From positions 1 through 64,000 of the forward strand of contig JACPSL010000002.1 of NCBI GenBank assembly GCA_016193285.1: a stretch of DNA of 64,000 nt, in the 5' to 3' direction. How positions within the stretch are numbered: position 1 is the first letter of the stretch; every line of letters begins with the position of its first letter. This document shows, one piece after another, positions 1-64,000 of the stretch. A program made the position numbers and the translations under genes. Source of the DNA: Candidatus Melainabacteria bacterium (GTDB lineage: Bacteria; Cyanobacteriota; Vampirovibrionia; 2-02-FULL-35-15). The notes under the pieces are model-generated. The model saw only the letters and a program-made list of their open reading frames with translations. It made no database searches and was not told the DNA's origin.

Positions 1-118
1 ACAAGAACATATGGCTAATCGTTATGTCAGATGTTATAAATCTATTTACACTAAACTTGAAATGAGAGTTGCTCACCTTGCTCATACATTCTCAAAGTGG
101 ATTAAGCTGCTTTTGAAC

Positions 119-361
119 TTAATTTTTCACAAGTCGTTCTAATACATGTCCAGCTTCAGCCAGTTTATTTTTAGCAGATTGCAAACTATTTGAAGCCTCA
201 TTAAGCAAATCATTATGTTTCCCAATGATTTCTTCTATTACTATTCTTGGAATTATAAGTTTAGAATTAGTTTCTCTCAAATATTTAAACAAAATATCCA
301 AATCTACCTTCTTCAACAAGAAGTCTTTACGCAGAATATTTGTATCTATTGCAACATGCAT
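119..361 (-). CDS. PIN-like domain protein fragment (80 aa; begins MHVAIDTNIL)
   Basis: The N-terminal MHVAIDTN motif with the acidic Asp is typical of the first strand of PIN/VapC nucleases. At 80 aa it is too short for a full PIN domain. An AGGAG ribosome-binding site (RBS) lies upstream. Confidence 0.3.
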   Translation of the reverse strand: MHVAIDTNILRKDFLLKKVDLDILFKYLRETNSKLIIPRIVIEEIIGKHNDLLNEASNSLQSAKNKLAEAGHVLERLVKN

Positions 362-468
362 ACATTTAAAACTCCTAATGTTTTTTACTCTAGCTATTAA
401 TTATAGCTTTTTTATTTATCTTAGTATAAATAGATGAACAACAATAATAATAGAAGAACTTTTTAATG

Positions 469-524
469 CTTAGTGTATACAACACACAACCACGATCAAA
501 ACAAATCTTAGTGTACACTAGAAC
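469..524. promoter_or_regulatory. Two related palindromic sites (TTAGTGTATACA … TTAGTGTACACTA) about 30 bp apart
   Basis: Seen directly. TGTATACA is an 8-bp palindrome and TAGTGTACACTA a 12-bp perfect palindrome. They lie in the intergenic region upstream of the RHH and replication genes of the island, so they are candidate operator or iteron sites. Confidence 0.3.
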
Positions 525-849
525 CCGCTTACAGACTGGGTTTGAGAAAAATGTACATAACAAAAACTTAATAAATAAGTTTAACTTATTTACATGGCTT
601 GAGCCTATGAGTTACGATTATGTGTTGAGGAACGTCCTCAGCAAAACGAAATAAAGGCTACCGACCATAACCGGAGACAGGGGAAGTAAATCCTCTTTAA
701 CAACATCAATAATCGAATTAACATAAATAGCAAAGTATCACTCGAATAATCTAAGTAATTTGGTTTTTATATATTTTGTGCTTTTATAAGAGCCTTGTAA
801 CTTATATCTGTTAGTTTATTGCCTTATACAAAGGAGGAATCACCTTAAC

Positions 850-1035
850 ATGGATAAATTAATCCCTGAACCAAATAGCAGGAATGACCTTAAAACCCTA
901 TCAATAGCATCTGTTTGGAATGAACTTAAATACCTTGCTGATAAGGAGTCAAGTTCGATTTCAAGTTACATTCGCAGGCTTGTAAAGAAAGAATATGCAA
1001 AAGAAAGGAAAAAAGAATTAGCTCCAGTCGGATAA
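850..1035 (+). CDS. small RHH/CopG-like DNA-binding protein (61 aa)
   Basis: Strong RBS AAGGAGGAA 8 nt upstream. The short basic protein has an …SSYIRRLVKKEY… pattern reminiscent of ribbon-helix-helix regulators. It sits directly upstream of the replication gene. Confidence 0.4.
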   Translation: MDKLIPEPNSRNDLKTLSIASVWNELKYLADKESSSISSYIRRLVKKEYAKERKKELAPVG

Positions 1036-1139
1036 AAACAAAAACTCCACTGGTTAGAGTGGAGTTTAGAAATCAGGTACAAATTATTTTTTCATTTCTT
1101 ATTGTACTTGATTTCATAGACTCCTTCAAGAGGTGAACT

Positions 1140-3014
1140 ATGCAATCTGAAAACTTTACAAACAAACAATTAAAAATTATTAACAAAGTAAATGCATTTG
1201 CAAAGGCAAATTTATATGCTTTGCCTGGTGAACCCGATAAAAAATTCCCACTTAACGACTTAGTTAAAATAAACTTTCCAACAAAGGAAAACCAACGAGT
1301 ATCTTATGATGTGAGAGATTATCCAGATAGGATGCTGTTACCTGAGTTTTTCAAGAAGTATCCAAATTCCAACATAATTAAACTTAATAGCAATGGTTTT
1401 CTTAGCGTAGTAATTGATATTGATAAAAAAGATGGGAAGTTTTCTAATGAAGCTCTTGCAATTACAGAATTACTAAAAGATTACCCGACTTATGTAGTAG
1501 AAACTCCTAGTGGTGGTCTTCATTACCATTACATAATTGATCCAGCTAGACCTTTAGTTGGAAGGATTATTGGTTATAAAGAAGGTGTTGATATTATTCT
1601 TGATGGTGGTACTCCTCTGCCTCCTTCAACAGCTTGGTCAGATAAGCTAGGTGCTGTAGGTGAATATACAGAAAGAGATCCTATAGAAATAAATCCGCCA
1701 ACTTTATTTCCATATGAAGTATTTCCAGATTTAATTGATACTCCTGAAAATAGGGAAAAACATGGTCAAGAAAAAAAAGTTAGAATACAAGAGCAACTTG
1801 ATAAAGGAGAAATTGCGGAGTATAGAAATGACACCTTCCACCACCTTTCAGTTGCTCTTAATTCAAAGTTTCCTAAAAATCCTAGCCTTGTGTGGGATAT
1901 TGTCAAATGGCTATATGATAACCGCACTAAAAAAGAAGGTTTCTCGCTGAATGAGCTTGAAACTACTTTTAAAAGTGCACTTAATGGAAAGGTTGTTGCT
2001 GAAGCAAGAGAATATGTGCAAGAGGAAATTAACAAAGATGTTGAGAAGTTTGGTGATCCACCTGTAGTATTTTGGAATCAGTTAAAAGATTACGATATTC
2101 CTGAGACATCTTTCCTTGTAACCAATTTAATTGTTGAAAAAGGAATTAATTATATTTATGGTAAGCCTGGTGTGTGCAAAACATGGCTAGCTCAGTACCT
2201 TGCACTTTGTATTGCAAGGGGTATTCCTGCATTTGGCAAATTTTTAACTAAACAATGCAAGATATTGTTTGTTGATAAAGACAATGACCCATACCAAATG
2301 AAACTAAGAGTTGGATCTCTTGGAGGACTTGAGACAGATCAAGTAGCTTTTTACTTAGATTCAGGTCTTTTTAGGGTTGAAAATGAGGAATCTGTAAAAA
2401 GATTAATTGCTTGCATTAAAGAGCATAAGTTTGGGTTAGTTGTTTTTGATACAGCTAGAGATATTCACAAAGGCGAAGAAGATTCTTCTACTGAAATAAA
2501 TAAACTCAACCAAGTATTTAAAAGGATAATACAAGCAGGGTGTGCAGTTCTTGTAATAAGCCACACAAAAAAAGGCGAAGGCGGTGACCTTATTGATCTG
2601 CTTAGAGGTTCAAGTGCATTAGGAGGAGCTGCTGCAAGTATGATCCATGTCAGTCAACCAAATGAAAGTACGGTGATATTACAAATGGGTAAGTGCAGAT
2701 ATGTTAAAAAGATACCACCTATTGAGCTGAATATACTTCAAAACAATAATGGGATAACTGGGTTTGAATATAAAGGTGTTGCAAAGATTGAGCCTATTAA
2801 AAAGTCTAAAGATGAACTTGCAGAACACATCTTAAAGTTAGTAAAAGGTTTTCCTGCTCCTGGATTAACTAGAAAAGATTTAATTCAGGCTTTGCAAAAG
2901 AATGGGAAGCCCAGCGAATCTACCATTGACCGTAGAGTTAATGATTTAGAGGTTGAAGGTTTGATTAAAAAGGATGACGAGGGTAATGTAATGTTTAGGC
3001 AAAATACGAGTTAA
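1140..3014 (+). CDS. replication protein: N-terminal bifunctional primase-polymerase domain fused to an AAA_25/RepA-like (RecA-fold) helicase ATPase, with a C-terminal winged-helix DNA-binding domain
   Basis: The prim-pol signature is IDIDKKDG … TPSGGLHYHY (DxD plus sGxH). Walker A is GKPGVCKT, followed by a FVDKDN Walker B-like strand. The C-terminal wHTH is LTRKDLIQALQKNG…. The RBS is AAGAGGTGA. This architecture is typical of integrative elements, satellites and plasmids. Confidence 0.75.
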   Translation: MQSENFTNKQLKIINKVNAFAKANLYALPGEPDKKFPLNDLVKINFPTKENQRVSYDVRDYPDRMLLPEFFKKYPNSNIIKLNSNGFLSVVIDIDKKDGKFSNEALAITELLKDYPTYVVETPSGGLHYHYIIDPARPLVGRIIGYKEGVDIILDGGTPLPPSTAWSDKLGAVGEYTERDPIEINPPTLFPYEVFPDLIDTPENREKHGQEKKVRIQEQLDKGEIAEYRNDTFHHLSVALNSKFPKNPSLVWDIVKWLYDNRTKKEGFSLNELETTFKSALNGKVVAEAREYVQEEINKDVEKFGDPPVVFWNQLKDYDIPETSFLVTNLIVEKGINYIYGKPGVCKTWLAQYLALCIARGIPAFGKFLTKQCKILFVDKDNDPYQMKLRVGSLGGLETDQVAFYLDSGLFRVENEESVKRLIACIKEHKFGLVVFDTARDIHKGEEDSSTEINKLNQVFKRIIQAGCAVLVISHTKKGEGGDLIDLLRGSSALGGAAASMIHVSQPNESTVILQMGKCRYVKKIPPIELNILQNNNGITGFEYKGVAKIEPIKKSKDELAEHILKLVKGFPAPGLTRKDLIQALQKNGKPSESTIDRRVNDLEVEGLIKKDDEGNVMFRQNTS

Positions 3015-3020
3015 GAATTA

Positions 3021-3059
3021 GTCGTCATCACTTTTTCCACAGGAAATGATGATGACGAC
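3021..3059 (+). other. 10-bp-stem hairpin (GTCGTCATCA … TGATGACGAC, 19-nt loop) immediately after the replication-gene stop
   Basis: Inverted repeat seen directly. It has no U-tract, so it could be a terminator or a replication-related hairpin. Confidence 0.3.
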
Positions 3060-3196
3060 GATAAGAATTTAACCAAGGAAAGACAGAAGGAGGCTAGTAA
3101 ATAACTAGTTTAGGGGGGATATTTTTATGTTTGAAGTCATTACATCAGATTTTGGATCTTTCAATTGGATTGCAGATCAATATCTGACTTCTGCAG

Positions 3197-3625
3197 GTGC
3201 CGATCATTTCAAACAACAGGAACTTGATTCAGGAGATATTACAGATGAGCGACAAGCTTGGACTGAAGAACACTAAAGAGCAGGTATTTTTAGAAATGAA
3301 GGAAAAATACCATTATTATTCTGAACTTATAAGGAAGTATAGATTAGACACACCTAGTGTACACAAGGAATATTGCAATAGTGATGATCATAGAAGATGT
3401 GGTGCAATTTGGGGGCATTCAAGCATACTATTGGATTTCATTTCTAAACTATGGTGGTGGTTTACCTCTGAAAAACCCTATGCCTATACCGCTAAAGTAA
3501 AACCTAAACTACAAAGTATTACTCAACAAATCCTTTGGCAAAGAAAAGAAGATGAACTTAATGATGAAGAATACTCTTGGCTTATAAAAATAAAGAAGGA
3601 CTGTGAAGCATTGCGAGAGAAATAA
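3197..3625 (+). CDS. hypothetical protein (142 aa)
   Basis: ORF only. No recognisable motifs, and an internal ATG near 3245 is possible. Confidence 0.35.
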   Translation: MPIISNNRNLIQEILQMSDKLGLKNTKEQVFLEMKEKYHYYSELIRKYRLDTPSVHKEYCNSDDHRRCGAIWGHSSILLDFISKLWWWFTSEKPYAYTAKVKPKLQSITQQILWQRKEDELNDEEYSWLIKIKKDCEALREK

Positions 3626-3811
3626 TACTTACTTTGCTTTTTATTAAGTTCAACTTTGTAGACTAAGTTACATTCTATAAGTGTAAATAAAAAGAAAATA
3701 CATTTCAAAAAATCAAAAAGTTTAACTCTTGCTCTACTTCAACTTTTTAACTATACTCTGGTGGGTGGAGCGGGGAGTGAGGGAAAGTTTAGATTAGGTT
3801 TGGTTTTATGT

Positions 3812-4285
3812 TCACTTGCTGTGCATATATATTGTCTGAAAACTGTCTATAAGCTCCTGTAGCTCAATTGATTTCTTTTGAACTTTTACCCACTTCCATT
3901 TCTTTTTTTTTGCAAAATTTTCTACAGCCATTCTTGCTCCAATAAATGCTGATTCAATCTCTGCTTCACTTGTTTTTTCACTATCATGGAAAATTGTTAC
4001 TGTGATAGTGTTTGGTGGATTTGGTAAATAATATATTGAGATTAAACGAGCTTTATGACTGTCAGCAAATGAGCAACTTTTCTCACTAGGTAAACAGCCT
4101 TTGTACAATTCGTTGGTTGAATTTAGGTAAGTTGCAAGCCACTCAAGCTTAGTTGGAGTATATTTATCTGAACCACTTTCGGCGTATGTAGTATAAGAGA
4201 ATGCTGTATATAAAATTAATGCTAATACTAGGGGTATGCTGATTTTTACAGTTTTCATATTTCTTAACTCCTTACAATCCAGCAA
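3812..4285 (-). CDS. hypothetical secreted protein (signal peptide MKTVKISIPLVLALILYTAFSYTTYA; true start probably near 4258)
   Basis: N-terminal hydrophobic signal-like segment, with Cys residues downstream. Confidence 0.45.
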   Translation of the reverse strand: MLDCKELRNMKTVKISIPLVLALILYTAFSYTTYAESGSDKYTPTKLEWLATYLNSTNELYKGCLPSEKSCSFADSHKARLISIYYLPNPPNTITVTIFHDSEKTSEAEIESAFIGARMAVENFAKKKKWKWVKVQKKSIELQELIDSFQTIYMHSK

Positions 4286-4381
4286 AGAACAGTCTTGTTA
4301 TCTCATATACTACATTGTTGTTATATAGTATATAACAGCACCATTCTTAGCCAATTAACCTGTATTTAAGAGGTTAAACAG

Positions 4382-4606
4382 TTGGCCAAGTGGTATAAAA
4401 AACTCAAAAAAGCAAGGGAATCAATGGGTTTGTCACTTCAAGGAGCAGTAAATCTACTCTATGAATCACACAAAATTAAAATGCATAGAGTAAATCTTTA
4501 TAAGTTGGAAGAAGGAGAGACTGAAATACCAGTGTCAAAATTTAGAGCTTTGTGTGAAATTTATGATATTAGTGCTGATTGGGTTTTAGATTTAAAAAGT
4601 TATTAA
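4382..4606 (+). CDS. XRE-family helix-turn-helix transcriptional regulator
   Basis: HTH pattern LSLQGAVNLLYESHKIKMHRVNLYKLEEGET… It ends …WVLDLKSY. The ORF track uses a TTG start with a GAGG RBS. An internal ATG giving a 60-aa product is also possible. Confidence 0.55.
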   Translation: MAKWYKKLKKARESMGLSLQGAVNLLYESHKIKMHRVNLYKLEEGETEIPVSKFRALCEIYDISADWVLDLKSY

Positions 4607-4632
4607 TTGTATATTATCCATTATTAATCTGG

Positions 4633-5115
4633 CTACTTTAGGTAGATGTTTTCAATTTGATCTGCTAAGTTCCTTAAATCAGATGCTATATAAGCCCACT
4701 CAAGATTATTAGAAGAGCTAGATTCACTTACATCTTCAGTACTACAGTTAAAGAAGTATTCTATATCTTTTAGATATTTTTCAATTTCATAACAGAAACC
4801 AAAGTTAGTTTGTATATTAAAATCACCATGGACAATCATACGTCTTAGTTTATTTAGTTTATGAAGGCATGCAAATAACTCCTTCTTTATTTCTTTATCA
4901 AGATTTATCTTATACTTGTTTTTAAAGGAATTTATTTTCTCCTCGAGACCTTCACCTCTTTCATAATTGGGTAGCTTGTCAAGCATTTCATCAAGAAACC
5001 CTTCAAATATTACAACTCTTGATAACAAGAAATACTTTGAGTATCCTTCAACTTTTGCGGACTCAGCAATATTCTGAATTTGTTGGCTATAATTATCAAT
5101 TTCTTGTTTATACAT
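4633..5115 (-). CDS. hypothetical protein, possible HEPN-like (Rx4H motif in LRRMIVHGD)
   Basis: A 160-aa mostly alpha-helical-looking protein with an R-x4-H-G motif near residue 100. It lies 22 bp downstream of the DUF262 gene on the same strand. The HEPN assignment is an inference from the motif alone. Confidence 0.45.
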   Translation of the reverse strand: MYKQEIDNYSQQIQNIAESAKVEGYSKYFLLSRVVIFEGFLDEMLDKLPNYERGEGLEEKINSFKNKYKINLDKEIKKELFACLHKLNKLRRMIVHGDFNIQTNFGFCYEIEKYLKDIEYFFNCSTEDVSESSSSNNLEWAYIASDLRNLADQIENIYLK

Positions 5116-5137
5116 TAGAGGAAAGATACTTTCAAAA

Positions 5138-6361
5138 TTAACCAGTGCGTGCTGAGTCTAAATAACTAGAAAACCCTTCTAGCCTTACTTGTAAAAGATC
5201 TTTGGTGTTTTTCCCACCACCAACATAAGCAGACTTTTGAAAAAATCTAGATTTTGTAAAACCATTAATTATTTCAGTTGTTATACCAGATATTAAATTA
5301 GGCCTGTCTATTCGAGAGACTATTACCAAAACAACAGTTTCATATAAATTTAGATTGACTGTACGATTAACTTTAAATGAATCTTTATTACAAGTCTCTG
5401 CGAGAAACTTAAAAGTATCTATGAAACACTTTTTTTCCATTTCATAATTAAACTTTATAATTTTAGCGCTGCACTGTTCTAAATAAGTTGTCAAAAAAGG
5501 AGCTATATCTTTTTGATATAAGTCCCGATTATTTTTAAATGCAAAAAATCGTAAAACAAGTTCCTCTAAAAACATGCCTTTATTTTTTTTAACTGTAGAA
5601 GGATTTTTTATTAACTTAATAGTATTTAAAAACTGCTTGTTTTTTGATAAATCATTACTAATAAAGTCAATAAACTTACTATCAATTAAACGTATAGAAG
5701 CATTTCTTAGCTGCTGATTAGATAGTTTAGTCCCACCCGCATTAATCCTTGTAAACATGTGATATCTCATCCAAACATCATCTTTTGAATATGAAAACAC
5801 ATATACATCTAAAGGTTTATTTTCTATTCGACGTTGAATCTTTCCATCAATAGAATGGTAGGTCTTCCCATTTAGTCCTTCTACAATATCACAACCTTTT
5901 AATTCAAGGTACTCAACATTATTATTAGTGTCTACCGTGTTTTCTGTTTCAGTAGGCTCCTCGTTTGATTCATCGTCTTCATTAAGTTCAAAATCTTCTT
6001 CAGGACTTTCTTCATTTAATTTATCTCTGTCAATATCAGTCAAATATTTAGTTTTTCCTATAAAGTGTAAGTAAGTACTAATTCTTTGTAAGCCGTCTAA
6101 TAGCTCCCATGCTCCATCTGCATTCTCCGCAAAATAAACAGGTGGAACTGGTAAATTAAGAGCAAGAGATTCAATAAATCTAGATTGTTGAGTAATAGTC
6201 CATTCAAAGGTTCTTTGATACGAAGGTGCAATTGTCAGTTGCTTACTTTCAATCTTTGAAGTTATCCATGATAAATCATAAGTAAATTTTTCAACAGTTA
6301 CTTTAGTTCTTTTGGCTGCTATTTCATTGGCAATATTCATACTCACAACATTTTCTGGCAT
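5138..6361 (-). CDS. DUF262 (ParB-like / GmrS-N-terminal-like) domain protein
   Basis: The N-terminal region carries the DGQQR-type motif (…WELLDGLQRISTYLHF…) after a QRTFEWT strand. It has an acidic linker (EDFELNEDDESNEEPTETEN) and a roughly 200-aa C-terminal domain of unknown type. I see no DUF1524/HNH motif. Its start overlaps the methyltransferase stop by 19 bp. Confidence 0.75.
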   Translation of the reverse strand: MPENVVSMNIANEIAAKRTKVTVEKFTYDLSWITSKIESKQLTIAPSYQRTFEWTITQQSRFIESLALNLPVPPVYFAENADGAWELLDGLQRISTYLHFIGKTKYLTDIDRDKLNEESPEEDFELNEDDESNEEPTETENTVDTNNNVEYLELKGCDIVEGLNGKTYHSIDGKIQRRIENKPLDVYVFSYSKDDVWMRYHMFTRINAGGTKLSNQQLRNASIRLIDSKFIDFISNDLSKNKQFLNTIKLIKNPSTVKKNKGMFLEELVLRFFAFKNNRDLYQKDIAPFLTTYLEQCSAKIIKFNYEMEKKCFIDTFKFLAETCNKDSFKVNRTVNLNLYETVVLVIVSRIDRPNLISGITTEIINGFTKSRFFQKSAYVGGGKNTKDLLQVRLEGFSSYLDSARTG

Positions 6362-7515
6362 TTAAATACTACCTCATTTATATTTGCATTACCTTTTATA
6401 TAATTAAAACCAGCAGCCATAAATCTTGATTCATCAAGAATAGTAAAACCTCTATTTTCTAAGCTCTCTGAAAAAATTTTTGATAAATTTACATCAATAT
6501 CTTTAAACATTGAATCCTGTAGAACGATATGAAGTGCCCCCTTCGATTTAAGTACCCTATCGATTTCGTCAAAACTTTTTTCCATATTATAGAAATAATC
6601 ATGGAATGTTTTGTAGTAATAGGAAGCCGAGGCTTTTGAGTTGTGAGATTTAATTCTATGGAGTAAGTTTTTTATCCTACTTGAGAACTTAAAAGAATTA
6701 TAAAGAATTCTTACTGTTGGAGTACCAATAAGGTTTCTTCTTAGCACATTAAATTTATTATTATCGTAACCCAACCAAACTAGTTCAGGGAGAGTCATAA
6801 CAGCATAGTCAATCCTAGTACAATATGGTGGTGAAGTGATAATGCAATCTATGCTACCTGACCTTATTGGAAGAGCCAACGATGATCCTGTCCTTAATAA
6901 AGGCAAAACAGATCTAGATACTCTCTTAGAACAATTTTGTTCGTAGAAGTGATTTATAGAAGATCTACACTCCTCAATCCATTCTTCGAAATTAAATTTA
7001 CTTAAATCATCGTCATTCTTGGGTCTTTTAATCCAAGTTGGGTTTGAACTAAAGTAATCAATGAGCTGCTTTCTAAATGCTTTAATAGCAATATATGACA
7101 GGAAATTTCGAATAATAGGTTTTCTAAGAGCTAGAATTTTATTTCTTATAACACTCAATTTTTGAGTGCTCTCTTTTGTGAACCAAAGAAAATCAAATGG
7201 TGATACGCTCTTAATTCCAATATCTTTCCAAGTGCTTACATATTTTAAAGATTCTTCTAAAACTGAATAATCTGCTAATCGAGCATAGGAATATATCAAT
7301 GTTGCTTCATTAATATCTATTCCAATAGATTTATAACCTAGATCATAAGCTACAGAGGTTGTCATTCCAGATCCGTTCCAAGGATCGAGTATTAGAGCAG
7401 TCTTTTCATTGATGTTGGATGATTTAATTGCATGCTCTACAAAAGTGTGGCTGAATCCAGCATAATAATTTATACTTGATTCTTGCTTTTTAATCTTTGT
7501 TGATGGAGTTACCAT
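6343..7515 (-). CDS. DNA methyltransferase (amino-MTase, N6-adenine or N4-cytosine)
   Basis: Motif I-like LDPWNGSGMTT preceded by an HPxxFP-like FSHTFVEH. Motif IV SPPY lies about 170 aa downstream (ITSPPYCTRIDY). The motif order is I…IV. The gene overlaps the DUF262 gene, indicating an operon. Confidence 0.8.
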   Translation of the reverse strand: MVTPSTKIKKQESSINYYAGFSHTFVEHAIKSSNINEKTALILDPWNGSGMTTSVAYDLGYKSIGIDINEATLIYSYARLADYSVLEESLKYVSTWKDIGIKSVSPFDFLWFTKESTQKLSVIRNKILALRKPIIRNFLSYIAIKAFRKQLIDYFSSNPTWIKRPKNDDDLSKFNFEEWIEECRSSINHFYEQNCSKRVSRSVLPLLRTGSSLALPIRSGSIDCIITSPPYCTRIDYAVMTLPELVWLGYDNNKFNVLRRNLIGTPTVRILYNSFKFSSRIKNLLHRIKSHNSKASASYYYKTFHDYFYNMEKSFDEIDRVLKSKGALHIVLQDSMFKDIDVNLSKIFSESLENRGFTILDESRFMAAGFNYIKGNANINEVVFKCQKML

Positions 7516-7610
7516 GTTAAGAGTATTTTATCAGTAATAGACGTTGGTTTAATATTCTAGTTACACTAGATTTAATCTTTAAATAAGACACTTATCTTAT
7601 CTCTCCATAA

Positions 7611-8729
7611 TTACCACCCCTGCATCTCTTTAATAACTTCATCCTGTGTAGTCATAAGATAGCCTTGTGTTGTTTTCAAATCAGCATGTCCTAAAGCAAG
7701 TGAAATAATATTAATTGGCTTACCAGAATTAGCAGCTATTGTTGCAAATGTTCTTCTAAGTCCATGAACATTTACTTCGATGCCTATTCTTTTTGAAAGC
7801 CTTTTTACTTTTCTAAGTAGGGTGGCTGTGTTAAATGGTACAAGCTCACCCCTAGTTGACCTTATAGTAGTTACAAAGAAATTTTCTAGATTTGTTTTTG
7901 GCCTTAATTTTAAATAATTGGCAAGATAATCATAAAGCCTGTTACTGATACCTACAAATCTATTTTTCTTACCTTTGCCTAGATAGACAAAGAGCTTTCT
8001 ATTTACTAAATCAACATCTTGAACTTTGAGATTGCAAAGCTCACTTGCCCTTAAACCAGCTAAACCTATCGTTGCAATTGTTGTACTGTTCAGGATTACA
8101 TCATAAGGTGTTTGTCCACTATGCCATCTTGATGCTTCTATTAAAAGCCTTTCAAATTCATCTTGACTGCAATGAACTTTTTTAGCAGGGTAAAACCTTT
8201 TGGGTTTTAGTTCTTTTAATTCTTCTAAGAATTTTTTATCCACCAAGCCATTTATAATTAGATATTTAATAAAAGACCTTATTGCTTTGTATAGATTATC
8301 TTTTATGCTAAAGCTCTTAGGGTCTATGCTTCCAAGAACTTGCCTTAAGTTTGCTACAGAAATTAAAGAATTTCTATTTCCTCTTTTAATAACTAAATTA
8401 TTCCAATATATACCGAAGCAATAAATATAAAGTCTTATGGTATGTTCACTAAGTGGTTTCCCAATGAGTTTTCCTGTTTTTAGCCAGTCTAACCATTCAC
8501 TTATTTGCTCTTTTACAAAAGTCTTGTTTGATAGAGAGTTTTCTTCCTTCTTTTTTAGTTGTCTAGTCTTTTTCCATTCCAAATAACTATTTAAAGGTAT
8601 AAGGTATGTAAAACCACCTGGAAAAGGTTTTGTGATTGTAGGTAGGTCTTTAGCCTTTGCTAATCTTAAAATGGAGCGTCTAGATAGCCTTAAATCCCCT
8701 GCTACCTCATTAAGTGTCAAAGTATCCAA
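7611..8729 (-). CDS. tyrosine site-specific integrase (phage integrase family)
   Basis: C-terminal catalytic signature …VHGLRRTFATIAANSG…LGHADLKTTQGYL (R, HxxR, Y). An N-terminal HTH is present (LRLSRRSILRLAKAKDLP). The gene is adjacent to a tRNA 3' end and reads away from it. Confidence 0.85.
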   Translation of the reverse strand: MDTLTLNEVAGDLRLSRRSILRLAKAKDLPTITKPFPGGFTYLIPLNSYLEWKKTRQLKKKEENSLSNKTFVKEQISEWLDWLKTGKLIGKPLSEHTIRLYIYCFGIYWNNLVIKRGNRNSLISVANLRQVLGSIDPKSFSIKDNLYKAIRSFIKYLIINGLVDKKFLEELKELKPKRFYPAKKVHCSQDEFERLLIEASRWHSGQTPYDVILNSTTIATIGLAGLRASELCNLKVQDVDLVNRKLFVYLGKGKKNRFVGISNRLYDYLANYLKLRPKTNLENFFVTTIRSTRGELVPFNTATLLRKVKRLSKRIGIEVNVHGLRRTFATIAANSGKPINIISLALGHADLKTTQGYLMTTQDEVIKEMQGW

Positions 8730-8794
8730 CTTATCCTGCTTTCCAGCAGGACACAGTAAGACACCACAAACTACTATCTATATTGTTCTAACCC

Positions 8795-8868
8795 TCGGGG
8801 CGACACGATTTGAACGTGCGACCCTCTGCTCCCAAAGCAGATGCTCTACCAAGCTGAGCCACGCCCCG
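8795..8868 (-). tRNA. tRNA-Pro (anticodon UGG)
   Basis: Cloverleaf folded by hand. The acceptor is CGGGGCG/CGCCCCG with C1-G72, the D-stem GCTC/GAGC and the anticodon stem TCTGC/GCAGA. The anticodon loop is TTTGGGA (anticodon TGG). The T-arm is GCACG TTCAAAT CGTGT and the discriminator is A. CCA is not encoded. Confidence 0.85.
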
Positions 8869-9151
8869 TTCTAGAGAATCAGAGAATCAGAAATCAGCTA
8901 CAACTCTAAGTTGTTAATATATTATATACCTCAATCAAGAAGTATGTATTCATTTTATGTAATTACTCAGGTGGCTCTGCGGTGACATAGCTCCTCGAGC
9001 CACCTTTCCATAGACCGCTCGGCTCGCCCAAATAAATTGGATCAAGCCTCGCTTTATTAAATAGCACAATTTCGTGAAGGATAACCTAAGATAAATTAAC
9101 ATGCTGAGTAGTTACCATTTCATGAAGTATGCTACGAAATTAAATCATATG

Positions 9152-9190
9152 TGTAGATAAATTTAAAGTAGTGGTTTAAATTTATCTACA
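9152..9190. promoter_or_regulatory. perfect 13-bp inverted repeat TGTAGATAAATTT-N13-AAATTTATCTACA, 19 bp upstream of an ATPase gene
   Basis: Seen directly. Candidate operator or hairpin. Confidence 0.3.
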
Positions 9191-9208
9191 TAAGCCTATA
9201 ATAATAAT

Positions 9209-12425
<3,217 letters not shown>

Positions 12426-12429
12426 AGCC

Positions 12430-12792
12430 ATGAAAATATATAAACTAAATTCTTTAACTACATTTCTTGTTGCATTATTAATTATTAGTTTGGTAACTTT
12501 CCTGCCAATAACAATGATTGAACTATTTTGGAATACTGCGATTGGGAAAAATTTTACAGATTTAACTGTCAACTTTTGGCAAGCATTAATACTTTGGTTA
12601 ATCATATTAATTACACTAAGCATATTAGGGATATTTAAGTTTGAGTTTGTAATTGAAACACATAAAGTAACTGATAAGGATTTACTTGATAAGAATCTAC
12701 TAAAAAGAAAAATAGAAAGCTTACAAAGCGAATCAGAAAAAACTCCAGAAACTGAGATTAGCATCAAAAGGGACAAGGAAGAAGGTAAATAA
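12430..12792 (+). CDS. small membrane protein (hypothetical)
   Basis: Two to three hydrophobic helices. It starts 5 bp after ligA. Confidence 0.4.
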   Translation: MKIYKLNSLTTFLVALLIISLVTFLPITMIELFWNTAIGKNFTDLTVNFWQALILWLIILITLSILGIFKFEFVIETHKVTDKDLLDKNLLKRKIESLQSESEKTPETEISIKRDKEEGK

Positions 12793-12822
12793 CTGCTTAT
12801 ACTGTCAAATCTTTAATTAATC

Positions 12823-13500
12823 ATGCTTTTTACTAGTGCTATGAAAATTCAATTAAAAATAAGCCTGTTAATAATTTTTTTAACATTTTGTTTGCCAGCA
12901 AAAAGTACAAGCATTGATCGGTACGATAACTTGCTAAATAAGTTAGATAATTTACAAGCGAAAAAAACATTAGTTCTTACTTTTCAACATGATGAATTGC
13001 CTGTACTTGACGGGACATGGATACTTAAAAAGAAATCCATTAAAAGAATAGAAGCTCCTCTTCGCCAACCGATGACTCATTCACTTTGTAATTCAAGATT
13101 ACCATTTAAAGAAGACCAAATTGAGAAAGAAATAATTCTTAGTTCAAGAGGACAAGATTTTTTTGTATTTAGATCTATTTATCCTGCTACGGTTGACACT
13201 TATTTGAATTTAACCAAAACTAAAACAGCCCAGTATCAAAATTCTAGTTTAAAAGGTGTTGTTATCCCTGAAGAAATTACTTACGCTTATACTTTAAAAC
13301 TTATAAACCATCTGGAAAACCCAGCATATGTCAGGCAACTTTTTTATAGAGGGAAAATAATAACCAAGAGTATTTCCAGAGATAGAATTTCTGGCGAAGG
13401 ATATGAAATTGAATATACTCCTGAGTGTCAAGGCTTTGTTAGAAATGAAATAGTCTTTGAAATGATTAAGCAAAACAGTAATGAGCAATTAGGCATATAG
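12823..13500 (+). CDS. hypothetical secreted protein
   Basis: N-terminal signal-like segment MKIQLKISLLIIFLTFCLPAKS. Confidence 0.4.
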   Translation: MLFTSAMKIQLKISLLIIFLTFCLPAKSTSIDRYDNLLNKLDNLQAKKTLVLTFQHDELPVLDGTWILKKKSIKRIEAPLRQPMTHSLCNSRLPFKEDQIEKEIILSSRGQDFFVFRSIYPATVDTYLNLTKTKTAQYQNSSLKGVVIPEEITYAYTLKLINHLENPAYVRQLFYRGKIITKSISRDRISGEGYEIEYTPECQGFVRNEIVFEMIKQNSNEQLGI

Positions 13501-14307
13501 TTTACCATTTCTTAAAGCCATTTCAATATTTTTTACTTTTTCCATTAATTTTTTAAAGTCATCTAACTCTAATGCTTGCTGTTTATCACAAAGTGCAGCT
13601 TTTGGATTGTTGTGAACTTCAATAATTAATCCATTTGCACCAAGTGCAATTCCAGATAGTGCAAGAGGAGTTACATATTCTTTCTTCCCTGCTGGATGGC
13701 TTGGATCAAAAATTGTAATAAAACCTGCTTCTTGAAATTTTAAAATTGCTATATGATCAGCAGTAAACCTACCAGTGCCAGAAGCAGAGCTAAAAGTGGT
13801 AATGCCTCTTTCACACATTAGTACTGGACTGCCGCCAGCCTTTGCATATTCTGCCGCTAAAACCATTTCGTCTACAGTAGATCCTTTGCCTCTTTTTAAA
13901 AGTACAGGAATACCAGTTTTACCTACTTCTTTAAGAAGAAAATAGTTTTGGGCATTTCTTGAACCAATTTGAAAAATAAAAGGATGCCCTTTTGAAGCAG
14001 AAGTAATGGTACTTATCTGGCTTGCATCTATAACCTCAGTAACAACAGGTACATTAAATTTATTTCCTGCACTAAATAATAATTCTAAGCCTAAAGTACC
14101 TAAGCCTTGAAATGAATCAGGAGAAGTTCTTGGTTTATAAGCACCACCTCTAAACAAGGTAGCACCACTTTTTACAACGTGCTCTGCAATAGTAAATATT
14201 TGGCTCTCTGATTCAATTGCACATGGCCCAGCTATGTAAAAATTCTTACCTGGGTTTATGGTTATATCACCAACTTGAATTTTTCCATCACTACTTTTGT
14301 TATTCAT
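13489..14307 (-). CDS. 3-deoxy-7-phosphoheptulonate (DAHP) synthase, class I-beta catalytic core without a regulatory domain (AroF/AroG type)
   Basis: YIAGPCAIES, RGGAYKPRTSPDSFQGLG, QIGSRN, LLKRG, MCERG, DPSH and EVHNNP all match DAHPS I-beta. KDO8P synthase would instead show KSSFDKANRSS and QIPAF. RBS GGAGGAG. Confidence 0.85.
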   Translation of the reverse strand: MNNKSSDGKIQVGDITINPGKNFYIAGPCAIESESQIFTIAEHVVKSGATLFRGGAYKPRTSPDSFQGLGTLGLELLFSAGNKFNVPVVTEVIDASQISTITSASKGHPFIFQIGSRNAQNYFLLKEVGKTGIPVLLKRGKGSTVDEMVLAAEYAKAGGSPVLMCERGITTFSSASGTGRFTADHIAILKFQEAGFITIFDPSHPAGKKEYVTPLALSGIALGANGLIIEVHNNPKAALCDKQQALELDDFKKLMEKVKNIEMALRNGKLYA

Positions 14308-14325
14308 ACTTCCTTCTTCTCCTCC

Positions 14326-14361
14326 TAAAAATAAAAAACCCTGCTTTTTTTAGAGCAGGGT
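14326..14361 (-). terminator. Rho-independent terminator (AACCCTGCT-N8-AGCAGGGTT followed by UUUUUUAUUUUU) ending 2 nt before the aroF-like RBS; the terminator arm of an attenuator
   Basis: Seen directly on the minus strand. An alternative antiterminator segment AGAGCAGG at 14398..14405 is perfectly complementary to CCTGCTCT of the 5' arm. Confidence 0.55.
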
Positions 14362-14387
14362 TAATAAGTTACAAATTATAATTACAA

Positions 14388-14513
14388 CTAAAATCTACCT
14401 GCTCTTGCAAAGTTTAAATAAAACCAGAAATAATAAGAATTATTTCTTTTAACTAATTTGCCATGGCTTGTAGATAAATTAATCATTGCTAGTTTTATTA
14501 CTTTATACCACAT
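14388..14513 (-). CDS. putative attenuator leader peptide, 41 aa: MWYKVIKLAMINLSTSHGKLVKRNNSYYFWFYLNFARAGRF
   Basis: Translated by hand from the minus strand. It carries the run Tyr-Tyr-Phe-Trp-Phe-Tyr. The ORF reads through the antiterminator segment and stops 26 nt before the terminator 5' arm. Confidence 0.45.
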   Translation of the reverse strand: MWYKVIKLAMINLSTSHGKLVKRNNSYYFWFYLNFARAGRF

Positions 14514-14544
14514 CAGCAGATTAACCTAACATTATTATATTTTT

Positions 14545-14727
14545 TTAACAATTATCATGCAAAATTACAACTTTATACAATTCTTCTGCTTGATTCGTAA
14601 TTATGTAACTTACACCAAGAGATATTAATTTATTAACTTCTTTAAGTTCTTCTTGTTTGCTTTCAAACTCTACAAAAGTCTTTATTACCCTTCGTGATAT
14701 ACTTTCTAACAATACTTTAAAAACTAA
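14545..14727 (-). pseudogene. remnant of a glycerophosphodiester phosphodiesterase-like gene (C-terminal ~60 codons, no start codon)
   Basis: The minus-strand translation is …LVFKVLLESISRRVIKTFVEFESKQEELKEVNKLISLGVSYIITNQAEELYKVVILHDNC*. The LGVsyIITnqaeEL stretch resembles the GDPD C-terminal LGVDGIITDyPdrL. An in-frame stop lies immediately upstream. Confidence 0.3.
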
Positions 14728-14729
14728 TT

Positions 14730-15695
14730 ATGTTTGTATCTAGATTGGCTTCTAAGCTTTTTTCTACGTCTGTGCAAAGACCAATAACTAACATTTCAAC
14801 CCCTATGAAAGAAAATCTTTTTAACCATGTAAGTTACTTATCAAGCTTACAAAGACATGTAAACAATATAAATGGTTTAAATCAAGCTGGAGATTATATC
14901 CGCAGTCAATGGAATAATATGGGTTTGAAAGTTACTGAACAAAAATTTGAGGGTCCATCAGGAGACTCAAATGAATATAAAAACTTAATAGTTTCTTTTG
15001 GACCACAAAATGCACCAAGGATAATTCTTGGTGCACACTATGACTCTGAAGCAGAAAGTTTAACTCCTGGTGCAGATGATAATGCAAGCGGAATTGCTGG
15101 GATCATTGAAATTAGCAGATTATTAAAAGAAAAAAATCCAAGACTAACAAAAAGAATTGATGTTGTTGCATACACTACTGAAGAAAGACCACATTGTGCA
15201 CTTGACAATGGTGAGCTAGTAAAACATGTGCCTTACATGGGAAGTTATGTCCATGCAAAATCATTAAAAAAAGAAAATGTACCTGTAGTTGGTGCAATTA
15301 TTCTTGAAATGATTGGATATTTCTCTGACTTGGAAAATTCCCAGGAATATCCTTCCAAATTACTTAAACTCTTTTATCCAGTTACTGGAGACTTTATTGG
15401 TGTAGTTGGAAATTTAAATAGTTTTGATTTTATACAAAAAGTAAAAAGTAGTTTAAAAAAACATAGCTCGATTGATGTTAGATCAATTAGCATTCCCAGA
15501 ATTATAATTCCGGATATTAGCCGTTCTGATCATGACAGTTATTATGCTCATGGATACAAAGCTCTAATGGTTACTGATACAGCTGATTTTAGGAATCCAA
15601 ATTATCATAAAAGTACAGATACACCAGATACTTTAAGCTATGAGAAGATGGCAGAAATAGTAAAAGGTGTTTATGGGACTTTAATAAGTTTGTAA
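14730..15695 (+). CDS. M28-family zinc peptidase (aminopeptidase)
   Basis: ILGAHYDSEAESLTPGADDNASGIAGIIEISRLL is a metal-binding H/D/DD/E-type pattern of peptidase M28. Confidence 0.8.
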   Translation: MFVSRLASKLFSTSVQRPITNISTPMKENLFNHVSYLSSLQRHVNNINGLNQAGDYIRSQWNNMGLKVTEQKFEGPSGDSNEYKNLIVSFGPQNAPRIILGAHYDSEAESLTPGADDNASGIAGIIEISRLLKEKNPRLTKRIDVVAYTTEERPHCALDNGELVKHVPYMGSYVHAKSLKKENVPVVGAIILEMIGYFSDLENSQEYPSKLLKLFYPVTGDFIGVVGNLNSFDFIQKVKSSLKKHSSIDVRSISIPRIIIPDISRSDHDSYYAHGYKALMVTDTADFRNPNYHKSTDTPDTLSYEKMAEIVKGVYGTLISL

Positions 15696-15704
15696 GGGCA
15701 GATT

Positions 15705-15902
15705 TTAAACACGCCTTGAAATACCAAAAAGTAAAGTAATAATACTACCAAGTATTGCTGAGAAAAAAATTAAAAATCCTACATTTACTCTTAAGCTTAA
15801 AAAGCTTGACTCCAGCATTATGTTATTGGAACTGTTAAGAAAAATCATTAATGCTACAAGTAAAATAAGTACTAATGTTGATAATCTAAAGAATTTTTTC
15901 AT
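15705..15902 (-). CDS. small inner-membrane protein (LapA/DUF1049-like?)
   Basis: Two TM helices in a 65-aa protein. The family call is weak. Confidence 0.3.
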   Translation of the reverse strand: MKKFFRLSTLVLILLVALMIFLNSSNNIMLESSFLSLRVNVGFLIFFSAILGSIITLLFGISRRV

Positions 15903-15974
15903 AGATTTATTGTACTTTAAGGTGTTTTAAAATTGTCATTTATGGGATTACTGATATTAAGGTGATTTACAATT

Positions 15975-16439
15975 ATGACATTAGACCCAATATTAATTAA
16001 AACAAGCACACGGATAAAAGAAATTGTACTGTGTATAATTCATCCATTAAAAGGAACAGAATTAGAAGGAAAGTTAGTACAATTTGAAGCAAACCCAAAT
16101 GATCCTAGCTATAACCAAGAACTTGAAAAACAAATTAAATCAACACATCCAACTTTAGAATTTCTCTTAATAAGAAAAATTAAACCATTACTGGAAGAAA
16201 TAGCAGATAATGAAAAAATTGATGAATTATTTAATAAATTTCCTCCAGAAGGAACAGCAGTGTTAGCTAACTTACTAAATTTAATTGAAAATAAACCAAA
16301 TTTACTTTTTGAAGGTAACATACAAGCTTCATTAACTGATACTCCACAAGAAGAATACAGAACAAAAATGTTTTTAAATCTTTTACATAGTGCTCTAAAT
16401 GTACATCCTACTGCTTTTGATTTAGAAGAAACTCAATAA
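15975..16439 (+). CDS. hypothetical protein (154 aa)
   Basis: ORF only. Confidence 0.35.
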   Translation: MTLDPILIKTSTRIKEIVLCIIHPLKGTELEGKLVQFEANPNDPSYNQELEKQIKSTHPTLEFLLIRKIKPLLEEIADNEKIDELFNKFPPEGTAVLANLLNLIENKPNLLFEGNIQASLTDTPQEEYRTKMFLNLLHSALNVHPTAFDLEETQ

Positions 16440-17364
16440 ATCTTACTGGAATAGTTAACTCTAACTTAATCTCTTTTTTAGTTCTTGGATGTAAAAACAC
16501 TAGCTTATATGCATGAAGCATCATTAAATTAGCAGGATCATTTTTCTTACCATAGATTTTATCACCTACAATTGGGTGTCCAATGCTTTTCATATGAACA
16601 CGTATTTGATGTGTACGACCAGTTTCTAATGTGCATTCCAGTAGAGACGTTTGGCCAAACGTCTCTACTTTCTTATAATGCGTGATTGCTTTTCTTCCAC
16701 CCGCAACAACAGCCATTTTATGTCTGTGAATTCTATCTCGTCCAATTGGTTTATTAATTGTTCCATGATCATATTCAAGTTTCCCATGAACAATGGCTAA
16801 ATAACTTCGCTTTAATTTTCTTTCTTGAATTTGTTTTGCAATTTCTTTATGTGATTTATCATTTTTACAAGCAATGATTAAACCAGATGTATCTTTGTCT
16901 AGTCTATGAACAATACCAGGCCTTAAAACACCATTAATTCCTGAGAGAGAATTTTTGCAATGATAGAGAAGTGCATTAACAAGTGTTCCTTTGTAAATCC
17001 CACTAGCTGGATGAGTTACCATCCCTTGTGGTTTATTAATTACAATTAAATCCTTATCTTCAAATACAACATCTAATTTAATATTTTCAGGTTCAACTTG
17101 AATCTCTTTTAAATCAGGAAGAGAAACAGAAATTATGTCACCTTTCTTTATTTTATAGCCGGACTTTGTGGTTTTTTTATTTATAAGAATTTGATTTTCA
17201 TTGATTAATCTCTTTATAAATGTACGAGAAATAGCAGACACAAGATCTGCTCCTACCTGATTCAAAACAAATTTGTCCAACCTTTCCCCAGAAAATTTAT
17301 CTGAAACAATAAGTGTTCTTTCCTTTTTATAGGGCTTACCATGGTAAGCCCCTACTCTTACCAC
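16408..17364 (-). CDS. rluD: RluA/RluD-family 23S rRNA pseudouridine synthase
   Basis: Catalytic motif HRLDKDTSGLII and an N-terminal S4-like domain. Length 318 aa. Confidence 0.8.
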   Translation of the reverse strand: MVRVGAYHGKPYKKERTLIVSDKFSGERLDKFVLNQVGADLVSAISRTFIKRLINENQILINKKTTKSGYKIKKGDIISVSLPDLKEIQVEPENIKLDVVFEDKDLIVINKPQGMVTHPASGIYKGTLVNALLYHCKNSLSGINGVLRPGIVHRLDKDTSGLIIACKNDKSHKEIAKQIQERKLKRSYLAIVHGKLEYDHGTINKPIGRDRIHRHKMAVVAGGRKAITHYKKVETFGQTSLLECTLETGRTHQIRVHMKSIGHPIVGDKIYGKKNDPANLMMLHAYKLVFLHPRTKKEIKLELTIPVRFIEFLLNQKQ

Positions 17365-17817
17365 TTACCTTTTCCTTATCCATTCAATTAGGATTAATAT
17401 AACTCCAAGATCAATAAACACATCAGCTAAATTAAACACAGCAAAATTAATAAATTGCAAATCTAAAAAATCAATAACACCATTAAGCAAAAACCTGTCT
17501 ATTAAATTCCCAACTGTCCCACCTAAAACCAAGCTACAACCAATTTTCATAAAGTTACTAAGTTTAACTACAGAACAAAATGTTAAATAAGAAAAAATAA
17601 ATACATTAATTACTCCAATAATTTTAAAATAAACTGGATACTGATTAAAAATACTAAAAGCACCACCGCTATTTTGAACTACTAAAAATTGCATTACATT
17701 TGGAATAAAAGGCTTACTATTATTTAATCCTACACTTTCAAGCATGAATCTTTTAGTAAATTGATCTAATAAAACAACAATGACAAATATTGAAAAATAT
17801 AAAAATATTCTTTTCAC
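17365..17817 (-). CDS. lspA: lipoprotein signal peptidase II
   Basis: NSGGAFSIF and FNLADVFIDLGVILIL motifs with four TM segments. Length 150 aa. Confidence 0.85.
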   Translation of the reverse strand: MKRIFLYFSIFVIVVLLDQFTKRFMLESVGLNNSKPFIPNVMQFLVVQNSGGAFSIFNQYPVYFKIIGVINVFIFSYLTFCSVVKLSNFMKIGCSLVLGGTVGNLIDRFLLNGVIDFLDLQFINFAVFNLADVFIDLGVILILIEWIRKR

Positions 17818-18599
17818 TAAACTATGCCTCTTTTTGTCGATTTAAAAAATTGGATTAGTTTTTTAATTTCATCAAACTGGATAAGTTCATTTTGAACTTT
17901 TTCAAGAGCATTTGTTGTATTTAAATCAGAAAGATAAATAATTTTATAAGCTTCCTTTAGAGCATTTCTAACTTCTAATCTAACACCACGTCTTCTTAAA
18001 CCTACATTATTTACTCCAACTATTTTTGCAGGTCTTCCATCAGCTATAAAATATGGAGGCAGATCAAGTCTGCTTCCTGTCATACCACCGACCATTGCAG
18101 ACTCACCAATCCTACAATGCTGATGAATAGTGCATAGTGCACTTATAAAAACATAATCTTCAACAATAACATAACCAGCAAGTATTGTAGAATTTGCCAT
18201 GATTACATTATTTCCAACTTGAACATTGTGGCCAATGTGAACATAGTTCATTAAAAAACAATTTTTTCCAATAGTTGTAAATCCTTCTTTTGTTGCCCTA
18301 TGAATAGTTACATATTCTCTAATAACAGTATTCTCTCCAATTTTTACTCCTGTGTCCTCACCTTTGTAGCTTAGATCTTGTGGAGGTAATCCAATACTAC
18401 ATGCTCCAAGTAATTTGCAATGCGGGCCTATTTCTGTTCTTCCTTCTATAATTACATGAGGTCCAATATAAGTATCTTCATTAATTTCAACTTCAGGTCC
18501 AATAACAGAATATGGTCCAATTTCTACACCAGGACTAATCTTTGCTTTGGGTGATATTATTGCTGTTGAATGAATCTTAGACTTTTCTAAAGTTGGCAT
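17817..18599 (-). CDS. lpxA: acyl-ACP--UDP-N-acetylglucosamine O-acyltransferase
   Basis: Hexapeptide repeats throughout the N-terminal region, plus the LpxA C-terminal helical region (NNVGLRRRGV…). Length 260 aa. Confidence 0.9.
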   Translation of the reverse strand: MPTLEKSKIHSTAIISPKAKISPGVEIGPYSVIGPEVEINEDTYIGPHVIIEGRTEIGPHCKLLGACSIGLPPQDLSYKGEDTGVKIGENTVIREYVTIHRATKEGFTTIGKNCFLMNYVHIGHNVQVGNNVIMANSTILAGYVIVEDYVFISALCTIHQHCRIGESAMVGGMTGSRLDLPPYFIADGRPAKIVGVNNVGLRRRGVRLEVRNALKEAYKIIYLSDLNTTNALEKVQNELIQFDEIKKLIQFFKSTKRGIV

Positions 18600-18613
18600 A
18601 AAATTAGTTTATC

Positions 18614-19087
18614 ATGAATGATCTGGCTATAGAAAATATTAAAGAATTTGAGCTTTTAGATAAAGCATTGTCTAATTCAATAGACATAGAGATTCTAAAA
18701 GATCTTGAAGACTACCTTGACATTGTAAGAAAAAAAAGTAATGCACTTGCTTCAAGCTTAAAAAGATGTTTTGAAAATGCAAGAAAAAGTATGAGATATT
18801 TATTAGTTTATAAACTAGGTAAACAAAAACCTCGAAACCTTGAAACCTCGAAACCTTTTAACGATAATGATAAAGAGCTGGAAAACTATTTACAGGATTA
18901 TTTAAAAGATTATTTTGAAAAAAATGATTTTATGCATTATAGAGAGTTTGTAAGACTTTTACGAGCATGTACTATTAATGTAGGTGGTGAAGTCAGCTCA
19001 CATATAAAAGTTATGTACAATGGGTTTTTTTTAGGTAAACGTTTAGTTAAAGCTTATAAGCTAGGAAGAGAATTAATTTCTTCATAA
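18614..19087 (+). CDS. hypothetical protein (157 aa)
   Basis: ORF only. It is followed by a terminator. Confidence 0.4.
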   Translation: MNDLAIENIKEFELLDKALSNSIDIEILKDLEDYLDIVRKKSNALASSLKRCFENARKSMRYLLVYKLGKQKPRNLETSKPFNDNDKELENYLQDYLKDYFEKNDFMHYREFVRLLRACTINVGGEVSSHIKVMYNGFFLGKRLVKAYKLGRELISS

Positions 19088-19155
19088 TCTTTCTTAATTT
19101 TTAAGCTATCAACTTTTATAAAAAAGGCCTTTTTATAAACAGAACCAGGAAACTG

Positions 19156-19177
19156 GTTTTTATAAGATCGTTTTATT
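19156..19177 (+). terminator. Rho-independent terminator AACCAG-GAAA-CTGGTT + TTTTAT
   Basis: A 6-bp stem with a GAAA tetraloop and a U-tract, seen directly downstream of 18614..19087. A second palindrome AAAAAGGCCTTTTT lies just upstream. Confidence 0.5.
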
Positions 19178-19205
19178 TAAGAAAAATATTTTAGGAAAGA
19201 AATAA

Positions 19206-20504
19206 ATGTTTGTACTTAGTGTAGATGCAGCAGCAATAGCAGCCACAACTGCAAGAACTATAAGAGCAGACTTATCAAGAGTTTTTGATAAGGTCTCTAA
19301 AGACGGTATTAAAGAAACATTTAAAGACACCTGGAAAACTGCAGATCAAATCCAAAAACTACAACTTGGAAACGGTGTCATGACTGCAATAACTAGTTTA
19401 ATTTCAGGTACTGTTACTAATCCTCTTACTTTAATTGGTATTGGATTACCAATTGCATCTTTCTTTTTACCATGGCTTATACCTGTTACAGCTGGCTGGT
19501 TTGCACTACAAGCACTTGATAGCTTAAAAAACACACTATCATCTGCAAAAAATGAAGGAGTATTTAGTTTTAGTACATTATTAAACGCTGCAGCAACAGG
19601 GCTTAGTATATTTTGCATACTACCTGGCGTTGGAGTAGGAGTTGGAAAAGCTTTTCAACTTGCAAAGCTAAAAAGTTTTAGAGTAGTTAAAGGTGATGAA
19701 CTAAAAGAAGTAGCTAAATTGGGAGAAGCTTTAGCAAGAACAAAAGAAGGATTAACACAAGGAATAACAAGGTTAGAAAAAGGCTTTGAAGGAATAGGGA
19801 AAATAATTAAATCAAATGAAGATGATCTTCTAAAGTTTATTACCACTGGAGAAAATCAACTAATTACCAGCAAACTTATTCGTGACATGCATAAGGCATT
19901 ATTAGCAGGTGACCAAGAAAAGTACAAACAATTCAGAAAGTTAGCAGTAGAATGGAAAAGACTCCAAGTCGCACAAAAAAATGCTGACACAATGATAAAG
20001 CAATTAAAAGCTACTGAAGAAGCTGCTGCACGTATTGTGCCAACTAATGAAGGAGCACTAGCTGAGTTTAATCGAATTGCAAACATTGAACTTAGAACTG
20101 ATTACAGTGTTTACTCGAGAGAATTACTTGGAGGTATTTATGGTAGGAGTGGTTACGAATGTTTTGATCGTTTTGCTACATGGTTTAAAAAAGGAAAAAC
20201 TGCTGTAAGTGGTGAAGCAAAAGCTGCTGTCAGTCCAACGGCAGCTCCACCCACAGTACCGTCAACACCAATAACATCTCCTGCATTACCATCGCCAGCC
20301 GGAGCATCAGTGGTACCACCACCACCTTCTATAAATCCATCTGCATCTACCATTAATTTACCACCGAGACCTACTCCACCCCTACCACTACACGATGGGG
20401 CAACAAATGCTGAAATGTTTGCACATGCTGCTGCATTAAACAACCACCAAGTAGCACTTGCGGAATGGGCAATTGCAGCAAGAACTGCAATCGCTAGAGC
20501 TTAA
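19206..20504 (+). CDS. hypothetical membrane protein with a proline-rich C-terminal region
   Basis: N-terminal hydrophobic helices. The C-terminal region is low-complexity (…AAPPTVPSTPITSPALPSPAGASVVPPPPSINPSASTINLPPRPTPPLPL…). Confidence 0.45.
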   Translation: MFVLSVDAAAIAATTARTIRADLSRVFDKVSKDGIKETFKDTWKTADQIQKLQLGNGVMTAITSLISGTVTNPLTLIGIGLPIASFFLPWLIPVTAGWFALQALDSLKNTLSSAKNEGVFSFSTLLNAAATGLSIFCILPGVGVGVGKAFQLAKLKSFRVVKGDELKEVAKLGEALARTKEGLTQGITRLEKGFEGIGKIIKSNEDDLLKFITTGENQLITSKLIRDMHKALLAGDQEKYKQFRKLAVEWKRLQVAQKNADTMIKQLKATEEAAARIVPTNEGALAEFNRIANIELRTDYSVYSRELLGGIYGRSGYECFDRFATWFKKGKTAVSGEAKAAVSPTAAPPTVPSTPITSPALPSPAGASVVPPPPSINPSASTINLPPRPTPPLPLHDGATNAEMFAHAAALNNHQVALAEWAIAARTAIARA

Positions 20505-20592
20505 ACACTAATTATTAAATCACAAAAACTAAATATTTCATAAGTCGAAATTTTGGACTAGGCGCCTGAAATTTCGTGGTATACTTTTTCCT

Positions 20593-21837
20593 ATGAATTA
20601 TAAAAAGAGGTTGATTGAGCCAGAAATATATAAACTTCTTAAAATCTTTCCTGTTGTTTCAATTACTGGACCAAGGCAATCAGGAAAAACAACCTTAATA
20701 AAAATAATTTCTAGTAAGTCAAAAAACTGGAAATATTATAATTTAGACAACAGGGAAATTTTGTTGAAGATAAAAGAAGATCCTTCTCTCTTTACAAACT
20801 CACTGAACTCTAACACAGCAATTGACGAAGCTCAAAAAGCTCCGGAATTATTCCATTCACTAAAAGAACTTGTCGATAGCGGATTTAAGCACAAAATTAT
20901 TATTTCAGGTTCTGCAAACTTTCTGCTTATGAAATCAATTACAGAATCTTTAGCAGGAAGAGTAGGCATTCTTGAATTACTGCCATTTTCTGTTTCAGAA
21001 GCTATCTCAAGCAGCAGCAAGAAGATAATAAAGCTTATGATTTCTTCTAAAGATATAATAAATTTTAAAAATAAGCTAGCCAGACTCAAGAAAACAAAGC
21101 AATCAGACATGTTGGAATTTATACTAAGAGGTGGATTTCCAAAAGTTCACGAACTAGATAAAAACCAGTCCAGCAAGTGGTTTGAATCATATATAAGCAC
21201 TTATATTGAAAAAGATTTAAGAGACTTATCTCAGATTGTAAATCTGGACAGTTTCCAGAAAGTATATAAAACTCTTGCTTTTCAGACAAGCAACATTTTA
21301 AACATAAATAACATTAGCTCAGATTTAGGAATCGATTCAAAGACTGTTAAAAAATATATTTCTCTTCTGGAGTCTTCATATCAGTGCAAATTAATTTATC
21401 CATTCTGTATGAAAGCAAACAAACAACTAGTTAAAAGACCTAAAGTACATTATCTGGATACAGGATTAATAAATTATTTTTATGAGAACCATACAAATGA
21501 GCAGATGCTCAATGGTGGAGAATGGGGAAAAATACTTGAGACATTTCTGTTTTCAGAGCTATACAAAGAAATAAAAGACATTACTCCAAAACCATCAATA
21601 AATTTTTGGAGAACAAGCAACGGTGCAGAAGTTGATTTTGTAATTGCCTCAGGGAAAAACATATACCCTATTGAAGTAAAATCAGGTTTTAAAATAAATC
21701 ATTATGAACTAAGAGGAATACAAAGCTTCATGGAAAGTTATCAAAATGTGCCTTTCGGAATTGTAATCTACAGAGGACAGGAACCAATATTAGTTGATAA
21801 AAAGATTATTGCCCTTCCATGGAATTTGGCTTTTTAA
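20593..21837 (+). CDS. AAA+ ATPase of the AAA_14 + DUF4143 family, copy 2
   Basis: Walker A ITGPRQSGKTT, the DUF4143 C-terminus (…GAEVDFVIAS…IEVKSG…). Confidence 0.8.
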   Translation: MNYKKRLIEPEIYKLLKIFPVVSITGPRQSGKTTLIKIISSKSKNWKYYNLDNREILLKIKEDPSLFTNSLNSNTAIDEAQKAPELFHSLKELVDSGFKHKIIISGSANFLLMKSITESLAGRVGILELLPFSVSEAISSSSKKIIKLMISSKDIINFKNKLARLKKTKQSDMLEFILRGGFPKVHELDKNQSSKWFESYISTYIEKDLRDLSQIVNLDSFQKVYKTLAFQTSNILNINNISSDLGIDSKTVKKYISLLESSYQCKLIYPFCMKANKQLVKRPKVHYLDTGLINYFYENHTNEQMLNGGEWGKILETFLFSELYKEIKDITPKPSINFWRTSNGAEVDFVIASGKNIYPIEVKSGFKINHYELRGIQSFMESYQNVPFGIVIYRGQEPILVDKKIIALPWNLAF

Positions 21838-21978
21838 GCTCTTTAACCGTACATTAACTTTTCAGCCTGCTACCTACTAGGCAGAAACGAAACGTTAAAT
21901 AGATAAACTATCAACTTTACTCTCTTACTTACTTTATATAGATGTAAACATTCAAAGTTTATTATTAAAGGATTTTAT

Positions 21979-22263
21979 ATGAGCGGAACAGGTTTTTTTA
22001 GTAATTCAGTTTTAAGTATTGTTGGCACAGCTGCAATATATGTAATTGGATTTAAAAATCCAGCTTTACTCAAAGCACTGGTAAAAAATCCATCCTTGAT
22101 TAGTAAAGAACTAGACGCATTTTATATTGGTACTAGATCTGCAAATAGAATCTTACAATATGAGAAAGATCACTTACCTCATAATATGTCTTCACTGCAA
22201 GCTCATCAAAATTCAATAACAACAACTCATAATGCTGGACACCACTTAGATCAAGCAGCATAG
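21979..22263 (+). CDS. hypothetical protein (94 aa)
   Basis: ORF only. Confidence 0.3.
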   Translation: MSGTGFFSNSVLSIVGTAAIYVIGFKNPALLKALVKNPSLISKELDAFYIGTRSANRILQYEKDHLPHNMSSLQAHQNSITTTHNAGHHLDQAA

Positions 22264-22290
22264 ATAATGTCTCAACCAAAAGATTGAATC

Positions 22291-22533
22291 TTAAATATAA
22301 CAATTAGCAAAACATGCAGAAACATTTCCGCAAGTCACAGTATGAAAGTAGTAGATTTTTTCATATTGATGACCAAGTAATTTTAAGATATGCTTATGAT
22401 AATCCCTAATATTTGTAACTTGAGTTTTAATAATGTTTGCAAGTTGCATGTAAACCACATGAATACCTTGAAATAGTTGATATATCCATCTCATTGTAGG
22501 TTTCTTGGTAGGCTTGTCTAGTTGATTTATCAC
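22291..22533 (-). CDS. hypothetical ORF (80 aa), possibly degraded mobile-element sequence
   Basis: ORF only. It lies immediately downstream of the transposase remnant. Confidence 0.2.
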   Translation of the reverse strand: MINQLDKPTKKPTMRWIYQLFQGIHVVYMQLANIIKTQVTNIRDYHKHILKLLGHQYEKIYYFHTVTCGNVSACFANCYI

Positions 22534-22609
22534 AATAGACTTATTGCGAAATCAAATGGAAGAGAAATAATTTTCTGTCAAACTTAAGTTTTCAATTTTT
22601 AATTACGTC

Positions 22610-22993
22610 ATGCAGCCTCCTTCTGATCAATGTGGTAGTTATTTAACCCACAAGCAATGAGCATAAATCTATCAGCTTTATCATTTCCCTTGTTTCTGTA
22701 GATATGAGAGACAGAATTGTATTTTTTTATGTGAGCAATGGCATGTTCATTTACAACTCTTCTTTTACTAATATTTTTATTAGTTTCTTTTTCTTCTTCT
22801 GTAAGTTCTTTACCTCAAGGCTTTTTTCTAGGCATTCTTACTTTCAGATTTGAATATTCTGTTGTAATTCCATCAAACCCTTTATCAACATTAGAAGTAA
22901 CATCAGGAGGAATACCCTGAAACTCTTTTACCGTTATACCTGTAAGTGATTTACAAATTGAATCGTTTTTTAGTCCGGATTTTGCATTAATCA
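22610..22993 (-). pseudogene. IS5/IS1182-like DDE transposase remnant (C-terminal part, interrupted by a stop or frameshift)
   Basis: The minus-strand translation gives …KELTEEEKETNKNISKRRVVNEHAIAHIKKYNSVSHIYRNKGNDKADRFMLIACGLNNYHI*. This matches the conserved C-terminal block of IS5-family transposases (LTeEekefNrrlSkiRvrVEh…K.f….YRN). The upstream piece MINAKSGL…PRKKP ends at an in-frame TGA. Confidence 0.5.
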
Positions 22994-23079
22994 TGAAAGT
23001 ATCTCCTTACACTTTCAGACTAATTGCCCTAACTTTTTGTGGCCTATCCTTATTCTTTTGTTACTATTCCGCAATAAGT

Positions 23080-23910
23080 CTAGTAAATAATATTTTCTAG
23101 CCCGTAAACTAAATGATCTAATCCCATAACTTTTTTAATGGCCATTAAAACTCCAGGCATAAATGCAGTACGGTCGTAAGTATCATGTCTTATTGTAAGT
23201 GTTTGTCCAGTCATGCCCATAATAATTTCTTGATTTGCAATTACTCCTGGCAAACGGACACTGTGTATATGAATATTTCCTTCTCCTACAGCTCCTCTTG
23301 CTCCTTTTATAGTTTCTTTGCTAGTAGAGCCATGCGGCCGCATGGCTCTACTTCCAAATAATTTTCTGTTTTCAGCCATAAGTTCAGCTGACTTTATAGA
23401 AGTACCACTTGGTGCATCTAACTTCTTATCGTGATGGTACTCAATAATTTCTGCATTGGCAAAATATTTACTGGCTTCCTTTGCAAATTTCATCATAAGT
23501 ACTGCACCTACTGCAAAGTTTGGTGCAACAATTGCACCAATAGCATTTTGTTTTGCAATTTTTGAGAGCTCGTTAACATCATCTTTTGTCATTCCAGTAG
23601 TTCCAATAACAACACGAACACCAGCTTTTAAGGCAACTTGAGCATTTACAATTACAATTTCAGGCATTGTAAAATCTACCATTACATTAGGATTAGATTT
23701 AACAAGTGTTTCTTTTAAATCACCGGTAAGTTTTACACCAGTCTCATCTATTCCACATAGTAAGCCAATATCTTTTCCTAAATTTGGATTGCCTGATCTA
23801 TCAACACCACCAACTAGTTTTAAATCTGCTTCTGCAGATACTGCTCTTACAACAGCTTGTCCCATCTTTCCAGCTGCACCACAAACTAATACTTTTATAT
23901 CTTTTGGCAT
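23080..23910 (-). CDS. dapB: 4-hydroxy-tetrahydrodipicolinate reductase
   Basis: N-terminal NAD(P)-binding VLVCGAAGKMGQAVV. The signature is EIIEYHHDKKLDAPSGTS. Length 276 aa. Confidence 0.9.
   Translation of the reverse strand: MPKDIKVLVCGAAGKMGQAVVRAVSAEADLKLVGGVDRSGNPNLGKDIGLLCGIDETGVKLTGDLKETLVKSNPNVMVDFTMPEIVIVNAQVALKAGVRVVIGTTGMTKDDVNELSKIAKQNAIGAIVAPNFAVGAVLMMKFAKEASKYFANAEIIEYHHDKKLDAPSGTSIKSAELMAENRKLFGSRAMRPHGSTSKETIKGARGAVGEGNIHIHSVRLPGVIANQEIIMGMTGQTLTIRHDTYDRTAFMPGVLMAIKKVMGLDHLVYGLENIIY
23323..23352. repeat. 28-30 bp perfect palindrome GTAGAGCCATGCGGCCGCATGGCTCTAC (contains a NotI site) inside dapB, in frame
   Basis: Seen directly. It is GC-rich in an AT-rich gene and encodes SRAMRPHGST. 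Confidence 0.6.
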
Positions 23911-23917
23911 ATAAAAA

Positions 23918-24283
23918 TTATAACAAGACTACAACTTCATCAGGGATATTATTTTTATCTACATGGATGATCTTTGGCTTAAAGTTTTTTACTTCTTCTT
24001 CATTAAGTTGTGCATAGCTAACAATTATTACAATATCTTCAGTTTTTATTTTATGACTTGCTGCACCGTTTACACAAATAGTGCCAGAGTTCTTAGAACC
24101 AGATATTGCATATGTTATGAGCCTTTCTCCATTTGTAATGTTTAGAACTTGAATTTGTTCATATTCTTTTATGTTTGCCAGTTCCATTAAGTATGAATCA
24201 ATAGTTAAGCTACCAATGTAATTAAGATTAGACTTAGTAACTGTTGCACGGTGGATTTTACTTTTTAAGAATGTTCTAAGCAT
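23918..24283 (-). CDS. panD: aspartate 1-decarboxylase
   Basis: [16 protein letters not shown]…YIGS LTID is the pyruvoyl-enzyme pattern with the Gly-Ser self-cleavage site. The ORF track extends to 24316, but MLRT is the likely start. Confidence 0.85.
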
Positions 24284-25043
24284 TAAAAATCTCTCTTTGC
24301 ATTGACATAGTATCAATTTTATCTGCTGATAGTTTTTTTAAACTTCTTATTGTCAATTTGCCTTGTAAGTTTAAGTCTTCACTTAGTTTTTTAATCAATC
24401 CATAAATGTCGATTTCAGAAATTGGTTTGCCTTTTTCATTTAAAAATAAGCTTAAACAGTTACTTGAACTAGCTAAATTAGCTCTAACTTCAAGCAAATA
24501 TTCCCTAAGCAAGGTAAATATTTCATGTGGCAGATAAATTTTCTCTGTATCAGATAAATCAATCACTTTGTTTTCAAAGTCAACTTGAAAAGTATTTACC
24601 CGTGCAATTTGTGTTGCAGAAAGCCCTAACTTACCAATTAGTAATAAAATTAACCTTTGATCAATTCTTAACTTGGTGTCTTCAATAATTTTCTTAATGT
24701 CATTTTTTTCAAGCTCATTTTCTTCTGTTTTAAAAAATGTTGCTTGGTTAGTAACTATTAATGAATAGTTAGCTGGTATAAGCTTGTGAATGTATAAGTA
24801 TCTTAAAAAGAGCCTAAATGTTGATGCTCTTCTATTAAAAGAGTTTTGTTCTTTGTTTGTTTCTTCTAAATGCTTTAAGTAACTTTTTACCCAGCCTTGG
24901 TTTATGTCTTGAAGTTGTGTGTTTGTAGAAACAACATATTCTAAAAATTCATTTAAGTCACTTTTATAAGCAGCTTTCGTATTCAAAGAAAATTTTTGAT
25001 CTTCTAGAATTTGGTTTATAAATTGTTCAATAATTTCTTTCAC
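24276..25043 (-). CDS. XerC/XerD-like protein with the N-terminal core-binding domain but apparently without the catalytic Tyr / HxxR
   Basis: The N-terminus [32 protein letters not shown] matches the recombinase SAM-like domain. The C-terminal half aligns weakly with the catalytic domain, but I cannot find the R…HxxR…Y residues, and the protein ends early at 255 aa. Confidence 0.45.
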
Positions 25044-25414
25044 TGTAAATAAAATGCGTTTTTAATATGTTCGAGCTTATTGCCTTCTTGACTAATTTTA
25101 ATAGCAATTACATCAAATCTGCAAGCTGTATTTTCAAGATTAGTTAAATGTAAATAAGCTGTTGCTAGTTTGTATAGCTGTCTTTGTTTTTTCTTTGTTA
25201 CAAGTTCTTTTGCTTCATCAAGGCTTGTAGTTCTGGATTTTACTTCTATAAAAACAAGCTCATTTTTATTTGGATCTTTTGCAATAATATCAATTTCACC
25301 ATACTTTCCAGATCTCCAATTTTGTTTTAGAATTAAAAATTTATTTTTTCTTAAATAATCACAAGCAAGCTTTTCGCCTTGTTTGCCAAGTTTGTGGTTT
25401 GTGGTCATTCTCAA
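25040..25414 (-). CDS. yraN: YraN-family (UPF0102) endonuclease-like protein
   Basis: KLGKQGEKLACDYLRKNKF…GEIDIIAKD…LVFIEVKSR is the PD-(D/E)xK YraN pattern. Length 124 aa. Confidence 0.75.
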   Translation of the reverse strand: MRMTTNHKLGKQGEKLACDYLRKNKFLILKQNWRSGKYGEIDIIAKDPNKNELVFIEVKSRTTSLDEAKELVTKKKQRQLYKLATAYLHLTNLENTACRFDVIAIKISQEGNKLEHIKNAFYLQ

Positions 25415-25421
25415 TTCTCAA

Positions 25422-25883
25422 TTATTTTCCCGTGCTTCCAAATCCACCACTACCTCTTTTTGTTTCTTCTTGAAGTCCTTCAACGAATTCAGTACTAACG
25501 TGTACAACTGGTGAAATGACTAATTGTGCAATTCGATCATTTGGTTGAATTGTATAAGATTCATCTCCAAGATTTATCATAAGACAACAAATCTCTCCAC
25601 GGTAATCACTGTCAACTGTTCCAACACAATTGGTAAGTGTAATTCCATGTTTACTTGCAAGTCCTGATCGTGGTCTTACTTGACCTTCATAACCAGGAGG
25701 CAAAATCATAATTAATCCTGTTGGTACTTTTGCACGTTCGCCTGGTTTTAATGTAAGTGGTTCTTCAAGTACATTTACTAAATCCATTCCACTAGCACCT
25801 TCTGTAGCATAAAAAGGAAGCTTTGCTTTAGGATGGATTTTTACAAATTGAACAGTTAATTTTTTTTCTGTGAAGGTTAGCAT
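25422..25883 (-). CDS. dut: dUTP diphosphatase
   Basis: ATEGASGMDL, RSGLA and GTVDSDYRGEI motifs. Length 153 aa. Confidence 0.9.
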   Translation of the reverse strand: MLTFTEKKLTVQFVKIHPKAKLPFYATEGASGMDLVNVLEEPLTLKPGERAKVPTGLIMILPPGYEGQVRPRSGLASKHGITLTNCVGTVDSDYRGEICCLMINLGDESYTIQPNDRIAQLVISPVVHVSTEFVEGLQEETKRGSGGFGSTGK

Positions 25884-25892
25884 GGTGTTATT

Positions 25893-27854
25893 TTACACTA
25901 TTTCCTTTACTGGTTCCTTATTCATTAATTCTATTGCTTCTTTTGCAAGATCAATAATTTGTGGATTCATATACGGTGCATTTTTAATATGACGCAAAAG
26001 ATCCATTGTCCTTCTTGTTGCACGAACAAGATCCCCCTCGTCTAAATTAGTAAGTCTAAGTAGATCTTCCCATCTTGTTTCTTCTTTACACCAAATTTCT
26101 ATTAAACCTGCAAGCTGAGGATTTATGTTTGCTGACATTTCTATATTGTAGTTTCTTTGAAGCTTAATTAAACTCTTGCTTATCTTCTGCATTGAAATAA
26201 AAGTATCTTCTACGTTTATTGATTGTTTTGCTCTTATATATATTCGAGGACGAGTCTCATCAATAGCAAGAGATGAAATGCATGCAGAGAATTCCTGTGG
26301 CTGTAGAACAAAATCACATTTCAATAATATCTCACTAATTAACAAAATATTTTCACCACGCAATGATGATGCCATTATTCCATGCTCAGTTGGAATATTG
26401 TCTTTTAAGTAACCAAGCTTAGTTAAAACCTTTGTTAAATTTAAAAATCCATCCCAATAAAAATCCTCATGACTGCTAAGCAAATATTGCCCAAAGCTTT
26501 TATTTAAAAGATCTTTTATTTGATCCATTGAATGATGTTGCAGAAGATTTAACGCCATTGAATAGTTTGGAGTAAACTGACTAGTAAGAGGATTAGCTGT
26601 AGCTGCTGCTAGTTTTGCAGCAAATGCTGGTGAATGATCAATAGTTTCTTTAATTACAACATTTCCAACTTTATCCATTCCTCTGCGTCCAGCTCTGCCA
26701 GACATTTGTAAAAATTCATTGCTTGTAAGATTCTTATGTCCCGCGCCTCCATGCTTTCCAAGATTACTTATCACAGTTGTTTTTGCTGGCATATTGATTC
26801 CTGCAGCAAGTGTTTCAGTTGCAAAGACAACCTTGATTAGACCTTTGCTAAAAAGTTCTTCTACAATTGTTTTCCATTGAGGTAAAAGTCCTGCATGGTG
26901 TACTGCCATTCCTTGATATAAAAACCCAAGATGTTTGTGTTTAAAAAGGTAATCATTCCCATATGTTTTTTCTTGAATTAGCTTTGATAATGTTTTTCTT
27001 TCATCTAGCGTCAGTAAATTAAAACCTAATTGTTGGCAATCTTTTAATGCAAGCTCACAACCTCGTCTTGAAAAAACAAAATAAATTGCAGGCAAAAGTC
27101 CTCTCTTATGAAGTTCTATTACTACATCAGGGATTCTTCCTTCCTTGCTACCTTTTCTTTTCATATCTTTAAACTTCTGCTTATGTGCTTTAAAAGAATC
27201 TTTATGGATTTTAAGTTGTGGATTTAACTCTTTATTTTGTAACAGTAATGGATAGAGATGGTTTTGTTTAAAATAATAAAACCTAAGTGGGACTGGTCTA
27301 TGAAAAGTTTCTATTAGTTTTGTTTTATTATGTATATTTGAAATCCAGTCTGTAAGCTCTTTTGCGTTTGCTATTGTAGCTGAAAGTGCAAGTACCTGAA
27401 GACCTGGTGGAGAATAAATTATGCTTTCTTCCCATACAGTTCCTCGCTCAGGGTCATTCATATAGTGACATTCATCTAAAACTAAGTATCTTAAGTGTTT
27501 TAAGTTTTCATCTACAGAGCCAAGCACTGTACCATAGAGCATATTTCTATAAATCTCTGTAGTCATAACAACAATTTGTGCATCACTGTTAACTGAAGTA
27601 TCACCAGTAATTATTCCAATATTTTCTTTGCCATATTTTTTCTGAAAGTCATGAAACTTTTGATTGCTCAGTGCTTTAAGCGGAGTCGTATAAAAAACTC
27701 TCTCACTTCCTTTTAAAGCTTCTTCAATAACAAACTCTGCAATTGCAGTTTTCCCGGATCCAGTAGGAGCGCTAACTACAACACTAACTCCAGATTTAAG
27801 AGCATTAATTGCTTCTTCTTGAAAAGGATCGAGGGTGAAGATGGCTGTCATCAT
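25893..27854 (-). CDS. superfamily-2 DEAD/DEAH-box (Ski2-like) helicase
   Basis: Motif I APTGSGKT, motif II DECH, motif III SAT and motif VI QMSGRAGRRG. Its start overlaps the AbiEii stop (TAATG). Confidence 0.75.
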   Translation of the reverse strand: MMTAIFTLDPFQEEAINALKSGVSVVVSAPTGSGKTAIAEFVIEEALKGSERVFYTTPLKALSNQKFHDFQKKYGKENIGIITGDTSVNSDAQIVVMTTEIYRNMLYGTVLGSVDENLKHLRYLVLDECHYMNDPERGTVWEESIIYSPPGLQVLALSATIANAKELTDWISNIHNKTKLIETFHRPVPLRFYYFKQNHLYPLLLQNKELNPQLKIHKDSFKAHKQKFKDMKRKGSKEGRIPDVVIELHKRGLLPAIYFVFSRRGCELALKDCQQLGFNLLTLDERKTLSKLIQEKTYGNDYLFKHKHLGFLYQGMAVHHAGLLPQWKTIVEELFSKGLIKVVFATETLAAGINMPAKTTVISNLGKHGGAGHKNLTSNEFLQMSGRAGRRGMDKVGNVVIKETIDHSPAFAAKLAAATANPLTSQFTPNYSMALNLLQHHSMDQIKDLLNKSFGQYLLSSHEDFYWDGFLNLTKVLTKLGYLKDNIPTEHGIMASSLRGENILLISEILLKCDFVLQPQEFSACISSLAIDETRPRIYIRAKQSINVEDTFISMQKISKSLIKLQRNYNIEMSANINPQLAGLIEIWCKEETRWEDLLRLTNLDEGDLVRATRRTMDLLRHIKNAPYMNPQIIDLAKEAIELMNKEPVKEIV

Positions 27855-28540
27855 TAACTCTCAAGTTTTACTCTCATCAAAAACACCACATCTTTTTTTA
27901 AGTTTTTCCTTGTCCATTCTTTTGTCTTTTCGTCCAGTAGTTCACCAATTCCCTGAAGAATATATTTTTCGTTTATTTTGTTTATAATTTCAATACATTG
28001 TTTTATGTATTCTTTAAGTGAAAGTCCTTTTCTCTTTTTAATTATTGTTTCATTTATATCCCAATTGTTTTTCAAGAAAAACCATATGTCGAAAATATCT
28101 CTGCTTGCTAGTTCTCTTCTATCAGACAGTGCACAGAGTTTATGTGCAAACATATCTTCTTTTATCATTACAAGCATAGAAATACCAAGATAATTTTTTA
28201 ATTCATATTTAGAGCCAAAATCTCTTCTGTTTATTTCCACCTTTATTTTTTGAGATCCTTTTGCGTAAGATAGTAGAAAAAATATAGTGTGTCTCTTTAA
28301 AAACTTGTCCTTGATTTCACCATATTCTTTAATTATGGCTTCAATCTTTTGAAAAACAAGTTCCTCTTTTTCTGAGTCAAGCAAATCAAAATCCAGATCA
28401 ACTGAGAACCTTTTAAGATCATAGAAAAGATAAGCAGCCGTCCCTCCTTTAAAGCCAAGAAGCGGACCTAAAGAAGTATCTGAATAAATCTCTTTAAGTA
28501 TTTGAAGTAGCATTGTTCTGTGTTTATTTATGTCCAGCAT
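27854..28540 (-). CDS. AbiEii/AbiGii-family nucleotidyltransferase toxin (type IV TA / abortive infection)
   Basis: LGFKGGTAAYLFYDLKRFSVDLDFDLL matches the DUF1814/AbiEii GGTAL…R.S.DlDf motif. It overlaps the upstream antitoxin gene by 17 bp. Confidence 0.75.
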   Translation of the reverse strand: MLDINKHRTMLLQILKEIYSDTSLGPLLGFKGGTAAYLFYDLKRFSVDLDFDLLDSEKEELVFQKIEAIIKEYGEIKDKFLKRHTIFFLLSYAKGSQKIKVEINRRDFGSKYELKNYLGISMLVMIKEDMFAHKLCALSDRRELASRDIFDIWFFLKNNWDINETIIKKRKGLSLKEYIKQCIEIINKINEKYILQGIGELLDEKTKEWTRKNLKKDVVFLMRVKLES

Positions 28541-29093
28541 ATTTCTTTAATCTCTTAGCAAGGTTTTTATTTTTATAAATAGGAAGAATTTGAAAGCAAA
28601 GATCCCACTTTATAGGTTTTAGATTGTCAAAGTAATATTCTCCATAAAGATAAAGGGTATCAAGAAATGCTCTTTCTTTAGATGCCACAAAGTATCCTTC
28701 CATTTTTTCAAGACCGGTTTTATTACTTAAAACAATATCTTTAATTTTTTTATAGACAATTCTGTTACCTCCACATGTTATTTCTCTTGTTTGATAACTG
28801 ATTACAAAAATACTTTTGTGGTATTGAAATATTATTCCTTCTTCTTCTAGAATAGTTTGAAGGCTAACATATGATGGTGTGTAAATTTTAGTTCCTAGTT
28901 CAAGCCTGTCATAGTTCTTGTCTTTAGCATAAATTCCCCTTCTTATTGCATACAACTTGCCGGTTTTTACATAGTAATTAATCTTACTTTTTACAAGATC
29001 TGTTTCTGTTTCACCCCAGATTAATGAGATATCTTTAAAAGTAAAGACCGTGTTTTTGGAGCTATATATTTTTAAAATATCAGATTTATCCAT
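28524..29093 (-). CDS. AbiEi-family antitoxin / transcriptional regulator
   Basis: N-terminal wHTH-like region (…FTFKDISLIWGETETDLVKSKINYYVKTGKLYAIRRGIY…). It is located and overlapping as the first gene of an AbiE pair. Confidence 0.65.
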   Translation of the reverse strand: MDKSDILKIYSSKNTVFTFKDISLIWGETETDLVKSKINYYVKTGKLYAIRRGIYAKDKNYDRLELGTKIYTPSYVSLQTILEEEGIIFQYHKSIFVISYQTREITCGGNRIVYKKIKDIVLSNKTGLEKMEGYFVASKERAFLDTLYLYGEYYFDNLKPIKWDLCFQILPIYKNKNLAKRLKKYAGHK

Positions 29094-29101
29094 GTTTATA
29101 G

Positions 29102-29132
29102 GCTAAAGGTAAGAATATTTCTTACCTTTAGC
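29102..29132. promoter_or_regulatory. 31-bp palindrome GCTAAAGGTAAGAA-TAT-TTCTTACCTTTAGC, 9 bp upstream of the abiEi start
   Basis: Seen directly as perfect 14-bp arms. AbiEi antitoxins are known autorepressors that bind inverted repeats, so this is a candidate operator. Confidence 0.45.
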
Positions 29133-29234
29133 TCAAATTATAACATATACACTGCTTTCTGTACGATTTTGTATCAAAAGCTGAAAATATATGTTTAGAG
29201 CTATAATATTTCTTGATTATAAGGAGTAAGCATC

Positions 29235-30095
29235 ATGATTCTCATCACAAACTACATCTCAATGATTATTTTCTTTGTTATTTCTGGCTTAGGTTTTGTT
29301 TTTCTTTCGCCATTAATGATGGTTAAACCCATTATGGGTTCAGTGCTTTTTAGCTTAGTGTTTATTGTTGCTTTATTTATTTCATCTGGGATAAAAATTG
29401 CAGCTCAATGGGAAAAGGCAGTTGTGTTCAGGCTTGGGAAATATAGTTCTATAAAAGGTCCAGGAGTATTTTTTATTATTCCAATGATTGACGAAATTAG
29501 AATAGTAGACACAAGAATCCTTACAATGGATATTCCAAAACAGCAAGTAATTACGAAAGACAATGTACCAGTTTCAATAAATGGTGTTTTATATTTTTTA
29601 GTTAGTAACCCTGAAGCAGCAGTTATAAAAGTTCAAAATTATTCATATGCAATTTCCCAGTATGCTCAGGCAGCTTTAAGAGATGTAGTAGGAGGAATGA
29701 CTTTTGATGATCTGCTGGCTGAACGTGAACAAATTGGGAAATCAATTGAATCAATTGTTGAAAAAGAATCAAAAGAATGGGGACTTGAAGTTAAAGGAAT
29801 TAAAATCCAGGATGTAGATGTTCCGGAAGATTTAAAGAAAATGATGTCACGTCAAGCATCAGCTGAGCGGGAAAAGCGAGCTACAATTACAAAAGCAGAA
29901 GGTGATAAACTTGCTGCAATGAATCTTGCAGAAGCAGCAAAGACAATGTCAATGAGCCCTGGTGCAATGCAGCTTCGAACTTTACAAACAATAGATGGGC
30001 TTGGGCCTACTGCATCAAATACAGTAGTACTCGCAGTACCAGTGGAACTTTATGATCTTGTAAGAAAGTTTGCAAGCAATCAAAGTAAATCCTAA
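29235..30095 (+). CDS. SPFH/band-7 (stomatin/prohibitin-like) membrane protein
   Basis: N-terminal TM segments, then the band-7 core (…VFRLGKYSSIKGPGVFFIIPMIDEIRIVDTR…) and a coiled-coil C-terminus. Confidence 0.8.
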   Translation: MILITNYISMIIFFVISGLGFVFLSPLMMVKPIMGSVLFSLVFIVALFISSGIKIAAQWEKAVVFRLGKYSSIKGPGVFFIIPMIDEIRIVDTRILTMDIPKQQVITKDNVPVSINGVLYFLVSNPEAAVIKVQNYSYAISQYAQAALRDVVGGMTFDDLLAEREQIGKSIESIVEKESKEWGLEVKGIKIQDVDVPEDLKKMMSRQASAEREKRATITKAEGDKLAAMNLAEAAKTMSMSPGAMQLRTLQTIDGLGPTASNTVVLAVPVELYDLVRKFASNQSKS

Positions 30096-30140
30096 AAGAA
30101 AGCTATAATATAAATTAAACTGATCTCTGATTCTCTAGAA

Positions 30141-30214
30141 CGGGCCGTGGCTCAGCTTGGTAGAGCACTTCCTTGGGGTGGAAGGGGTCGAGAGTTCAAA
30201 TCTCTCCGGTCCGA
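30141..30214 (+). tRNA. tRNA-Pro (anticodon GGG)
   Basis: Folded by hand. Acceptor CGGGCCG/CGGTCCG, D-stem GCTC/GAGC, anticodon stem CTTCC/GGAAG, anticodon loop TTGGGGT, T-arm GAGAG TTCAAAT CTCTC and discriminator A. Confidence 0.85.
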
Positions 30215-30292
30215 TTTTTGAAAATTAAAGCTCATCTCAAACAAATATTTGATAATCACGGTTCAAATCCCAGTGGATCTATTTAAAAATTA

Positions 30293-32293
30293 TCACCTTT
30301 GTTTAACGGTTTTTGTTTCAATTATCTTTTCACCGTCTTCTGCAAATTTTGTTATAGTATCCTCATAAGCATCTTCATAACGAAGCCACTTTCTCTCAAG
30401 TCTTAATAGGCGTTTTCCATTTGGACCAAATATTTCCTCAATAGGACCTTTATCAGCAACAACATATTTAATTACTTTCTTTTCAACAAGTTTTCCTTCT
30501 GCATTATATTTTATTTCTTCTCTACCATCTTTATTGTAAGTATGTTCTGTTTTAAAAAGCAATTTCCCTGAACCATCATATTCCTCATCTACAGAGCCAT
30601 CTTTATGGGTAACTTTCTTACTGGTTAGTTTGTCATCGCTATCAAATAATTCTACGGTATAAATATCTTTTTGGGAAGTCACAACCTTTTGCCCAGTATA
30701 TTTATTATTTTCATCATAATTTTTTGTTATAGTTGGTTCATCTTTACTTGTTACTTCTATTATCTTACCTGCAAATTCTCCGTTTATATATGTTTCTGTA
30801 ATAGCTTCAAAATCAGCTCTTCTACCATCAAATCTTATAGTTCTTATTGATCTTCTTTCTTTTAGTTTTTCATTTAAGTCAAATGTTTCACTAGTTGTTC
30901 CTGTTGAATCACTTGTTATTCTTTTTTTTAACTTTCCATAAGCATTATAAAATTCTTTAATTTCTTTGTTAGATCTACCATCATTGCCAGGAGTTCTTAA
31001 TTCAAGAGATGACCAGCAAAGCTTACCATCTTTATCGTAGCTCTTTCTTGTTTCAAGTAGTCTATCATGAGTGTATTTTGAAGTGATCTTCCCATCATAA
31101 ACACCTTTGAAATAGTGCTCTCTAACAGATTCAACTGGCTTACCAAATTTGTCAAAAACTGAAATAGTATATTTGCTGGTTATTAATTTTTTACCGTCTT
31201 TTATATTATTTTCTGTTTCTACTAAACCCACGAGATCTCTGTCGGCAGAATATTCTTTAACAGTTACAGTTTCCCTGTTATTTTCTTTATTATCTGCTGA
31301 GATATCAAAAGTCTTGACAATTTTTCCATCACAATCCCTAACAACAGTTCTTCCTAAAAGCTTGTCTTTAGAGTAAGTAGTAGCTATAGTTTGAAGTACT
31401 TTTCCTTTGCCATCTTTTATTGTTTTTTCCGAAAATGTACCATCTAAACTTATTTCTTCAATGCTGGATTCAACAAATTCTCCCTTTTTGTTTTTTACAG
31501 TTGCAATAACCGTTGTGCCTTTTATATGTGATTTTGTTTCTATAACTGTAGTTAGATCCTTATCTTTGTCTTTTTTAGTTTCAAGTTTATTGTAAACCCA
31601 GCCTTTTCCAGTACTCTTTTCAACTACAGTTGTTCCATCTTCTACAATTTTAATTGTTTCTTTATCTGTTAATTTTCCTGTTGCGTCTTTAGTTTCTGTA
31701 ACTGAAGATAAACGATCCTCGCTGATTTTTGTTACTGTTGTGGAAACTAATTTAAAATCTATGTTTTCTTCTTTTGTAGTTACTGTCAAACCATTTTCAC
31801 TATATTCTGTTGAAATTCTTGATTTTACTTTATAGTCACTGTCCATTTCTTGAACGTATTTGAATATTCTTTTTCCATTAGCATCAAAATCTACAGTAGT
31901 AAGGATAAGCCCATTATTGCTCCTTTTTGTAACACTTCTTTCCTTTAATCTCCCTAATTTATCATAAGTAAATTCTTCTTTTTCTTTCAACTTTTTGTCT
32001 TCACCAATAATTTCAATAAAAGCAAGTTTATCGTCCTTCAATTTTTTAACTTCCCTTCCTCTGCTTTTATCTAATTCAAATGGCTCGTCAGTAAGAAGAG
32101 GTAAAAGTTCTTTTGTGCTTTCTTTACCTTGAGGATCTGTGAAAGCCACAAATTGAATGTCACTGCTTATGAATTGATCATTATCAATTTCTTCAGTGGT
32201 AGGCTTTATTGTAATTTTTTTTTCTGTGCTAGTCTCAAAATTCGCTAATGATTTCTTTCCTAATATAATGATTGTTCCAATTAAATTAACCAT
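30293..32293 (-). CDS. YD-repeat (RHS-like repeat) protein, 666 aa, with no recognisable toxin tip
   Basis: YD-like units recur: YDKLGRL, YDKDGKL, YNAYGKL, YNAEGKL, EYDGSGKLLFKTEHTYNKDGRE. The protein is Lys/Thr/Asp-rich. Confidence 0.5.
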   Translation of the reverse strand: MVNLIGTIIILGKKSLANFETSTEKKITIKPTTEEIDNDQFISSDIQFVAFTDPQGKESTKELLPLLTDEPFELDKSRGREVKKLKDDKLAFIEIIGEDKKLKEKEEFTYDKLGRLKERSVTKRSNNGLILTTVDFDANGKRIFKYVQEMDSDYKVKSRISTEYSENGLTVTTKEENIDFKLVSTTVTKISEDRLSSVTETKDATGKLTDKETIKIVEDGTTVVEKSTGKGWVYNKLETKKDKDKDLTTVIETKSHIKGTTVIATVKNKKGEFVESSIEEISLDGTFSEKTIKDGKGKVLQTIATTYSKDKLLGRTVVRDCDGKIVKTFDISADNKENNRETVTVKEYSADRDLVGLVETENNIKDGKKLITSKYTISVFDKFGKPVESVREHYFKGVYDGKITSKYTHDRLLETRKSYDKDGKLCWSSLELRTPGNDGRSNKEIKEFYNAYGKLKKRITSDSTGTTSETFDLNEKLKERRSIRTIRFDGRRADFEAITETYINGEFAGKIIEVTSKDEPTITKNYDENNKYTGQKVVTSQKDIYTVELFDSDDKLTSKKVTHKDGSVDEEYDGSGKLLFKTEHTYNKDGREEIKYNAEGKLVEKKVIKYVVADKGPIEEIFGPNGKRLLRLERKWLRYEDAYEDTITKFAEDGEKIIETKTVKQR

Positions 32294-32387
32294 AACCCTC
32301 TATTCTATGTCTTACAATACAAGGCAATAAGCTAAAAATTTTTGATATTAATAAACTTCTTCAAAATAAAATTTCCTTAATTATTTG

Positions 32388-32492
32388 AAAGTAGTGAAAA
32401 ACACTAGGAGGATAGTTAAATCACGCAGCAGGAGCTAAGTCCGGTTATAAAAATATACCCTTTATACTCCATTAATTTAGTTCTCGCTTTGA
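32388..32492. repeat. ~105-bp repeat, copy A (≈85% identical to copy B at 33817..33912)
   Basis: Hand alignment of the shared blocks cactagg, tcacgcagcaggagc, ccattaatttagttctc and ctttg. Copy A ends 95 bp upstream of the YD-repeat gene start. Confidence 0.6.
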
Positions 32493-32547
32493 AAGAGCGA
32501 GGCTTGCTTTGTTTACAAAGTCTGCAATTAATCTTTTAGCTCAATGT

Positions 32548-33723
32548 TCATAAAACCCGACTTGTAGCTTTTATAATTTCGCCAACCAGATTTCTTAAGC
32601 TAACAAATGTAACTTCTATACTTCCATATTTCTTTTTGTACGTTCTATCAATATCATGAGAAACTACATAATTTAGACCTTTTTGATATGTTCTTCTGAA
32701 AATCTCTAAGTTGGAAGAATTAAAATTGTCTGATTTCCATTTGCATTCAATTGCTATCGGATCTTTGCCTCTTGGGGAAATAACAAAATCTATTTCATTC
32801 CCTTGTTTATTTCTCCAATACATTATTTTTTTCGTTTGTGTTTCTGCATTTATTTCATTTAAAACAAAGTGCTCCCACAATACTCCCATATCATCTGGTC
32901 TTAAAGAGTTCCAACTACGATAGTAACAAACAAAACCTGTATCAAATGCATACACTTTTGGGGCTTTTACTATTTCGTTTATTTTGTAGGTGCTAAAAGG
33001 CCTAACAATATTTGCTACAAATGTTTGATCTAAAATATTTAAGTAGTTATTAATAGTGACTCTGCTTACTTCACAAGGCTTAGCATATTTTGTTGCTTCA
33101 AAAATCCCACCACTATTTACAAACAAAAGTTCAATAAACTTTTGAAAAGAACTTTTCTTTTCAAGCTTAAATAATTCTTCTATGTCTTTAGACCAATATT
33201 CGCTTATCCATTCCTCAAACTCATACTCTGGTACCTTGTTCTGCAAAAAATTAGGTGGTAGCCCACCAAATAAAAATCTATGACTGTAGTCTTGATTATT
33301 AAAATTCTTTAGATCTTTAGTAATTAAAGGAGTGAGCCAAATTGAACATTTTCTTCCAGTAAGCGTATCTTTAAATTTCTTTGATGAACCAAGTGTTGAT
33401 GAACCAGTTGCAACAACTTTTATATCAGGGAAATAATCACTAGCTATCTTTAATAGCTCTGATGGGTTATCTAGCCTGTGAACTTCATCAAAGATAACTT
33501 TCTTCTTTTTTAATCCTTTTAGAAATAACTCGGGATTTTCGGCTTGTTTTCTGATTCCATAAAGCTCAAAGTCAAAGTATTCAATGTTTGGAATAGATTT
33601 GCATAGGTAGGTTTTTCCTACTCTTCTTACACCATTAAGCCATATTACAGATCTGCTTTTCCAAGCATTGTTTATCTTTTCTAACCAGAAATCTCTTTGG
33701 ACCATACGTAAGCATACTATCAT
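32548..33723 (-). CDS. AAA+ ATPase of the AAA_14 + DUF4143 family, copy 3
   Basis: Walker A LNGVRRVGKTY, Walker B VIFDEVH. The DUF4143 C-terminus has …GNEIDFVIS…IECKWKS…. Confidence 0.8.
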   Translation of the reverse strand: MIVCLRMVQRDFWLEKINNAWKSRSVIWLNGVRRVGKTYLCKSIPNIEYFDFELYGIRKQAENPELFLKGLKKKKVIFDEVHRLDNPSELLKIASDYFPDIKVVATGSSTLGSSKKFKDTLTGRKCSIWLTPLITKDLKNFNNQDYSHRFLFGGLPPNFLQNKVPEYEFEEWISEYWSKDIEELFKLEKKSSFQKFIELLFVNSGGIFEATKYAKPCEVSRVTINNYLNILDQTFVANIVRPFSTYKINEIVKAPKVYAFDTGFVCYYRSWNSLRPDDMGVLWEHFVLNEINAETQTKKIMYWRNKQGNEIDFVISPRGKDPIAIECKWKSDNFNSSNLEIFRRTYQKGLNYVVSHDIDRTYKKKYGSIEVTFVSLRNLVGEIIKATSRVL

Positions 33724-33816
33724 ATGGTTTAACTATATGCAATCAATCTTTCGTTTAGTGTAAGCTGGGAATGCAACAATAAAGCAAACCTGTCCCTGTG
33801 AGTAAGGATAAACAAT

Positions 33817-33912
33817 AGTGAAGAGCACTAGGGGATACATCACGCAGCAGGAGCCAAGCCTGGTATATAAATATGCTCTCTATATTCCATTAATTTAGTT
33901 CTCACTTTGTAC
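33817..33912. repeat. ~105-bp repeat, copy B (direct orientation relative to copy A)
   Basis: See copy A. It ends 94 bp upstream of the copy-3 ATPase start. Confidence 0.6.
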
Positions 33913-33928
33913 CTGAGGCCCGATTTTA

Positions 33929-34288
33929 CTATAGTTCAATATCTAAATGTAAAGCCATCCCTTTTTTTACACTGCTAAAGTCTTGTTCATTTAGAATGCC
34001 TATTTTTTTAATAAAATTATTTTTGCTTACTGTATAAACATGAGAACAAATTGCTGCACTTGGTTTATTTAGACCACTTTGTTTTGTTGGTTTAAGATAG
34101 ATGTAAATCTCATCGTATTGCTCTACCTTTGTAGATGTAGGAACAACTGTTATTGTGTCTAGTAAAGTACACCCCTCGTTGCTTTGAACAACTATTGAAG
34201 GTCTTGCAGTTTTGCCAAGCTCACCTCTGCGGGATGGCTCATAATTAACTAGCCATACTTCACCTTTTTTTATTTCTTTGTTATCCAA
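33929..34288 (-). CDS. MazF/PemK-family type II toxin (mRNA interferase)
   Basis: KGEVWLVNYEPSRRGELGKTARPSIVVQSN…VVPTST… matches the PemK/MazF fold pattern. It overlaps the upstream antitoxin gene by 8 bp. Confidence 0.7.
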   Translation of the reverse strand: MDNKEIKKGEVWLVNYEPSRRGELGKTARPSIVVQSNEGCTLLDTITVVPTSTKVEQYDEIYIYLKPTKQSGLNKPSAAICSHVYTVSKNNFIKKIGILNEQDFSSVKKGMALHLDIEL

Positions 34289-34556
34289 GACTTTTTGCTA
34301 CCTCAAATTGTGCTTTTTCAAGAGCTGACAATTCCTCTGCTGCTTTTGACTTAGCAAATCTGGCATATGCTTGAACACGTTTTAATTTCCTGTAAGCTTT
34401 AATAGCATCAGCTATTAATTCACTAACACTTCGGCCAGTCTTTTCTGCTTCCTTCTTAATCAACTTAGCAAGCTCATCGTCTAATGAGATTGAGATTTTT
34501 ATAGACATTTTCTTACCTCTTTTCCTACTTTTTATCCTACTATAAATCCTACCCAC
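34281..34556 (-). CDS. RHH (CopG/MazE-like) antitoxin; true start probably MSIKISISLDD near 34510
   Basis: ISISLDDELAKLIKKEAEKTGRSVSELIADAIKAY has a ribbon-helix-helix pattern. It is the first gene of the pair. Confidence 0.6.
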   Translation of the reverse strand: MGRIYSRIKSRKRGKKMSIKISISLDDELAKLIKKEAEKTGRSVSELIADAIKAYRKLKRVQAYARFAKSKAAEELSALEKAQFEVAKSLG

Positions 34557-34590
34557 CTATCATTAAAACCTAATTAAATAAGGTATTTAG

Positions 34591-34631
34591 CCGCGTAGCG
34601 TAAACCACGGGAGCTTGCTCCCGAGTAGTTT
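34591..34631. repeat. GC-rich palindromic element, copy 1 (hairpin CGGGAGCTTGCTCCCG plus a second small GC hairpin)
   Basis: Its reverse complement AACTACTCGGGAGCAAGCTCCCG closely matches AACTACTCGGGGGCAAGCCCCCG at 63588..63612. Confidence 0.55.
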
Positions 34632-34645
34632 AGAAACGTAACGAA

Positions 34646-34662
34646 TGTAACCTTGGGTTACA
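34646..34662. promoter_or_regulatory. 17-bp palindrome TGTAACC-TTG-GGTTACA upstream of the mazE-like gene
   Basis: Seen directly. Candidate antitoxin operator. Confidence 0.25.
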
Positions 34663-34692
34663 AAGTTTGATGACTATTCAGTACTTTTTAAA

Positions 34693-35001
34693 TTACCAGT
34701 CCTTTACTACGTGATCCTTAAAGTAGTTAAAATTAATGTCTTTAATTTTAAAATTCTCTATTTGTGGACTTAAGAGAAAAAGATTAATCTTTTTTTGATT
34801 GGTAATTTTTGCATCTGCTAAAAATGAGTAAAATTTTTCAAGATTTTTTGCATGATTCATTGTAGGTGTTTCATTTGATTTTATTTCTATGACATCCAAT
34901 TTATCCCCATGTTCAATTAGCAAATCAACCTCAACACCATTGCTTTCTTTATAGAAAAAAAAGTTTTTATGTCCTCCAGTTGCAAAGTTTCTTTTTACCA
35001 A
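34693..35001 (-). pseudogene. truncated DUF4143 ATPase (C-terminal ~100 aa only), copy 4
   Basis: …NGVEVDLLIEHGDKLDVIEIKSNETP… is the DUF4143 C-terminal block. No Walker A region is present and no N-terminal half lies upstream. Confidence 0.5.
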
Positions 35002-35074
35002 TTCACTGATTACAAGATTTTCAAAAATATAGTAATCCTCGGGTCCATAAGGAGCTGACCATTGCTTAATATAA

Positions 35075-36067
35075 CTACTCTACTAATCCAAATGCCTGAG
35101 CTAACAATGATTGATAATCAGAACTTATATTTGTTCCTCCTCCAACTTGTAGTCCACCAAAAGTATTGTCAACATAGCTTGGTGTAATTGTTATATCTAT
35201 GTATTTTTGTCCCATTGAATCAACTATTGCATTAATTTCTGCACCAAGAAAACCATCAGTCATTACTTCACTGGCCATGTCTGTTGAAGAAACCAGAGGA
35301 AACAAATAAGTCATTCCAACTAAAATATTTGGGTCCATATCCATAATAACTGCTCCCATTCCACCATCATTTACATTAAAAGTATCATTGACTGTAACTC
35401 CAGGCGGCTTAGTACCTATACCTGATTGAAAATAATCAATAACATTTTTAATGTCGGTTGTACTGGGATTACTGTTTGTATAATCAGTCCAATGAGCATT
35501 GTCTATATCACTGCCTGTATATAACCTCAACATATTTCCATTGTTTATAGCACTTGGCAATACTGAACTATCAATTACAAATGGAAACCCTGAACCTGCC
35601 AATGCCTTTCCTGCTGCTCTTTTTGCAACAGTAGCTTTATCATAAATTTGAACTTCGTTAATATTAAAAATCATACCTAAAAATGTTTTTGCTTTATATG
35701 TATATGAAACCATAATTGCATTTGGTGAAGGATGATTTTCATCCCATGTAAAAGTCATGTTATTAAAATCATAGACTCCAACTTGAATGGATAAATCATT
35801 GTTGTCAAGTGTTAAAGATACAAAATTAGGAATTGTTTTAGTTAGATTATTATTTAAATAATTTAAGGTTACATTTTTTGCACCAGAAATATTTTGATTA
35901 GTAACCAGCTGAGATATGCCTGCAAGTACTGAAAGATCAATCGCACTTTTTACATTTGTTTTTTTTGTATAGAAGTTTGACAAGTCAATCGTAATAGCAC
36001 CTAAGCCTAATACCGCTATTAATAGCAGTGCAAAAAATGGTATAACCATTCCATGTTTATTACGCAC
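35075..36067 (-). CDS. TadG-like Flp-pilus assembly protein (Tad domain, PF13400-like)
   Basis: An N-terminal TM segment, then …AIDLSVLAGISQL… resembling the TadE/G AaDaAALAGA motif. Confidence 0.55.
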   Translation of the reverse strand: MRNKHGMVIPFFALLLIAVLGLGAITIDLSNFYTKKTNVKSAIDLSVLAGISQLVTNQNISGAKNVTLNYLNNNLTKTIPNFVSLTLDNNDLSIQVGVYDFNNMTFTWDENHPSPNAIMVSYTYKAKTFLGMIFNINEVQIYDKATVAKRAAGKALAGSGFPFVIDSSVLPSAINNGNMLRLYTGSDIDNAHWTDYTNSNPSTTDIKNVIDYFQSGIGTKPPGVTVNDTFNVNDGGMGAVIMDMDPNILVGMTYLFPLVSSTDMASEVMTDGFLGAEINAIVDSMGQKYIDITITPSYVDNTFGGLQVGGGTNISSDYQSLLAQAFGLVE

Positions 36068-36482
36068 TTGACACCTCAGATCTTGCTACTGCTGTACTTT
36101 TTAAAACAGGTGCCCATGGCTGGCTTGAATTAAAAAGTCCAAAAGGATTTATTATCGGTGTGTAATTATACTGAACATTTACAGTAATGACATCTCCTAC
36201 TTTTTTTACTATTCCAGGAGATGGTGTAATAGTTAAAGTAAATTTTGCAATATCTGGCAATAGAGAATTAGCTCCTGAAGCATCAATAACATTTTGCTGT
36301 GTATAAGATGATGTAACCGATGCATACCTTACTGCAGATCTTGCAATTTGACTTAAACTATTTGATATATAAAACACACTGCCAAATTCATAAATAAAAA
36401 GAACTATCCCAAGTAATATTGGAATAACTAGTGCTGTTTCTGCCATTACACTTCCTTTAAAAGATCTAAATAAAAATTTCAT
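36060..36482 (-). CDS. TadE-like protein
   Basis: N-terminus …SVMAETALVIPILLGIVLFIYEFGSVFY…ARSAVRYA is the TadE-like pattern. It overlaps tadG by 8 bp. Confidence 0.55.
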   Translation of the reverse strand: MKFLFRSFKGSVMAETALVIPILLGIVLFIYEFGSVFYISNSLSQIARSAVRYASVTSSYTQQNVIDASGANSLLPDIAKFTLTITPSPGIVKKVGDVITVNVQYNYTPIINPFGLFNSSQPWAPVLKSTAVARSEVSSA

Positions 36483-36569
36483 AATTTAAATTTATAACCT
36501 CGTTCTACCTTTATTTTATTAAAAAGGCAAGGTTTACAAAAAATCTAATGATACCCCTACATGATAGCC

Positions 36570-37445
36570 CTAATAATAATAATAAGAGCGTTCATCTCCT
36601 AAAATTATTTCTATTGCATTTTCATTTTCATTTGCTGAAATTATTGCCTGAGTCTGTGAAATATCTTGTGCCCCTTCTGGCTTTTGAATTAGATCACCAT
36701 AAATATCTTCTAAATTAACCCCACTAGTTGCAGCTAACTTATCTTCTCCAAATGGCCTTAACACTAAGTGTAATTGGCCAACCTCACTAGCTAGTGCTAT
36801 TTTTTCTGCATCGTTTGAGCCAAGTGCAAGGGTTACTTGTGCAACTATTTTAGCTTGAGGTTCTGCAATAGAATTTATATCTAGAATTTTATCTCCTACT
36901 GCCAAGACTAAAATATTTTGTAAAATTGTTTTTGAAAATGTTTGTTGTTCATTACTTTTTAAAATTGAAACAATGTCAACACGATCACCTGGATTAATAA
37001 ATCCACCAACTCCAACTACTTCATTTACACGGATTGTTATTGCTCTTAGATCCTTTGGAATTACAACAGGCAAGCCACCACTAGCACCTTGACCAACAAG
37101 TCTGGTCTCAGTTACTACTTCATCAGCTTGTAATGTTGCTTTTACTATACGGTCTTTAACAGATGAAATTGAACTTGGATAATCTTTTGGAACTGCTTGT
37201 ACAGGAAATTGTTTAATTGCTAAATCGCTTTCTTGTAATTTAGTACCTGCTAGAATTTGTTTACCTGCTACAACAACTGGTTTTGTAACTGAGAGTGCTT
37301 TTACCTTTTCTTGTGTCTTGCTTAAATATTGCCAAACACCAGTTGCAGCAATTAATCCCAGGAACATTGCAAGTGAGGCCATGACCACAAGTGAATTAAT
37401 TTTGTTTTTGGTTTTTGGTGACAGGGGTGAAGGATTTATTGCCAT
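36570..37445 (-). CDS. cpaB: Flp pilus assembly protein CpaB/RcpC
   Basis: An N-terminal TM segment, an SAF-like domain (VVVAGKQILAGTKLQESDL) and the …IPKDLRAITIRVNEVVGVGGFINPGDRVDIV… beta-clip region. Confidence 0.7.
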   Translation of the reverse strand: MAINPSPLSPKTKNKINSLVVMASLAMFLGLIAATGVWQYLSKTQEKVKALSVTKPVVVAGKQILAGTKLQESDLAIKQFPVQAVPKDYPSSISSVKDRIVKATLQADEVVTETRLVGQGASGGLPVVIPKDLRAITIRVNEVVGVGGFINPGDRVDIVSILKSNEQQTFSKTILQNILVLAVGDKILDINSIAEPQAKIVAQVTLALGSNDAEKIALASEVGQLHLVLRPFGEDKLAATSGVNLEDIYGDLIQKPEGAQDISQTQAIISANENENAIEIILGDERSYYYY

Positions 37446-37933
37446 AGTTTTGAAAAAATTTCATCATTGATTCCAAATGTTATATATAAAATTGTACCCA
37501 GTGCAATAGCAACTCCATATGGCACTTTTTGTTTTTTATCTACAACTGGTAACATTTGTCCAGTTGTTATCAGAAACTTAAAATGACCTGAATTAAATAT
37601 TATCCAAACTAGTCCTAATAATAATCCACAAAATGCACTGTAGAAAAAAATAAAGATTACATCTTTAACTCCAACAATAGAGCCAATTACAGCAAGAAGC
37701 TTAACATCACCAGCACCCATCCCGCCTTTTAAGTAAGGAATTATCAAAAGTAAGATCCCAACAGTAAAGCCAAGTAAACAATTTACAATCCCTTGAAGTT
37801 TAAATGAAAAAATGTTTATTAAAAAAATAAAAATAAAAATACCAAAAATAAGCCAATTAGGAATCTTTCTATACTTCCAGTCAAAAAAACCACCTAAAAC
37901 AGATATTATTAAAAGTAATATTTCCTTACTCAT
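37436..37933 (-). CDS. cpaA: A24-family prepilin peptidase (CpaA/TadV)
   Basis: A small polytopic membrane protein with GGFFDWKYRKIPNWL and GAGDVKLLAVIGS motifs. Confidence 0.7.
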   Translation of the reverse strand: MSKEILLLIISVLGGFFDWKYRKIPNWLIFGIFIFIFLINIFSFKLQGIVNCLLGFTVGILLLIIPYLKGGMGAGDVKLLAVIGSIVGVKDVIFIFFYSAFCGLLLGLVWIIFNSGHFKFLITTGQMLPVVDKKQKVPYGVAIALGTILYITFGINDEIFSKLWQ

Positions 37934-37987
37934 AAAAAAAACATAGCCTTATCAGGCAGGCTATGTCAAATTTTCTTTAACTATTAT

Positions 37988-38191
37988 TTATTGAGTATTT
38001 AGTTCAGTATTAACATTAGTAAAAATATTCGAGATTGAGCCTCTCATTGAGATTATTATTGATGCAACACCAGCAGCAACAATTCCTAAGAGCAGTGCAT
38101 ATTCTGTCATTGATGCACCTTCTTCATCACGAATAAATCTAATGACTATGTCCATAAAGTTATTCCCAATCCTAAGCAATTGATCTAGCAA
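37988..38191 (-). CDS. flp: Flp/Fap-family pilin, copy 1
   Basis: …DEEGASMTEYALLLGIVAAGV… is the Flp motif (EEGAT.IEYGLI). Confidence 0.75.
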   Translation of the reverse strand: MLDQLLRIGNNFMDIVIRFIRDEEGASMTEYALLLGIVAAGVASIIISMRGSISNIFTNVNTELNTQ

Positions 38192-38250
38192 TTAGCTATT
38201 GATAAAACATATCCAAGAACTCATCTAACTCAATAATGCTACTTTACTGC

Positions 38251-38415
38251 TTACTTAGTAAGTTCAGTATTAGCATTTGTAAAAATGGTCTTGATGGAGC
38301 CTCTCATTGTGACTATTACTGATGCAACACCAACAGCAATAAGTCCTAAGAGCAGTGCATATTCTGCCATTGATGCACCTTCTTCATCACGAATGAATTT
38401 AATGATTGTATCCAT
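38251..38415 (-). CDS. flp: Flp/Fap-family pilin, copy 2 (54 aa, not in the ORF track)
   Basis: Hand translation gives MDTIIKFIRDEEGASMAEYALLLGLIAVGVASVIVTMRGSIKTIFTNANTELTK. A GGAGG RBS lies 7 nt upstream. Confidence 0.7.
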   Translation of the reverse strand: MDTIIKFIRDEEGASMAEYALLLGLIAVGVASVIVTMRGSIKTIFTNANTELTK

Positions 38416-38627
38416 AATTAACCTCCTATCATAAACTAACTTTTATTACATACCCACTTACCAGGAAAAATATACCTATTGTTAACCCTTTGTTTCACAG
38501 GGCTATCTCTACGTTCTAATTATTTTTTACTCACCTGTTTAATCTAACAAGGTTTAACCCTAAGACTCTAGGGGTAACAAAAATATAGAACGTAAGTTCT
38601 TTGCTCTTTAGTTAGGGAGTATAACGA

Positions 38628-40757
38628 TTGAATTTCTTTGAAGCAATAAAAAACCATTTAAGACTGGGCCTGTTAATTGTATTTATTGTACCTGCTATGG
38701 CTTGGATAATTGCACTGTCAATTACTCCAATCTTTGAGAGTAGAGCAAGGCTCCTAATAGAAGTAAAAGACTTAGGATTTGAAGGACAACAAGCTCAACC
38801 ATTTAGAACAATTGCAAGAGCAAGTGACCCTATACAAACTCAGATTGAAATTCTAAGATCAGCCACAATCTTAGATAAAGTTATCAGGCAATTTAATATG
38901 AGATATGAAAGTGGTAGTAGAAAAGGACAGTACTTAAGTTATTTAAACTTAAATGCTAATTTTGCTGTTTCTGCTGATAGAAATGTTGACGTAGTTGAAC
39001 TAAAGTTTAAACACTCTGATCCTAATTATGCAAAACACATCTTACAAGCTATTACTGACAGTTACATAGAAAAAACAATTGAATTAAAAGCAAGTGATAC
39101 TGCAAGTGCAATTAGATTTTTAAAAAAAGAAAGAAATAAAGCAGAAAGAGAAGCTCTTGAAGCTAGTAAACGTTTAAGAGAATTTGAACATAAAAGTAAA
39201 ACAATTAGTTTAGAAAGTAATCAAGAAATAGTAAAAAGCCTATATTCACTTAGAAGCATTAAACTTACAGCAGAAAGTGAACATGTTAAAGCAAAAACAG
39301 CCTCGGAACAAATTACTAAACAACTTATGTCCAGTCTAAGTGATTCACTTTTAAACATTACTGTTAGCGAAGATCCTTTTCTTACTGCACTTAGAAAAGA
39401 CTTGTATGAAAAGGAAACACAGTTAGTAAGATTACAAACCAAAGTAAAATCTGGTCATTATCAACTTGAAGAAATAAAACAACAAATTGAAGGAGATAAA
39501 AAACTTATAGAAGAAAGGGTTAAAGAGTTAGTTGGCAAGCAAGTAAATTTAAAATCCTTTTCATTTTCTAATGATCCGGTTCGTGCAGAATTAACTAGAA
39601 ACCTACTTCAAACCAAGACAGCTGAACTAGCTATTAAAGAACAACTAAAGGTAATTGATGAAGCACTTGATGAAGTACTAAAAAAACTTGAAAAATTACC
39701 AAATGAAAAATATATTTATACTCAGTTATTAAGACAAAATGACATTGCTGAAAAACGTCTTGAAGAAATTGAAAAGAAACTAATTGAATCAAGAATGAAG
39801 GGTGTGATTGCTTCTCATATTACTAATATAAGACTTATTGATCCTCCATCATTAGCAACTTCCCCAATACATCCTAATATTCCATTTGCTTTATTTTCAA
39901 GTTTTATTTTTGGACTTATTCTTGCACTTATTGTAGTTTACATTGTTGAATATTTTGATGATGTTATTAAAGGCGTTGACACTCTTCCAAGTGAAATGGG
40001 TTGCCCGTTCTTAGGCCAATTGCCTCAAGTCCATATTGGTGACTTACCAATTGTTTATCAAGAACCAAGATCAGAATACACAGAATCTATTCATGCACTT
40101 AGAACAAATCTTTCATTCTTATCTCTTTCAGGAAATAAAAAACTTTTACTTATTACAAGCCCAAGCGTACATGAAGGAAAGTCTACCGTGTCATTAAATT
40201 TAGCAATTACTTATGCACAAAGCGGGAAGAGAGTTTTATTAATTGATAGTGACATTAGGAATCCATCATTGTACAAGTACCTGGCAAGGCCAAAAGATAC
40301 AGTTGGTATAAGTAATACCTTAATTAATGAGATTGACTTTTATGATGTAGTACAAAAAAGTATTTTAGGAATAATTGGATTTGATTATTTACCAAGCGGT
40401 GAAATCCCACCAAATCCAATACAGCTCCTTGAATCAGATAGAATGAGAGAACTGCTTGAAACTGCACAACATATTTATGACCTAGTAATACTAGACACAC
40501 CACCTTTAGGATTATTTTCAGATGCACTACTACTAGCACGTTATGTAGATGTTGTTGGACTGGTGTCAAGATATAACAAGACTTCAAGAAAAGAATTAAT
40601 GGCAGCAATTGATTTACTAAAGAAATCAAATGTAACTGCAATCGGGGTTGTACTTAATTCAGTTCCATCCGGCGCAACTGGAACATACGGATACGGGTAT
40701 GGTTATTATGGCTATGGTGAAAGTGAAAGGTATGCAAAAGGTGAATCAGCAGCATAA
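38628..40757 (+). CDS. wzc: polysaccharide co-polymerase / BY-kinase (Wzc-like tyrosine autokinase)
   Basis: An N-terminal Wzz-like domain with two TM segments and a long coiled coil. The C-terminal P-loop has Walker A SPSVHEGKST, A' LLIDSD and B DLVILDTPP. The Tyr cluster is GTYGYGYGYYGYGESERY. It uses a TTG start with a GGGAG RBS. Confidence 0.85.
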   Translation: MNFFEAIKNHLRLGLLIVFIVPAMAWIIALSITPIFESRARLLIEVKDLGFEGQQAQPFRTIARASDPIQTQIEILRSATILDKVIRQFNMRYESGSRKGQYLSYLNLNANFAVSADRNVDVVELKFKHSDPNYAKHILQAITDSYIEKTIELKASDTASAIRFLKKERNKAEREALEASKRLREFEHKSKTISLESNQEIVKSLYSLRSIKLTAESEHVKAKTASEQITKQLMSSLSDSLLNITVSEDPFLTALRKDLYEKETQLVRLQTKVKSGHYQLEEIKQQIEGDKKLIEERVKELVGKQVNLKSFSFSNDPVRAELTRNLLQTKTAELAIKEQLKVIDEALDEVLKKLEKLPNEKYIYTQLLRQNDIAEKRLEEIEKKLIESRMKGVIASHITNIRLIDPPSLATSPIHPNIPFALFSSFIFGLILALIVVYIVEYFDDVIKGVDTLPSEMGCPFLGQLPQVHIGDLPIVYQEPRSEYTESIHALRTNLSFLSLSGNKKLLLITSPSVHEGKSTVSLNLAITYAQSGKRVLLIDSDIRNPSLYKYLARPKDTVGISNTLINEIDFYDVVQKSILGIIGFDYLPSGEIPPNPIQLLESDRMRELLETAQHIYDLVILDTPPLGLFSDALLLARYVDVVGLVSRYNKTSRKELMAAIDLLKKSNVTAIGVVLNSVPSGATGTYGYGYGYYGYGESERYAKGESAA

Positions 40758-40814
40758 GGGGAAAGAGACGGCGAGACGGCGAGACGGGGAACTGGGGAAA
40801 GGGGGAAAGAACAC
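40758..40814 (+). repeat. purine-rich tract with tandem GAGACGGC ×2.5 between wzc and the wza-like gene
   Basis: Seen directly (gggaaagagacggcgagacggcgagacggggaactggggaaagggggaaaga). It is unusual in AT-rich DNA. Confidence 0.4.
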
Positions 40815-42017
40815 ATGAAAAATAAAAGTAAACTAAAAATATTTCTAATGCTTATACTTATAATAGTATTATTACTTAACCAAATTGTCTTTGCAGAAGA
40901 AAATAAAGACATAAATAAAGTTAAACTTGAAGCAGTTCTTACTCCTATGTATGTAATTGGTCCTGGAGATGAGTTAACAATCATTGATAGAACGTTAAGA
41001 GAAGTATTTGGACAGGTTGAACAATATACTTTAAAGGTTTCAACAGATGGTTATATTTCTATACCATTACCAGATGGTAAACAAGAAAATCTTTTAGCTG
41101 CAGGTTATACACTTAATGAACTTTCAAAAGAAGTTAGAGAATTATTTGGAAGAACTTTGAAAAATCCACTTGTATTTGTTCAGATTAGTAGATATAGACC
41201 ACTAAACATATATATTGGAGGTGAGATTGTTAAACCAGGTGTTTACAAAATTGAACCTTCAGCAAGTACTGTAGGCGTATCAATAAGTGAAGCTATTCAA
41301 TTAGCTGGTGGCTTAAAACCAAGAGCTAATATAAAAGCTTTAATAATTACAAGAGGATCAAATGCAGAAAAGAAAAGTATTAACTTACATGCATACTTAT
41401 CAGGGGAAGATCCTACTCAGGATATTAATTTACAACCTGGAGACACAATATATGCAAACCCTGCTGAGAACCAAGCAGATCAAGCACAAAGCCATGTCAA
41501 ACTTCTTGGAAAACTTGCATATCAAGATGTACCAATTAGCATAACAGGAGAAGTAAAAACTTCAGGCAATTATAATCTAACCAACGATGCAAGCTTTTTT
41601 GATGCAATAGGCAAGGCAGGAGGTCTAACAAATGTTGGTTCCCTGAAAAAAGTAAAAGTTTCAAGATATGATGATGACGGTGTTTACAGAATATTTAAAG
41701 TAAACATAAATGATTTACTTCTTAAAGGAGCTACATTTGATCAAATTGCACTTAGACCAAACGATACTATTGAAATTGAAGCTTCAAAAGTGAAACAAAC
41801 TAAAAGTTTCTTTAGACAGGTTGGTGTTAATTTAATCCCAATTGTTGCTGGTGCTGCTAGTGCAAGCTTTGGACAATTTGTTGTTCAAGACAACTTATTT
41901 AATAGAAGTTCCAGGCTTCGTGGTTCAACAAAAGCTAGTGGTTCAGGTGGTAACTTTACTTCACCAATAACAATTATAGGCAATACCGAAAGAATTATTA
42001 ATGAAAACAGTAAATAA
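40815..42017 (+). CDS. polysaccharide export protein (Wza-like; Poly_export + SLBB domains)
   Basis: A signal peptide, then VIGPGDELTII (Poly_export motif) and repeated soluble-ligand-binding beta-grasp-like segments. It is next to wzc. Confidence 0.7.
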   Translation: MKNKSKLKIFLMLILIIVLLLNQIVFAEENKDINKVKLEAVLTPMYVIGPGDELTIIDRTLREVFGQVEQYTLKVSTDGYISIPLPDGKQENLLAAGYTLNELSKEVRELFGRTLKNPLVFVQISRYRPLNIYIGGEIVKPGVYKIEPSASTVGVSISEAIQLAGGLKPRANIKALIITRGSNAEKKSINLHAYLSGEDPTQDINLQPGDTIYANPAENQADQAQSHVKLLGKLAYQDVPISITGEVKTSGNYNLTNDASFFDAIGKAGGLTNVGSLKKVKVSRYDDDGVYRIFKVNINDLLLKGATFDQIALRPNDTIEIEASKVKQTKSFFRQVGVNLIPIVAGAASASFGQFVVQDNLFNRSSRLRGSTKASGSGGNFTSPITIIGNTERIINENSK

Positions 42018-42762
42018 AATTCTAGTTTTAATGCTTATAGCTTTTATTTGCTTTTATAGGATTCCTGTTTGTGCTCAAAATGTAAGTGAAATTAATTTAG
42101 ATATTTACAAAATAAATTTAGATTCCTTAGATAAATTTAATTTAATAAAAAAAGAAGAGATAATAGATCTTGTCTTATTAAATGATGTTTTTACAGAAGG
42201 AAAAAGATTTGCAATGTCATCAAATCTTCAGCTTACAACAAACAAACTTTACTTAAAAGATGGTCAAGAAATTCTTATTTCAGCAACATCTCCAGTAATT
42301 ACTAGTATCCATCCACCACATGCAAATAATAACTCTTCTGGAATAGCAAGAGCATTACTAGGACTATCAGTTGCAAGTACTCCATTAACATTTGGTACAA
42401 GCATAGGTATAAGCTTTTTAATCAGTGGACTACTTTCTGCATACCAGAATGGAATATCTGATTTTATCTGGGGAGGATTAAACGGGGGAGGATTTTCATT
42501 TGTAGAACATATATTTCGAAAACAACCGGACATATTTTTAACTAGTGGAACAAAAATCCCATTTGTTTTAAATGAAGATATAAAAATCAGTAAAGGAATA
42601 GAAAAAGAAAATATTGAATATATTGATATCGGTAAAGAAGAAGCTATTAAAAAAATCAATAAATTACTAGAATGGGGAGACTTAACGGGAGCTCTGGAAC
42701 TATCTGTAAAAACAGGCCAAACAGAAATATACAATGAAATCATAAAAAAGATATCATTATAG
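42001..42762 (+). CDS. hypothetical secreted protein (253 aa), translationally coupled to the wza-like gene
   Basis: A signal-like N-terminus and a 17-bp overlap with the upstream gene. Confidence 0.4.
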   Translation: MKTVNKILVLMLIAFICFYRIPVCAQNVSEINLDIYKINLDSLDKFNLIKKEEIIDLVLLNDVFTEGKRFAMSSNLQLTTNKLYLKDGQEILISATSPVITSIHPPHANNNSSGIARALLGLSVASTPLTFGTSIGISFLISGLLSAYQNGISDFIWGGLNGGGFSFVEHIFRKQPDIFLTSGTKIPFVLNEDIKISKGIEKENIEYIDIGKEEAIKKINKLLEWGDLTGALELSVKTGQTEIYNEIIKKISL

Positions 42763-42779
42763 ATTTAAAATATATCTTA

Positions 42780-45047
42780 ATGTCTACCACTAATAAAGCT
42801 TGGAAGTTATTAATTGATTTAATTTTTAATAACAAAAATAATATAGCTATAGAAGATACTAAAGATTTTTTAACACTTGTAAAAAAACATTCACTTGAAA
42901 ATTATACAAACTTTTTAAGAGGTATAAAACTTCGTGAGACTTTATTAAATAATCCTTGGGAATGGGATTTTTTAAAAGTACTTTCAAATGCTTTACAAGA
43001 AGACATTCAAGTTCTTTTATTAAAAGGTGCATGTTCAAGATTAATAGGAATTTACAAATACCCTGCTTTGCGTGAAAGCCAAGATCTGGATATTTTTATT
43101 TACAGTCCATGCAAAACATTTGATTTTAAACAATTTTTAGAAAGTTTAGCAAATCAAAAAATAATATCCTTAAGTAATGACTGGAAAGCACAGTTAAAAA
43201 GGCTTGGTAATGTACTTGCTCTTTACAATGATCATCAAATTGATATTCATTTTAAATTATTTTCTCCTTTAGGGACTGTATCTAAAACTACTAAACAAAA
43301 CAAGAAACTTGAAGGTGAAATTATTCAAAGAGCAAAAAGCCATGAAAAATTATCAAATATTAAAATAATGTCAAATGAAGATTTTTGGCTTTATAATATC
43401 TTTCAATTTATAAAAGATTTTCCTTTCTCAAAAATTCAACTAATTCTTGATTCTTATTTAATTATTAAAGGAAATAAAACAAGTCTTAAGTTACTAAGTG
43501 AACATGCCATAAAAACAAAACAAAGCTTTTTATTTAAAATTAGTTTATTTTTTCTGTATCAATGCTGCAATCATTCGAATAGTGACAATCTTAAAATAAA
43601 TCCTTTAGAAAAATATTGTTTTAATATCGAGAACATTATAAATGCAAGTAAATTTAGTGTAAAAAGCAGGTTACTAGATGCTCTTTCAAAAGGAATTTTT
43701 CTAGCAAATGGCAATATATTTTTTTCAATATTTAACTCATTACATTTTTTCATAGTAAACAATTTTTTATTAAGTACAATAGACGAAAATCCTTTTACAA
43801 TTAATTCGTTTCTAAACTTTTTTACTAAACTGTTTTATGTTTTAAGTAAAACCAAGAACTCAATAAAATCTTTTAAATCTTTTCAAGAAAATACAGAAAT
43901 CAAGATTTATTCAGAAGAAAAAAAATTAATTTCTGTCCAACTAGATAACCTTAAAATTACCTTTAATGTACCTGGTGAGTTCTATGACAAACTAAAATAT
44001 ATTTGGTCAGGTTTTATAAGTAATGATCATCTAGATAAAGTAATTAATATTGAGAAAGTAACTAATAATTCAAAGCCAGAAAATACTTATGAAGTAGCTT
44101 TTAACAACAATTATTTTTATATGAAACTATCAGATAATGTCCATGGAAAGACAGATTTAGAAGGATTAGGAAAACTTTTTGCAAACACTTTTTGGGATGT
44201 ACGTACTTTTGCTTTATGTTTTTTTAGAGCTTTAAGCTTTACAAAAAATAATTTGCTACTAGTACATTCCGGTGCTATAAGAATTAACAATGGAACATTT
44301 CTTTTTCCTGGAGGATCAAGTTGTGGCAAAACGACATTTTTTAATCTCTTAGTTAAAAATGGCGCCTGTGGTATTAATGATGATACAGTACTTTTAAAAG
44401 AAGAAAATGATACCTGGTATGTCTATCCAACACCATTTATGAGTAAAAACCAAGAACCAGTTATATCTAACAAGAGTAGACTTTCAGGAATAATAGATTT
44501 AATTAAAGTAGCTGGAGGATATGAAATTACTTCTTTAGACATAAATTACTTGTTAGCAATATTACTAAACAATTCAATTGCAGACTTTACTATAGATGAT
44601 GGAGGAATTATAAGGGCTAAAACTACAGAAAAAATAATAAACCTTTCTAAACAATTAACTCATTTAGCACAAATTAAGTTTTCATTAGAAGATGATAAAA
44701 GATTAATAAGCTTAATACGTGAGTGGATAAATAACCCAAATAAAAATATTAAATTTGGATCAAGCTTATTACCTCTTGTTCAGTTACGTGGAGATAGTAT
44801 GATGCCTTCATTTAAGAATGGTGACTTACTTCTTGTAGAAGAGGCTTACCCAAACAATATAAAAATAAATGATATGGTTTGCTTTACTAATGAATTTAAT
44901 TTTCCTCAAGTACACAGAACAAAATATTTAATAAGACATAAAAACAATATTGTTTTAATTACAAAAGGTGATAACAGGATCTTTTACGATAATCCAATTT
45001 CAGTTAAACATGATAAAAAAATACTTAAAGTAATCTCTAAACTGTAA
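42780..45047 (+). CDS. tri-domain protein: PF14907-like nucleotidyltransferase (N), HPr-kinase C-terminal-like P-loop domain (middle), S26/S24 signal-peptidase-like domain (C)
   Basis: N-terminus RESQDLDIFIYSPC…IDIHFKLF (R.s.DlDllv…lH). Middle HSGAIRINNGTFLFPGGSSCGKTTFFNLLVKNGACGINDDTVLL (HprK_C-like HG…G.SG.GKS…DD). C-terminus VQLRGDSMMPSFKNGDLLLVEE (SPase I-like GDSM.P…GD…V). Confidence 0.6.
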   Translation: MSTTNKAWKLLIDLIFNNKNNIAIEDTKDFLTLVKKHSLENYTNFLRGIKLRETLLNNPWEWDFLKVLSNALQEDIQVLLLKGACSRLIGIYKYPALRESQDLDIFIYSPCKTFDFKQFLESLANQKIISLSNDWKAQLKRLGNVLALYNDHQIDIHFKLFSPLGTVSKTTKQNKKLEGEIIQRAKSHEKLSNIKIMSNEDFWLYNIFQFIKDFPFSKIQLILDSYLIIKGNKTSLKLLSEHAIKTKQSFLFKISLFFLYQCCNHSNSDNLKINPLEKYCFNIENIINASKFSVKSRLLDALSKGIFLANGNIFFSIFNSLHFFIVNNFLLSTIDENPFTINSFLNFFTKLFYVLSKTKNSIKSFKSFQENTEIKIYSEEKKLISVQLDNLKITFNVPGEFYDKLKYIWSGFISNDHLDKVINIEKVTNNSKPENTYEVAFNNNYFYMKLSDNVHGKTDLEGLGKLFANTFWDVRTFALCFFRALSFTKNNLLLVHSGAIRINNGTFLFPGGSSCGKTTFFNLLVKNGACGINDDTVLLKEENDTWYVYPTPFMSKNQEPVISNKSRLSGIIDLIKVAGGYEITSLDINYLLAILLNNSIADFTIDDGGIIRAKTTEKIINLSKQLTHLAQIKFSLEDDKRLISLIREWINNPNKNIKFGSSLLPLVQLRGDSMMPSFKNGDLLLVEEAYPNNIKINDMVCFTNEFNFPQVHRTKYLIRHKNNIVLITKGDNRIFYDNPISVKHDKKILKVISKL

Positions 45048-45211
45048 AAAGTCTACTGTTTTCTAACTACCAGTACCAGCTCTATAAACATAAGAAGATT
45101 TTTCTTTTTCTAGATTCTCTGCAATATTTAATAATTTTTCTTGTTCTTTTGTAATAAAATAAAAATCTTTACTCTCCATTAATTTCTCCTTTTTTAACAT
45201 TATTATATACA

Positions 45212-46195
45212 ATGATCCATGTTATGAACATCTGTAATCTCACAGAAGATAGATTTGATGGCTATTTTAAGTTTTTGGATCGAGCTTATCCAAATAGGAA
45301 TTTAAAAGAACTATTTAAAAATGAAATATTAAAAAAAGCAAATGTAATAATTTCAGTAAATAAAAATAGTCAAATAGTTGGTCATCTTACTTGTTATCCT
45401 TGTGAATTTTATTTAAATAATGTAATCACTAGTGGTAATTTTTACTGTAATTTTCTAGTTCTTCAAGAACATAGAAATAAAGGCATTGGAAGCTCCTTAG
45501 TTAAAAAAGCTACTACAGAGCATAAACCTTGGTTTGCCTTTGGTGTAAATAATTTCTCTAAAAGTTTAGCTTATAAGATTGGCAAAATAATTGGTTCTTC
45601 ACAGAAATTTGTATGGTTTAGGAACTCTTATATTCCAATAAAAATTTTTACAAACCCACTAAGAAAGTATTCTATTATTAGTGACACAAAAGAACTTACT
45701 GACTCAATTTATACAGGCAGAAACTATTTTACAAATCTTAAATCAATAAATAACTGGCAAGATTATTTTTGGGGAAATAATACATTGCAATTTTCTAGAC
45801 CATATAAATTCTTAGAGAGAAAGATTTTTAGTAAAATTAATAAACATACTTTTTATTACTTTGAGAATTCCAGTCCACAAGTATATTTTACAGTTAAGAA
45901 GTCATACATAAGAGGATTAAATGTATTAGAAATTGTTGATTACAAAGTCCCAAATCATACTAGTGAACTCTTTATCGCAATAATTAATGCTGCTAAATAT
46001 TTAACTAAAAAACTAAAATTTGATGGTGTAATTTTTGAAAGTTCACATCAATACTTTGATAGAATACTAAGTTTTAACAATTTCATAAAAATTGGGAAAC
46101 CAAGGCTTATAATATCAAATATAGAAACTAATATTTCACAAGAAAAAATAAAGAATAGAGATTTTCTTTACATAACACCAATAGACAGCCCTTGA
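45212..46195 (+). CDS. GNAT-family acetyltransferase domain protein with a C-terminal extension
   Basis: The acetyl-CoA motif A-like is VLQEHRNKGIGSSLVKKA. Confidence 0.5.
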   Translation: MIHVMNICNLTEDRFDGYFKFLDRAYPNRNLKELFKNEILKKANVIISVNKNSQIVGHLTCYPCEFYLNNVITSGNFYCNFLVLQEHRNKGIGSSLVKKATTEHKPWFAFGVNNFSKSLAYKIGKIIGSSQKFVWFRNSYIPIKIFTNPLRKYSIISDTKELTDSIYTGRNYFTNLKSINNWQDYFWGNNTLQFSRPYKFLERKIFSKINKHTFYYFENSSPQVYFTVKKSYIRGLNVLEIVDYKVPNHTSELFIAIINAAKYLTKKLKFDGVIFESSHQYFDRILSFNNFIKIGKPRLIISNIETNISQEKIKNRDFLYITPIDSP

Positions 46196-46202
46196 TGAAA
46201 AA

Positions 46203-47138
46203 ATGGAAAAAAATTATTCTCATAAAATATCTATCATTATTCCTTATTACAATCCTATTCTTAAATATTTTGATAAAGCAATAGAAAGCATTTTATCTCA
46301 GTCATATACAAACTTAGAAGCAATAATTGTAAATGACGGGAGCAGTCTTGATTATAAGAATTATTTAATTAATAAAATTAATTCACTAAATGATAAAAGA
46401 TTTAGTATCATCCATCTTGATAAAAATTATGGGGTCTCATTTGCAAAAAATAAAGGGATTGAATCAGCAAGTGGAGAAATTATAACTTTTTTAGATACTG
46501 ATGACATTCATCTACCATGGTTTTATAAAGACATTGTTGATACTTTTAATGAAAACCCAGATTGTTTAATTTTGCATACTACTAATATTTATTATGTAGA
46601 TCTCCTTGGAGTGATTAAGTTGTTTGTTACTCCTAACGAAGGCTGGGATCAAAAATGTATAAATTACAAACAGGTAGTTAAGCCTCGCTTAGCTCTTAAA
46701 AAAGAGGTTTTTAAAGATATATTGTTTGATACAAATTTATTTTATGCAGAAGATACTGATTTATGTCTTCAAATATCTGAAAACAATAAGCTTCAAAACA
46801 GTACTTTACTACTTAAAAGAAGTAGCTACTTATATAGAATGCACCTTTCCAATAAAAGGCTTACACATAATCTAAAACTAGCTTTAGAAGGCAGAGAAAA
46901 AGTTAAAAGAAAATATGAAGGGAAAGATTCTACTAGTGGTAGTTTTGTTCAAACTATTACACTTAAAAAAACACTAGTTCCATTTTTTGGAATAGACTAT
47001 AGATATCTTAGAGTTTTAATTAATTTTAAGTATAATCTATACAAAAAAATTAGAAATGAGTTCACTCATTACTTAAATGTAATTCAAGATAAAAATATAA
47101 AATCACATGCTGTTAATATCTATAAAAAAATATTCTAA
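46203..47138 (+). CDS. family-2 glycosyltransferase
   Basis: ISIIIPYYNP … VNDGSSLDY … LDTDDIHLP (DxD) are the GT-A/GT2 hallmarks. Confidence 0.8.
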   Translation: MEKNYSHKISIIIPYYNPILKYFDKAIESILSQSYTNLEAIIVNDGSSLDYKNYLINKINSLNDKRFSIIHLDKNYGVSFAKNKGIESASGEIITFLDTDDIHLPWFYKDIVDTFNENPDCLILHTTNIYYVDLLGVIKLFVTPNEGWDQKCINYKQVVKPRLALKKEVFKDILFDTNLFYAEDTDLCLQISENNKLQNSTLLLKRSSYLYRMHLSNKRLTHNLKLALEGREKVKRKYEGKDSTSGSFVQTITLKKTLVPFFGIDYRYLRVLINFKYNLYKKIRNEFTHYLNVIQDKNIKSHAVNIYKKIF

Positions 47139-47150
47139 ACAAATAAGAGC

Positions 47151-48278
47151 ATGAATCAAAATCATTCACCTAAAATTAGCACTATAATTCCTTATTACAA
47201 TCCTCCTTTTCATTATTTTACAGAAGCAGTTGAAAGCGTTTTAGCCCAGTCGCATAAAAACTGGGAAGTAATTATTTTAAACGATGGGAGTAAAGTTGAA
47301 AATAAAAAGCTTTTAGAAAATTATATTGAAAGTCTTAATGACAGCAGGTTTAGCATTACTCATTTTGAAAAAAATTACGGGATATCATACACAAGAAACA
47401 AAGGCGTAGAAGCTGCTCAGGGAGATATAGTCCTATTCCTGGACGCTGATGATTTATTTTTACCATGGTATTTTGAAAAAGTTATAGAATCATTTAGCAG
47501 AAACAATAACTGTTTGATTGTAGCATTTAATAATTTAATACTCCTTTCAGCTAGCAGGTTGAAGAAAGTATATATAAAAGATACCTACTTAAAATTCTTA
47601 AATAAAAAAGAAATGTTTAACAAGCTTCCTTATTTAATTAAAAGTGGAGATGTATTTCTTCCTCCTAGAATCACATTTAAAAAGAAAGCATTTGAAATCT
47701 TAAGTTTTGATTCTATGTTTCACTCTTCTGATGATATTGATCTTAATTTTCAAATAATGTGTTCAGATGAGCTGCTTGATAAAACAATAGTAGCCCCTAT
47801 TCCAGGCTATGTATACAGATTTTACCTGTCAACAGACAGGCTTACACACAAAACAGTTTTATTAAACAAGGACATAAGAAATTTAAGAGTCAAATATAAA
47901 AAAAAGAATATACCAAGAATCTTAAAAATGATCAAGCATTTAGAGTCAAACCACAATGAATGGAGGTTTAATGATTTGTTAAATTGTTATTTTGCAACTG
48001 GCTCTTTAATAAAATGTTTTAAATATTCACTTCAGAACTTTCATACTCTAAAAGGAAAAATTAAGAGTTTACTAATTTTATTTCAAACAATTTTAATTGT
48101 AAGAGTATTAAACCCATTAACTGGAATTAGCCCACGATTACTTGAGCTTATATTTAAAAAGGAATTTTTGAATTACAATAAAATTCTTAAACAAGAATAT
48201 CTAAATTATTTAGAGAATATTTCACTAGCTACTACAGAAAGGTATTATGCAAACAGACTATTTAAAAGAATTTTCTAA
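47151..48278 (+). CDS. family-2 glycosyltransferase (paralog of the previous gene)
   Basis: STIIPYYNPP … LNDGSKVEN … LDADDLFLP. The first 120 aa closely match the preceding GT2. Confidence 0.8.
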   Translation: MNQNHSPKISTIIPYYNPPFHYFTEAVESVLAQSHKNWEVIILNDGSKVENKKLLENYIESLNDSRFSITHFEKNYGISYTRNKGVEAAQGDIVLFLDADDLFLPWYFEKVIESFSRNNNCLIVAFNNLILLSASRLKKVYIKDTYLKFLNKKEMFNKLPYLIKSGDVFLPPRITFKKKAFEILSFDSMFHSSDDIDLNFQIMCSDELLDKTIVAPIPGYVYRFYLSTDRLTHKTVLLNKDIRNLRVKYKKKNIPRILKMIKHLESNHNEWRFNDLLNCYFATGSLIKCFKYSLQNFHTLKGKIKSLLILFQTILIVRVLNPLTGISPRLLELIFKKEFLNYNKILKQEYLNYLENISLATTERYYANRLFKRIF

Positions 48279-49971
48279 TAAAGAATTACTGCCGCCAATT
48301 TTTGTTGTAGGTTGTGCAAGATCTGGAACTACATTATTAGCAAACACTATTGGGAAGCACTCAAACATTTACAATGTTAAAGAAGAAACACATTTGTTTT
48401 ATAATCTCAAGAATCAAGCTATTCTTGACAAACTTGAACGAACTAATGACATTGAAACTCTTACCTTAGTGATATTGACAAGGATGTTTTATCTTGTTAC
48501 TCCTGAAGAATTCATGCAAAAAAAAATATATCTAGGTGAGAAATTCCCTGAAATAATTAAAATATTTAAGGACATAAGCAGCTTAGAAGAATTTAAAACA
48601 GTATCTACAAGGTTTGATATTTTTGATTTATGTGCAACATTTTTAACCTTAAAAGAAAATAAAATAAGATGGGTAGAAAAAACACCTTTTCAGATTTTTA
48701 ATGTTCCTTTTATTTTAGAAATTTATCCAAATGCAAAGTTTATTGAAATTTATAGGGATCCTAGAGCTGTTTATCACTCCTGGAATAATGTTAATCACTC
48801 GTATTTTAAAAAAGGCAAACCCATACAATGTTCTTCTATTTGGAGAAGGGCTATTACAAATGGACAAAAACTTAAGCAGTTCATTCCTAAACAATACTAT
48901 CAAATAAAATATGAAGACTTAGTTAACTTACCTGAGAAAGAACTTATAGAACTTTGTGATTTTTTAGGTGAAAAATTTGAGCCAGCAATGTTAAATGTAG
49001 AAGTAAGAAACACCTTTTTTGGTGATATAAAAGAAAAAAGTGGGTTTTCAAAAATACCAGTTAATAGATGGGAAAAAGGGCTAACAGGAATTGAAAAAAT
49101 TTTTATAGATCTTAGAACAAAAGAATTTAGAAAGAATTTAAATTATCCTGATTCAGGTACGAAAATTTCAATTACTGCTATATTACCTTTTACTTTTTAC
49201 TTACTTACTAGAGGCATAGTAGAAATAGAACAAATAAAATCCTTGTCAATTAGAAAATTTAGTAAAAGGCTCTTATTTATTAAGACTATTAAAAATAATA
49301 TTATAGATTTTAGTCACAAAATAAGAAGCCCAGTAAAAATAAAAACTTATTTGAAATTACACCCTATTAAAATGCTTCAAGTAGGCTCTGGTTCTAACAT
49401 TCTTCCAGGTTGGCTTAATACAGATAGTAATCCATGTTCAAATAACATTGTATTTCTTGACAGCACTAAAAAATTCCCATTTAAGAATAATACTTTTGAT
49501 TATATTTTTAGTGAACATCATATTGAACACTTAAGTTATTTTGAAGGCTTACATATGCTTAAAGAATGTTACCGTATTTTAAAACCAAAAGGTAAAATCC
49601 GGATTGCTACACCTGATTTAAAAGTATTTATTGATTTATATAATCCACAAAAAAGTAATATTCAAAAACGTTATATTAATTTTATTTCTAATAACTACAA
49701 CTCAAGCATAGGAATTCAAAAAGATATAATTGTAATAAATAGTATATTTAAAAACTTTGGACATAAATTTGTCTATGATTTCGAAATACTAAAGATGACT
49801 TTAGAAAAAGTAGGATTTATTAATGTAACTTTTTTTAAGCCACAAGAAAGCAATGATGATTTTTTAAAAGGAATTGAATATCATGGCAAATATTACAAAA
49901 CACTAAACTTAAAGTATGGAGAAGACTTTAACTGCTTTGAAACTATGGTACTAGAAGCTTTACGTTTATAA
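48247..49971 (+). CDS. bifunctional sulfotransferase (N) / class-I SAM methyltransferase (C) fusion
   Basis: The N-terminal 5'-PSB motif is GCARSGTTLL, and the 3'-PB-like motif is RDPRAVYHSW (Sulfotransfer_3-like). The C-terminal MTase motif I is LQVGSGSNILPGW, followed by …LKPKGKIRIATPD…. Confidence 0.7.
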   Translation: MQTDYLKEFSNKELLPPIFVVGCARSGTTLLANTIGKHSNIYNVKEETHLFYNLKNQAILDKLERTNDIETLTLVILTRMFYLVTPEEFMQKKIYLGEKFPEIIKIFKDISSLEEFKTVSTRFDIFDLCATFLTLKENKIRWVEKTPFQIFNVPFILEIYPNAKFIEIYRDPRAVYHSWNNVNHSYFKKGKPIQCSSIWRRAITNGQKLKQFIPKQYYQIKYEDLVNLPEKELIELCDFLGEKFEPAMLNVEVRNTFFGDIKEKSGFSKIPVNRWEKGLTGIEKIFIDLRTKEFRKNLNYPDSGTKISITAILPFTFYLLTRGIVEIEQIKSLSIRKFSKRLLFIKTIKNNIIDFSHKIRSPVKIKTYLKLHPIKMLQVGSGSNILPGWLNTDSNPCSNNIVFLDSTKKFPFKNNTFDYIFSEHHIEHLSYFEGLHMLKECYRILKPKGKIRIATPDLKVFIDLYNPQKSNIQKRYINFISNNYNSSIGIQKDIIVINSIFKNFGHKFVYDFEILKMTLEKVGFINVTFFKPQESNDDFLKGIEYHGKYYKTLNLKYGEDFNCFETMVLEALRL

Positions 49972-50049
49972 TATCTTTAAAATCTGTTCTTCCATGCACA
50001 ATATTGTATAAAGTTTAATCTTCTACATTGCTTCTCGAATTTAAAAGGA

Positions 50050-51858
50050 TCATCTAATACGAACTCTAAATACAGTTCCACCAGCTCTTACTAAATCATT
50101 GTCTTTAAGTTCAACACCATCATCCGGTAAAAGTAGTTCATCATTTAAGAAAGTACCGTTGCTTGAATTTGAATCTCTTATCAAAAGAAATTCTCCTTGC
50201 CTGTATATTTCAAAATGATATCTGCTAACAGATAGTGAGCCTGGGATTTGCACATGGGAATCTTTTGACTCTGCTCTTCCAAAAGTACGACTCTCTCCTT
50301 CTTGTGGTTCAAAGTCCATCTCTTTACCAGAAACTTCTTCTTTGAGTGTAAATCTAACTGGCGGTTTTCCATAAGCTCCTGCATTTATATCTTTTGGTCC
50401 TTCAACAGGTGGTATAGATTCTCCAGGTGGTACATCTAATGGAGCAACAATGCCTGAATGTAATCCAGGAGAAGAACTGAATGATTGACTAATGGGAGAT
50501 GGATCTCCACTTCCTGGATCAAGTCTCTCTACCCTGGAGTATGGGTTTACTCGTGATCCTGATTGCGGTGAATCAGGAAGTGACATACTTGTGCCTATCT
50601 CACTGAGATCCTCAAGAAAATTAAGTCTTATTTGAGGATCATTAACAACTCCACTTTGCAAAGAATCGGCCTTTCTGAAATACGAAAGAAATATATTTAG
50701 TGCTCTATCTGCTAATTGAGCGTTTTCAAATTCACCGTATGCAGGAGCATCATCAAAATTAATCACAGGTATTTCCCTTTCATCAAAATCTCCTGTTGCA
50801 TATTGTCCTAGCCTAAGCATTAGTCTTACCTTTCTAGGATCATTTGCAAAAGCAAGATTTACTGAGTGCTTTTGATAACCACCCCAAATTTGATGATGTG
50901 GATTACTAAGAAATCTTGTCCCAGAAGGATGATATGTCCCATCTCCAATTGAAGGAGTTATTCTGTAAAAATCTTTTAACTCTTCCCCAGTAAGTCTTAA
51001 ATAAAAATCTGACTCACATAAACCTTGTAGTGTTACAGGCAAAGATTTACCTAGGATATCTCCTTGTGATGGAGTATGCACAAGAAATGAAGGACCTGAA
51101 CATGAAGCAAGTTGATATAGCATAGCTTGATCGTAATCAGCACCTATTCCACCCCAGATAGAAGTCACATTTAAGTCTCGTAGTCTTTCACTATCAATAA
51201 AAGGACTAGCTGCCACGGGGTTATTTTGTCCATCAGTAAATCCCATAAATAAACTTCTTGGTGGATCAGATTCTTTATACTCTTGAATTCCTCTTACTTT
51301 ATCACATGCTAACTTTACTAAGCTTTGAATATTAGTGCCGCTATTAGTTTGCAATGCTCCAATAGTATCAATCAGTGTGTTAAGATCTGTTCGATATTCA
51401 TATGGCCTTCCTTGAGGATCGTATGCAACTTTAGCATTACGATCAAAAACCAAAAGTGTAATTTTTGACTCTGGTGGAAATCCAATATTTCGCAAGCTTT
51501 GAATTACTTTTTTAAAATGTTCTAGTTTTGAAGTTTTATCAGAAGGTGTAATGTGGTTAATCATACTTCTAGATTTATCAAGCCCAATTACAATATGCGG
51601 GACTTTGTAATATTTTGGTGTTGCTAATTGAGGAGGACTTGATTCTTCTACTAAAGATATCTTCTGACCCTCTCCGCCAGCGCCAATTCCAACAGGTACT
51701 TGACAAATAGGTTTTTTCCCTGAAGGTGCTGTACCTTGCTCAGCAATAACTATTATTGGTGTTTCACCATGAAATTTTTTATTACCAACTTCTCCTCCTT
51801 GAATCCTATGTGGCAGTGCTATTGCTACAGCACTGACATTTGCTCCAGGTACTAACAT
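50050..51858 (-). CDS. vWA-domain / FHA-domain protein
   Basis: The vWA MIDAS motifs are DKSRS, SGTNI and TDGQNN in the N-terminal half. The C-terminal FHA domain is …FGRAESKDSHVQIPGSLSVSRYHFEIYRQGEFLLIRDSNSSNGTFLND…. Confidence 0.7.
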   Translation of the reverse strand: MLVPGANVSAVAIALPHRIQGGEVGNKKFHGETPIIVIAEQGTAPSGKKPICQVPVGIGAGGEGQKISLVEESSPPQLATPKYYKVPHIVIGLDKSRSMINHITPSDKTSKLEHFKKVIQSLRNIGFPPESKITLLVFDRNAKVAYDPQGRPYEYRTDLNTLIDTIGALQTNSGTNIQSLVKLACDKVRGIQEYKESDPPRSLFMGFTDGQNNPVAASPFIDSERLRDLNVTSIWGGIGADYDQAMLYQLASCSGPSFLVHTPSQGDILGKSLPVTLQGLCESDFYLRLTGEELKDFYRITPSIGDGTYHPSGTRFLSNPHHQIWGGYQKHSVNLAFANDPRKVRLMLRLGQYATGDFDEREIPVINFDDAPAYGEFENAQLADRALNIFLSYFRKADSLQSGVVNDPQIRLNFLEDLSEIGTSMSLPDSPQSGSRVNPYSRVERLDPGSGDPSPISQSFSSSPGLHSGIVAPLDVPPGESIPPVEGPKDINAGAYGKPPVRFTLKEEVSGKEMDFEPQEGESRTFGRAESKDSHVQIPGSLSVSRYHFEIYRQGEFLLIRDSNSSNGTFLNDELLLPDDGVELKDNDLVRAGGTVFRVRIR

Positions 51859-51971
51859 CTAACCTCCTTAAATAAAATATTATTGTTAAAAGTATACTAC
51901 TCCTTTTCCAATGATAAATCCAGAGGCAAAGTTAAAGAAACAATTAAATTTTCCTAAATAAAATGGTATTG

Positions 51972-52742
51972 CTATTGAACATTTTCAATCTCAATTCCAA
52001 CAGGACAATGATCTGATCCCATAACTTCTGACATTATAAATGCTTTTTTTAGATTGTTTACAAGATTAAGAGTTATAAAAAAATAATCAATTCTCCAGCC
52101 AACATTTCTTTCCCGAGCTCTTGTTATTGGATCCCAAAAAGTATAATATTCACCATCTTTTACAAAGTGCCTGAAAGTATCTATGTAACCAGATTCTACA
52201 AACTTATCCATCCATTTTCTTTCAACAAGTAAAAATCCACTTGTGTTTTCATTTTCTTTAGGTCTTGCAAGATCAATTTCTTTATGAGCAGTGTTTACAT
52301 CTCCACAAATAATTATTTTTTTCTCTTTCTCTTTTAACTTATTTACATACTTTAAAAACTCATCATAAAAAGCTAGCTTATAATTTAATCTTTCTTCATC
52401 TCTCTGACCATTTGGGAAATAAATATTAAATAAAATAAGATCACCATAATCATGAATTAAAATCCTTCCTTCTGAATCAAATTTTTTTACACCAAAACCT
52501 GTTTCAGTTTTCTTGGGTTCTTTTTTTGTAAAAGTTACAACTCCGCTATATCCTTTTCTTTCTGCACTTGACCAGAATGTTTTATAACTATTAGGCTCCA
52601 GTAATTCTTTATTTAATTGATTTGTCTGAGCCTTTGTTTCTTGTACACATAAAATATCAGGGCTTTCTTTTTGAAGCCATTCTAAAAATCCTTTTTTTTG
52701 AATAGCACGTATGCCGTTTACGTTCCAGGAGAGTAGCTTCAT
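51972..52742 (-). CDS. xth: exodeoxyribonuclease III (AP endonuclease)
   Basis: MKLLSWNVNGIRA…, …QETK… and the C-terminal SDHCPV motif. Length 256 aa. Confidence 0.9.
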   Translation of the reverse strand: MKLLSWNVNGIRAIQKKGFLEWLQKESPDILCVQETKAQTNQLNKELLEPNSYKTFWSSAERKGYSGVVTFTKKEPKKTETGFGVKKFDSEGRILIHDYGDLILFNIYFPNGQRDEERLNYKLAFYDEFLKYVNKLKEKEKKIIICGDVNTAHKEIDLARPKENENTSGFLLVERKWMDKFVESGYIDTFRHFVKDGEYYTFWDPITRARERNVGWRIDYFFITLNLVNNLKKAFIMSEVMGSDHCPVGIEIENVQ

Positions 52743-52754
52743 AGTTTAAATTTC

Positions 52755-52978
52755 TAAATAGCCTGAACAGACAGTTTTTCTTTTTTTCTTGTCTTAAAGT
52801 AAAGCTTTTCAAAGCCAATAATTTTTTTGTTTCTTTTGTTTTTTATTAATATGATCCCATCGCCAGCTTCTTCACAAACTTGATTTCTAGAAGGCTTATC
52901 AAAATATACTGTTAAGGTTTCACCTTTTCTGTCATGAATTATTTTTAACTTGGCTATATTTTTTCTCCTTCCTTTATT
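52755..52978 (-). CDS. DUF2283-like small protein ORF without a canonical start codon (frame −1 relative to the upstream gene end)
   Basis: Hand translation gives …HDRKGETLTVYFDKPSRNQVCEEAGDGIILIKNKRNKKIIGFEKLYFKTRKKEKLSVQAI*. This fits the DUF2283 pattern D.L.i.f…..GiilDyd..g.ivGiEil. There is no ATG/GTG/TTG. An A6 run lies at the junction with the upstream ORF. Confidence 0.3.
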
Positions 52979-53256
52979 TTATCAGTAATATAGGCTGTGA
53001 TTATAAATCCATCTAAGTCCATAGATTTCGTGACAACACAAATCCAATAACTGTTTATTCTCTTATAAAAAAGCAGGACATTATTATCTATCTTGCTTTT
53101 TGTAATTAAGTCAGGCATTTTTAAAGTATTTTTTATCAATGTTAAACACATTGTGGTTTCTGGGTGTTTTATTTGTATGAGTTCCCAGTACTCTTGAGTA
53201 GTTCTAATGTTTAAACCGATTGGAGTATTGATCTTAAACAAATATTTTTTAGGCAT
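52954..53256 (-). CDS. DUF4258-like small protein (putative toxin partner of DUF2283)
   Basis: A 100-aa protein with C-terminus …VLLFYKRINSYWICVVTKSMDLDGFIITAYITD… resembling the DUF4258 C-terminal VV……IITAY pattern. The call is weak. Confidence 0.3.
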   Translation of the reverse strand: MPKKYLFKINTPIGLNIRTTQEYWELIQIKHPETTMCLTLIKNTLKMPDLITKSKIDNNVLLFYKRINSYWICVVTKSMDLDGFIITAYITDKIKEGEKI

Positions 53257-53298
53257 AACTGATTAGTATAGTACAAATACTAAAATTACTTCAATAAA

Positions 53299-53354
53299 TT
53301 AACCAGCTTTACAATTGTATCTTTTGCATCACCAAAAAGCATCATGGTTTTTGG
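53299..53354. repeat. 56-bp perfect direct repeat of the pntB 3' end (copy 1, displaced)
   Basis: Identical to 54060..54115. The adjacent 15 bp encode the same VNLLK* ending as pntB using different codons. Confidence 0.8.
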
Positions 53355-53363
53355 TAAGAAAGT

Positions 53364-53699
53364 TTACTCTATGACTTCCAGAATTTCCTTCACCTTTTCT
53401 TTGATCTTTGGAAGATCTTCTCTGATAGCTTTTTCTACTTTTTCTGTATCTATATTGAAATACTGATGTGCAAGAATATTTCGCATATTAGCAATCTGTC
53501 GCCAAGGTATTTCAGGATACTTATTCTTCAATTCTTCTGATAAATATCTGCAAGCCTCACCAATGATTTCAATGCATCTAACTACACCCATAAACTTTAA
53601 TTCATCTAATTCGTGTAGAGACTTACCGAAGGACAGGTTCTTATCTAAAAGCTCCATAGCCTCTAAAATATCCAAGAGCCTTGATTTATCATCTCTCAT
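53364..53699 (-). CDS. hepT: HepT-family HEPN toxin (DUF86)
   Basis: The RNxxxHxY motif is in IANMRNILAHQYFNI. It overlaps mntA by 4 bp (ATGA). Confidence 0.8.
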   Translation of the reverse strand: MRDDKSRLLDILEAMELLDKNLSFGKSLHELDELKFMGVVRCIEIIGEACRYLSEELKNKYPEIPWRQIANMRNILAHQYFNIDTEKVEKAIREDLPKIKEKVKEILEVIE

Positions 53700-53986
53700 A
53701 AATGCTTAGCTTCTTTTAAAACATGATCTTTAATTCTTTCTTTTAAAACTTTTTCAGTTGCAACATCAACTTTATGACCAAGTAAATCTTCAAGATCAAG
53801 CCATAATTCACTCCAGCCTAAAAGTCCAACTTCAGGTCGGAAATCTACTAAAAAGTCAATGTCACTATTCTCATTTGCTTCCTGCCTTGCCACTGAGCCA
53901 AAAACTCTGACATTGAAAGCTCCATGCTTTTGAGCAAGCTTTAAAATTTCTTTTCTCTTACTTTTTACTAATTCATATAGTCCCAT
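53696..53986 (-). CDS. mntA: MntA-family nucleotidyltransferase antitoxin
   Basis: Minimal NTase motif RVFGSVARQEANENSDIDFLVDF (GS…DxD). Confidence 0.8.
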   Translation of the reverse strand: MGLYELVKSKRKEILKLAQKHGAFNVRVFGSVARQEANENSDIDFLVDFRPEVGLLGWSELWLDLEDLLGHKVDVATEKVLKERIKDHVLKEAKHL

Positions 53987-54046
53987 GATAAAAATTCCTA
54001 GCTAAATTATACACACTAATCTCTAAATCCAGCAAGTTAGCTTGTC

Positions 54047-55417
54047 TTATTTTAAAAGATTAACCAGCTTTACAATTGTATCTTTTGCATCACCAAAAAG
54101 CATCATGGTTTTTGGAAGTAAAAAAAGTTCATTTTCAATTCCTGCAAAACCTGGAGCCATAGAGCGTTTTAAGAATATAATTGTCTTTGCTTTTTCTACA
54201 TCTAAAATTGGCATTCCATATATTGGACTTGCTGAATTATTTTTTGCAGCAGGGTTTGTTACATCATTTGCACCTACTACAAGTGCTACATCTGCTCTTT
54301 CAAACTCAGGGTTTACATCATCCATCTCATAAAGTTTTTCATAAGGCACATTTGCTTCAGCAAGCAGAATATTCATGTGTCCTGGCATTCTTCCTGCTAC
54401 AGGATGAATTGCATATTTAACTTCTGCTCCTTTTTTTTCAAGCAGGTCTGCAAGTTCCCTTACATTATGCTGGGCTTGTGCAACTGCAAGTCCATATCCA
54501 GGTACAATAATTACTAAACTTGCATTTTCTAAAACAACAATTGCATCATCAGGTGTATATCCTTGGACGGTCTGTGTCTTTGATTTATCTATGCTGCTTA
54601 GATCTAACTTTCCAAATGCTCCAAACATAACATTTAACATTGAACGGTTCATTGCTTTGCACATGATTTGAGTAAGAATAATCCCTGATGCACCAACAAG
54701 TGAACCAGTAATAATTAAACAATAGTTAGATAAGATAAAACCAGCTGCACATCCTGCCATACCTGAATATGAATTTAATAAGCAAATTACAACTGGCATA
54801 TCAGCCCCGCCAATTGGCAGAACTAAAAGTGCACCTAAGATAAAAGATATTACTCCAACTACAATAAACCAAATAAAATTTTCCGGATGAAAGCATAAAT
54901 AACCTAATCCCCATACGATTGCAAAAAACTGAAATAAGTTTAATGTCTTTTGAAATGGATATGTAATTGGCTGCCCGCTAATAAAGCCTTCTAACTTTCC
55001 ATAAGCCATTACACTTCCTGTAAAAGTTATTGCTCCAATGATTAAAGTTATTGTTGTAGTAGTAATGCCATATAAGGTTTGATTATTATAGTGGCTTATA
55101 TACTCGGAAGTTGCTACTAGTGCTGATGCTAAACCGCCACAGCCATTTAAAAGACCTACCATTTGAGGCATCTGTGTCATTTTTACAGTAACAGACAAAT
55201 ATGCACCAATAGCTGAACCAATTAACAATCCAAGAAAAATATATTGGTAGCTAACAATATGTTTATCTATTAGCGTTGAACAAATTGCAATAAGCATACC
55301 TAGCGCAGAATAAAAATTCCCAGACCTTGCAGTTTTAGGTGAGCTTAACATTTTTAATCCAAGGATAAACAAAACTGCAGAAACCAGATAAGATAAGTTA
55401 ATTAAATTTTCTTGCAC
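54047..55417 (-). CDS. pntB: NAD(P) transhydrogenase subunit beta
   Basis: A polytopic membrane N-terminal domain and a C-terminal NADP(H)-binding domain (…GYGLAVAQAQH…VVGANDV…). Length 456 aa. Confidence 0.9.
   Translation of the reverse strand: MQENLINLSYLVSAVLFILGLKMLSSPKTARSGNFYSALGMLIAICSTLIDKHIVSYQYIFLGLLIGSAIGAYLSVTVKMTQMPQMVGLLNGCGGLASALVATSEYISHYNNQTLYGITTTTITLIIGAITFTGSVMAYGKLEGFISGQPITYPFQKTLNLFQFFAIVWGLGYLCFHPENFIWFIVVGVISFILGALLVLPIGGADMPVVICLLNSYSGMAGCAAGFILSNYCLIITGSLVGASGIILTQIMCKAMNRSMLNVMFGAFGKLDLSSIDKSKTQTVQGYTPDDAIVVLENASLVIIVPGYGLAVAQAQHNVRELADLLEKKGAEVKYAIHPVAGRMPGHMNILLAEANVPYEKLYEMDDVNPEFERADVALVVGANDVTNPAAKNNSASPIYGMPILDVEKAKTIIFLKRSMAPGFAGIENELFLLPKTMMLFGDAKDTIVKLVNLLK
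54060..54115. repeat. 56-bp direct repeat, copy 2 (the in-place pntB 3' end)
   Basis: See 53299..53354. Confidence 0.8.
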
Positions 55418-55434
55418 TGTCTAATGCTCCAATT

Positions 55435-55716
55435 TCATTTTCTCTTAAACATTTTTAGCATTCTGTCCGTGACAGCATAACCACCAACTACATTTATCAT
55501 TGCAAGTACAACTGCTGCAAGACCAACAAAGGTAGTTGTAGTGTTAACATCTCCTGTTGCAATTAATGCACCTACAACGGTAATTCCAGAAATTGCATTT
55601 GAACCAGACATAAGTGGTGTATGGAGAGTTGGTGGTACTTTTGAAATAACTTCAAAACCAATAAAAATTGCTAAGACAAAAATATAAATTGTAATTAAAA
55701 GTTCACCAAATGACAT
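55435..55716 (-). CDS. pntA: NAD(P) transhydrogenase subunit alpha part 2 (membrane)
   Basis: A 93-aa three-helix membrane protein between the alpha-1 gene and pntB. Confidence 0.8.
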   Translation of the reverse strand: MSFGELLITIYIFVLAIFIGFEVISKVPPTLHTPLMSGSNAISGITVVGALIATGDVNTTTTFVGLAAVVLAMINVVGGYAVTDRMLKMFKRK

Positions 55717-55732
55717 TTTTTATTCTCCAATT

Positions 55733-56872
55733 CTAACGTACTCCTGCAAGAAGATGTTTTATATTTTCTTGCAGAATCACACCCTTATGAGCAACCAATG
55801 CTCCTTTGTTTATTTCATCATTTAAATCAAAGTTTAACTGTCCATTTTTTACAAGGTGTGCAATTACACTTTCCATATTTTTTGAAAACATTTGACTTGC
55901 ATGATTTGGCATTGTTGAAGGAAGATTTAAAAGTCCACTAATAGTTACGCCATCTTTAACTATTGTTTTACCAAGCTCAGTAACTTCACAATTTCCACCT
56001 TGATCAACTGCTAGATCCACAATTATTGCTCCTGCTTGCATTTCTTTTACCATAGCTTCTGTAATTAATATTGGTGCTCTTTTACCTGGGATTTGAGCAG
56101 TTGTAATTACCACGTCTGATTTTTTAACATGCTTTCCAATTAACTCTAATTCTTTTTGGTGAAGTTCTTTTGAAATTTGTTTAGCATAACCACCTTCACC
56201 TTCAGTTTTTTCACTACCTAAATCAAGTTCAACAAATCTTGCACCTAAACTTTCTGTTTGTTCTTTTACTACTGGTCTTGTATCAAAAGCTTCAACAACT
56301 GCACCCAGCCTTTTAGCAGTAGCAATTGCTTGAAGGCCAGCAACACCAGCACCAATAATAAAAACTTTTGCAGGTGCAATTGTACCTGCTGCTGTCATAA
56401 GCATTGGGAAAAACTTTGGTAAGTGATTTGCTGCTATTAGAACAGCTTTGTAACCACTAATAGTACTCATTGAACTTAAAACATCCATGCTCTGGGCTCG
56501 TGTTATTCTAGGAATGCTGTCTAATGAAAATGCTGTTATCTTTTTGGTAGTTAATTTTTTTAAGGTATCTATGTTTATTGTTGCTTGTAGTATTGAAACT
56601 AGTGCTGCCTCTTCTTTCATTAAACCAATTTCATTAAACTCTGGCTTTCTTACTTTTATTATTAAGTCAGATGTAGAATAAAGCAAATCTGTATCTTTAA
56701 TAATTTTTGCACCTGCTTCTTCATATTCTTTATCACTAAAAAAAGAAGCTTCACCTGCACCAGATTCAACCTGAACTTCGATACCTTTTTGAGTAATTTT
56801 TTTTATGCTTTGAGGTACAAGTGCAACTCTTGTTTCATTTCCTTGTATTTCATTAGGAATACCTATCTTCAT
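55733..56872 (-). CDS. pntA: NAD(P) transhydrogenase subunit alpha part 1 (AlaDH/PNT dI domain)
   Basis: Rossmann motif IIGAGVAGLQAIATAKRLGA and an AlaDH/PNT N-terminal domain. Length 379 aa. Confidence 0.9.
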   Translation of the reverse strand: MKIGIPNEIQGNETRVALVPQSIKKITQKGIEVQVESGAGEASFFSDKEYEEAGAKIIKDTDLLYSTSDLIIKVRKPEFNEIGLMKEEAALVSILQATINIDTLKKLTTKKITAFSLDSIPRITRAQSMDVLSSMSTISGYKAVLIAANHLPKFFPMLMTAAGTIAPAKVFIIGAGVAGLQAIATAKRLGAVVEAFDTRPVVKEQTESLGARFVELDLGSEKTEGEGGYAKQISKELHQKELELIGKHVKKSDVVITTAQIPGKRAPILITEAMVKEMQAGAIIVDLAVDQGGNCEVTELGKTIVKDGVTISGLLNLPSTMPNHASQMFSKNMESVIAHLVKNGQLNFDLNDEINKGALVAHKGVILQENIKHLLAGVR

Positions 56873-56998
56873 AATCGAATATAATTATAAATGTCAAAGC
56901 AATTTTTTAGGCAGAATATAATTTATAAATAGCAAATATAGGTTTTGTGTGATTTACTCACCAAAACCGGTCTTGCAAGATAGGAGCGACCCAAGGAA

Positions 56999-57050
56999 GG
57001 TTCAGCTTGTCTGAACCTATATAAAAAGGAACCTTTGTACGTTTGTACAA
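56999..57050. promoter_or_regulatory. two palindromes upstream of lexA: GGTTCAG-CTTGT-CTGAACC (56999..57017) and TTGTAC-GTTT-GTACAA (57035..57050); candidate SOS boxes
   Basis: Seen directly. LexA autoregulates through palindromic operators. I cannot say which one, if either, is the cognate box. Confidence 0.35.
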
Positions 57051-57063
57051 GTCTATAGCTTAA

Positions 57064-57645
57064 ATGCTAGCTACACTCACCGAAAATCAAAATAATTTTC
57101 TTTTAGCACTTAAAAAGCAATACAGAAAAAATCCTTTGCCTTCAATGAGACAAATTGCTGAGGATTTAAATTTTAAGTTTCACAATTCTGTACAACATTA
57201 TTTGGAGACTCTTATGTTTAGTGGAGTAGTTAAAAAAATTGATAATTTTTTATTCCTAGATAAAAAACTCTTTTGCTTGAAAATTTATGATTCAAGAATT
57301 CCTGCTGGTCATCCAGCTCTTGCTGAAGAAAGCTATGAAATATTTGACTTTGAAAACTATATGAGAGCTGATAATGAGAGAACTTTTATGCTTAAAGTTG
57401 CAGGAGATTCAATGACCCTTGCTGGAATATATGATGGAGATCTGATTCTAGTTGACAAAAAAATTCAGCCAACTCATGGATTAATTGTTGTTGCTCTCAT
57501 AGATGGTGGTTACACTGTTAAATACTTAAGACGAAAAGCAGGAAAGTTTTATTTAAAGTCTGCTAATCCTGCATATAAAGATATTTATCCTGAAAGTGAG
57601 TTTAAGATTGTAGGCGTAGTTACAGGATCAGTCAGGAAATTTTAA
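57064..57645 (+). CDS. lexA: LexA repressor (S24 peptidase)
   Basis: An N-terminal wHTH, Ser nucleophile AGDSM, and the catalytic Lys in GGYTVKYLRRK. Length 193 aa. Confidence 0.85.
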   Translation: MLATLTENQNNFLLALKKQYRKNPLPSMRQIAEDLNFKFHNSVQHYLETLMFSGVVKKIDNFLFLDKKLFCLKIYDSRIPAGHPALAEESYEIFDFENYMRADNERTFMLKVAGDSMTLAGIYDGDLILVDKKIQPTHGLIVVALIDGGYTVKYLRRKAGKFYLKSANPAYKDIYPESEFKIVGVVTGSVRKF

Positions 57646-57780
57646 AATTTAATTGAGAACTATCAATATTTCTTGTGTATTACTACTGCTTTTATATCAT
57701 TTACTATAATCTTCACTAGAAGTCTACATTGAAACCTTAAAAGATTTGTAGGCGTCAATAATTATTAAAGGAGAAATGAA

Positions 57781-58755
57781 ATGAAATGCTTGAATATTTT
57801 TTTATCAATGCTTTTAGTTAGTCAATTTATTGTTTTACCTGCTTGTGCCAGGCCGGGTGAATCCTTAAGTCAAGTACTTGAAAAATTTAGTCTAACAGGA
57901 CAAGAACCAGTAAACCAAGGTGAATATATTTCTTATAAAGTAAGTGACACAAAATTTGTTTCACAACCCACAGTATTTTTTAAAATAGGTGCAAAAGGAA
58001 TTATACTTGAGGAAAATTTTCTTTTTGACAAGAACACAGTTCATGAAAAAGATGTCCAAAGATCAAAAAGCGACATAAGACCAGCAGTTAGCATTCCACA
58101 TCATACTTACTTGGTTGGTGATTTTTCACAACTTCCTAGAGAACAGTTTGATACTAAGAGTAAAGTAGTTGGTGCAATTGCAGCTCCTTTCGGACTAGCA
58201 GCAGGGACTGTAGCTGGTGCTGGTAAGGGCTTATATGAAGGTACAAAGATTGGTGTTAAAACTGCTGATTCAGCTAGCCGTGCATTAGGTGGAGATGTTT
58301 CAGGCAAAGCAGGAGCATGGGCTTCTTCAGCTACAGCAGTTGTTACTGGAGCTGTAACTGGGCTCTTTGCTGGTTTTACAGGTGGTGCAGTTGAAGGTTC
58401 TGTACGTGGAGCAAGAGTAGCTATAGAAGGAATAAGCGGTGCCGACAGAGAAATCACTGATGCAACACCAGTAGTAGATTCTCAGTATGTAATTATTGGT
58501 GGAAGAATTGGAAAAGAACTAACCCTTAATGAGCAAAAATCACTATTAGACGAACTGTCTAAATTAGAACAAAGTCGTTTAGCAGGAGGACAAGATACTG
58601 GTACAGAAGACTTAGCAAAATTAGATAAGGGTAAACCCGTTGCCCAAGAAGCTTTAAAAGCTTTTGATTCAGCTAAAGAAAAAGCTCCTTTTGATGTAGA
58701 TTCAAACTACCTCCCTGAAGATGCAGTAAATAAAAACGTAGCTGGGATGTGGTGA
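57781..58755 (+). CDS. hypothetical secreted protein with a Gly/Ala-rich central region
   Basis: Signal peptide …VLPACARPGES. The low-complexity region is GAIAAPFGLAAGTVAGAGKG…. Confidence 0.4.
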   Translation: MKCLNIFLSMLLVSQFIVLPACARPGESLSQVLEKFSLTGQEPVNQGEYISYKVSDTKFVSQPTVFFKIGAKGIILEENFLFDKNTVHEKDVQRSKSDIRPAVSIPHHTYLVGDFSQLPREQFDTKSKVVGAIAAPFGLAAGTVAGAGKGLYEGTKIGVKTADSASRALGGDVSGKAGAWASSATAVVTGAVTGLFAGFTGGAVEGSVRGARVAIEGISGADREITDATPVVDSQYVIIGGRIGKELTLNEQKSLLDELSKLEQSRLAGGQDTGTEDLAKLDKGKPVAQEALKAFDSAKEKAPFDVDSNYLPEDAVNKNVAGMW

Positions 58756-58797
58756 GGGCTAGAAATTAGAGAATTGGAGAATTAGAAGAAGCCATAG

Positions 58798-59544
58798 TTG
58801 TGGAATAATATAAACATGAAAAAAGTAATTCTTCCTTTATTGTGTTTTCTTGTTTTTTTAAATTTCTTACCTGCTTTTTCTTTACGTACACTTAACCAAA
58901 GATATGAATTAGTTTTAAATGTCGCAGCTAAAAAACTTTCACTTTACAGTGGCAGAAAATTAGTAAAAGAATACCCGGTAGGTGTTGGTACTTCTCTTAC
59001 ACCTACTCCACTTGGTGATTTTAAAATTGTAAGAAGAATATATAATCCATCCTGGGTAAATCCATACAGGCAGTCAAAGGTTATTGCACCTGGTGAAACA
59101 AATCCAATTGGGCAATATTGGCTTGGGTTTGCAATGAATAAAAAAAACCAGGAATTTGGCTTTCATGGGACTTCTGATTTAAGCTCTGTTGGAAAAGCAA
59201 GTACTCATGGCTGTATAAGAATGTATTCTGAAGATATAAAAGAACTTTTTAATCTTGTAAGTGTTAACATACCATTGCATGTAATTTATAATCCAATAGA
59301 AGTAAAAGAATTCCAAAATAAACTTTTTGTAAGAGCTCATCCGGATATTTATAACTATATGACTGATGAGGAATATATTAAATTTGCAAGAAACCAATTA
59401 AGTGGTGCAAACTTAGTAAAAGAACAAAATCTTTATAAAGCAATTGAAAGTAAAGATGCAAAAGATTATTTTATTGGCTGGACAGGTGCTGAACAACTTA
59501 ATGAACAAGATGCTGGGCCTGTAGGGAAGGGCAAATTAAACTAA
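58798..59544 (+). CDS. L,D-transpeptidase (YkuD domain)
   Basis: Catalytic HGTSDLSSVGKASTHGCIRM (His…Ser.GC.R). A signal peptide is present. Confidence 0.8.
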   Translation: MWNNINMKKVILPLLCFLVFLNFLPAFSLRTLNQRYELVLNVAAKKLSLYSGRKLVKEYPVGVGTSLTPTPLGDFKIVRRIYNPSWVNPYRQSKVIAPGETNPIGQYWLGFAMNKKNQEFGFHGTSDLSSVGKASTHGCIRMYSEDIKELFNLVSVNIPLHVIYNPIEVKEFQNKLFVRAHPDIYNYMTDEEYIKFARNQLSGANLVKEQNLYKAIESKDAKDYFIGWTGAEQLNEQDAGPVGKGKLN

Positions 59545-60967
59545 ATAAGGACTCTCCAGTTTTTAAATTCTCAACTACATTATTTTTGCTTTTAGCTTCA
59601 CTGTAAATTCTAAGCAGTGGCTCAGTCCCTGATGCCCTAAACAAAAGCCAGCTATCATCTTCAAATATTAATTTTGTGCCATCAAGAGTTTGGACCTCTT
59701 TTACTTTTAGATTATTGACTTCTTTAGGTGGACTTGACTTTATTTTTTCTACAAAGTCTTTTCCCATTTTAGTTTTAGGTATGTGTAAGTCAATCCTGTC
59801 ATAGTAAAACTCACCAAACTTTTTATGTAATTGTTCTATTAATTTACTTGGTTTTAAACCAAATGAATTTACTGCTTCTAGTAAAAGCAGTGCATTAAAT
59901 ATTCCATCTCTCTCAGGCATGAAGTGTAGCTTACAGCCGATTCCGTTTGCTTCTTCTCCACCTATCAAGATGTTGTCTTTTAACATTAAATCAGCAATGT
60001 GTTTAAATCCAATAGGTACTTCATAAAGTTTTAAGCCATATTTTTGTGCCATCTTTTTTACAAGAACGCTTTGAGAAAAAGTAATTACTACTCCACCTGA
60101 TAATTTTTTCTTTTCTACCAAGTAATAAAGAAGCAAAGATAAAATTTTGTGAGTGTTGATATATTCACCATTTTCATCAATTGCACCTACACGATCTGCA
60201 TCTCCATCTGTAGCTAAACCAATGAATGCTCTATTTTTTATAACTTCTTCAGACAAAGGTAAAAGCTGTGGCATCATTGGCTCTGGATTTATTCCACCAA
60301 AATTTACATCTCTTTCTCTTCTTATGGTTTTAACTTTAATTTTCCCATCACTTAAAAAACTTTCAATGTAATTTCCTCCTGTACCATGCATAGAATCAAT
60401 AATGACTGTTTCATTTATATTTTTTAGTTTTTCAATATCAAGAGTTTGTTTTATGTAACTAATGTAATCTTTAGATGGATCAATGGTTTTATAATTATTT
60501 ATTTGTAGTAAAGGTGTTGCATGCAATATCTCTAATCTTTTTTCAATCTTGTTTGTATAGTCTTTACTTGCAGAGCAGCCACCTGGCATTTTAACCTTAA
60601 AACCTGAAAACTCAGGTGGATTGTGACTTGCAGTAATAACAATTCCTCCTAGGGCATTATTCTTCTTTACATCAAAAGAAATCATTGGAGTAGGAACATC
60701 TTGATTATAAAGATTTACATTTAAGCCTTTAGCAGAAAATATTGTTGCAACTCTTTCAGCAAATTCTTTTCCTAAAAACCTTCTGTCATATCCAATAAAA
60801 ACAAGATTATTTATATCTGATTTATATTTTAAGTCTTCTAAAAATTGTTCTGCACATGCTATAGATACTAAACTTATATTTTCAAAGGTAAAGTCTTTTG
60901 CTATTACTCCTCTCCAGCCATCAGTACCAAATTTTATTTCAGAACCCACAAGTACATATATTAGCAC
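59498..60967 (-). CDS. phosphoglucomutase/phosphomannomutase-family phosphohexomutase
   Basis: Active-site TASHNPPEFSGFKV. The Mg loop is DGDADR. The sugar-binding loop is GEEANG. Confidence 0.85.
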   Translation of the reverse strand: MLIYVLVGSEIKFGTDGWRGVIAKDFTFENISLVSIACAEQFLEDLKYKSDINNLVFIGYDRRFLGKEFAERVATIFSAKGLNVNLYNQDVPTPMISFDVKKNNALGGIVITASHNPPEFSGFKVKMPGGCSASKDYTNKIEKRLEILHATPLLQINNYKTIDPSKDYISYIKQTLDIEKLKNINETVIIDSMHGTGGNYIESFLSDGKIKVKTIRRERDVNFGGINPEPMMPQLLPLSEEVIKNRAFIGLATDGDADRVGAIDENGEYINTHKILSLLLYYLVEKKKLSGGVVITFSQSVLVKKMAQKYGLKLYEVPIGFKHIADLMLKDNILIGGEEANGIGCKLHFMPERDGIFNALLLLEAVNSFGLKPSKLIEQLHKKFGEFYYDRIDLHIPKTKMGKDFVEKIKSSPPKEVNNLKVKEVQTLDGTKLIFEDDSWLLFRASGTEPLLRIYSEAKSKNNVVENLKTGESLFSLICPSLQAQHLVH

Positions 60968-60985
60968 TAGTAAGTTTCCATTTTT

Positions 60986-61285
60986 TTATAATGTTGTTTT
61001 TAGTTCTTCTTTTATTTCACCATTGCTAGTTTTGAAGTTTAATAATCCAGCATAAATAGCAATAGCAGTAGCTTGTGATCTGTTTGAGATATTTAGCTTT
61101 GTAAAAATGCTGGAGATATGATTTCTAACAGTAGAAGGACTTAACATTAATGCTTGTGAAATTTCTTTGTTAGTCTTTCCCTGGGCCAGATGAACCAAAA
61201 TCTCTTTCTCTCTGTTTGTAATAGGAAGTTCAGTAAGCCTATTTACAAATCCTAAATCTATCAGATTATTTTCTTTTATAACCAT
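60986..61285 (-). CDS. small LuxR/GerE-family HTH regulator
   Basis: LTNREKEILVHLAQGKTNKEISQALMLSPSTVRNHISSIFTKL. It has no receiver domain. Confidence 0.65.
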   Translation of the reverse strand: MVIKENNLIDLGFVNRLTELPITNREKEILVHLAQGKTNKEISQALMLSPSTVRNHISSIFTKLNISNRSQATAIAIYAGLLNFKTSNGEIKEELKTTL

Positions 61286-61583
61286 AATTACCTCTCCTTT
61301 AATTTTTTTATAATCAGTGAGCTTTTGATACTAAGATGCTAAGGTCATTTGCTTAAGAACAGACTAAGGATTTATACCCGAGTGAATATTCTCACTACCT
61401 TACTTAGAAAAATAATTTACACAAATCAAAAAAAAACTCTCTGGAAACAACTAACCTGTTAGTAAGCTGTTAGAGATTTTAGAATTAAAAGATATGAGAA
61501 ATTTAACCTATTGAAAAATTGTTTTGTTTGATCTGTAGACATGTATTAAGATTTTATTAAGGGTACGATAGAATTAATTTATT

Positions 61584-63218
61584 ATGCCTGATGAAAATCC
61601 TGAGCATACAAAAGAAGAAATAATAAAAGGAAGTAGTAATTATTTACGTGGAGACATAAAAGAAGAACTATCAAAAGATACATCACATTTTAAAGAGGAA
61701 ACCACAAAAGTATTAAAGTTTCATGGTATTTACCAACAAGACAATCGTGATACAAGAATGCAAAGAGTATCTCAAAAAATAGATAAAGAATATATGTTTA
61801 TGATCCGTACTAAACTTCCTGGGGGACAATTAACAGGAGAACAATATCTTGGTTTAAATTCAATTTGTGATAAATATTCAAATCAAACCCTACGTATTAC
61901 AACAAGACAAACAATTCAGTTCCACGGTGTTATAAAAGGAGATTTAAACAAGACATTAAATGAAATCAATCAAAGCCTAGTAATTACTTATGGATCCTGT
62001 GGTGATACAGTTAGAAATGTAACAGCATGTCCAGTATGTGATATAGATCCAGATTGTTCAATAAATTTAAATAAGCTTGCACAAGAAATCTCAAATCATT
62101 TTTTACCAAAGTCCAGAGCATATTATGAAATTTGGATTGATGGAGAGAAAAATACTGGGATAGAACAAGAACCACTGTATGGTAAAACTTATTTACCAAG
62201 GAAATTTAAAATAGGACTAGCATTGCCACATGATAATTGTGTTGATGTTTTTATACAGGATGTTGGTGTGGTAGGGATTTGCCATGACAAATCCCTATGG
62301 GGTTTTAACATCCTAGTAGGTGGAGGACTTGGTTACACTCATAAGAAACCAGAAACATTTCCAAGGTTAGGTAGTGAATTATGTTTTGTTACACCTGAAA
62401 GATTAATTAAAACTCTTGAAAAAATTGTAACTATCCATAGGGATTATGGTGGAAGAGTAAATAGAAAACATGCAAGATTGAAATATTTAATTGAAGATAA
62501 AGGAATAAATTGGTTTAGAACAAAATTAGAAAGTCGTACAGGATCTAAATTAGAACCTTTTAAAAAAATACAAAATTATAATGTCTATGATCATTTAGGG
62601 TGGCATAATCAGAAATCAGATTTGTGGTATCTAGGATTATTTATAGAAAATGGAAAGATATGTGATTCTGACAAGAGAAAAATAAAAACCGGATTAAAAG
62701 AAATAGTTGAAAAGTTTAGTCCAGATATTCGATTAACTCCACAGCAAAATATAATACTTGCAAATATAAAAGAAGAGCACAAAGATGAGATAAATAAAAT
62801 CATAGAGAAATATAAAATTTACACCGTGGAAAATGTTTCTAACTTAAGAAGGAACTCAATGGCATGTCCTGCTTTGCCAACATGTGGACTAGCCCTTGCT
62901 GAAGCTGAGAGAGCCTTGCCTAGTATTATTGATGAACTTGAAAAACTTGGCTATGGAGAAGAGATGCTTTCACTTCGGATGAGCGGTTGTCCAAACTCCT
63001 GCTCGCGCACCCCAATGGCTGAACTTGGAATAATTGGAATAAGTACAAATAGATACAATATTCATGCAGGTGGAAATTTTGAAGGAACAAGGTTAAATAA
63101 AATCTGTAAAGAAAATATTCTAGGTAAAAGTGTTGTATCTGAAATAGCAAGATTGCTTGAAACCTACAGAGAGAAACGTAACCCGAATGAAAGATTTGGG
63201 GATTTTTACCAAGATTAA
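61584..63218 (+). CDS. cysI: sulfite reductase hemoprotein (siroheme / 4Fe-4S), CysI/Sir type
   Basis: LKFHGIYQQDNRD, the NIR_SIR repeats, and cluster Cys motifs CPALPTCGLA and GCPNSCSR. It aligns by eye along its whole length with E. coli CysI. Confidence 0.85.
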   Translation: MPDENPEHTKEEIIKGSSNYLRGDIKEELSKDTSHFKEETTKVLKFHGIYQQDNRDTRMQRVSQKIDKEYMFMIRTKLPGGQLTGEQYLGLNSICDKYSNQTLRITTRQTIQFHGVIKGDLNKTLNEINQSLVITYGSCGDTVRNVTACPVCDIDPDCSINLNKLAQEISNHFLPKSRAYYEIWIDGEKNTGIEQEPLYGKTYLPRKFKIGLALPHDNCVDVFIQDVGVVGICHDKSLWGFNILVGGGLGYTHKKPETFPRLGSELCFVTPERLIKTLEKIVTIHRDYGGRVNRKHARLKYLIEDKGINWFRTKLESRTGSKLEPFKKIQNYNVYDHLGWHNQKSDLWYLGLFIENGKICDSDKRKIKTGLKEIVEKFSPDIRLTPQQNIILANIKEEHKDEINKIIEKYKIYTVENVSNLRRNSMACPALPTCGLALAEAERALPSIIDELEKLGYGEEMLSLRMSGCPNSCSRTPMAELGIIGISTNRYNIHAGGNFEGTRLNKICKENILGKSVVSEIARLLETYREKRNPNERFGDFYQD

Positions 63219-63296
63219 ATATTTTTAGCTCTACTTCTCTCAAGCCACTTTCAGTTAGCTATAAAAAGTGGGAAACACATGTGACTACCTGCTTTG

Positions 63297-63527
63297 TCAG
63301 GCAGGTTCTTCAATTTCAAAGATAGCCCATTGTGCTTCAACTTGAACCCAAAGATCTTCAGCCATTATTTTTTCTCTTAAATGAGGAATTGCATGGATGG
63401 CATTTTTTCCTAATGCTTTAATAGAAGCCTCAGATACTTTAACGACTTCATCTTCTTTATCTGATAAAGCAGTAATTAATCCTTTTATTATTTGTTCATC
63501 AAAAATTTTTGACTTGCCAAGAATCAA
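63297..63527 (-). CDS. HEAT/PBS-lyase-like repeat protein fragment (downstream piece)
   Basis: …LSDKEDEVVKVSEASIKALGKN… is a HEAT-like unit. Confidence 0.4.
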   Translation of the reverse strand: MILGKSKIFDEQIIKGLITALSDKEDEVVKVSEASIKALGKNAIHAIPHLREKIMAEDLWVQVEAQWAIFEIEEPA

Positions 63528-63585
63528 AGCTGCTTTACGACGTACTTCAGCCTTACTATTGGTAGTTAGAGCGGTTAATAATCTT

Positions 63586-63990
63586 TTAACTACTCGGGGG
63601 CAAGCCCCCGAGATCGCCGTTGGCGGTTTCGACTGTATTTGGACTTTTTCTTCTTAATCTTTCTAAAAGTGCAAACTCAGCAGCATGACTAGTTATTTTA
63701 TCTTCATTTCCTAATTGCTCAATTAAAAAATTATCTCCATTAAAAGATATTATTTTTTCAAGAGTACCTCCAAATCTAGAAGCATCGATTCTCTTACTTA
63801 GAACTTCTATAACATTGTTTGCCAATGAACTATCAATCCTTATAATTGCATAGGCAGCTTCTAGAGCAACATTGCAATCTTTATCGTTTAATGCATTTAC
63901 TAAATCATTTTTTGATTCTCCTATCTCATCAATATATCCTAAAGCAGAAGCTGACATGTAACGTACAGGTTGAACAGCACACTTAGTCAT
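63586..63990 (-). CDS. HEAT/PBS-lyase-like repeat protein (upstream piece; may extend beyond the window)
   Basis: LNDKDCNVALEAAYAIIRID repeats. The last ~20 codons are read through the GC-rich palindromic element. Confidence 0.45.
   Translation of the reverse strand: MTKCAVQPVRYMSASALGYIDEIGESKNDLVNALNDKDCNVALEAAYAIIRIDSSLANNVIEVLSKRIDASRFGGTLEKIISFNGDNFLIEQLGNEDKITSHAAEFALLERLRRKSPNTVETANGDLGGLPPSS
63588..63626. repeat. GC-rich palindromic element, copy 2 (hairpin CTCGGGGGCAAGCCCCCGAG + CGCCGTTGGCGG)
   Basis: Seen directly. Related to the element at 34591..34631 (inverted orientation). Confidence 0.55.
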
Positions 63991-64000
63991 TGCTGTTTGT

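What the first reader, a model, noticed from the sequence alone, without database searches (positions are those of the whole stretch)
32388..33912. ~105-bp direct repeat bracketing a DUF4143 ATPase gene; each copy sits 94-95 bp upstream of a minus-strand start codon
Copies at 32388..32492 and 33817..33912 are ~85% identical and share the blocks CACTAGG, TCACGCAGCAGGAGC and CCATTAATTTAGTTCTC. They flank the copy-3 AAA_14/DUF4143 ATPase gene. Each copy ends at the same distance upstream of the next minus-strand gene: 95 bp before the YD-repeat gene and 94 bp before the ATPase gene. The sequence between repeat and start codon is unrelated. Two readings fit. Either a ~1.4-kb unit (ATPase gene plus one repeat) was inserted duplicatively, making these ATPase genes cassette-like selfish elements. 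Or the two genes share a fixed-distance cis-regulatory / 5'-leader element, or a small RNA gene present in two copies. A weaker, rearranged resemblance (GGCTCTGCGGTGA…CAAGCCTCGCTTT) occurs upstream of the copy-1 ATPase (8975..9075).
Basis: seen in the sequence. Interest (0 to 1): 0.6.

Follow-up and report, generated by a model that had tools for sequence, protein, structure and literature searches.

The report
Cassette-junction repeat beside tRNA-Pro
The two repeats are copies of a 75-150-base element that separates small gene cassettes in same-direction arrays next to a proline tRNA gene in Melainabacteria; it looks like the junction left by repeated site-specific insertion, and each copy also holds a tiny conserved protein-coding frame of unknown role.

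Summary
The repeat is real: window 32384-32492 (copy A) and 33779-33923 (copy B), 82% identical. It is not a local duplication, an sRNA or a fixed-distance leader. A local profile finds about 30 further copies ("E") in Candidatus Melainabacteria MAGs and metagenome contigs. Within each locus all copies point the same way and lie 0.66-2.7 kb apart. Between them sit one- to three-gene cassettes: HicAB, MazF/RHH, ParE/RelB, DUF2442/DUF4160, GNAT, Mrr, DUF4143. In four contexts, this window included, the array starts at the 3' end of tRNA-Pro(GGG), in the tRNA's orientation. E has a sharp, constant 3' end (GGCCCGA; the tRNA ends GGTCCGA) and a ragged 5' end. DNA that follows the tRNA in one genome follows an E copy in another. 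The best reading is therefore att-type junctions left by serial site-specific insertion of integrase-less cassettes. This resembles integrons and tRNA-island accretion, but E forms no attC hairpin and no integrase lies in the arrays. On the opposite strand E carries a 16-21-codon ORF (ME[HY]KGHIYIPDLAPAA) with clear codon-level conservation; its function is unknown. Copy A is decayed: frameshifted, core lost. No recombinase was identified and nothing was tested experimentally.

The parts
30141..30214 (+). tRNA-Pro(GGG), the anchor of the array. Its last 7 nt (30208-30214) are GGTCCGA.
   Evidence: Rfam and ARAGORN. The same tRNA sits at the start of the arrays in L004, L015 and L023, in the same orientation as the E copies.
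30215..30292 (.). DNA just after the tRNA. It is homologous to the DNA that follows an E copy in locus L007. It contains a T-arm-like remnant, GGTTCAAATCCCAG, at 30260-30273.
   Evidence: Alignment A4. Homology begins immediately after CCGA.
30293..32293 (-). Cassette 1 gene: 666-aa protein with a weak YD-repeat hit and no Pfam domain.
32384..32492 (+). E copy A. It is decayed: short 5' form, a GC-rich hairpin variant at its 3' side (tail to about 32525), and the terminal core GGCCCGA is lost.
   Evidence: nhmmer E = 6e-30; sequence; comparison with the L008/L020 variants.
32416..32472 (-). Micro-ORF of copy A, frameshifted by a 1-nt insertion (MEYKGYIFITGLSSCCVI*).
32548..33723 (-). Cassette 2 gene: AAA_14/DUF4143 ATPase.
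   Evidence: Pfam. A promoter-like site of its own lies at 33746-33719.
33779..33923 (+). E copy B: full 'long form', 90% identical to copies in other genomes.
   Evidence: nhmmer E = 2e-44; identities.
33840..33890 (-). Micro-ORF of copy B: MEYREHIYIPGLAPAA*.
   Evidence: Translation; codon-position test across 23 copies.
33917..33923 (+). Terminal core GGCCCGA, the proposed crossover region. It matches 6 of the last 7 nt of tRNA-Pro(GGG).
   Evidence: All copies end here, and at least 13 different sequences follow it.
33929..34556 (-). Cassette 3: MazF toxin (33929-34288) and RHH antitoxin (34281-34556; the likely true start is at 34509).
   Evidence: Pfam; gene calls.
34557..34680 (.). The place where a third E copy is expected. 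34557-34592 matches the E-proximal leader of the TA cassettes in L008, L003 and L015. The E sequence itself is then replaced by unrelated GC-rich hairpin DNA.
   Evidence: Alignment A6.
34693..35001 (-). C-terminal fragment of a DUF4143 gene (pseudogene remnant) at the decayed far end of the array, before the Tad pilus operon.
   Evidence: Pfam.

Best explanation
The two repeats are junction elements ('E') of a short, partly decayed cassette array anchored at the 3' end of tRNA-Pro(GGG).

Proposed mechanism (inferred, not shown):
- Each mobile unit is a small DNA circle holding one to three genes plus one E.
- A site-specific recombinase acting in trans joins the core at the 3' end of E (GGCCCGA) to the similar 3' end of the tRNA gene (GGTCCGA), or to the core of an E already in the array.
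- Each insertion leaves 'tRNA | cassette genes - E | what was there before'. Repeated events therefore build a same-direction array.
- In this window the array reads: tRNA-Pro | 666-aa gene | E(A, decayed) | DUF4143 ATPase | E(B) | MazF/RHH | (E lost).

Shown here: the family exists; the copies are co-oriented; the arrays start at the tRNA; the 3' boundary is sharp; tRNA ends and E ends are interchangeable junctions; and the same cassettes occur with different left-hand neighbours.

Inferred: the circular intermediate, the crossover point and the recombinase.

E also encodes, on the opposite strand, a 16-21-codon peptide that selection maintains. Its role is unknown. My guess is a cis-acting function at each junction, because many copies are kept intact. 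It could, for example, couple translation to read-through into the next minus-strand cassette.
For: - Family size and layout: an exact-pattern scan of 185,579 species genomes hit only two Candidatus Melainabacteria MAGs. A metagenome scan gave 12 further true loci. A local nhmmer profile gave 34 hits (27 distinct) at E < 1e-10, and later 4 more in L023-L025.
- Co-orientation: every locus with two or more copies has them all on one strand (7 in L017; 3 each in L004, L015, L008 and L023; 2 each in L005, L012 and the window). That is 15 or more concordant orientations. Spacing is 0.66-2.7 kb.
- Anchor: tRNA-Pro(GGG) lies at the array start, in the same orientation, in the window, L004, L015 and L023.
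- Boundaries: the 3' boundary is constant while the 5' boundary falls at about 147, 97 or 72 nt.
- Junction equivalence: the window's tRNA flank matches the flank after E in L007. The L015 tRNA flank matches the flanks after E in L004 and L017.
- Cassette shuffling: the HicAB cassette follows at least six different left-hand cassettes.
- Cassette content is typical of integron-like arrays: TA pairs, GNAT, Mrr, DUF4143.
- Not a local duplication: copies A and B are not each other's closest relatives.
- Micro-ORF: 816 synonymous against 397 non-synonymous codon differences in one frame, and 5-7% synonymous in four of the other five frames. The antisense frame that shares wobble positions shows about 50% but contains stop codons. 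The stop codon position is retained.
Against: - No integrase lies inside or next to any array in about 100 kb of flanking sequence.
- Only 6 of the last 7 nt, or 10 of the last 15 nt, of E resemble the tRNA end. That is short for an att identity block.
- No circular form, empty site or presence/absence polymorphism was seen. Other contigs carrying the window's proteins show the same arrangement.
- A pure recombination-site model does not explain the conserved ORF.
- Only 5-20 kb around each hit could be read, so scattered copies elsewhere in these genomes cannot be excluded.
- Most loci come from related MAGs, so the copies are not independent samples.
Confidence: 0.6

Rival explanations
1. 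E is mainly a small protein-coding gene (16-35 aa). Its spread with neighbouring genes, and the array form, result from ordinary homologous recombination and duplication between copies, not from a dedicated site-specific system.
For: Strong codon-position signal and a retained stop codon in about 25 copies. At 75-150 nt and about 90% identity, the copies are long enough for RecA-dependent exchange.
Against: Homologous recombination cannot make the tRNA-Pro 3' end equivalent to the E 3' end, since they share only 7-15 nt. It also does not explain the sharp common 3' boundary next to a ragged 5' boundary. There is no consistent start codon. A peptide acting in trans would not need many intact copies.
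Confidence: 0.15
2. E is the attC site of an integron or CALIN: single-stranded hairpin sites recombined by an IntI integrase.
For: Co-oriented repeats of 75-150 nt separate one- to three-gene cassettes rich in TA and GNAT genes. In some copies a GATAAAC...GTTTATC inverted pair brackets the long form.
Against: Neither strand folds into a hairpin. MFE is -6.6 to -13.5 kcal/mol, with z-scores from -1.7 to +0.5 against shuffles. There is no RYYYAAC/GTTRRRY pair at the ends, no IntI nearby, and the Xer-like proteins of the window fall far below the integron-integrase cut-offs. The array starts at a tRNA end, not at an attI site.
Confidence: 0.07
3. E is a cis-regulatory leader or attenuator, or a small RNA.
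For: In roughly half the cassettes the genes lie downstream of E on the ORF strand. A short hairpin follows the ORF stop codon, in both the type-1 and type-2 5' extensions. Selection acting on every copy fits a cis-acting role.
Against: About half the copies have no co-oriented downstream gene, and distances vary. There is no Rfam hit, no promoter- or terminator-like consensus inside E except in the aberrant copy A, no fold signal and no covariation.
Confidence: 0.1
4. A local duplication of a roughly 1.4-kb 'ATPase plus repeat' unit, or a MITE-like transposable repeat.
For: Two copies flank one gene in this window.
Against: The copies belong to different subtypes and are each closer to copies in other genomes. 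There are no terminal inverted repeats or target-site duplications on reading the ends. Copies occur only in co-oriented arrays. There is no second ATPase copy adjacent.
Confidence: 0.03

Closest known systems
Integron cassette arrays, including sedentary chromosomal integrons and CALINs
   Same: Co-oriented repeated sites separate short one- to three-gene cassettes. Content is dominated by toxin-antitoxin pairs, GNAT acetyltransferases and unknown genes. Each cassette carries its site at one end, and the crossover lies at the far edge of that site. The same cassettes appear in different orders in different genomes.
   Different: No palindromic attC hairpin, no R''/R' consensus, no IntI nearby. 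Insertion is anchored at a tRNA 3' end instead of attI. The site contains a conserved micro-ORF.
Tandem accretion of tRNA-targeting integrative elements (tycheposons in Prochlorococcus islands, bioRxiv 10.1101/2020.12.28.424599; CIME-type integrase-less elements, from my own knowledge)
   Same: Successive insertions at one tRNA gene push older elements outward. Units are separated by direct repeats, and decayed remnants accumulate (paper text read).
   Different: In those systems the repeats are partial tRNA copies of about 40 nt, and the elements carry integrase and replication genes with several kb of cargo. Here only the last 7-15 nt resemble the tRNA. The repeat is a non-tRNA 75-150-nt module, and the units are 0.7-2.7 kb with no integrase.
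E. coli tyrT distal repeats (rtT RNA and the tpr small protein; recalled from memory, not tested beyond Rfam)
   Same: Tandem repeats downstream of a tRNA gene, each ending with a copy of the tRNA 3' end, associated with a very small ORF.
   Different: Those repeats are head-to-tail with no genes between them, and the ORF is on the tRNA strand. No match to the Rfam RtT family was found.
Short ORF in integron attI1 (ORF-11) that aids translation of the first cassette (recalled from memory)
   Same: A tiny ORF embedded in a recombination site at the head of cassettes.
   Different: That ORF is a single copy at attI, and its peptide sequence is not known to be conserved. Here every junction has one, and the peptide sequence is conserved.

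Membership tests
Integron attC / CALIN | Imperfect inverted repeat that folds as single-stranded DNA into a long hairpin (R''-L'' paired with L'-R') | tested here: not met
   DNA folds of long, medium and short forms on both strands gave MFE of -6.6 to -13.5 kcal/mol, z from -1.7 to +0.5 against shuffles, and unpaired ends.
Integron attC / CALIN | RYYYAAC at the 5' end and GTTRRRY at the 3' end, with crossover at G|TT | tested here: not met
   All copies end in GGCCCGA. The sequences that follow are diverse and T-rich. A GATAAAC/GTTTATC pair occurs only in long forms that happen to precede HicAB cassettes.
Integron attC / CALIN | Co-oriented sites separating short cassettes | tested here: met
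   cassette gene content.
Integron attC / CALIN | IntI integrase with attI at the head of the array (not required for CALIN) | tested here: not met
   The head of the array is tRNA-Pro(GGG) in four contexts. No integrase lies in the flanks. The window's tyrosine recombinases score 62 and 27 bits against integron-integrase cut-offs of 265 and 435.
tRNA-targeting integrative island / tandem accretion | Insertion at the 3' end of a tRNA gene, with attL/attR-type equivalent junctions | tested here: met
   Alignments A4 and A5; arrays start at tRNA-Pro(GGG).
tRNA-targeting integrative island / tandem accretion | Direct repeats that are partial copies of the tRNA (tens of nt) | tested here: inconclusive
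   Only 6/7 (or 10/15) terminal nt match the tRNA end. The rest of E is unrelated to the tRNA.
tRNA-targeting integrative island / tandem accretion | An integrase gene carried by the element | tested here: not met
   No Phage_integrase or recombinase domain in any cassette examined.
Structured small RNA / riboswitch-like leader | Match to a known family, or conserved secondary structure with covariation | tested here: not met
   No Rfam match, even at E <= 10. Fold z-scores from -1.6 to +1.2. RNAalifold found 0 compensatory pairs.
tmRNA or partial tmRNA repeat | tRNA-like domain plus tag reading frame on the same strand | tested here: not met
   ARAGORN and Rfam found no tmRNA in the window or in 20 loci. 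The ORF lies on the strand opposite to the tRNA-like end.
MITE / transposable repeat | Terminal inverted repeats, target-site duplication, dispersed insertion in both orientations | tested here: not met
   The ends (ATGATAAAC... and ...GGCCCGA) are not inverted repeats, no duplicated flanks are seen, and copies occur only in co-oriented arrays.
Small protein-coding gene | Open frame with excess of synonymous change and a conserved stop | tested here: met
   816 synonymous against 397 non-synonymous; minimum changes per codon position 9/12/23; codon table.
Small protein-coding gene | Conserved start codon and ribosome-binding site; evidence of expression | tested here: inconclusive
   ATG is present in most copies but is AGA in three. 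An upstream GTG is present in most but is GTC in two. No Shine-Dalgarno motif is seen. Expression cannot be tested with these tools.

The most novel reading that the evidence does not exclude
Melainabacteria carry a previously undescribed gene-capture platform that works like an integron but was built differently. The 3' end of tRNA-Pro(GGG) serves as the primary insertion site. Integrase-less mini-cassettes are marked by a double-stranded att-type element that also encodes a conserved micro-peptide needed in cis, for recombination control or for cassette expression. A recombinase encoded elsewhere in the genome drives the exchange.
Probability: 0.3. Interest if true: 0.8.

Novelty: new variant of a known kind. 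Interest (0 to 1): 0.62.

Why it matters
If the model holds, non-photosynthetic relatives of cyanobacteria shuffle toxin-antitoxin, defence and accessory genes through a cassette system that standard integron finders cannot see, because it has no attC hairpin and no IntI. That would widen the known ways bacteria build cassette arrays.

It would also give a simple marker for finding such arrays in metagenomes: the E profile next to tRNA-Pro.

The conserved micro-ORF inside a recombination junction is unusual. It offers a testable link between translation and either cassette expression or cassette mobility.

For this window specifically, the finding explains the repeat: two junctions of a three-cassette array that is decaying.

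Tried and rejected
- Rfam at gathering and permissive thresholds on the window and five loci: only the two tRNAs.
- tmRNA or partial tmRNA, suggested by the ...LAPAA* ending: ARAGORN was negative and the ORF is on the wrong strand.
- Structured RNA on either strand: no fold signal and no covariation.
- attC-like single-stranded hairpin: rejected.
- E as the displaced 3' end of a larger protein gene (icd/phage-21 style), or the C-terminal piece of a split SSV-type integrase. A search of 5.8 billion protein clusters returned only 35-66-aa ORF calls that run into E from unrelated flanks. No long ORF in any locus resembles the peptide. The open frame between the junction and the ATG is only 11 codons, which is not significant.
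- In-frame insertions (21, 42, 57 nt) as evidence of translation from the junction: weakened by a 53-nt out-of-frame insertion in L017_2682.
- Pfam and NCBIfam for the peptide: nothing.
- E in viral contigs, plasmids or phages: none.
- Promoter or terminator consensus inside E: none, apart from the aberrant hairpin of copy A.
- Alternative arrangements of the window's own locus in other samples: all identical.
- Homology between the 666-aa gene and the 662-aa cassette gene of L008: none.
- I first mislabelled the common 119-aa cassette as MazEF. It is HicAB.
- Literature searches found tycheposons as the nearest described process and nothing on such arrays in Melainabacteria.
Full report
**Observation.** The repeat is present. 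The AAA_14/DUF4143 gene at 32548-33723 (minus strand; Pfam) is flanked by two similar stretches. The blocks TCACGCAGCAGGAGC and CCATTAATTTAGTTCTC each occur exactly twice in the 64-kb window. Shuffles give 0.4-0.6 matches even with three mismatches allowed. With a family profile the copies span 32384-32492 (A, E = 6e-30) and 33779-33923 (B, E = 2e-44), and nothing else in the window matches. They are 82% identical. The 'resemblance' at 8975-9075 is only a shared 11-nt GC-rich hairpin motif.

**A family, not a pair.** An exact two-block pattern scanned over one genome per species (185,579 species) hit only two Candidatus Melainabacteria MAGs. A looser pattern over JGI metagenomes gave 18 loci, 12 of them true copies and 6 chance hits. 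The window itself matches a groundwater-type metagenome contig. From 17 copies I built a local nhmmer profile. It found 34 hits (27 distinct sequences) below 1e-10 in these loci and four more in loci fetched later. I call the element E.

**Arrays.**
- Within every locus all copies lie on one strand. There are seven in the 9 kb of L017 (L003 is the same sequence), three each in L004, L015, L008 and L023, and two each in L005, L012 and the window.
- Successive copies are 0.66-2.7 kb apart.
- Between them lie one to three genes, on either strand:
  - Mrr-like nuclease
  - GNAT acetyltransferases
  - DUF2442+DUF4160
  - ParE/RelB
  - a PBECR3-like nuclease with DUF2283
  - HicA/HicB
  - MazF/RHH
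  - DNA-alkylation repair enzyme
  - Sel1 and Ig-like proteins
  - DUF4143 ATPases
- Several short contigs end inside E (L012, L015, L008), as expected for a multi-copy repeat.

**Anchor and junctions.** In the window, L004, L015 and L023 the array begins right after tRNA-Pro(GGG), and the E copies have the tRNA's orientation.
- All E copies share a sharp 3' end...CTTTGTACCTGAGGCCCGA. Their 5' ends fall at about 147, 97 or 72 nt.
- The tRNA ends ...CCGGTCCGA. Six of the last seven and ten of the last fifteen bases match E, and some E copies read GGTCCGA or GTCCCGA.
- At least 13 unrelated sequences follow the E end.
- The 78 nt that follow the tRNA in the window are homologous to what follows E in L007, starting exactly after CCGA.
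- The DUF2442 cassette that follows the tRNA in L015 follows E copies in L004 and L017.
- The HicAB cassette, which starts CGTTTATCTTAACC..., follows at least six different left-hand cassettes and E forms. Its own right-hand E variant stays with it.

So a cassette consists of its genes plus the E on their right, and the exchange point is at the E 3' end, which is equivalent to the tRNA 3' end. Homologous recombination cannot make a tRNA end and an E end interchangeable on 7-15 shared bases. Site-specific recombination can.

**Coding signal.** Variation among copies is concentrated at every third base of one frame on the window's minus strand. That frame reads ATG GAG CAT AAA GGG CAT ATT TAC ATA CCT GAT TTA GCT CCT GCT GCA TGA, which gives MEHKGHIYIPDLAPAA*.
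- Over 23 distinct copies there are 816 synonymous against 397 non-synonymous codon differences in this frame. Four of the other five frames show 5-7% synonymous. The antisense frame that shares wobble positions shows about 50% but contains stop codons. Minimum changes per codon position are 9/12/23.
- The stop codon stays in place even where the C-terminus differs (APAA, AAA, IPIA, EEVA) and where the stop itself differs (TGA, TAG, TAA).
- The start is uncertain. ATG is present in most copies but is AGA in three that still keep the peptide. A GTG five codons upstream is present in most.
- No Pfam or NCBIfam family matches. No longer protein ends with this sequence among 5.8 billion clusters; only 35-66-aa spurious calls entering from the flanks were found.
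- In the window, copy B encodes MEYREHIYIPGLAPAA* at 33890-33840. Copy A is frameshifted by one inserted base.

**What E is not.**
- Rfam has no matching family.
- RNA and DNA folds of either strand are no better than shuffles.
- Alignment folding finds no compensatory pairs. The apparent G-U 'wobbles' are third-position transitions.
- There is no attC-type hairpin and no R''/R' consensus.
- There is no tmRNA.
- There is no promoter or terminator consensus within E, apart from the atypical hairpin of copy A.
- E is absent from IMG/VR contigs, PLSDB plasmids and GenBank phages.

**The window's locus.** The order is: tRNA-Pro(GGG) 30141-30214 | 666-aa gene (minus strand) | E-A | DUF4143 ATPase (minus strand) | E-B | MazF/RHH (minus strand).
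- After MazF/RHH comes the leader that precedes E in the TA cassettes of L008, L003 and L015. Where E should follow there is unrelated GC-rich hairpin DNA.
- Next come a DUF4143 fragment and the Tad pilus operon.
- E-A belongs to the subtype with a GC-rich hairpin insert (as in L008 and L020). It has lost the terminal core and is frameshifted.
- E-B is an intact long form. Each copy is closer to copies in other genomes (86-90%) than to the other (82%), so the pair is not a local duplication.
- The ATPase has its own promoter-like site in unique DNA.
- The 94/95-nt coincidence has no counterpart elsewhere.
- The two other DUF4143 genes of the window have no E.

**Mechanism (inferred).** Small circular cassettes, each with one E, recombine through the E core with the 3' end of tRNA-Pro(GGG) or with a resident E core. 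Serial events give co-oriented arrays, and decay removes cores and ORFs, as in E-A.
- The recombinase is not in the arrays.
- The window has two tyrosine recombinases elsewhere: a 372-aa integrase at a classic island on tRNA-Pro(UGG), and a 255-aa Xer-like protein 5 kb upstream of tRNA-Pro(GGG). Neither is linked to arrays in other loci.
- The micro-ORF is kept in many copies, which argues for a function in cis at each junction. A short hairpin follows its stop codon in both 5'-extension types, so translation-dependent read-through into the next minus-strand cassette is one possibility. I could not test it.

**Comparison and novelty.** The behaviour resembles integron cassette arrays, and also the tandem accretion of tRNA-targeting elements described for tycheposons. 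It fails defining tests of both. There is no attC hairpin or IntI. The repeats are not partial tRNAs, and the units carry no integrase. Literature searches found no description of such arrays in Melainabacteria. I rate it a new variant of a known kind.

**Limits.**
- All evidence is comparative.
- Only 5-20 kb per locus could be read.
- The loci come from related organisms.
- No recombinase, circle or empty site was observed.

Noticed in passing
window 3812-8868: A classic integrative island at tRNA-Pro(UGG) (8795-8868, minus strand). A Xer-like integrase with an HTH_17 domain (7611-8729) lies directly beside the tRNA 3' end, followed by an N6_N4 DNA methylase (6343-7515) and a GmrSD nuclease (5138-6361). 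No attR repeat was found by exact match of 11 nt or more.
   Followed up: partly
window 8965-9060, 32482-32506, 34593-34650; also inside E copies of L008, L020, L011, L017 (2682-2836) and L023: Short GC-rich hairpin-forming inserts in an otherwise 32% GC genome. The motif CAAGCCTCGCT occurs 3 times in the window against 0.27 expected. They look like a separate small palindromic repeat family that inserts into intergenic DNA, including into E.
   Followed up: partly
window 30260-30273; L003 3440-3454; L005; L007: A T-arm-like remnant, GGTTCAAATCCCAG, lies 45 nt after tRNA-Pro(GGG), and at the same 45-nt distance after E copies in three other loci. It may be the relic of an older tRNA-end attachment site.
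   Followed up: partly
window 42000-50000: A block of 25-27% GC, against 30-36% elsewhere, covering six plus-strand ORFs. It is possibly a horizontally acquired surface-polysaccharide-type island.
   Followed up: no
window 9209-10426, 20593-21837, 32548-33723, 34693-35001: Three full-length AAA_14/DUF4143 ATPase genes and one C-terminal fragment within 64 kb. Only the third gene and the fragment lie in the E array. DUF4143 cassettes recur in the arrays of L004, L015 and L023.
   Followed up: partly
window 27854-29093: An AbiEi/AbiEii type IV toxin-antitoxin pair lies just upstream of the Band_7 gene and tRNA-Pro(GGG). Together with MazF/RHH this makes the neighbourhood rich in TA and defence genes.
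   Followed up: no
L026-L028 (about 11000-19500 in L026): A distant HicB homologue (67% identity) sits in an ordinary integrase-bearing element (HTH_17+Phage_integrase, Prim-Pol/AAA_25). A tRNA-Asp gene lies beside the integrase in L027 and L028. The element has no E copies, which shows that the HicAB cargo also travels on conventional integrative elements.
   Followed up: partly

Follow-up and report, generated by a model that had tools for sequence, protein, structure and literature searches.

The gene for a HEAT-repeat protein near one end of the DNA examined here appears as two co-directional open reading frames (ORFs) with a short G+C-rich hairpin between them, and a near match to that hairpin occurs in an intergenic region of the same DNA. 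This arrangement raises two linked questions, namely what the repeated hairpin is and whether its arrival split the gene. The stretch analysed, called the window below, comprises 64,000 nucleotides of contig JACPSL010000002.1 from a Candidatus Melainabacteria bacterium. An earlier note on this DNA had proposed a 'REP/MITE-like' family with two copies. The evidence gathered here makes it very probable that both copies are 43-nt non-autonomous, 'terminal-only' derivatives of IS200/IS605 insertion sequences (ISs), each composed of a 15-nt left tip, one hairpin and an 8-nt right tip. What is new is a bacterial IS200-derived element of 43 nt; the type of selfish DNA to which it belongs is already known.

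Two copies of a G+C-rich hairpin

A scan of the window with a 23-nt core pattern, CGGGNGCTTGCNCCCGAGTAGTT, returned matches at 34608-34630 on the plus strand (copy 1) and at 63588-63610 on the minus strand (copy 2), and no others. The chance expectation of this core is 0, with a match in 0/100 dinucleotide-preserving shuffles. At the two N positions of the pattern, which pair with each other in the stem, copy 1 has A-T and copy 2 has G-C, a compensatory change and the only difference between the cores. The window is AT-rich, with a G+C content of ~32%, and its highest-G+C 24-mer is copy 2. Moreover, a scan of the window for CTTG-looped hairpins identified these two as the only G+C-rich ones.

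These results bear out a pair of near-matching, G+C-rich palindromes on opposite strands that contrast sharply with the AT-rich background. Other parts of the earlier description need revision. An 8-bp G+C stem with a CTTG loop had been assigned to both copies; copy 2 does have a perfect stem, but that of copy 1 carries an A.A mismatch. The two copies had also been said to match almost base for base over ~40 nt, a second small hairpin included. Ungapped identity between the full 43-nt units is in fact 28/43, and the 15-nt region beyond the core, where the 'second small hairpin' had been placed, is only loosely similar between copies. The element limits proposed at that time are replaced by 34591-34633 and 63585-63627. 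The 17-bp palindrome beside copy 1 (34646-34662) is real, but it occurs once in the window and is not a family member, since it is absent from all related elements. As to the type of site occupied within the 64-kb window, copy 1 is intergenic and copy 2 interrupts a gene.

An Rfam 15 search of the whole window detected only two tRNA-Pro genes and no family match at the hairpins. The element resembles neither tRNA-Pro, and an origin as a tRNA fragment or att site was rejected. K-turn, loop-E, hammerhead and group II domain V structures were judged by eye, and no consensus fits.

Related full-length insertion sequences

Exact-pattern scans of public genome and metagenome collections gave few matches, and all relatives came from other organisms. 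The most informative is metagenome locus L007, in which two directly oriented copies of the 20-nt hairpin CTCGGGAGCTTGCTCCCGAG flank a 151-aa ORF. This ORF matches Pfam Y1_Tnp (E 1.3e-40) and scores 149 bits on the NCBIfam model NF033573 (IS200/IS605 transposase; cutoff 55 bits), against 31.8 bits on the RAYT model NF047646 (cutoff 80 bits). L007 and the DNA of six TnpA-homologue clusters define seven related IS families of 548-556 nt that carry tnpA only. For enzymes flanked by related hairpins, the IS200 model gives 142-149 bits and the RAYT model 29-36 bits. Both tips of these seven ~550-nt, Y1 TnpA-encoding families are matched by the window copies, in the hairpin, in the left arm (15 nt) and in the right tail (8 nt).

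The tips of the full-length elements can be placed directly. Left tips are set by at least eight different left flanks, all ending in TTAA, after which the sequence follows the pattern C(C/G/A)GCG.AGCG.AAAT, the hairpin and (A/C/T)TGGATAGC.... At the right, copies diverge immediately after the hairpin and eight further bases, ...T..TT(C/T/A)AT, and in L015 a right tip is joined to a left tip without intervening bases (TTCAT|CCGCGG). The left-end (LE) and right-end (RE) hairpins are identical 20-mers in several families, including L007 and L046. A virtual core deletion, which retains the arm, the hairpin and the tail of each IS, yields a unit of 43-44 nt.

Smaller relatives also occur. L011 is a ~110-nt, two-hairpin derivative without transposase, and the ~165-nt element of L006 and L009, which is non-coding, has the right end in common. 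A TnpB/omega-RNA assignment for L006 and L009 was considered and dropped; the upstream region has stops in all frames and no Pfam match. The sole match of the genome-contig scan, L001 from a Patescibacteria MAG, is a hairpin that ends a cluster of other GC hairpins, and its left boundary at the 15-16-nt offset does not obey the IS608 code described below; L001 therefore stays unclassified. The viral match L005 and the metagenome matches L008 and L010 are GC-rich DNA that shows neither a proper hairpin nor a fitting context, and they were taken as chance. Within the 64-kb window itself, tblastn detected no tnpA (best E 1.4).

Guide and target recognition

In IS608, a cleavage tetranucleotide (c1-c4) is recognised by a guide (g1-g4), which is formed by the four bases on the 5' side of the hairpin foot, through the pairs c1:g2, c2:g1 and c4:g4, with c3 an unpaired A (PMC3201880). 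At the left end, the site is 5' of the hairpin and is also the integration target; at the right end, it follows the hairpin 3' after a few bases (PMC3201880). This rule holds at both ends in 7/7 of the IS families identified here. All seven combine the left site TTAA with the guide AAAT. Their right ends occur in three covarying site/guide states: TCAT/GAAA, TTAT/AAAA and TAAT/TAAA.

The code can also be read in both window copies. In copy 1, the guide AAAC pairs with the flanking TTAG and with the element's own terminal TTAG, and the three coded pairs are Watson-Crick in each case. In copy 2, the guide CGAT pairs with the flanking CGAA, again with three coded Watson-Crick pairs. The right site of copy 2, TAAA, gives a wobble, a mismatch and a Watson-Crick pair with the same guide. 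Both guides differ from the family guide AAAT, and the left flanks differ correspondingly. The proposed changes are AAAT to AAAC with TTAA to TTAG in copy 1, and AAAT to CGAT with TTAA to CGAA in copy 2. When the pairing test was applied as a control at the equivalent offset upstream of the RE hairpins of full-length ISs, it mostly failed. From base composition, we estimate the chance that both left flanks fit the three coded positions at ~10^-4.

Anatomy of the two copies

Copy 1 spans 34591-34633 on the plus strand and consists of CCGCGTAGCGTAAAC / CACGGGAGCTTGCTCCCGAG / TAGTTTAG. Its 15-nt LE arm (34591-34605) can be aligned with those of the IS families, such as CCGCGTAGCGAAAAT (L017) and CGCGTTAGCGTAAAT (L046). 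The last four bases of the arm (34602-34605), directly 5' of the hairpin foot, are the guide AAAC. In the 20-nt hairpin (34606-34625), the loop is CTTG and the 8-bp stem has a single mismatch, A.A, at its second position (CACGGGAG/CTCCCGAG). The RE tail TAGTTTAG (34626-34633) is 8 nt long, as in all seven IS families, and ends in TTAG, the inferred right cleavage site. Outside the element, the host tetranucleotide TTAG (34587-34590, plus strand) is the target and left cleavage site that pairs with the guide. Copy 1 is identical to the virtual core-deleted L007 IS at 37/43 positions. It is located upstream of an operon encoding an RHH-antitoxin/MazF-like toxin pair and downstream of a C-terminal DUF4143 gene fragment, all of them on the minus strand.

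Copy 2 spans 63585-63627 on the minus strand and reads ACCGCCAACGGCGAT / CTCGGGGGCTTGCCCCCGAG / TAGTTAAA. On that strand, the 15-nt LE arm occupies 63613-63627, with the guide CGAT at 63613-63616. In the 20-nt hairpin (63593-63612), the 8-bp G+C stem is free of mismatches and the loop is CTTG. The 8-nt RE tail TAGTTAAA (63585-63592) holds the TAA stop of the upstream HEAT ORF. The target tetranucleotide CGAA (63628-63631) is part of host coding DNA (..GTC GAA). It is the sequence that the guide CGAT predicts under the IS608 code, and its offset from the hairpin is the same as in the IS families. The closest full-length relative over hairpin and tail is near-identical: in the L046 IS, the hairpin CTCGGGGGCTTGCCCCCGAG is the same and the tail is TAGTTAAT rather than TAGTTAAA. 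Overall, copy 2 and the virtual core-deleted L046 IS agree at 34/43-44 positions.

Neither copy has terminal inverted repeats, the ends being CCGCG.../...TTTAG in copy 1 and ACCGC.../...TTAAA in copy 2. Target-site duplications are likewise absent, with flanks TTTAG|..|AAACG for copy 1 and TCGAA|..|AGATT for copy 2. The TTAG found both in the flank and at the end of copy 1 represents the left and right cleavage sites and not a duplication. The term 'REP/MITE-like' remains apt for a small palindromic mobile-element family, but it applies neither to a MITE of the type with terminal inverted repeats, which would show such repeats and a target-site duplication, nor to a RAYT-type REP, given the missing 5' GTAG head.

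Disruption of a HEAT-repeat gene

The 5' part of the disrupted HEAT-repeat gene lies at 63632-64000 on the minus strand and runs past the window end. The 3' part lies at 63297-63584 on the same strand, shifted by one frame (+1) from the 5' part. The upstream ORF is identical to the 268-aa NCBI protein HYY52_00400 from a Candidatus Melainabacteria bacterium MAG. In this protein, a 254-aa N-terminal piece is followed by 14 residues from the element (TANGDLGGLPPSS plus part of a codon). The upstream frame meets its first stop, a TAA, at 63586-63588, inside copy 2; some 20 codons had previously been thought to read through the element, and the correct figure is 14. The downstream frame is open from ~63650 and overlaps the upstream frame across the whole element, offset by +1. 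The 3' ORF has no plausible start codon of its own, since its first TTG cuts a HEAT repeat. Matches of element-encoded peptides in the protein database would carry no information, since an 8-mer such as LGGLPPSS is expected to occur there hundreds of times by chance.

In-silico removal of 63585-63627 (43 nt) fuses the two frames into a single one, ...RRKSPNTVE|RLLTALTTNSKAEVRRKAALILGKS..., and the empty site predicted in this way reads ..GTCGAA|AGATTATT... The limits of the excised segment are given by the IS608 rule at the left, after CGAA, and by the 8-nt tail of the family at the right. Removal of 42 or 44 nt does not restore the frame, and removal of 40 nt restores it too. In the restored protein of 350 aa, residues 222-304 match HEAT_2 with 47.2 bits and include the junction at 254/255, whereas the separate pieces score 24.3 and 29.6 bits. 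A distant homologue, P0002 (29% identity), aligns with both HEAT ORFs in one high-scoring segment pair (HSP), although it is too divergent to place the insert, and its alignment runs ungapped through the element-encoded residues. A protein-database search for an empty-site HEAT allele found only HYY52_00400 itself and P0002.

Because the frame is restored on excision, HEAT_2 spans the junction and the P0002 HSP covers both parts, the two ORFs are best read as one gene that is interrupted by copy 2. The earlier proposal that an insertion split the gene is supported by these findings, and the 43 nt whose excision rejoins the frame fall within the ~40-75 bp put forward at that time. The function of the HEAT gene has presumably been lost. 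Neither half has additional stops or frameshifts, which suggests that the insertion was fairly recent.

Proposed mechanism and alternative explanations

The formation of the 43-nt unit would begin with a deletion between the near-identical LE and RE hairpins of a full IS, with loss of tnpA. A Y1 HUH TnpA supplied in trans from elsewhere would then handle the element as single-stranded DNA. In this scheme, TnpA would bind the hairpin, and the guide would base-pair with the tetranucleotide used for cleavage and integration. Integration would take place 3' of the guide-matched tetranucleotide, without target duplication. Copy 1 would have entered between genes after TTAG, probably without harm. 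Copy 2 would have entered after CGAA within the HEAT gene and brought a +1 shift together with a TAA stop. What is left of the gene would amount to a 254-aa N-terminal piece with a 14-aa element tail and an untranslatable 3' remnant. Copy 2 may no longer be excisable, since its right site TAAA is mismatched to the retained guide CGAT.

A further proposition is that the 43-nt, one-hairpin unit is itself an active transposition substrate that uses one guide for both cleavage sites and was naturally retargeted from TTAA to TTAG and CGAA. This is possible but on balance doubtful. The canonical LE-RE synapse in one TnpA dimer cannot be formed by a single hairpin, so that the 43-nt unit itself may not be mobile. 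If active, the unit may be among the smallest known transposition substrates.

The same two copies could instead result from the insertion of two full-length ~550-nt ISs, each of which then shrank in place by hairpin-hairpin recombination, so that the 43-nt units never moved. This question concerns how the copies arose, not their identity. The LE and RE hairpins would be ideal substrates for core deletion since they are identical 20-mers in families such as L007 and L046, and such deletion has been documented in Haloquadratum (PMC3119063). Copy 2 is compatible with this course of events, because its TAAA is unmatched to the guide and resembles the TAAT of L046-type ISs, whose right guide TAAA would have been removed by the deletion. 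Copy 1, on the other hand, favours transposition of the 43-nt unit as such, because its right end TTAG pairs perfectly with the lone guide AAAC, the unusual G:C pair included. Such a match is expected if the one-hairpin unit was itself selected as a transposition substrate. Moreover, the guide AAAT and target TTAA are found in 7/7 full-length families, whereas both short copies are altered in guide and target, and tblastn over the 64-kb window detected neither a full-length IS nor a tnpA remnant nearby. Decay in place is a serious candidate for the origin of the copies, albeit one to which we give somewhat less than an even chance.

Different identities for the hairpins fare much worse. Canonical REP or REPIN elements, mobilised by a RAYT, a domesticated relative of IS200 TnpA, would agree with short G+C-rich palindromes in an AT-rich genome and with the GTAG in the tail (GAGTAGTT); the same hairpin cores, GGGGGCTTGCCCCC and GGGAGCTTGCTCCC, even occur in Pseudomonas fluorescens REPs (PMC2817692). 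However, no GT(A/G)G head stands 5' of the palindrome, where the tetranucleotides are AAAC and CGAT (AAAT, GAAA, AAAA and TAAA in relatives), and the GTAG 3' of the stem is missing from sister families (GAGTTCTT, GAGTTTTT). The hairpins that flank tnpA are direct and not inverted, both short copies keep IS-specific left arms and right tails, and the model scores given above place the flanked enzymes with IS200 transposases and below the RAYT cutoff. These sequence features largely refute the RAYT-REP reading, which we regard as very unlikely. A host RNA or regulatory signal, be it a terminator, an mRNA stabiliser or a +1 frameshift stimulator joining the HEAT ORFs, would suit stable hairpins and HEAT frames that overlap across the element +1 apart. 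Against such a role, no Rfam family matches, the copies have opposite orientations relative to local transcription, and the sequence is homologous to transposon tips. The element peptide also falls outside the HEAT periodicity, its excision gives a canonical repeat, and no slippery or +1 shift motif was identified; a host signal is extremely improbable. An intrinsic terminator in particular was discarded, with no terminator call around copy 1 and no T-run after the stem in either copy on either strand; copy 2 lies within coding sequence, not at a gene 3' end. Finally, an assembly or sequencing artefact would take the form of a chimeric join or of a homopolymer error in an intact gene with an in-frame 42-nt insert. 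G5 and C5 runs are indeed present, and the Logan contigs of three runs all end at 63611, inside the hairpin. Yet the tail and both homopolymer runs have exactly the same sequence in the MAG and in three independent run assemblies, and four run assemblies agree over all of copy 1. Copy 2 is also 43 nt long, like copy 1 and the virtual core-deleted ISs, and we attach hardly any credence to an artefact.

Independent Logan assemblies of several sequencing runs contain copy 1 in full (contigs L032-L034) and copy 2 up to 63611, in both cases at 100% identity. As evidence for repeats, Logan contig ends are ambiguous: they also occur at the unrelated 17-bp palindrome, and yet contigs cross copy 1.

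Relation to known systems

As terminal-only IS200/IS605 derivatives, the window elements find their closest counterparts in the 52-bp 'terminal-only' PATEs of Haloquadratum walsbyi, which are core-deleted HqIRS46 and ISHwa23 (Dyall-Smith et al. 2011, PMC3119063). These PATEs were attributed to repeat-mediated core deletion of IS605-type elements, and mobility was suspected (PMC3119063). Both groups are transposase-free IS200/IS605-type derivatives whose fused termini enclose one near-terminal palindrome. Both also lack terminal inverted repeats and target duplications and have a 4-5-nt targeting sequence 5' of the element. The window elements differ in length (43 nt against 52 bp) and in host, a member of the Melainabacteria as opposed to a haloarchaeon. 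Their parents are tnpA-only, ~550-nt members of the IS200 group, whereas PATE parents are of the IS1341/tnpB type. In addition, the guide/target complementarity of the window elements is directly readable and differs from that of the parent family.

The parent IS families share with IS608 and ISDra2, which transpose by single-strand 'peel-and-paste', subterminal hairpins in direct orientation at both ends. They also share the 4-nt guide pairing rule, with insertion 3' of the left tetranucleotide (PMC3201880), and a right cleavage site that follows the RE hairpin 3' at a constant short spacing (8 nt in the present families, 10 in IS608). Unlike IS608 and ISDra2, the window elements have neither tnpA nor tnpB, and their two cleavage sites share a single hairpin and a single guide. 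The tetranucleotides vary as well, with TTAA/TCAT in the parents, TTAG or CGAA in the short elements and TTAC/TCAA in IS608.

REPs and REPINs come close to the window elements in dimensions and form. Both are G+C-rich palindromes of 20-40 nt for which processing by a Y1 HUH relative of IS200 TnpA is assumed, and they include single-hairpin units that are sometimes intragenic (Nunvar et al. 2010, PMC2817692; Di Nocera et al. 2013, PMC3733652). The GCTTGC-looped cores of the window elements are identical to those of some Pseudomonas REPs (PMC2817692). REPs are defined, however, by a conserved GT(A/G)G head that directly precedes the palindrome on its 5' side (PMC2817692). The window elements have no such 5' head and keep IS-type arms and tails. 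Their associated enzyme is a bona fide IS200 TnpA that scores below the RAYT cutoff, and the hairpins around it are direct and not inverted.

A parallel of a different kind is provided by the Rickettsia palindromic elements (RPEs) described by Ogata and colleagues in 2000, which reportedly measure ~100-150 bp, lie in frame within genes and leave the host protein intact. Copy 2 resembles them as a small palindromic selfish element inside an ORF of an AT-rich bacterial genome. Unlike RPEs, it is 43 nt long, shifts the frame and truncates the protein.

Significance

In terms of annotation, HYY52_00400 and the unannotated ORF that follows it would be the halves of one HEAT-repeat gene, which a 43-nt transposon remnant has inactivated; the GC-rich 'tail' of HYY52_00400 is element-encoded. 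The two copies provide a clean bacterial example of a 'terminal-only' IS200/IS605 derivative. Element boundaries could be defined to the base from the IS608 guide/cleavage code, with restoration of the ORF as an independent check. The ~550-nt IS families display natural covariation of guide and cleavage tetranucleotide in three states, and the short elements extend this with altered guides and matching targets.

Should the 43-nt unit prove mobile, it would inform both the origin of REP-like singlets from IS ends and the minimum size of a TnpA substrate; otherwise, the copies are ordinary selfish DNA. As a retargeted mobile unit, it would constitute a natural counterpart of engineered IS608 retargeting and a possible bridge from IS200 ends to REP singlets.

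Repeats and an island-like stretch elsewhere in the window

A 79-nt inverted repeat in the window, 85% complementary and with 21 kb between its copies, corresponds to a pair of tRNA-Pro genes with the anticodons TGG and GGG (8795-8868 on the minus strand and 30141-30214 on the plus strand). Directly downstream of the second gene lies a T-arm-like remnant, GGTTCAAATCCCAGTGG (30255-30280). Next comes an island-like stretch, which holds a large uncharacterized ORF, an RHH/MazF toxin-antitoxin pair and DUF4143 ATPases, one of them truncated. This arrangement may reflect an element that integrated at tRNA-Pro.

A 51-nt repeat of 84% identity (32441-32491 and 33859-33909) has one copy just 3' of the DUF4143 ATPase gene and the other just 3' of the mazF-like gene. 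Both copies begin on the minus strand with ATGGA(G/A)TAT and may represent the starts of small paralogous ORFs. A 162-nt direct repeat of 87% identity is accounted for by a tandem pair of Flp-type pilin paralogues (37988-38191 and 38251-38415, minus strand), which share the motif EEGASM(T/A)EYALLLG and adjoin TadE/TadG-like genes. Finally, a G+C-rich stretch at 40758-40798 carries three tandem copies of the 7-nt unit GAGACGG (GGGGAAAGAGACGGCGAGACGGCGAGACGGGGAACTGGGGA) and lies where a 709-aa chain-length-determinant/tyrosine-kinase-like ORF meets the following one.

The palindrome beside copy 1 and shared contig ends

Twelve nucleotides from copy 1, the intergenic copy of the 43-nt element (34591-34633), lies a perfect 17-bp palindrome, TGTAACC-TTG-GGTTACA (34646-34662). 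It occurs once in the whole window and was not found in any related element. The palindrome may be the DUF4143 fragment's terminator, act as an RHH-antitoxin operator, or mark a point of strain heterogeneity.

Independently assembled Logan contigs from different sequencing runs (L002-L004 and L032-L034) end at identical bases at two window positions, 63611 and 34657. The former is 1 nt short of the 3' end of the hairpin in copy 2, the copy inside the HEAT-repeat gene (63585-63627, minus strand), and the latter, where contigs from three runs start, falls within the 17-bp palindrome. Despite these breaks, Logan contigs cross copy 1 uninterrupted. Shared ends of this kind could arise from k-mers common to other copies, from strain variants, or from dips in coverage.

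Related insertion sequences and hairpins

At metagenome locus L015 (1212-1275), an IS of about 553 nt is present in two head-to-tail copies. The right tip of one directly meets the left tip of the other (TTCTTCAT|CCGCGGAGCG), with no intervening TTAA. Such a tip-to-tip junction is expected of a circular transposition intermediate, or of insertion beside the TCAT of a resident copy. At another locus (L047, 1-131), a P0018-family IS copy sits directly 3' of a group II intron reverse-transcriptase gene (RVT_1, GIIM), which places two mobile elements side by side.

In a Patescibacteria MAG (JBDRIC010000141.1; L001, 1-150), a hairpin of the window type together with TAGTTCAT closes a cluster of G+C-rich hairpins at a gene end. 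The cluster includes at least three other such hairpins, with GAAG or TTGC loops, and is BIME-like in appearance. The left boundary of the window-type hairpin does not fit the model of a 15-nt arm.

REPs of Pseudomonas fluorescens SBW25, GTGGGAGGGGGCTTGCCCCCGAT and GTGGCGAGGGAGCTTGCTCCCGCT (PMC2817692, Table 1), harbour hairpin cores identical to those of copy 2 and copy 1. This identity could stem from a shared origin of REP and IS200 hairpins; alternatively, the two could have converged on a hairpin that Y1 transposases favour.

Follow-up and report, generated by a model that had tools for sequence, protein, structure and literature searches.

The genes at positions 42780 to 49971 of the window, the 64,000-nucleotide stretch of a Candidatus Melainabacteria contig analysed here, raise the question of what product they make. 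The initial annotation, whose open reading frames were all recovered at their positions, left undecided whether it is a glycan, a chain terminator or a modified peptide. Two export genes lie upstream of this cassette. One (38628..40757, +) encodes a Wzc-like polysaccharide co-polymerase/BY-kinase with Wzz, GNVR and AAA_31 domains (TIGR01007, 170 bits) and a Tyr cluster at the C-terminal end, and the other (40815..42017, +) a Wza-like outer-membrane polysaccharide export protein with Poly_export and two SLBB domains. Their counterparts in the related loci L001 and L006 are 74-76% and 58% identical, respectively. Next comes a previously overlooked gene (42001..42762, +) for a putative secreted protein of 253 aa with an N-terminal signal-like hydrophobic segment (residues 3-28). 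This protein had no Pfam, NCBIfam or PADLOC match; a 49% identical homologue occupies the equivalent position in L006, and none is present in L001. As in the initial annotation, no flippase, polymerase or initiating transferase was visible: scanning the window's open reading frames returned no Wzx, Wzy or priming transferase, and no ABC-2 exporter.

The first cassette gene (42780..45047, +) encodes a tri-domain enzyme of 755 aa, a 100% match to an NCBI "nucleotidyltransferase family protein" from a Candidatus Melainabacteria MAG. The three-domain assignment was borne out, with the PF14907 and Peptidase_S24 models above their cut-offs and the motifs RESQDLDIFIY, IDIHF, GGSSCGKTT, NDD and GDSMMPS all present in the translation. 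The PF14907 nucleotidyltransferase core (residues 61-232; 42960..43475, +) scored 45.4 bits against a cut-off of 31.2, and the whole N-terminal module extends to about residue 365. Its G83, D102-x-D104, D155 and H157 are invariant. The middle domain (residues ~385-650; 43932..44729, +) was assigned to the HprK/PEPCK-fold P-loop kinases. This assignment held through its relatives: among 31 domains, namely the 30 nearest stand-alone relatives and the window's own domain, 27 matched ScmC, 23 HprK_rel_A and 13 HprK. It did not hold by curated HMM on the domain itself, for which none passed (top match TIGR04352, E 0.008). The C-terminal domain (residues ~660-755; 44757..45044, +) is an S26B (SEC11/SipW/archaeal-type) Ser-His peptidase. 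Peptidase_S24 scored 25.7 bits (cut-off 23.3) over residues 664-748, and TIGR02228, the archaeal-type signal peptidase I model, fell just below its cut-off (E 5e-12). The domain resembles the S26B signal peptidases SEC11A/C, archaeal SPase I and Bacillus SipW in sequence (E 4e-10) and fold, and keeps the Ser-His-Asp-Asp set of the SEC11 type. However, it lacks a transmembrane anchor and is fused to ATP-using cytoplasmic domains, which rules out a role as secretory signal peptidase. A precedent for propeptide removal by a cytoplasmic S26-family enzyme is the NiSOD maturation protease, and relatives gave a weak TIGR02754 match. Across nine homologues that are only ~45% identical, no catalytic residue varies in any of the three domains. 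Among 1.84 billion proteins clustered at 50% identity, the fusion had four full-length representatives, all Melainabacteria-like, in keeping with the earlier impression that it is undescribed, and showing that it is very rare.

The initial annotation had recommended looking for a short precursor peptide nearby, and a conserved precursor-like gene of 38-45 aa was found adjoining the tri-domain gene and convergent with it (45063..45200, −; MESKDFYFITKEQEKLLNIAENLEKEKSSYVYRAGTGS). Translation starting at the ATG at 45200 gives 45 aa, and starting at that at 45179 gives 38 aa; the latter, with its AAGGAG ribosome-binding site, is more likely the true start. The gene was called only by Logan, without a name, and is missing from the NCBI record. 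All 11 of the related loci carry a homologous small open reading frame in the equivalent convergent position, and ribosome-binding sites were found for these genes. The peptides align with zero gaps over an FY-x20-S-x-Y block, and nucleotide identities of 0.52/0.72/0.47 at the three codon positions show a coding-type substitution pattern. A nearly invariant Tyr lies within an S-x-Y-x-[YF] motif that follows acidic/basic residues, with Pro immediately ahead of this Tyr in three peptides. Ser is among the final two residues in 10 of the 11 (p=5e-4). The L001 and L009 peptides continue into a fused intein-like Hint domain, which starts exactly where the free peptides end, with Cys-Cys after the peptide and then an S-P-E-H (TxxH-type) block. 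Because of this starting point, the predicted autocleavage would expose the same Ser/Ser-Pro C-terminus. The domain resembles Hedgehog/BIL-type Hint autoprocessing domains. Splicing inteins, in contrast, have a terminal His-Asn and a C-extein; neither is found in L001 or L009, so that N-terminal cleavage or transfer only is predicted. We know of no other Hint fusion to a RiPP-like precursor.

The remaining cassette genes were also called correctly, as domain scans supported the GNAT, both GT2 and the sulfotransferase and methyltransferase assignments. The GNAT-like acetyltransferase of 327 aa (45212..46195, +) matched Acetyltransf_9 (PF13527) with 40.5 bits and had no relative among solved structures. 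Its homologues immediately follow the peptide gene in L001, L003, L006 and L010; in L008 one gene intervenes. The first GT2 glycosyltransferase (311 aa; 46203..47138, +; Glycos_transf_2, 89.7 bits) has paralogues in each tri-domain locus with enough flank. The second (375 aa; 47151..48278, +; 101.9 bits) carries a C-terminal hydrophobic segment at residues 301-327. The last gene (48247..49971, +) encodes a protein of 574 aa containing the motifs RSGTT and RDPRAVYHSW, in which a sulfotransferase (residues 17-264; Sulfotransfer_3, 105 bits) is joined to a class-I SAM methyltransferase (residues ~372-574; Methyltransf_11, 31.7 bits). This fusion, likewise suspected to be undescribed, had ~8 full-length homologues, all of the same lineage; L011, L015 and the P0002 contig carry it alongside the tri-domain gene. 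RaxX/RaxST exemplifies a tyrosine-sulfated RiPP, and the likeness to that system and to TPST lies in a TPST1/2-related sulfotransferase domain (E ~2e-9) and a peptide with a nearly invariant Tyr. However, the closest solved relative is the CurM-type sulfotransferase, which scored better (1.5e-12).

The link drawn earlier to kinase-containing lasso-peptide clusters agrees with the literature (PMC8498205, PMC4289311). There, the C-terminal Ser of precursors is phosphorylated by HPr-kinase homologues, hexoses are then added to the phosphate by PsmN, and in some cases the leader protease and the nucleotidyltransferase form one fusion protein (PMC8498205). Some phosphorylated/phosphoglycosylated clusters also carry sulfotransferase genes (PMC6993621, PMC8498205, PMC4289311). 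The clusters of paeninodin (PadeK) and pseudomycoidin (PsmK and PsmN) share with this locus an HPr-kinase-like enzyme, a PF14907-type nucleotidyltransferase and a short precursor with a C-terminal Ser. The essential D158/D159 pair of PsmK is the counterpart of the kinase DD pair here, and D134/D136 of PsmN that of the nucleotidyltransferase DxD (PMC6993621). Nevertheless, the lasso cyclase and the B1/B2 proteins (PqqD and transglutaminase-type protease) of these clusters are absent. In their place stand an S26B Ser-His protease, three activities on one polypeptide in a Melainabacteria host, GT2s, GNAT and the sulfo-methyl fusion as partners, and adjoining polysaccharide export genes. This is not a lasso system. 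The middle domain belongs, with its nearest relatives, to the same HprK/PEPCK-fold clade as ScmC of the SynChlorMet cassette (TIGR04249) and the HprK-related kinases A/B (TIGR04352, TIGR04355), although the scores are far under the curated cut-offs and the cassette has no radical SAM or PqqD gene. To our knowledge, and according to their NCBIfam descriptions, these families have no experimentally known function. A setting like the Scm cassettes was seen around a two-domain kinase-S26B relative (P0164), whose cluster encodes two radical-SAM/SPASM enzymes, a PqqD protein, a 38-aa peptide, an ABC exporter and also a PF14907 protein. The HprK_rel_A-like protein of Neptunitalea (P0167) is flanked by a small open reading frame and a PF14907 gene.

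The conserved precursor-like gene, which neighbours the tri-domain gene throughout the related loci, moves the balance among the three products first considered toward a modified peptide. The peptide is probably the substrate of the 755-aa enzyme. We tentatively favor a RiPP-like cassette, in which this enzyme would trim, phosphorylate and phosphoglycosylate the peptide and its partners would extend and decorate it. The kinase domain may phosphorylate the Ser at or beside the C-terminus, as PadeK and PsmK do, and the PF14907 domain may place a sugar or other phosphodiester-linked group on that phosphate, as PsmN does. The S26B domain would act in the cytoplasm and cut off the Lys/Glu-rich N-terminal leader, or trim the tail. 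The two GT2s would lengthen the peptide-borne sugar into a glycan, the sulfotransferase-methyltransferase might add sulfate and methyl, with either the glycan or the nearly invariant Tyr as acceptor, and GNAT might acetylate the product. That these partners all act on the same peptide-borne product is conceivable, and we propose it with reserve. Export would proceed by Wzc/Wza here and by an ABC-2 transporter in relatives.

The main rival to the RiPP-like reading is a surface-polysaccharide locus of the ordinary sulfated, methylated kind, with which the tri-domain enzyme and peptide merely travel as an accessory module, regulatory or an independent RiPP. This is somewhat doubtful yet deserves serious weight. 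The GT2s would then build a lipid-linked glycan, with the priming transferase encoded elsewhere and export via Wzc/Wza or ABC-2, and the sulfo-methyl fusion would decorate or cap the chain like the terminator WbdD. In the ABC-2-transporter-dependent pathway of the E. coli O9a O-antigen, WbdD is a kinase-methyltransferase chain terminator. The fusion here is similarly bifunctional, pairing an anionic with a methyl group, and ABC-2 genes accompany it in L014 and perhaps also in L011 and L015; however, WbdD takes phosphate from ATP whereas sulfate from PAPS is predicted here, and the first domains have no sequence relationship. The rival gains from wzc and wza directly upstream and co-oriented in the window, L001 and L006, and from ABC-2 exporter genes in L003, L004, L006 and L014. 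Wza/Wzc normally serve long polysaccharides, which also counts against the RiPP-like reading. L014, syntenic with L011, keeps the sulfo-methyl fusion together with three GT2s, the ABC-2 exporter and a sulfotransferase, with neither tri-domain gene nor peptide within ±10 kb. Therefore, the glycan module can exist apart from the peptide module, which weighs against the RiPP-like reading. So does the resemblance of these GT2s to polysaccharide glycosyltransferases: their closest solved relatives (for the 375-aa enzyme chondroitin synthase, GalT1, TagF and heparosan synthase) build polysaccharides or extend glycans and are not glycocin-type peptide glycosyltransferases. The methyltransferase domain is also fused to GT2s in P0193 and P0194, and the low GC content (26% in the cassette vs 32%) and fast divergence (45% identity vs 75% for Wzc) are like those of serotype-type glycan loci. 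PF13469 sulfotransferases are common in the EPS clusters of cyanobacteria, the sister lineage of Melainabacteria, where synechan (xss) and other sulfated EPS clusters likewise combine them with glycosyltransferases and PCP/OPX export proteins (PMC8205485). The xss cluster differs in having a priming glycosyltransferase along with Wzx and Wzy, and in lacking a kinase/nucleotidyltransferase/peptidase enzyme, a precursor peptide and a sulfo-methyl fusion. It counts against the rival that such priming transferase, flippase and polymerase genes were not found in the related loci with DNA either, apart from a Glycos_transf_4 (WecA/MraY-type) gene ~1.3 kb past the cassette on the P0002 contig. Against mere cotravel, GT2 genes adjoin the tri-domain gene and peptide in all nine loci with enough flanking DNA, every contig that extends far enough also carries sulfotransferases, and the peptide gene is internal to the cluster, with the tri-domain gene on one side and the GNAT/GT2 genes on the other. 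The conserved fusion with intact active sites would also be left unexplained.

It is unlikely that the tri-domain enzyme acts on a non-peptide substrate, for instance by phosphorylation and nucleotidylation, such as a sugar, a lipid carrier or a polysaccharide end, with the peptidase as an autoprocessing/regulatory (LexA-like) module and the small open reading frame an unrelated regulator or chaperone. Self-cleaving LexA and UmuD do belong to the S24/S26 fold, but the C-terminal domain has the SEC11-type Ser-His-Asp-Asp set, not LexA's Ser-Lys dyad. Whether PsmN is itself the glycosyltransferase is still undecided (PMC6993621), and the search for a leader-binding domain of the PqqD/RRE type found none. 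Leaving carbon metabolism aside, however, every characterised member of the HprK-like clade targets a peptide or protein Ser, relatives occur in bona fide RiPP clusters, and the conserved C-terminal Ser and the Hint fusion would go unaccounted for. A toxin-antitoxin or defence module, with a MenT/AbiEii-like nucleotidyltransferase toxin and the small convergent gene as antidote, is highly improbable. The N-terminal domain matched the MenT1 nucleotidyltransferase toxin (Foldseek probability 1.0), and other toxin-antitoxin genes, AbiEii and MazF, lie elsewhere in the window. PADLOC nevertheless gave no match, GT2s and sulfotransferases are strictly associated partners, the kinase and peptidase parts of the fusion keep conserved active sites, and the Tyr/Ser motif and Hint fusion are not antitoxin features.

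The RiPP-like reading itself has to accommodate the missing PqqD/RRE-like domain, the lack of an evident classical -3/-1 signal-peptidase site close to the peptide's conserved motif, and a peptide gene on the strand opposite to the operon, an arrangement uncommon among RiPP clusters. Taken together, the cassette is rare and limited to Melainabacteria, and its core is a short ribosomal peptide with a three-in-one maturation enzyme. If the RiPP-like reading is true, the product would be a phosphorylated, sugar- and sulfate-decorated peptide, beyond ordinary slime polysaccharide.

The window is part of a Candidatus Melainabacteria MAG. Its tightly packed plus-strand gene row began with a wzc-like gene (38628-40757) and continued with a wza-like gene (40815-42017), a gene for a 253-aa secreted protein of no assigned family (42001-42762), the gene for the 755-aa tri-domain protein (42780-45047), a GNAT gene (45212-46195), a GT2 pair (46203-47138 and 47151-48278) and the gene for the 574-aa sulfotransferase-methyltransferase (48247-49971), all on the plus strand. 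The GC content fell from about 32% to 26% across 42-50 kb of the window. The PCP (Wzc) and OPX (Wza) of a Wzx/Wzy-dependent EPS or capsule locus were both present. No Pfam family for Wzx, Wzy or a priming phosphoglycosyl transferase was detected in those ORFs of the 64-kb window that were scanned, bearing out the initial annotation, in which no flippase, polymerase or initiating transferase was visible; such genes may lie elsewhere in the genome. The ABC-2 permease/ATPase pair (Wzm/Wzt) of an ABC-transporter-dependent glycan pathway was not found among these ORFs either.

Upstream and divergent from wzc lies a Tad/Flp pilus locus (35075-38415, minus strand) with TadG-like, TadE, RcpC/CpaB, prepilin peptidase and Flp pilin genes (37988-38191 and 38251-38415). 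The gene order of the related locus L006 (Tad, Wzc, Wza, 253-aa homologue, tri-domain gene) matches that of the window. Downstream of the cassette are a VWA-FHA protein, Xth and PntAB. The first of these, a 602-aa protein directly after the cassette (50050-51858, minus strand), has a VWA domain, a Pro/Ser-rich linker and a C-terminal FHA domain, and its gene is not kept beside the cassette in other loci. A mobile island beside tRNA-Pro (8795-8868) occupies positions 1-8868, with PrimPol/AAA_25 (1140-3014), GmrSD (5138-6361, minus strand), DNA methylase (6343-7515, minus strand) and tyrosine integrase (7611-8729, minus strand) genes. Three AAA_14/DUF4143 ATPase genes are dispersed in the window (9209-10426, 20593-21837 and, on the minus strand, 32548-33723), and a further copy, L011:12292-13470 (minus strand), separates the tri-domain gene of that locus from its peptide gene. 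Toxin genes encode an AbiEii-type nucleotidyltransferase (27854-28540, minus strand) and MazF (33929-34288, minus strand).

The 755-aa protein was 100% identical to an NCBI entry titled just 'nucleotidyltransferase family protein'. Its active sites were compared in an alignment of nine full-length homologues with 44-48% identity, and all three were intact. Residues 61-232 belong to PF14907 (NTP_transf_5), with 45.4 bits against a gathering threshold of 31.2. The pol-beta-type motif of this domain (G[SA], DxD and a third acidic residue) is formed by G83, D102-L-D104, D155 and H157, which are invariant in the nine homologues, and Foldseek matched the domain to the MenT1 nucleotidyltransferase fold. 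The middle domain has the HprK/PEPCK fold. It carries invariant motifs in the order and spacing of HprK (H496, the P-loop at 511-519 and the metal-binding pair D534-D535), including a Walker A sequence of the GxSGxGK[ST] type with invariant S514, G516, K517 and T519. The scores of this kinase domain stayed under all curated cut-offs, the best being TIGR04352 (15.3 bits against 200, E 0.008). Hpr_kinase_C had no match in the Pfam/NCBIfam scan of the protein, and some homologues had a weak precomputed match to PF27840 (ScmC). We also examined 31 sequences: the window's own middle domain and the 30 stand-alone proteins closest to it. ScmC matched 27 of them, HprK_rel_A 23, HprK_rel_B 19, HprK 13 and PEPCK 11, all below threshold. 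Thus, the domain is HprK-like by fold and motif and not by curated family, and membership in a curated HprK-related family was ruled out, as the scores were far under the cut-offs. The initial annotation was therefore right to call it HprK-like only in the sense of fold and motif; its other domain assignments were all confirmed by Pfam and NCBIfam.

The third domain matched PF00717 (25.7 bits, cut-off 23.3) and scored slightly under the cut-off of TIGR02228 (45.9 against 51.85 bits). Its Ser-His-Asp-Asp set (S673, H712, D731 and D737) is invariant in the nine homologues. The match to the human signal peptidase subunit SEC11A (E 4.4e-10) identified it as an S26B peptidase of the Ser-His type, common to SipW and archaeal enzymes. 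No membrane anchor or signal peptide for this domain was found in the protein; the single borderline hydrophobic stretch (residues 313-331, Kyte-Doolittle 1.61) lies far N-terminal of the peptidase. Without an anchor, and with an ATP-binding domain just before it, the peptidase domain must act in the cytoplasm, and a secretory signal peptidase was ruled out. The first AlphaFold model of the whole protein, built from the nine-sequence alignment, had a mean pLDDT of 59.7 and fell below 50 in the kinase domain; a Foldseek search with this model recovered the folds of the nucleotidyltransferase and the peptidase and no other. A second model, which took its place, covers residues 371-755 and used 20 sequences; its pLDDT was 90.8. 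The sequence profile of the kinase domain was uninformative against the PDB, giving mostly Walker-A matches to ABC ATPases.

Both fusion proteins, which the initial annotation had regarded as unfamiliar, proved to be rare. Among 1.84 billion cluster representatives, a profile search returned only four full-length tri-domain representatives plus fragments. After a drop in score from E 1e-180, the next matches, at about 1e-14, were stand-alone kinase-like proteins (~265 aa) and two-domain kinase-S26B fusions (~400 aa). Word-based searches gave 17 tri-domain clusters at 90% identity. A pattern scan of GTDB, in which each species was represented by one genome, yielded one locus, in a Rifle Melainabacteria MAG, and a metagenome pattern scan yielded two. 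The sulfotransferase-methyltransferase fusion had about eight full-length homologues, from Melainabacteria-like sources, and its methyltransferase half was also found joined to GT2 enzymes.

A search for a short precursor peptide nearby, suggested by the initial annotation, revealed a conserved small ORF that converges on the tri-domain gene from the opposite strand and is present in all 11 loci with downstream DNA (the window, L001, L003, L004, L005, L006, which equals L007, L008, L009, L010, L011 and L015). The related P0002 contig has a 69-aa gene at the same place, from the gene call alone. The eleven peptides aligned without gaps and share FY, a 20-residue Lys/Glu-rich helix-like stretch, S-x-Y-x-[YF] and a short Gly/Ser/Ala-rich tail. 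The Tyr of S-x-Y is kept in 10 of the 11. Ser occurs within the last two residues in ten peptides and Thr in the eleventh, and the placement of Ser at the C-terminus was significant when residues were shuffled within each tail (p=5e-4). Nucleotide identity by codon position was 0.52/0.72/0.47, which bears the marks of a translated gene. Most copies are preceded by a Shine-Dalgarno sequence; in the window, AAGGAG lies ahead of the ATG at 45179, from which a product of 38 aa would be translated. In a six-frame motif scan of all loci, each tri-domain locus had just one such ORF, and L012-L014 had none. The codon pattern, the Shine-Dalgarno sequences, the single copy per locus and the C-terminal Ser all support the small ORF as a real gene. 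In the window it is missing from the NCBI annotation, and the peptide is nameless in every source. None of the other small plus-strand ORFs between 37.9 and 50.1 kb was conserved; two ORFs of 54-67 aa at 37988-38415 are Flp pilins of the adjoining Tad locus.

The peptide gene is always antisense inside an otherwise co-directional operon. In the window (45047-45224), the stop-to-stop gap to the tri-domain gene is 15 bp, and the peptide ORF starts 12-45 bp away from the start of the GNAT gene, so that the peptide promoter must fall within the GNAT ORF. Read-through of the operon into the peptide gene would produce antisense RNA. A scan for promoters and terminators near the peptide gene gave nothing above shuffle expectation. 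No RRE or PqqD-like leader-recognition domain was detected, and hhalign against the PqqD protein of L012 gave a probability of 0.3. In two loci, L001:12291-12863 and L009:3510-4082 (both minus strand), the peptide ORF runs on into a ~140-aa intein-like Hint domain, with junctions of the form ...GSP|CC or ...KSS|CC. This domain scored 22 bits with Pfam Hint_2, under the cut-off, and matched solved inteins with E 4e-4 to 2e-3; the S-P-E-H block is present and the terminal His-Asn is absent. Such a domain should cleave itself at its own N-terminus, releasing a peptide with the C-terminus of the free-standing versions. If the coupled peptide-glycan model set out below is right, the Hint-fused precursors suggest a new route to a defined peptide C-terminus.

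Relatives of the domains were also found beside other small peptides or ORFs. L012:7431-15389 encodes, in order, a radical-SAM/SPASM enzyme, PqqD, a 38-aa Cys-rich peptide (MRKGYEKPEMMILTQNELEEMLLANASGCGYVCMVSGR), a second radical-SAM enzyme, an HprK-like and S26B fusion (P0164), two ABC exporter genes, a PF14907 gene and PP-binding proteins. This is a textbook Scm-type cluster for a ribosomally made, post-translationally modified peptide (RiPP), and it adjoins AgrB/LytTR and conjugation genes. In Neptunitalea, a small ORF is followed by an HprK_rel_A-like protein (E 7e-17) and a PF14907 protein. These two neighbourhoods indicate that the three activities fused in the tri-domain protein occur as neighbours in peptide-modifying clusters. 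Literature searches on PF14907, TIGR04249 and TIGR04352 yielded essentially nothing of use except lasso peptide papers. There, the kinase PsmK of the pseudomycoidin cluster requires its D158/D159 pair, the counterpart of D534-D535 here (PMC6993621). The PF14907-type nucleotidyltransferase PsmN, which needs D134/D136, is required to add one or two hexoses to the phosphate on the C-terminal Ser of the precursor, and several clusters have a nucleotidyltransferase joined to the B2 leader protease, with a sulfotransferase in some (PMC6993621, PMC8498205, PMC4289311). The adjacent short precursor gene of such Psm-like tailoring recurs here in 11 of 11 loci, with a Ser at or next to the C-terminus in ten. 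The tri-domain enzyme would work most like a PsmK/PsmN tailoring pair combined with a leader peptidase, here surrounded by genes for glycan building and sulfation. The window ORFs scanned gave no Pfam/NCBIfam hit to a lasso cyclase (Asn-synthetase-like) or a B protein (PqqD plus transglutaminase-type), the genes tabulated for the related loci include neither, and a lasso cluster was ruled out on this account.

One to three GT2 genes flanked the tri-domain gene in 9 of the 9 loci with enough sequence, and a sulfotransferase or sulfotransferase-methyltransferase fusion occurred in the window, the P0002 contig, L004, L006, L011 and L015. Behind the peptide gene came one of two alternative partner types: either a GNAT-like protein of ~330 aa (the window, L001, L003, L006, L008 and L010) or, in the GNAT's place, a conserved 190-197-aa protein of no assigned family with an HTTM membrane protein (L004:4228-5705, L005:4506-5980, L011:14939-16419 and L015:4309-5789). 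The window, L001 and L006 carry Wzc/Wza export genes, and L003, L004, L014 and, in part, L006 carry ABC-2 components. Between the window and L001/L006, Wzc was 74-76% identical and the cassette proteins only 31-46%, indicating that the cassette evolves much faster than its neighbours. Sulfatase genes within or bordering the cassette (L001:16056-17540 and L014:1-590, both minus strand) suggest turnover or editing of sulfate groups. The GNAT had no match in the PDB, and the nearest solved relatives of the GT2s were glycan-building enzymes. The sulfotransferase domain is related both to CurM ST (E 1.5e-12) and to the protein-tyrosine sulfotransferases TPST1/2 (E ~2e-9), which makes sulfation of the nearly invariant peptide Tyr possible.

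We consider the peptide to be the probable substrate of the tri-domain enzyme; action on a non-peptide substrate seems unlikely. By analogy with the Psm enzymes, the kinase domain would phosphorylate the C-terminal or near-C-terminal Ser, the nucleotidyltransferase domain would place a sugar on that phosphate, and the S26B domain would cut off the charged leader. More tentatively, the GT2s may lengthen the sugar chain, the sulfotransferase-methyltransferase and GNAT may decorate it, and Wzc/Wza may export the product. This whole sequence of peptide maturation, glycan decoration and export is plausible, although we hold it with less than even confidence. L014:3944-12037, syntenic with L011, argues the other way. 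It has three GT2s, ABC-2, a sulfotransferase and the sulfotransferase-methyltransferase fusion, but within 10 kb it lacks a tri-domain gene, a peptide gene and an HTTM pair.

The strongest competitor, only somewhat less credible than the coupled peptide-glycan model, is an ordinary sulfated polysaccharide locus whose peptide and tri-domain pair forms an accessory module. The glycan genes of L014, the affinities of the GT2s, the export genes, the low GC content and the fast evolution of the cassette all favour it, as does the frequent occurrence of PF13469 sulfotransferases in EPS clusters of cyanobacteria (PMC8205485). The sulfotransferase-methyltransferase would then be a WbdD-like capping enzyme. 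A bolder reading, in which the ribosomal peptide primes or anchors a sulfated and methylated glycan exported by polysaccharide machinery, appears improbable. Here the tri-domain enzyme would phosphorylate the C-terminal Ser and begin a phosphodiester-linked sugar chain there. This chain would be lengthened by polysaccharide-type GT2s and secreted through Wzc/Wza or ABC-2; in some species, the Hint domain would make or activate the peptide C-terminus. The product would be a bacterial 'mini-proteoglycan' or phosphoglycan built on a RiPP-like precursor instead of undecaprenyl phosphate. A toxin-antitoxin system is very improbable, and a defence role was rejected as well, since the tri-domain, 253-aa and GNAT proteins all lacked a match in PADLOC.

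If the polysaccharide explanation is true, this is another variable locus for surface polysaccharide, in which the sulfo/methyl capping enzyme is the unusual element. If the coupled peptide-glycan model is true, the locus would tie peptide maturation chemistry to polysaccharide-type glycosylation, sulfation and export, and would provide a first functional context for PF14907, ScmC/HprK-related kinases and cytoplasmic S26B peptidases, three families that are still poorly understood. The single-polypeptide peptidase-kinase-nucleotidyltransferase and its 38-aa candidate substrate would form a compact system, directly testable in E. coli. It would also represent a new RiPP-like family in the Melainabacteria, the non-photosynthetic sister group of Cyanobacteria, whose natural products are essentially unexplored.

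What the first reader, a model, noticed from the sequence alone, without database searches (positions are those of the whole stretch)
53282..54115. HepT/MntA toxin-antitoxin cassette inserted at the 3' end of pntB, flanked by a 56-bp perfect duplication with synonymous recoding of the last codons
The last 56 bp of pntB (54060..54115, encoding …PKTMMLFGDAKDTIVKLVN) recur perfectly at 53299..53354, on the far side of the hepT-mntA pair. In both copies the next 15 bp encode the same terminal residues VNLLK plus a stop. They do so with different codons: GTT AAT TTA TTG AAG TAA in the displaced copy versus GTT AAT CTT TTA AAA TAA in the in-place copy. Together with the DUF4258/DUF2283-like pair next door, the xth–pntB interval looks like an insertion hotspot. 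The recoded displaced gene end suggests the cassette arrived carrying a pntB 3' end from a different lineage. That points to homology-facilitated or site-specific insertion at the end of a conserved gene rather than random insertion.
Basis: seen in the sequence. Interest (0 to 1): 0.7.

Follow-up and report, generated by a model that had tools for sequence, protein, structure and literature searches.

The report
Toxin-antitoxin pair bracketed by duplicated pntB end
In a Melainabacteria genome, a HepT/MntA toxin-antitoxin pair lies between two copies of the last ~72 bases of the housekeeping gene pntB. This looks like the scar of homology-assisted recombination that stacked two toxin-antitoxin modules in one variable slot, a known kind of event but not one I found described for toxin-antitoxin genes.

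Summary
A 57-bp perfect direct repeat (53298-53354 = 54059-54115) brackets mntA-hepT. Each copy continues into Leu-Leu-Lys-stop written with different codons. The repeat has only these two copies in the window.

- The pntB-xth interval is a variable slot. The closest relative found (L177/L178) has pntB, an 86-aa ORF and xth, with no cassette and a single pntB end.
- Two other relatives (L161, L163) carry mntA-hepT just upstream of xth.
- No integrase or transposase, no attC-like fold and no shared attachment sequence were found, so site-specific insertion is not supported.
- The four clustered synonymous differences argue for recombination between two pntB-end alleles.
- Which module arrived later (mntA-hepT or the neighbouring DUF4258/DUF2283-like pair) cannot be decided.

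The pattern recurs. Related mntA-hepT cassettes are bracketed by duplicated 3' ends of other genes: an rlpA-like gene in L164/L165, in an array with vapBC, and a glycosyltransferase in L166/L167. A marine cyanobacterium (L028) has a separate TA-bearing insert bracketed by ~310 nt of pntB end.

The closest known analogues are "insertion with long target duplication" of restriction-modification genes and the orphan arrays of Rhs/CDI/T6SS loci. I rate it a new member of a known kind, of moderate interest.

The parts
54047..55417 (-). pntB, the NAD(P) transhydrogenase beta subunit, intact. It is the last gene of pntAA (56872..55733), pntAB (55716..55435) and pntB.
   Evidence: Pfam PF02233 over residues 7-453, E 6e-187. 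Identical to an NCBI Melainabacteria MAG protein, P0025.
54047..54122 (-). In-place copy of the repeat. The perfect core is 54059-54115. The last 12 nt, 54047-54058, read CTT TTA AAA TAA.
   Evidence: The terminal codons plus GACA after the stop match L177 (CTT CTA AAA TAA GACA) at 15 of 16 positions.
53987..54046 (-). 60-nt spacer with the likely mntA-hepT promoter, an extended -10 (TGTGTATAAT).
   Evidence: Read from the sequence. GGGTATAAT or GTATAAT lies at the same place in the related cassettes L165, L166, L173 and L163. This is inferred, not tested.
53696..53986 (-). mntA, a MNT nucleotidyltransferase antitoxin of 96 aa. The GS...DxD motif is present (GSVARQEANENSDID).
   Evidence: Pfam Polbeta and NTP_transf_2, E about 6e-12. 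Its stop overlaps the hepT start by 4 nt.
53364..53699 (-). hepT, a HEPN RNase toxin of 111 aa. The Rx4H motif is present (RNILAH).
   Evidence: Pfam PF01934, E 1e-24. Homologues at 59-75% identity sit in eight other contexts.
53355..53363 (-). 9-nt linker ACTTTCTTA between the hepT stop and the displaced pntB end. This is the illegitimate junction.
   Evidence: It is not homologous to pntB. It resembles the hepT-xth spacer of L163 (ATTTTTCTTA, then TG of the xth start). An alignment that includes the hepT 3' end beat all 2000 shuffles.
53286..53354 (-). Displaced pntB 3' end, 22 codons plus stop, reading PKTMMLFGDAKDTIVKLVNLLK*. The perfect core is 53298-53354. The last 12 nt, 53286-53297, read TTA TTG AAG TAA.
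   Evidence: The terminal 12 nt equal those of L001 pntB. The pntB-proximal edge of the core is a 23-nt imperfect palindrome, CCAAAAACCATGATGCTTTTTGG, 20 of 23 self-complementary.
53265..53294 (-). Promoter-like site TTGAAG, 18 nt, TATACT. Its -35 hexamer lies in the last codons of the displaced pntB end. It would drive the DUF4258/DUF2283-like pair.
   Evidence: Consensus scan, 9 of 12 matches. The number of such sites in the region is not above the shuffled expectation, so this is only a lead.
52954..53256 (-). 100-aa ORF, DUF4258-like, a putative toxin.
   Evidence: Weak Pfam hit to DUF4258, E 0.048. It belongs to a family of 49 homologues, mostly 103 aa; one at 52% identity is named DUF4258 by NCBI.
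52754..52957 (-). DUF2283-like small ORF, a putative antitoxin, with no ATG/GTG/TTG start. Its first in-frame codon after the toxin stop is ATA.
   Evidence: Translation. Weak Pfam hit to DUF2283, E 0.013. Identical in five Logan contigs.
51972..52742 (-). xth, an exodeoxyribonuclease III-type gene. It is the conserved right border of the variable slot.
   Evidence: Pfam Exo_endo_phos, E 4.5e-33. 83% identical to xth of L177, where it follows pntB plus an 86-aa ORF.

Best explanation
The slot between pntB and xth holds different small modules in different strains and lineages of this Melainabacteria group. Each module travels with its own version of the last four codons of pntB.

In this genome two such modules have been stacked in tandem:
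- A: CTT TTA AAA TAA, then mntA-hepT.
- B: TTA TTG AAG TAA, then the DUF4258/DUF2283-like pair.

The stacking needed one homologous exchange and one illegitimate join. The homologous exchange was either in pntB, where donor and recipient share at least 57 identical bases, or in xth. The illegitimate join is hepT-TAA-ACTTTCTTA | CCAAAAACC. This is recombination of the homology-facilitated illegitimate type. It left a 72-nt pntB end as a scar between the modules. pntB itself stays intact.

Both modules are toxin-antitoxin pairs, so recombinants that replaced one by the other would tend to be killed. That would favour the rare products that keep both.

Shown: the anatomy, the two end alleles, the variable slot, the lack of recombinase genes and the recurrence elsewhere. 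Inferred: the recombination route, the role of addiction and the order of arrival, which I cannot decide.
For: (1) The differences are clustered. A 57-nt perfect core is followed by 4 synonymous differences in the last 9 coding nt. The probability of such clustering is about 2.4e-4. Random decay of a fresh duplicate does not give this. Two alleles shaped by selection on a working pntB would.

(2) Each end allele is seen in a relative as the natural end of pntB. L177 has CTT CTA AAA TAA GACA. L001 has TTA TTG AAG TAA.

(3) A relative has an uninterrupted slot. L177 and L178 carry pntAA-pntAB-pntB, an 86-aa ORF and xth, with no cassette and one pntB end.

(4) Other contents of the same slot exist. 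In L163 mntA-hepT lies 9 nt from the xth start. In L161 mntA-hepT is followed by an 80-aa ORF and then xth. The HepT and MntA of the window are most similar to those two: 71-76% identity, against 58-74% to cassettes at other loci.

(5) The 9-nt linker after hepT resembles the L163 hepT-xth spacer.

(6) None of the ORFs scanned from 42.8 to 63.2 kb (all but two of those of 80 aa or more) hits a transposase or integrase family. The flanks are LexA, pntA, xth and glycosyltransferase genes, with the pnt, xth and LexA-like genes also neighbouring in L177.

(7) The same anatomy occurs elsewhere.
- L164/L165: an rlpA-like gene, vapBC, a displaced rlpA end, mntA-hepT and another displaced rlpA end. 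The most distal copy joins a different downstream sequence and encodes a longer C-terminus.
- L166/L167, seen in three samples: a 41-nt perfect repeat holds the overlapping 3' ends of two convergent genes, one copy on each side of mntA-hepT.
- L028: a displaced pntB end of about 310 nt, 85% identical and decayed. It lies behind a 2.3-kb insert with a DUF433/DUF5615 TA pair.

(8) The route has precedents. [quoted passage not shown] Long target duplications flank restriction-modification genes (PMC2853133).
Against: - No close (same-species) genome with only module A or only module B was found. The existence of alternative modules within one population is therefore inferred from relatives that are only 72-88% identical in protein.
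- At 75-78% nucleotide identity synonymous sites are close to saturated. The matches of the two end alleles to L177 and L001 could be partly chance.
- In L164 the two junctions after vapC and after hepT share the same linker (AAATAAAAAACT) and the same entry point into the rlpA end. Independent illegitimate joins would not do that. It fits better with cassettes moving by recombination within the repeat itself, or with a dedicated site.
- Five of the eight contexts where both flanks could be read, each holding a homologous cassette, show no flanking repeat.
- Natural competence and toxin-antitoxin activity in this organism are untested.
Confidence: 0.55

Rival explanations
1. A small circular mntA-hepT cassette carried an ~80-nt mimic of the pntB end as its attachment site. 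It integrated by a single Campbell-type crossover, catalysed by a recombinase encoded elsewhere or by RecA. On this view these cassettes form integron-like arrays behind host genes.
For: - The topology fits. The in-place end is contiguous with the cassette and the displaced end with the old downstream DNA.
- In L164 two unrelated TA cassettes share both junction sequences. On the left is a 12-nt extension that includes the toxin stop codons. On the right are about 40 nt after the gene's stop.
- The unit sizes are similar: 741, 761, 803 and 977 bp.
Against: - No integrase or transposase lies in the cassette or among the ORFs scanned from 42.8 to 63.2 kb.
- The repeats at the three loci come from unrelated genes and I saw no shared motif by eye.
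- None of the repeats has an attC-like single-strand fold. Five of six folds had z between -0.8 and +0.6. The exception (z -2.4) reflects only the short palindrome in the pntB repeat.
- The cassettes differ by about 30% in sequence, so there is no sign of recent hopping.
- No circular form could be looked for.
Confidence: 0.17
2. This is a simple insertion with long target duplication, as described for restriction-modification genes. A staggered break or a template switch duplicated about 72 nt of the target on insertion of mntA-hepT. The last four codons of one copy were changed later by a separate recombination with another pntB allele.
For: - The event meets the Furuta criteria: an insert under 20 kb, a flanking repeat over 30 bp and no mobility genes (PMC2853133).
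- The L166 repeat is perfect over 41 nt and is just what is needed to keep two overlapping convergent genes intact.
- The edge of the repeat nearest the pntB body is a 23-nt palindrome, a plausible break or stall site.
Against: - The homology ends at the pntB stop codon in both copies.
- The in-place copy continues into GACA, as the natural pntB end of L177 does. The displaced copy does not. One duplicated block therefore does not explain both ends.
- It needs an extra event to account for four clustered synonymous changes.
Confidence: 0.15
3. The arrangement is an assembly chimera of two co-occurring strains. One would have pntB-mntA-hepT-xth and the other pntB-DUF pair-xth.
For: - The sequence comes from a metagenome-assembled genome.
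- A related lineage (L178) occurs in the same series of sequencing-run accessions.
- Short-k assemblies break at the repeat.
Against: - A chimera needs a k-mer shared between the hepT end and the inside of pntB. There is none: the junction ACTTTCTTA|CCAAAAACC is unique.
- The 57-nt repeat is shorter than the k-mers I would expect a MAG assembler to use.
- The same break point at k-1 is seen in five runs, which fits both copies being present together.
- L166/L167 and L164/L165 show the same anatomy in independent samples.
Confidence: 0.03

Closest known systems
Insertion with long target duplication of restriction-modification gene complexes (Nobusato et al. 2000, Gene 259:99; Furuta, Abe and Kobayashi 2010, PMC2853133)
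   Same: - A small addiction-type gene unit with no mobility gene.
- It is flanked by a direct repeat of tens to hundreds of bp.
- That repeat is present once in a genome lacking the insert.
- In some published cases the repeat overlaps the 3' end of the neighbouring gene.
- Cases in Microcystis, a cyanobacterium, are reported there.
   Different: - The cargo is a type VII toxin-antitoxin pair, not R-M genes.
- The two repeat copies are not the same allele at their distal 12 nt.
- The comparison genome is a distant relative, not the same species.
Orphan arrays at T6SS effector-immunity, Rhs and CDI loci, proposed to form by homology-facilitated illegitimate recombination (Kirchberger et al. 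2017, PMC5361080, and references therein)
   Same: - New modules enter behind a conserved upstream sequence.
- Older modules are pushed downstream and keep a displaced 3' fragment of the upstream gene.
- The retained genes are ones whose loss is penalised.
- Arrays build up, as in L164.
   Different: - Here the conserved anchor is an unrelated housekeeping gene (pntB, an rlpA-like gene or a glycosyltransferase), not the toxin gene itself.
- The displaced fragment is only 41-120 nt.
- The retained units are complete toxin-antitoxin pairs.
HepT/MntA (HEPN/MNT) type VII toxin-antitoxin systems (Yao et al. 2020, PMC7641770)
   Same: - The gene order is mntA then hepT, with a 4-nt overlap.
- The sizes are typical: 96 and 111 aa.
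- The Rx4H and GS...DxD motifs and the Pfam domains are present.
   Different: Nothing in the proteins themselves looks unusual. Only the genomic setting is of interest.
Integron gene cassettes and att-flanked non-autonomous integrative elements (CIMEs)
   Same: - Small promoter-plus-gene units are separated by repeated sequences.
- They can form arrays.
- TA cassettes are common cargo.
   Different: - No integrase was found.
- The repeats are copies of host coding sequence, without the hairpin structure of attC.
- The repeat sequence differs from locus to locus.

Membership tests
HepT/MntA type VII toxin-antitoxin | HEPN-domain toxin with an Rx4-6H motif | tested here: met
   PF01934, E 1e-24, covering profile positions 1-120 of 120. 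RNILAH is present in the translation.
HepT/MntA type VII toxin-antitoxin | MNT nucleotidyltransferase antitoxin with GSX10DXD, encoded directly upstream in one operon | tested here: met
   PF01909 and PF18765, E about 6e-12. GSVARQEANENSDID is present. The mntA stop overlaps the hepT start (53696-53699).
HepT/MntA type VII toxin-antitoxin | Toxicity of HepT and its neutralisation by AMPylation | not testable with these tools
   This needs expression experiments.
Insertion with long target duplication (Furuta 2010 criteria) | Insert under 20 kb flanked by a direct repeat over 30 bp, with no mobility-related gene in or next to it | tested here: met
   A 57-nt perfect repeat (76 nt at 91%) spaced 761 bp apart. 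No transposase or integrase domains.
Insertion with long target duplication (Furuta 2010 criteria) | The repeat is present once, without the insert, in a related genome | tested here: met
   L177 and L178 have a single pntB end followed by an 86-aa ORF and xth. The relative is distant, with 78% nucleotide identity in pntB.
Insertion with long target duplication (Furuta 2010 criteria) | Both repeat copies derive from one target sequence | tested here: inconclusive
   The core is identical. The last 12 nt differ at 4 synonymous sites, and only the in-place copy continues as in L177.
Site-specific integrative element (att-flanked, integrase-dependent) | A tyrosine or serine recombinase in the element or nearby | tested here: not met
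   The cassette holds only mntA and hepT. The ORFs scanned from 42.8 to 63.2 kb have no recombinase domain. The rest of the genome was not available.
Site-specific integrative element (att-flanked, integrase-dependent) | The same attachment sequence is used by related elements | tested here: not met
   Related cassettes are flanked by ends of pntB, an rlpA-like gene or a GT4 gene, or by no repeat at all.
Integron cassette | An attC site, an imperfect palindrome that folds as a single-strand hairpin | tested here: not met
   DNA folds of the three repeat families give z-scores from -2.4 to +0.6. Only a local 23-nt hairpin appears in the pntB repeat.
Orphan-module stacking by homology-facilitated illegitimate recombination | A displaced 3' fragment of the conserved upstream gene lies in front of another module, and the same slot holds alternative contents in relatives | tested here: met
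   The displaced pntB end precedes the DUF4258/DUF2283-like pair. The slot contents differ in L177, L161 and L163.
Orphan-module stacking by homology-facilitated illegitimate recombination | One junction is homologous and one is illegitimate with little or no homology | tested here: inconclusive
   The junction ACTTTCTTA|CCAAAAACC has no clear homology to pntB. The homologous crossover cannot be located without close relatives.

The most novel reading that the evidence does not exclude
In Melainabacteria, and perhaps cyanobacteria more widely, toxin-antitoxin modules may form a recombinase-free cassette system. Each cassette would carry a copy of the 3' end of a host gene as its own homology arm. 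It would spread by DNA uptake and RecA into any genome with that gene. It could not be replaced, because of addiction, and so would pile up into integron-like arrays behind housekeeping genes, as in L164: rlpA, vapBC, rlpA end, mntA-hepT, rlpA end.
Probability: 0.15. Interest if true: 0.7.

Novelty: new member of a known kind. Interest (0 to 1): 0.4.

Why it matters
How chromosomal toxin-antitoxin pairs move without transposases or integrases is poorly understood. This locus shows a concrete footprint of such movement, and so do three others found from it. The footprint is a TA module bracketed by a duplicated end of the neighbouring gene, which leaves that gene intact.

The footprint ties TA modules to two phenomena described for other 'addictive' genes: long target duplication around restriction-modification systems, and orphan arrays at polymorphic-toxin loci. 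It suggests that addiction itself helps build stacks of modules.

The footprint is also a practical marker. Displaced gene ends of 40-300 nt next to small defence or TA genes could be searched for systematically, to date and count such events. Short-read assemblies break at these repeats, so such loci are probably under-reported.

Tried and rejected
- **Exact-protein look-ups.** Look-ups of PntB and HepT found nothing on record.
- **Collection scans with PntB.** Closer relatives came only from the protein search.
- **attC-like structure.** Rejected.
- **Shared end motifs.** Alignments showed no homology beyond the -10 box upstream or beyond the hepT stop downstream.
- **Polarising the two pntB-end alleles.** Sliding-window identity to L177, L001 and L081 failed because the relatives are too diverged.
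- **L017 repeat.** A 55-nt 'repeat' across the pntB stop in L017 is a scaffold gap of 100 N and was discarded.
- **DUF4143 fragment.** The fragment at 34693-35001 is not a displaced end of the neighbouring full-length gene.
- **Viral contigs.** No relatives of HepT or of the 100-aa ORF.
- **Rfam.** Only two tRNA-Pro genes in the window.
- **Literature.** Searches found no description of TA pairs flanked by long target duplications. The library is incomplete, so this is weak evidence.
Full report
**1. What is in the sequence**

All genes of the region lie on the minus strand. In the direction of transcription the order is:
- pntAA (56872..55733), pntAB (55716..55435) and pntB (55417..54047);
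- a 60-nt spacer;
- mntA (53986..53696) and hepT (53699..53364);
- a 9-nt linker;
- a 72-nt copy of the pntB 3' end (53354..53286);
- a 29-nt spacer;
- a 100-aa ORF (53256..52954);
- a small ORF without a canonical start (about 52957..52754);
- xth (52742..51972).

Pfam confirms PNTB, NTP_transf_2/Polbeta, HepT-like and Exo_endo_phos with strong scores. The two small ORFs give only sub-threshold hits to DUF4258 (E 0.048) and DUF2283 (E 0.013). A 52%-identical homologue of the 100-aa ORF is named DUF4258 by NCBI.

The repeat search returns a 76-nt direct repeat at 91% identity, spaced 761 bp apart. The perfect run is 57 nt. After it, both copies encode Leu-Leu-Lys-stop with four synonymous differences.

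HepT carries Rx4H and MntA carries GS...DxD, so the pair looks intact.

**2. Where it comes from**

The exact HepT, PntB and 100-aa proteins are NCBI proteins of a Candidatus Melainabacteria MAG, on a 71-kb contig.

Five Logan assemblies from five runs carry the identical sequence of the 100-aa ORF and xth. All five begin at window position 53327, which is 30 nt inside the repeat counted from its divergent end. I assume those assemblies use k = 31. In that case a branch in the graph at the point where the two copies diverge would give exactly this. So both continuations exist in each sample.

No k-mer is shared between the hepT end and the interior of pntB. A chimeric assembly is therefore unlikely.

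**3. The slot in relatives**

The closest relative with a long contig is L177, with L178 from a sequencing run. PntB is 87% identical and xth 83%. It has pntAA, pntAB, pntB, an 86-aa ORF and xth. There is no TA pair and only one pntB end.

Two more distant relatives carry mntA-hepT just upstream of xth:
- In L163 the hepT stop is 9 nt from the xth start.
- In L161 an 80-aa ORF lies between hepT and xth.

The HepT and MntA of the window are most similar to those two (71-76% identity). Identity to cassettes at other loci is 58-74%. That level is about the same as the divergence of xth itself, which is 72% over the first ~87 residues.

The 9 nt after hepT in the window (ACTTTCTTA) resemble the L163 spacer (ATTTTTCTTA), which runs straight into the ATG of xth.

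The interval is thus a variable slot. mntA-hepT may be an old resident of it.

**4. Two alleles of the pntB end**

The in-place end reads CTT TTA AAA TAA GACA. It matches L177 (CTT CTA AAA TAA GACA) at 15 of 16 positions. The displaced end reads TTA TTG AAG TAA and equals the end of L001 pntB.

Four differences packed into 9 nt, next to 57 identical nt, are not what decay of a fresh duplicate gives (P about 2.4e-4). All four are synonymous, so both versions were shaped inside working pntB genes.

The last four codons of pntB therefore appear to travel with whatever lies downstream.

The relatives are only 75-78% identical in pntB at the nucleotide level. I cannot say which allele is ancestral in this genome.

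**5. Mechanism**

- The cassette has no recombinase. None of the ORFs scanned between 42.8 and 63.2 kb has a transposase or integrase domain.
- The repeat does not fold like an attC site.
- The only structural feature is a 23-nt imperfect palindrome, CCAAAAACCATGATGCTTTTTGG (20 of 23 self-complementary). It sits exactly at the edge of the repeat nearest the pntB body, where the illegitimate junction lies.

The anatomy fits one homologous exchange plus one illegitimate join between two versions of the slot:
- A: pntB end A, then mntA-hepT.
- B: pntB end B, then the DUF pair.

Either of two routes gives the observed order. Incoming A was anchored in pntB and joined illegitimately to the resident pntB at CCAAAAACC. 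Or incoming B was anchored in xth and joined illegitimately just after the resident hepT.

Both modules are TA pairs, so clean replacement of one by the other should be counter-selected. That would enrich for the rare products that keep both. This last step is inference.

A promoter-like site (TTGAAG, 18 nt, TATACT) has its -35 hexamer in the displaced end. This may be a further reason why the fragment is kept with the DUF pair. The scan is not above background, so it is only a lead.

**6. The pattern recurs**

Homologous mntA-hepT cassettes (59-75% HepT identity) were found in eight other contexts. Both flanks could be read in seven of them.

*L164/L165.* An rlpA-like DPBB gene is followed by vapBC, a copy of the last ~86 nt of the rlpA-like gene plus 36 nt beyond its stop, mntA-hepT, and a further copy of the rlpA end.
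- The most distal copy joins a different downstream sequence and encodes a longer C-terminus, as expected for the original end.
- The copies behind vapC and behind hepT share the linker AAATAAAAAACT and the same entry point into the rlpA end.
- That shared junction argues for cassettes being exchanged by recombination within the repeat, not for independent illegitimate joins.

*L166/L167* (three samples). A 41-nt perfect repeat carries the overlapping 3' ends of a glycosyltransferase-4 gene and a convergent 177-aa ORF. One copy lies on each side of mntA-hepT, so both genes stay whole.

*The other five contexts.* These have no repeat, and the cassette is wedged between genes with almost no spare bases.

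Including the window, that is three of the eight contexts in which both flanks could be examined.

*Scan of other pntB loci.* A scan of 157 pntB loci from other taxa found one more real case, L028, a marine cyanobacterium MAG. About 310 nt of the pntB end are repeated 2.6 kb downstream at 85% identity, with a frameshift. They lie behind an insert carrying a MUG113/T5orf172 ORF, a DUF433/DUF5615 TA pair and a methyltransferase. A second hit, L017, is a scaffold gap and was discarded.

**7. Comparison with what is known**

[quoted passage not shown] In some cases the duplication overlaps the 3' end of the neighbouring gene. Microcystis cases are among them (PMC2853133; review PMC3874152). The mechanism is unknown.

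T6SS effector-immunity arrays and Rhs or CDI orphans keep displaced 3' ends. They have been explained by homology-facilitated illegitimate recombination with retention of genes whose loss is penalised (PMC5361080).

The present locus has the footprint of the first and the logic of the second, with a type VII TA pair as cargo. My literature searches found no report of this for TA pairs. The library is incomplete, so this is weak evidence.

**8. Verdict**

- Homology-assisted recombination at the end of a conserved gene, in a variable slot: supported.
- Site-specific insertion: not supported.
- The claim that hepT/mntA is the newcomer carrying a foreign pntB end: one of two equally possible readings.

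It is a new member of a known kind of event and of moderate interest. The interest comes mainly from the recurrence at other genes and from the array in L164.

Noticed in passing
window 32417-32491 and 33836-33909: A ~95-nt intergenic sequence occurs twice at about 85% identity, in two blocks each. One copy lies just after the mazF stop and one after the stop of a DUF4143/AAA_14 ATPase gene (32548..33723). The two copies bracket the ATPase gene next to an RHH-MazF pair (33929..34556). No Rfam match. It could be a small-RNA or small-ORF element, or another duplication scar.
   Followed up: partly
window 34693-35001: A 102-aa ORF matches only the C-terminal end of DUF4143, so it is a truncated gene fragment. 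It is not homologous to the nearby full-length DUF4143 gene at the DNA or protein level.
   Followed up: yes
window 30141-30214 and 30293-35001: A tRNA-Pro(GGG) gene lies next to a block holding a 666-aa protein of unknown family, the DUF4143 ATPase, mazEF and the gene fragment. This may be an island integrated beside the tRNA gene. It was not examined for att repeats.
   Followed up: no
window 37996-38157 and 38256-38417: Two copies of a 162-nt sequence (87% identity, 260 bp apart) lie in the intergenic region between ORFs 37436..37933 and 38628..40757. Tandem Repeats Finder did not call an array.
   Followed up: partly
window 52754-52957: The DUF2283-like ORF has no ATG/GTG/TTG start. It begins at ATA right after a good Shine-Dalgarno-like AAGGAAGGAG and overlaps the stop of the 100-aa ORF. 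The 100-aa ORF is 3 residues shorter than the 103 aa typical of its family. This points to an unusual start codon or a recently damaged antitoxin gene.
   Followed up: partly
window 53332-53354 (= 54093-54115): The 23-nt imperfect palindrome CCAAAAACCATGATGCTTTTTGG (20 of 23 self-complementary) encodes the conserved PKTMMLFG of PntB. It lies exactly at the edge of the repeat where the illegitimate junction sits. It may be a break or stall site.
   Followed up: partly
L163 53-343: The mntA of this relative has an in-frame TAA inside the catalytic motif region (EEADE*SDIDF), while hepT is intact. This is an antitoxin pseudogene, a sequencing error or a recoded stop.
   Followed up: no
L028 4883-4993 and 6193-6630: Inside the insert behind pntB, pieces of the methyltransferase gene region are themselves repeated (65 nt at 98%, 48 nt at 79%) on the far side of the MUG113/T5orf172 ORF and the DUF433/DUF5615 pair. 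This suggests a second, nested insertion with duplication.
   Followed up: partly
L164 517-691: Between the rlpA-like gene and vapB there is a GC-rich element (GTCATTCCCGCGAA...). It was seen only through short ORF translations and in the alignment, and was not characterised.
   Followed up: no
L172 492-1694: In one context, a homologous hepT (about 60% identical to the window's HepT) lies next to a Transposase_mut (IS256-type) gene. This is the only cassette context found with a transposase nearby.
   Followed up: no
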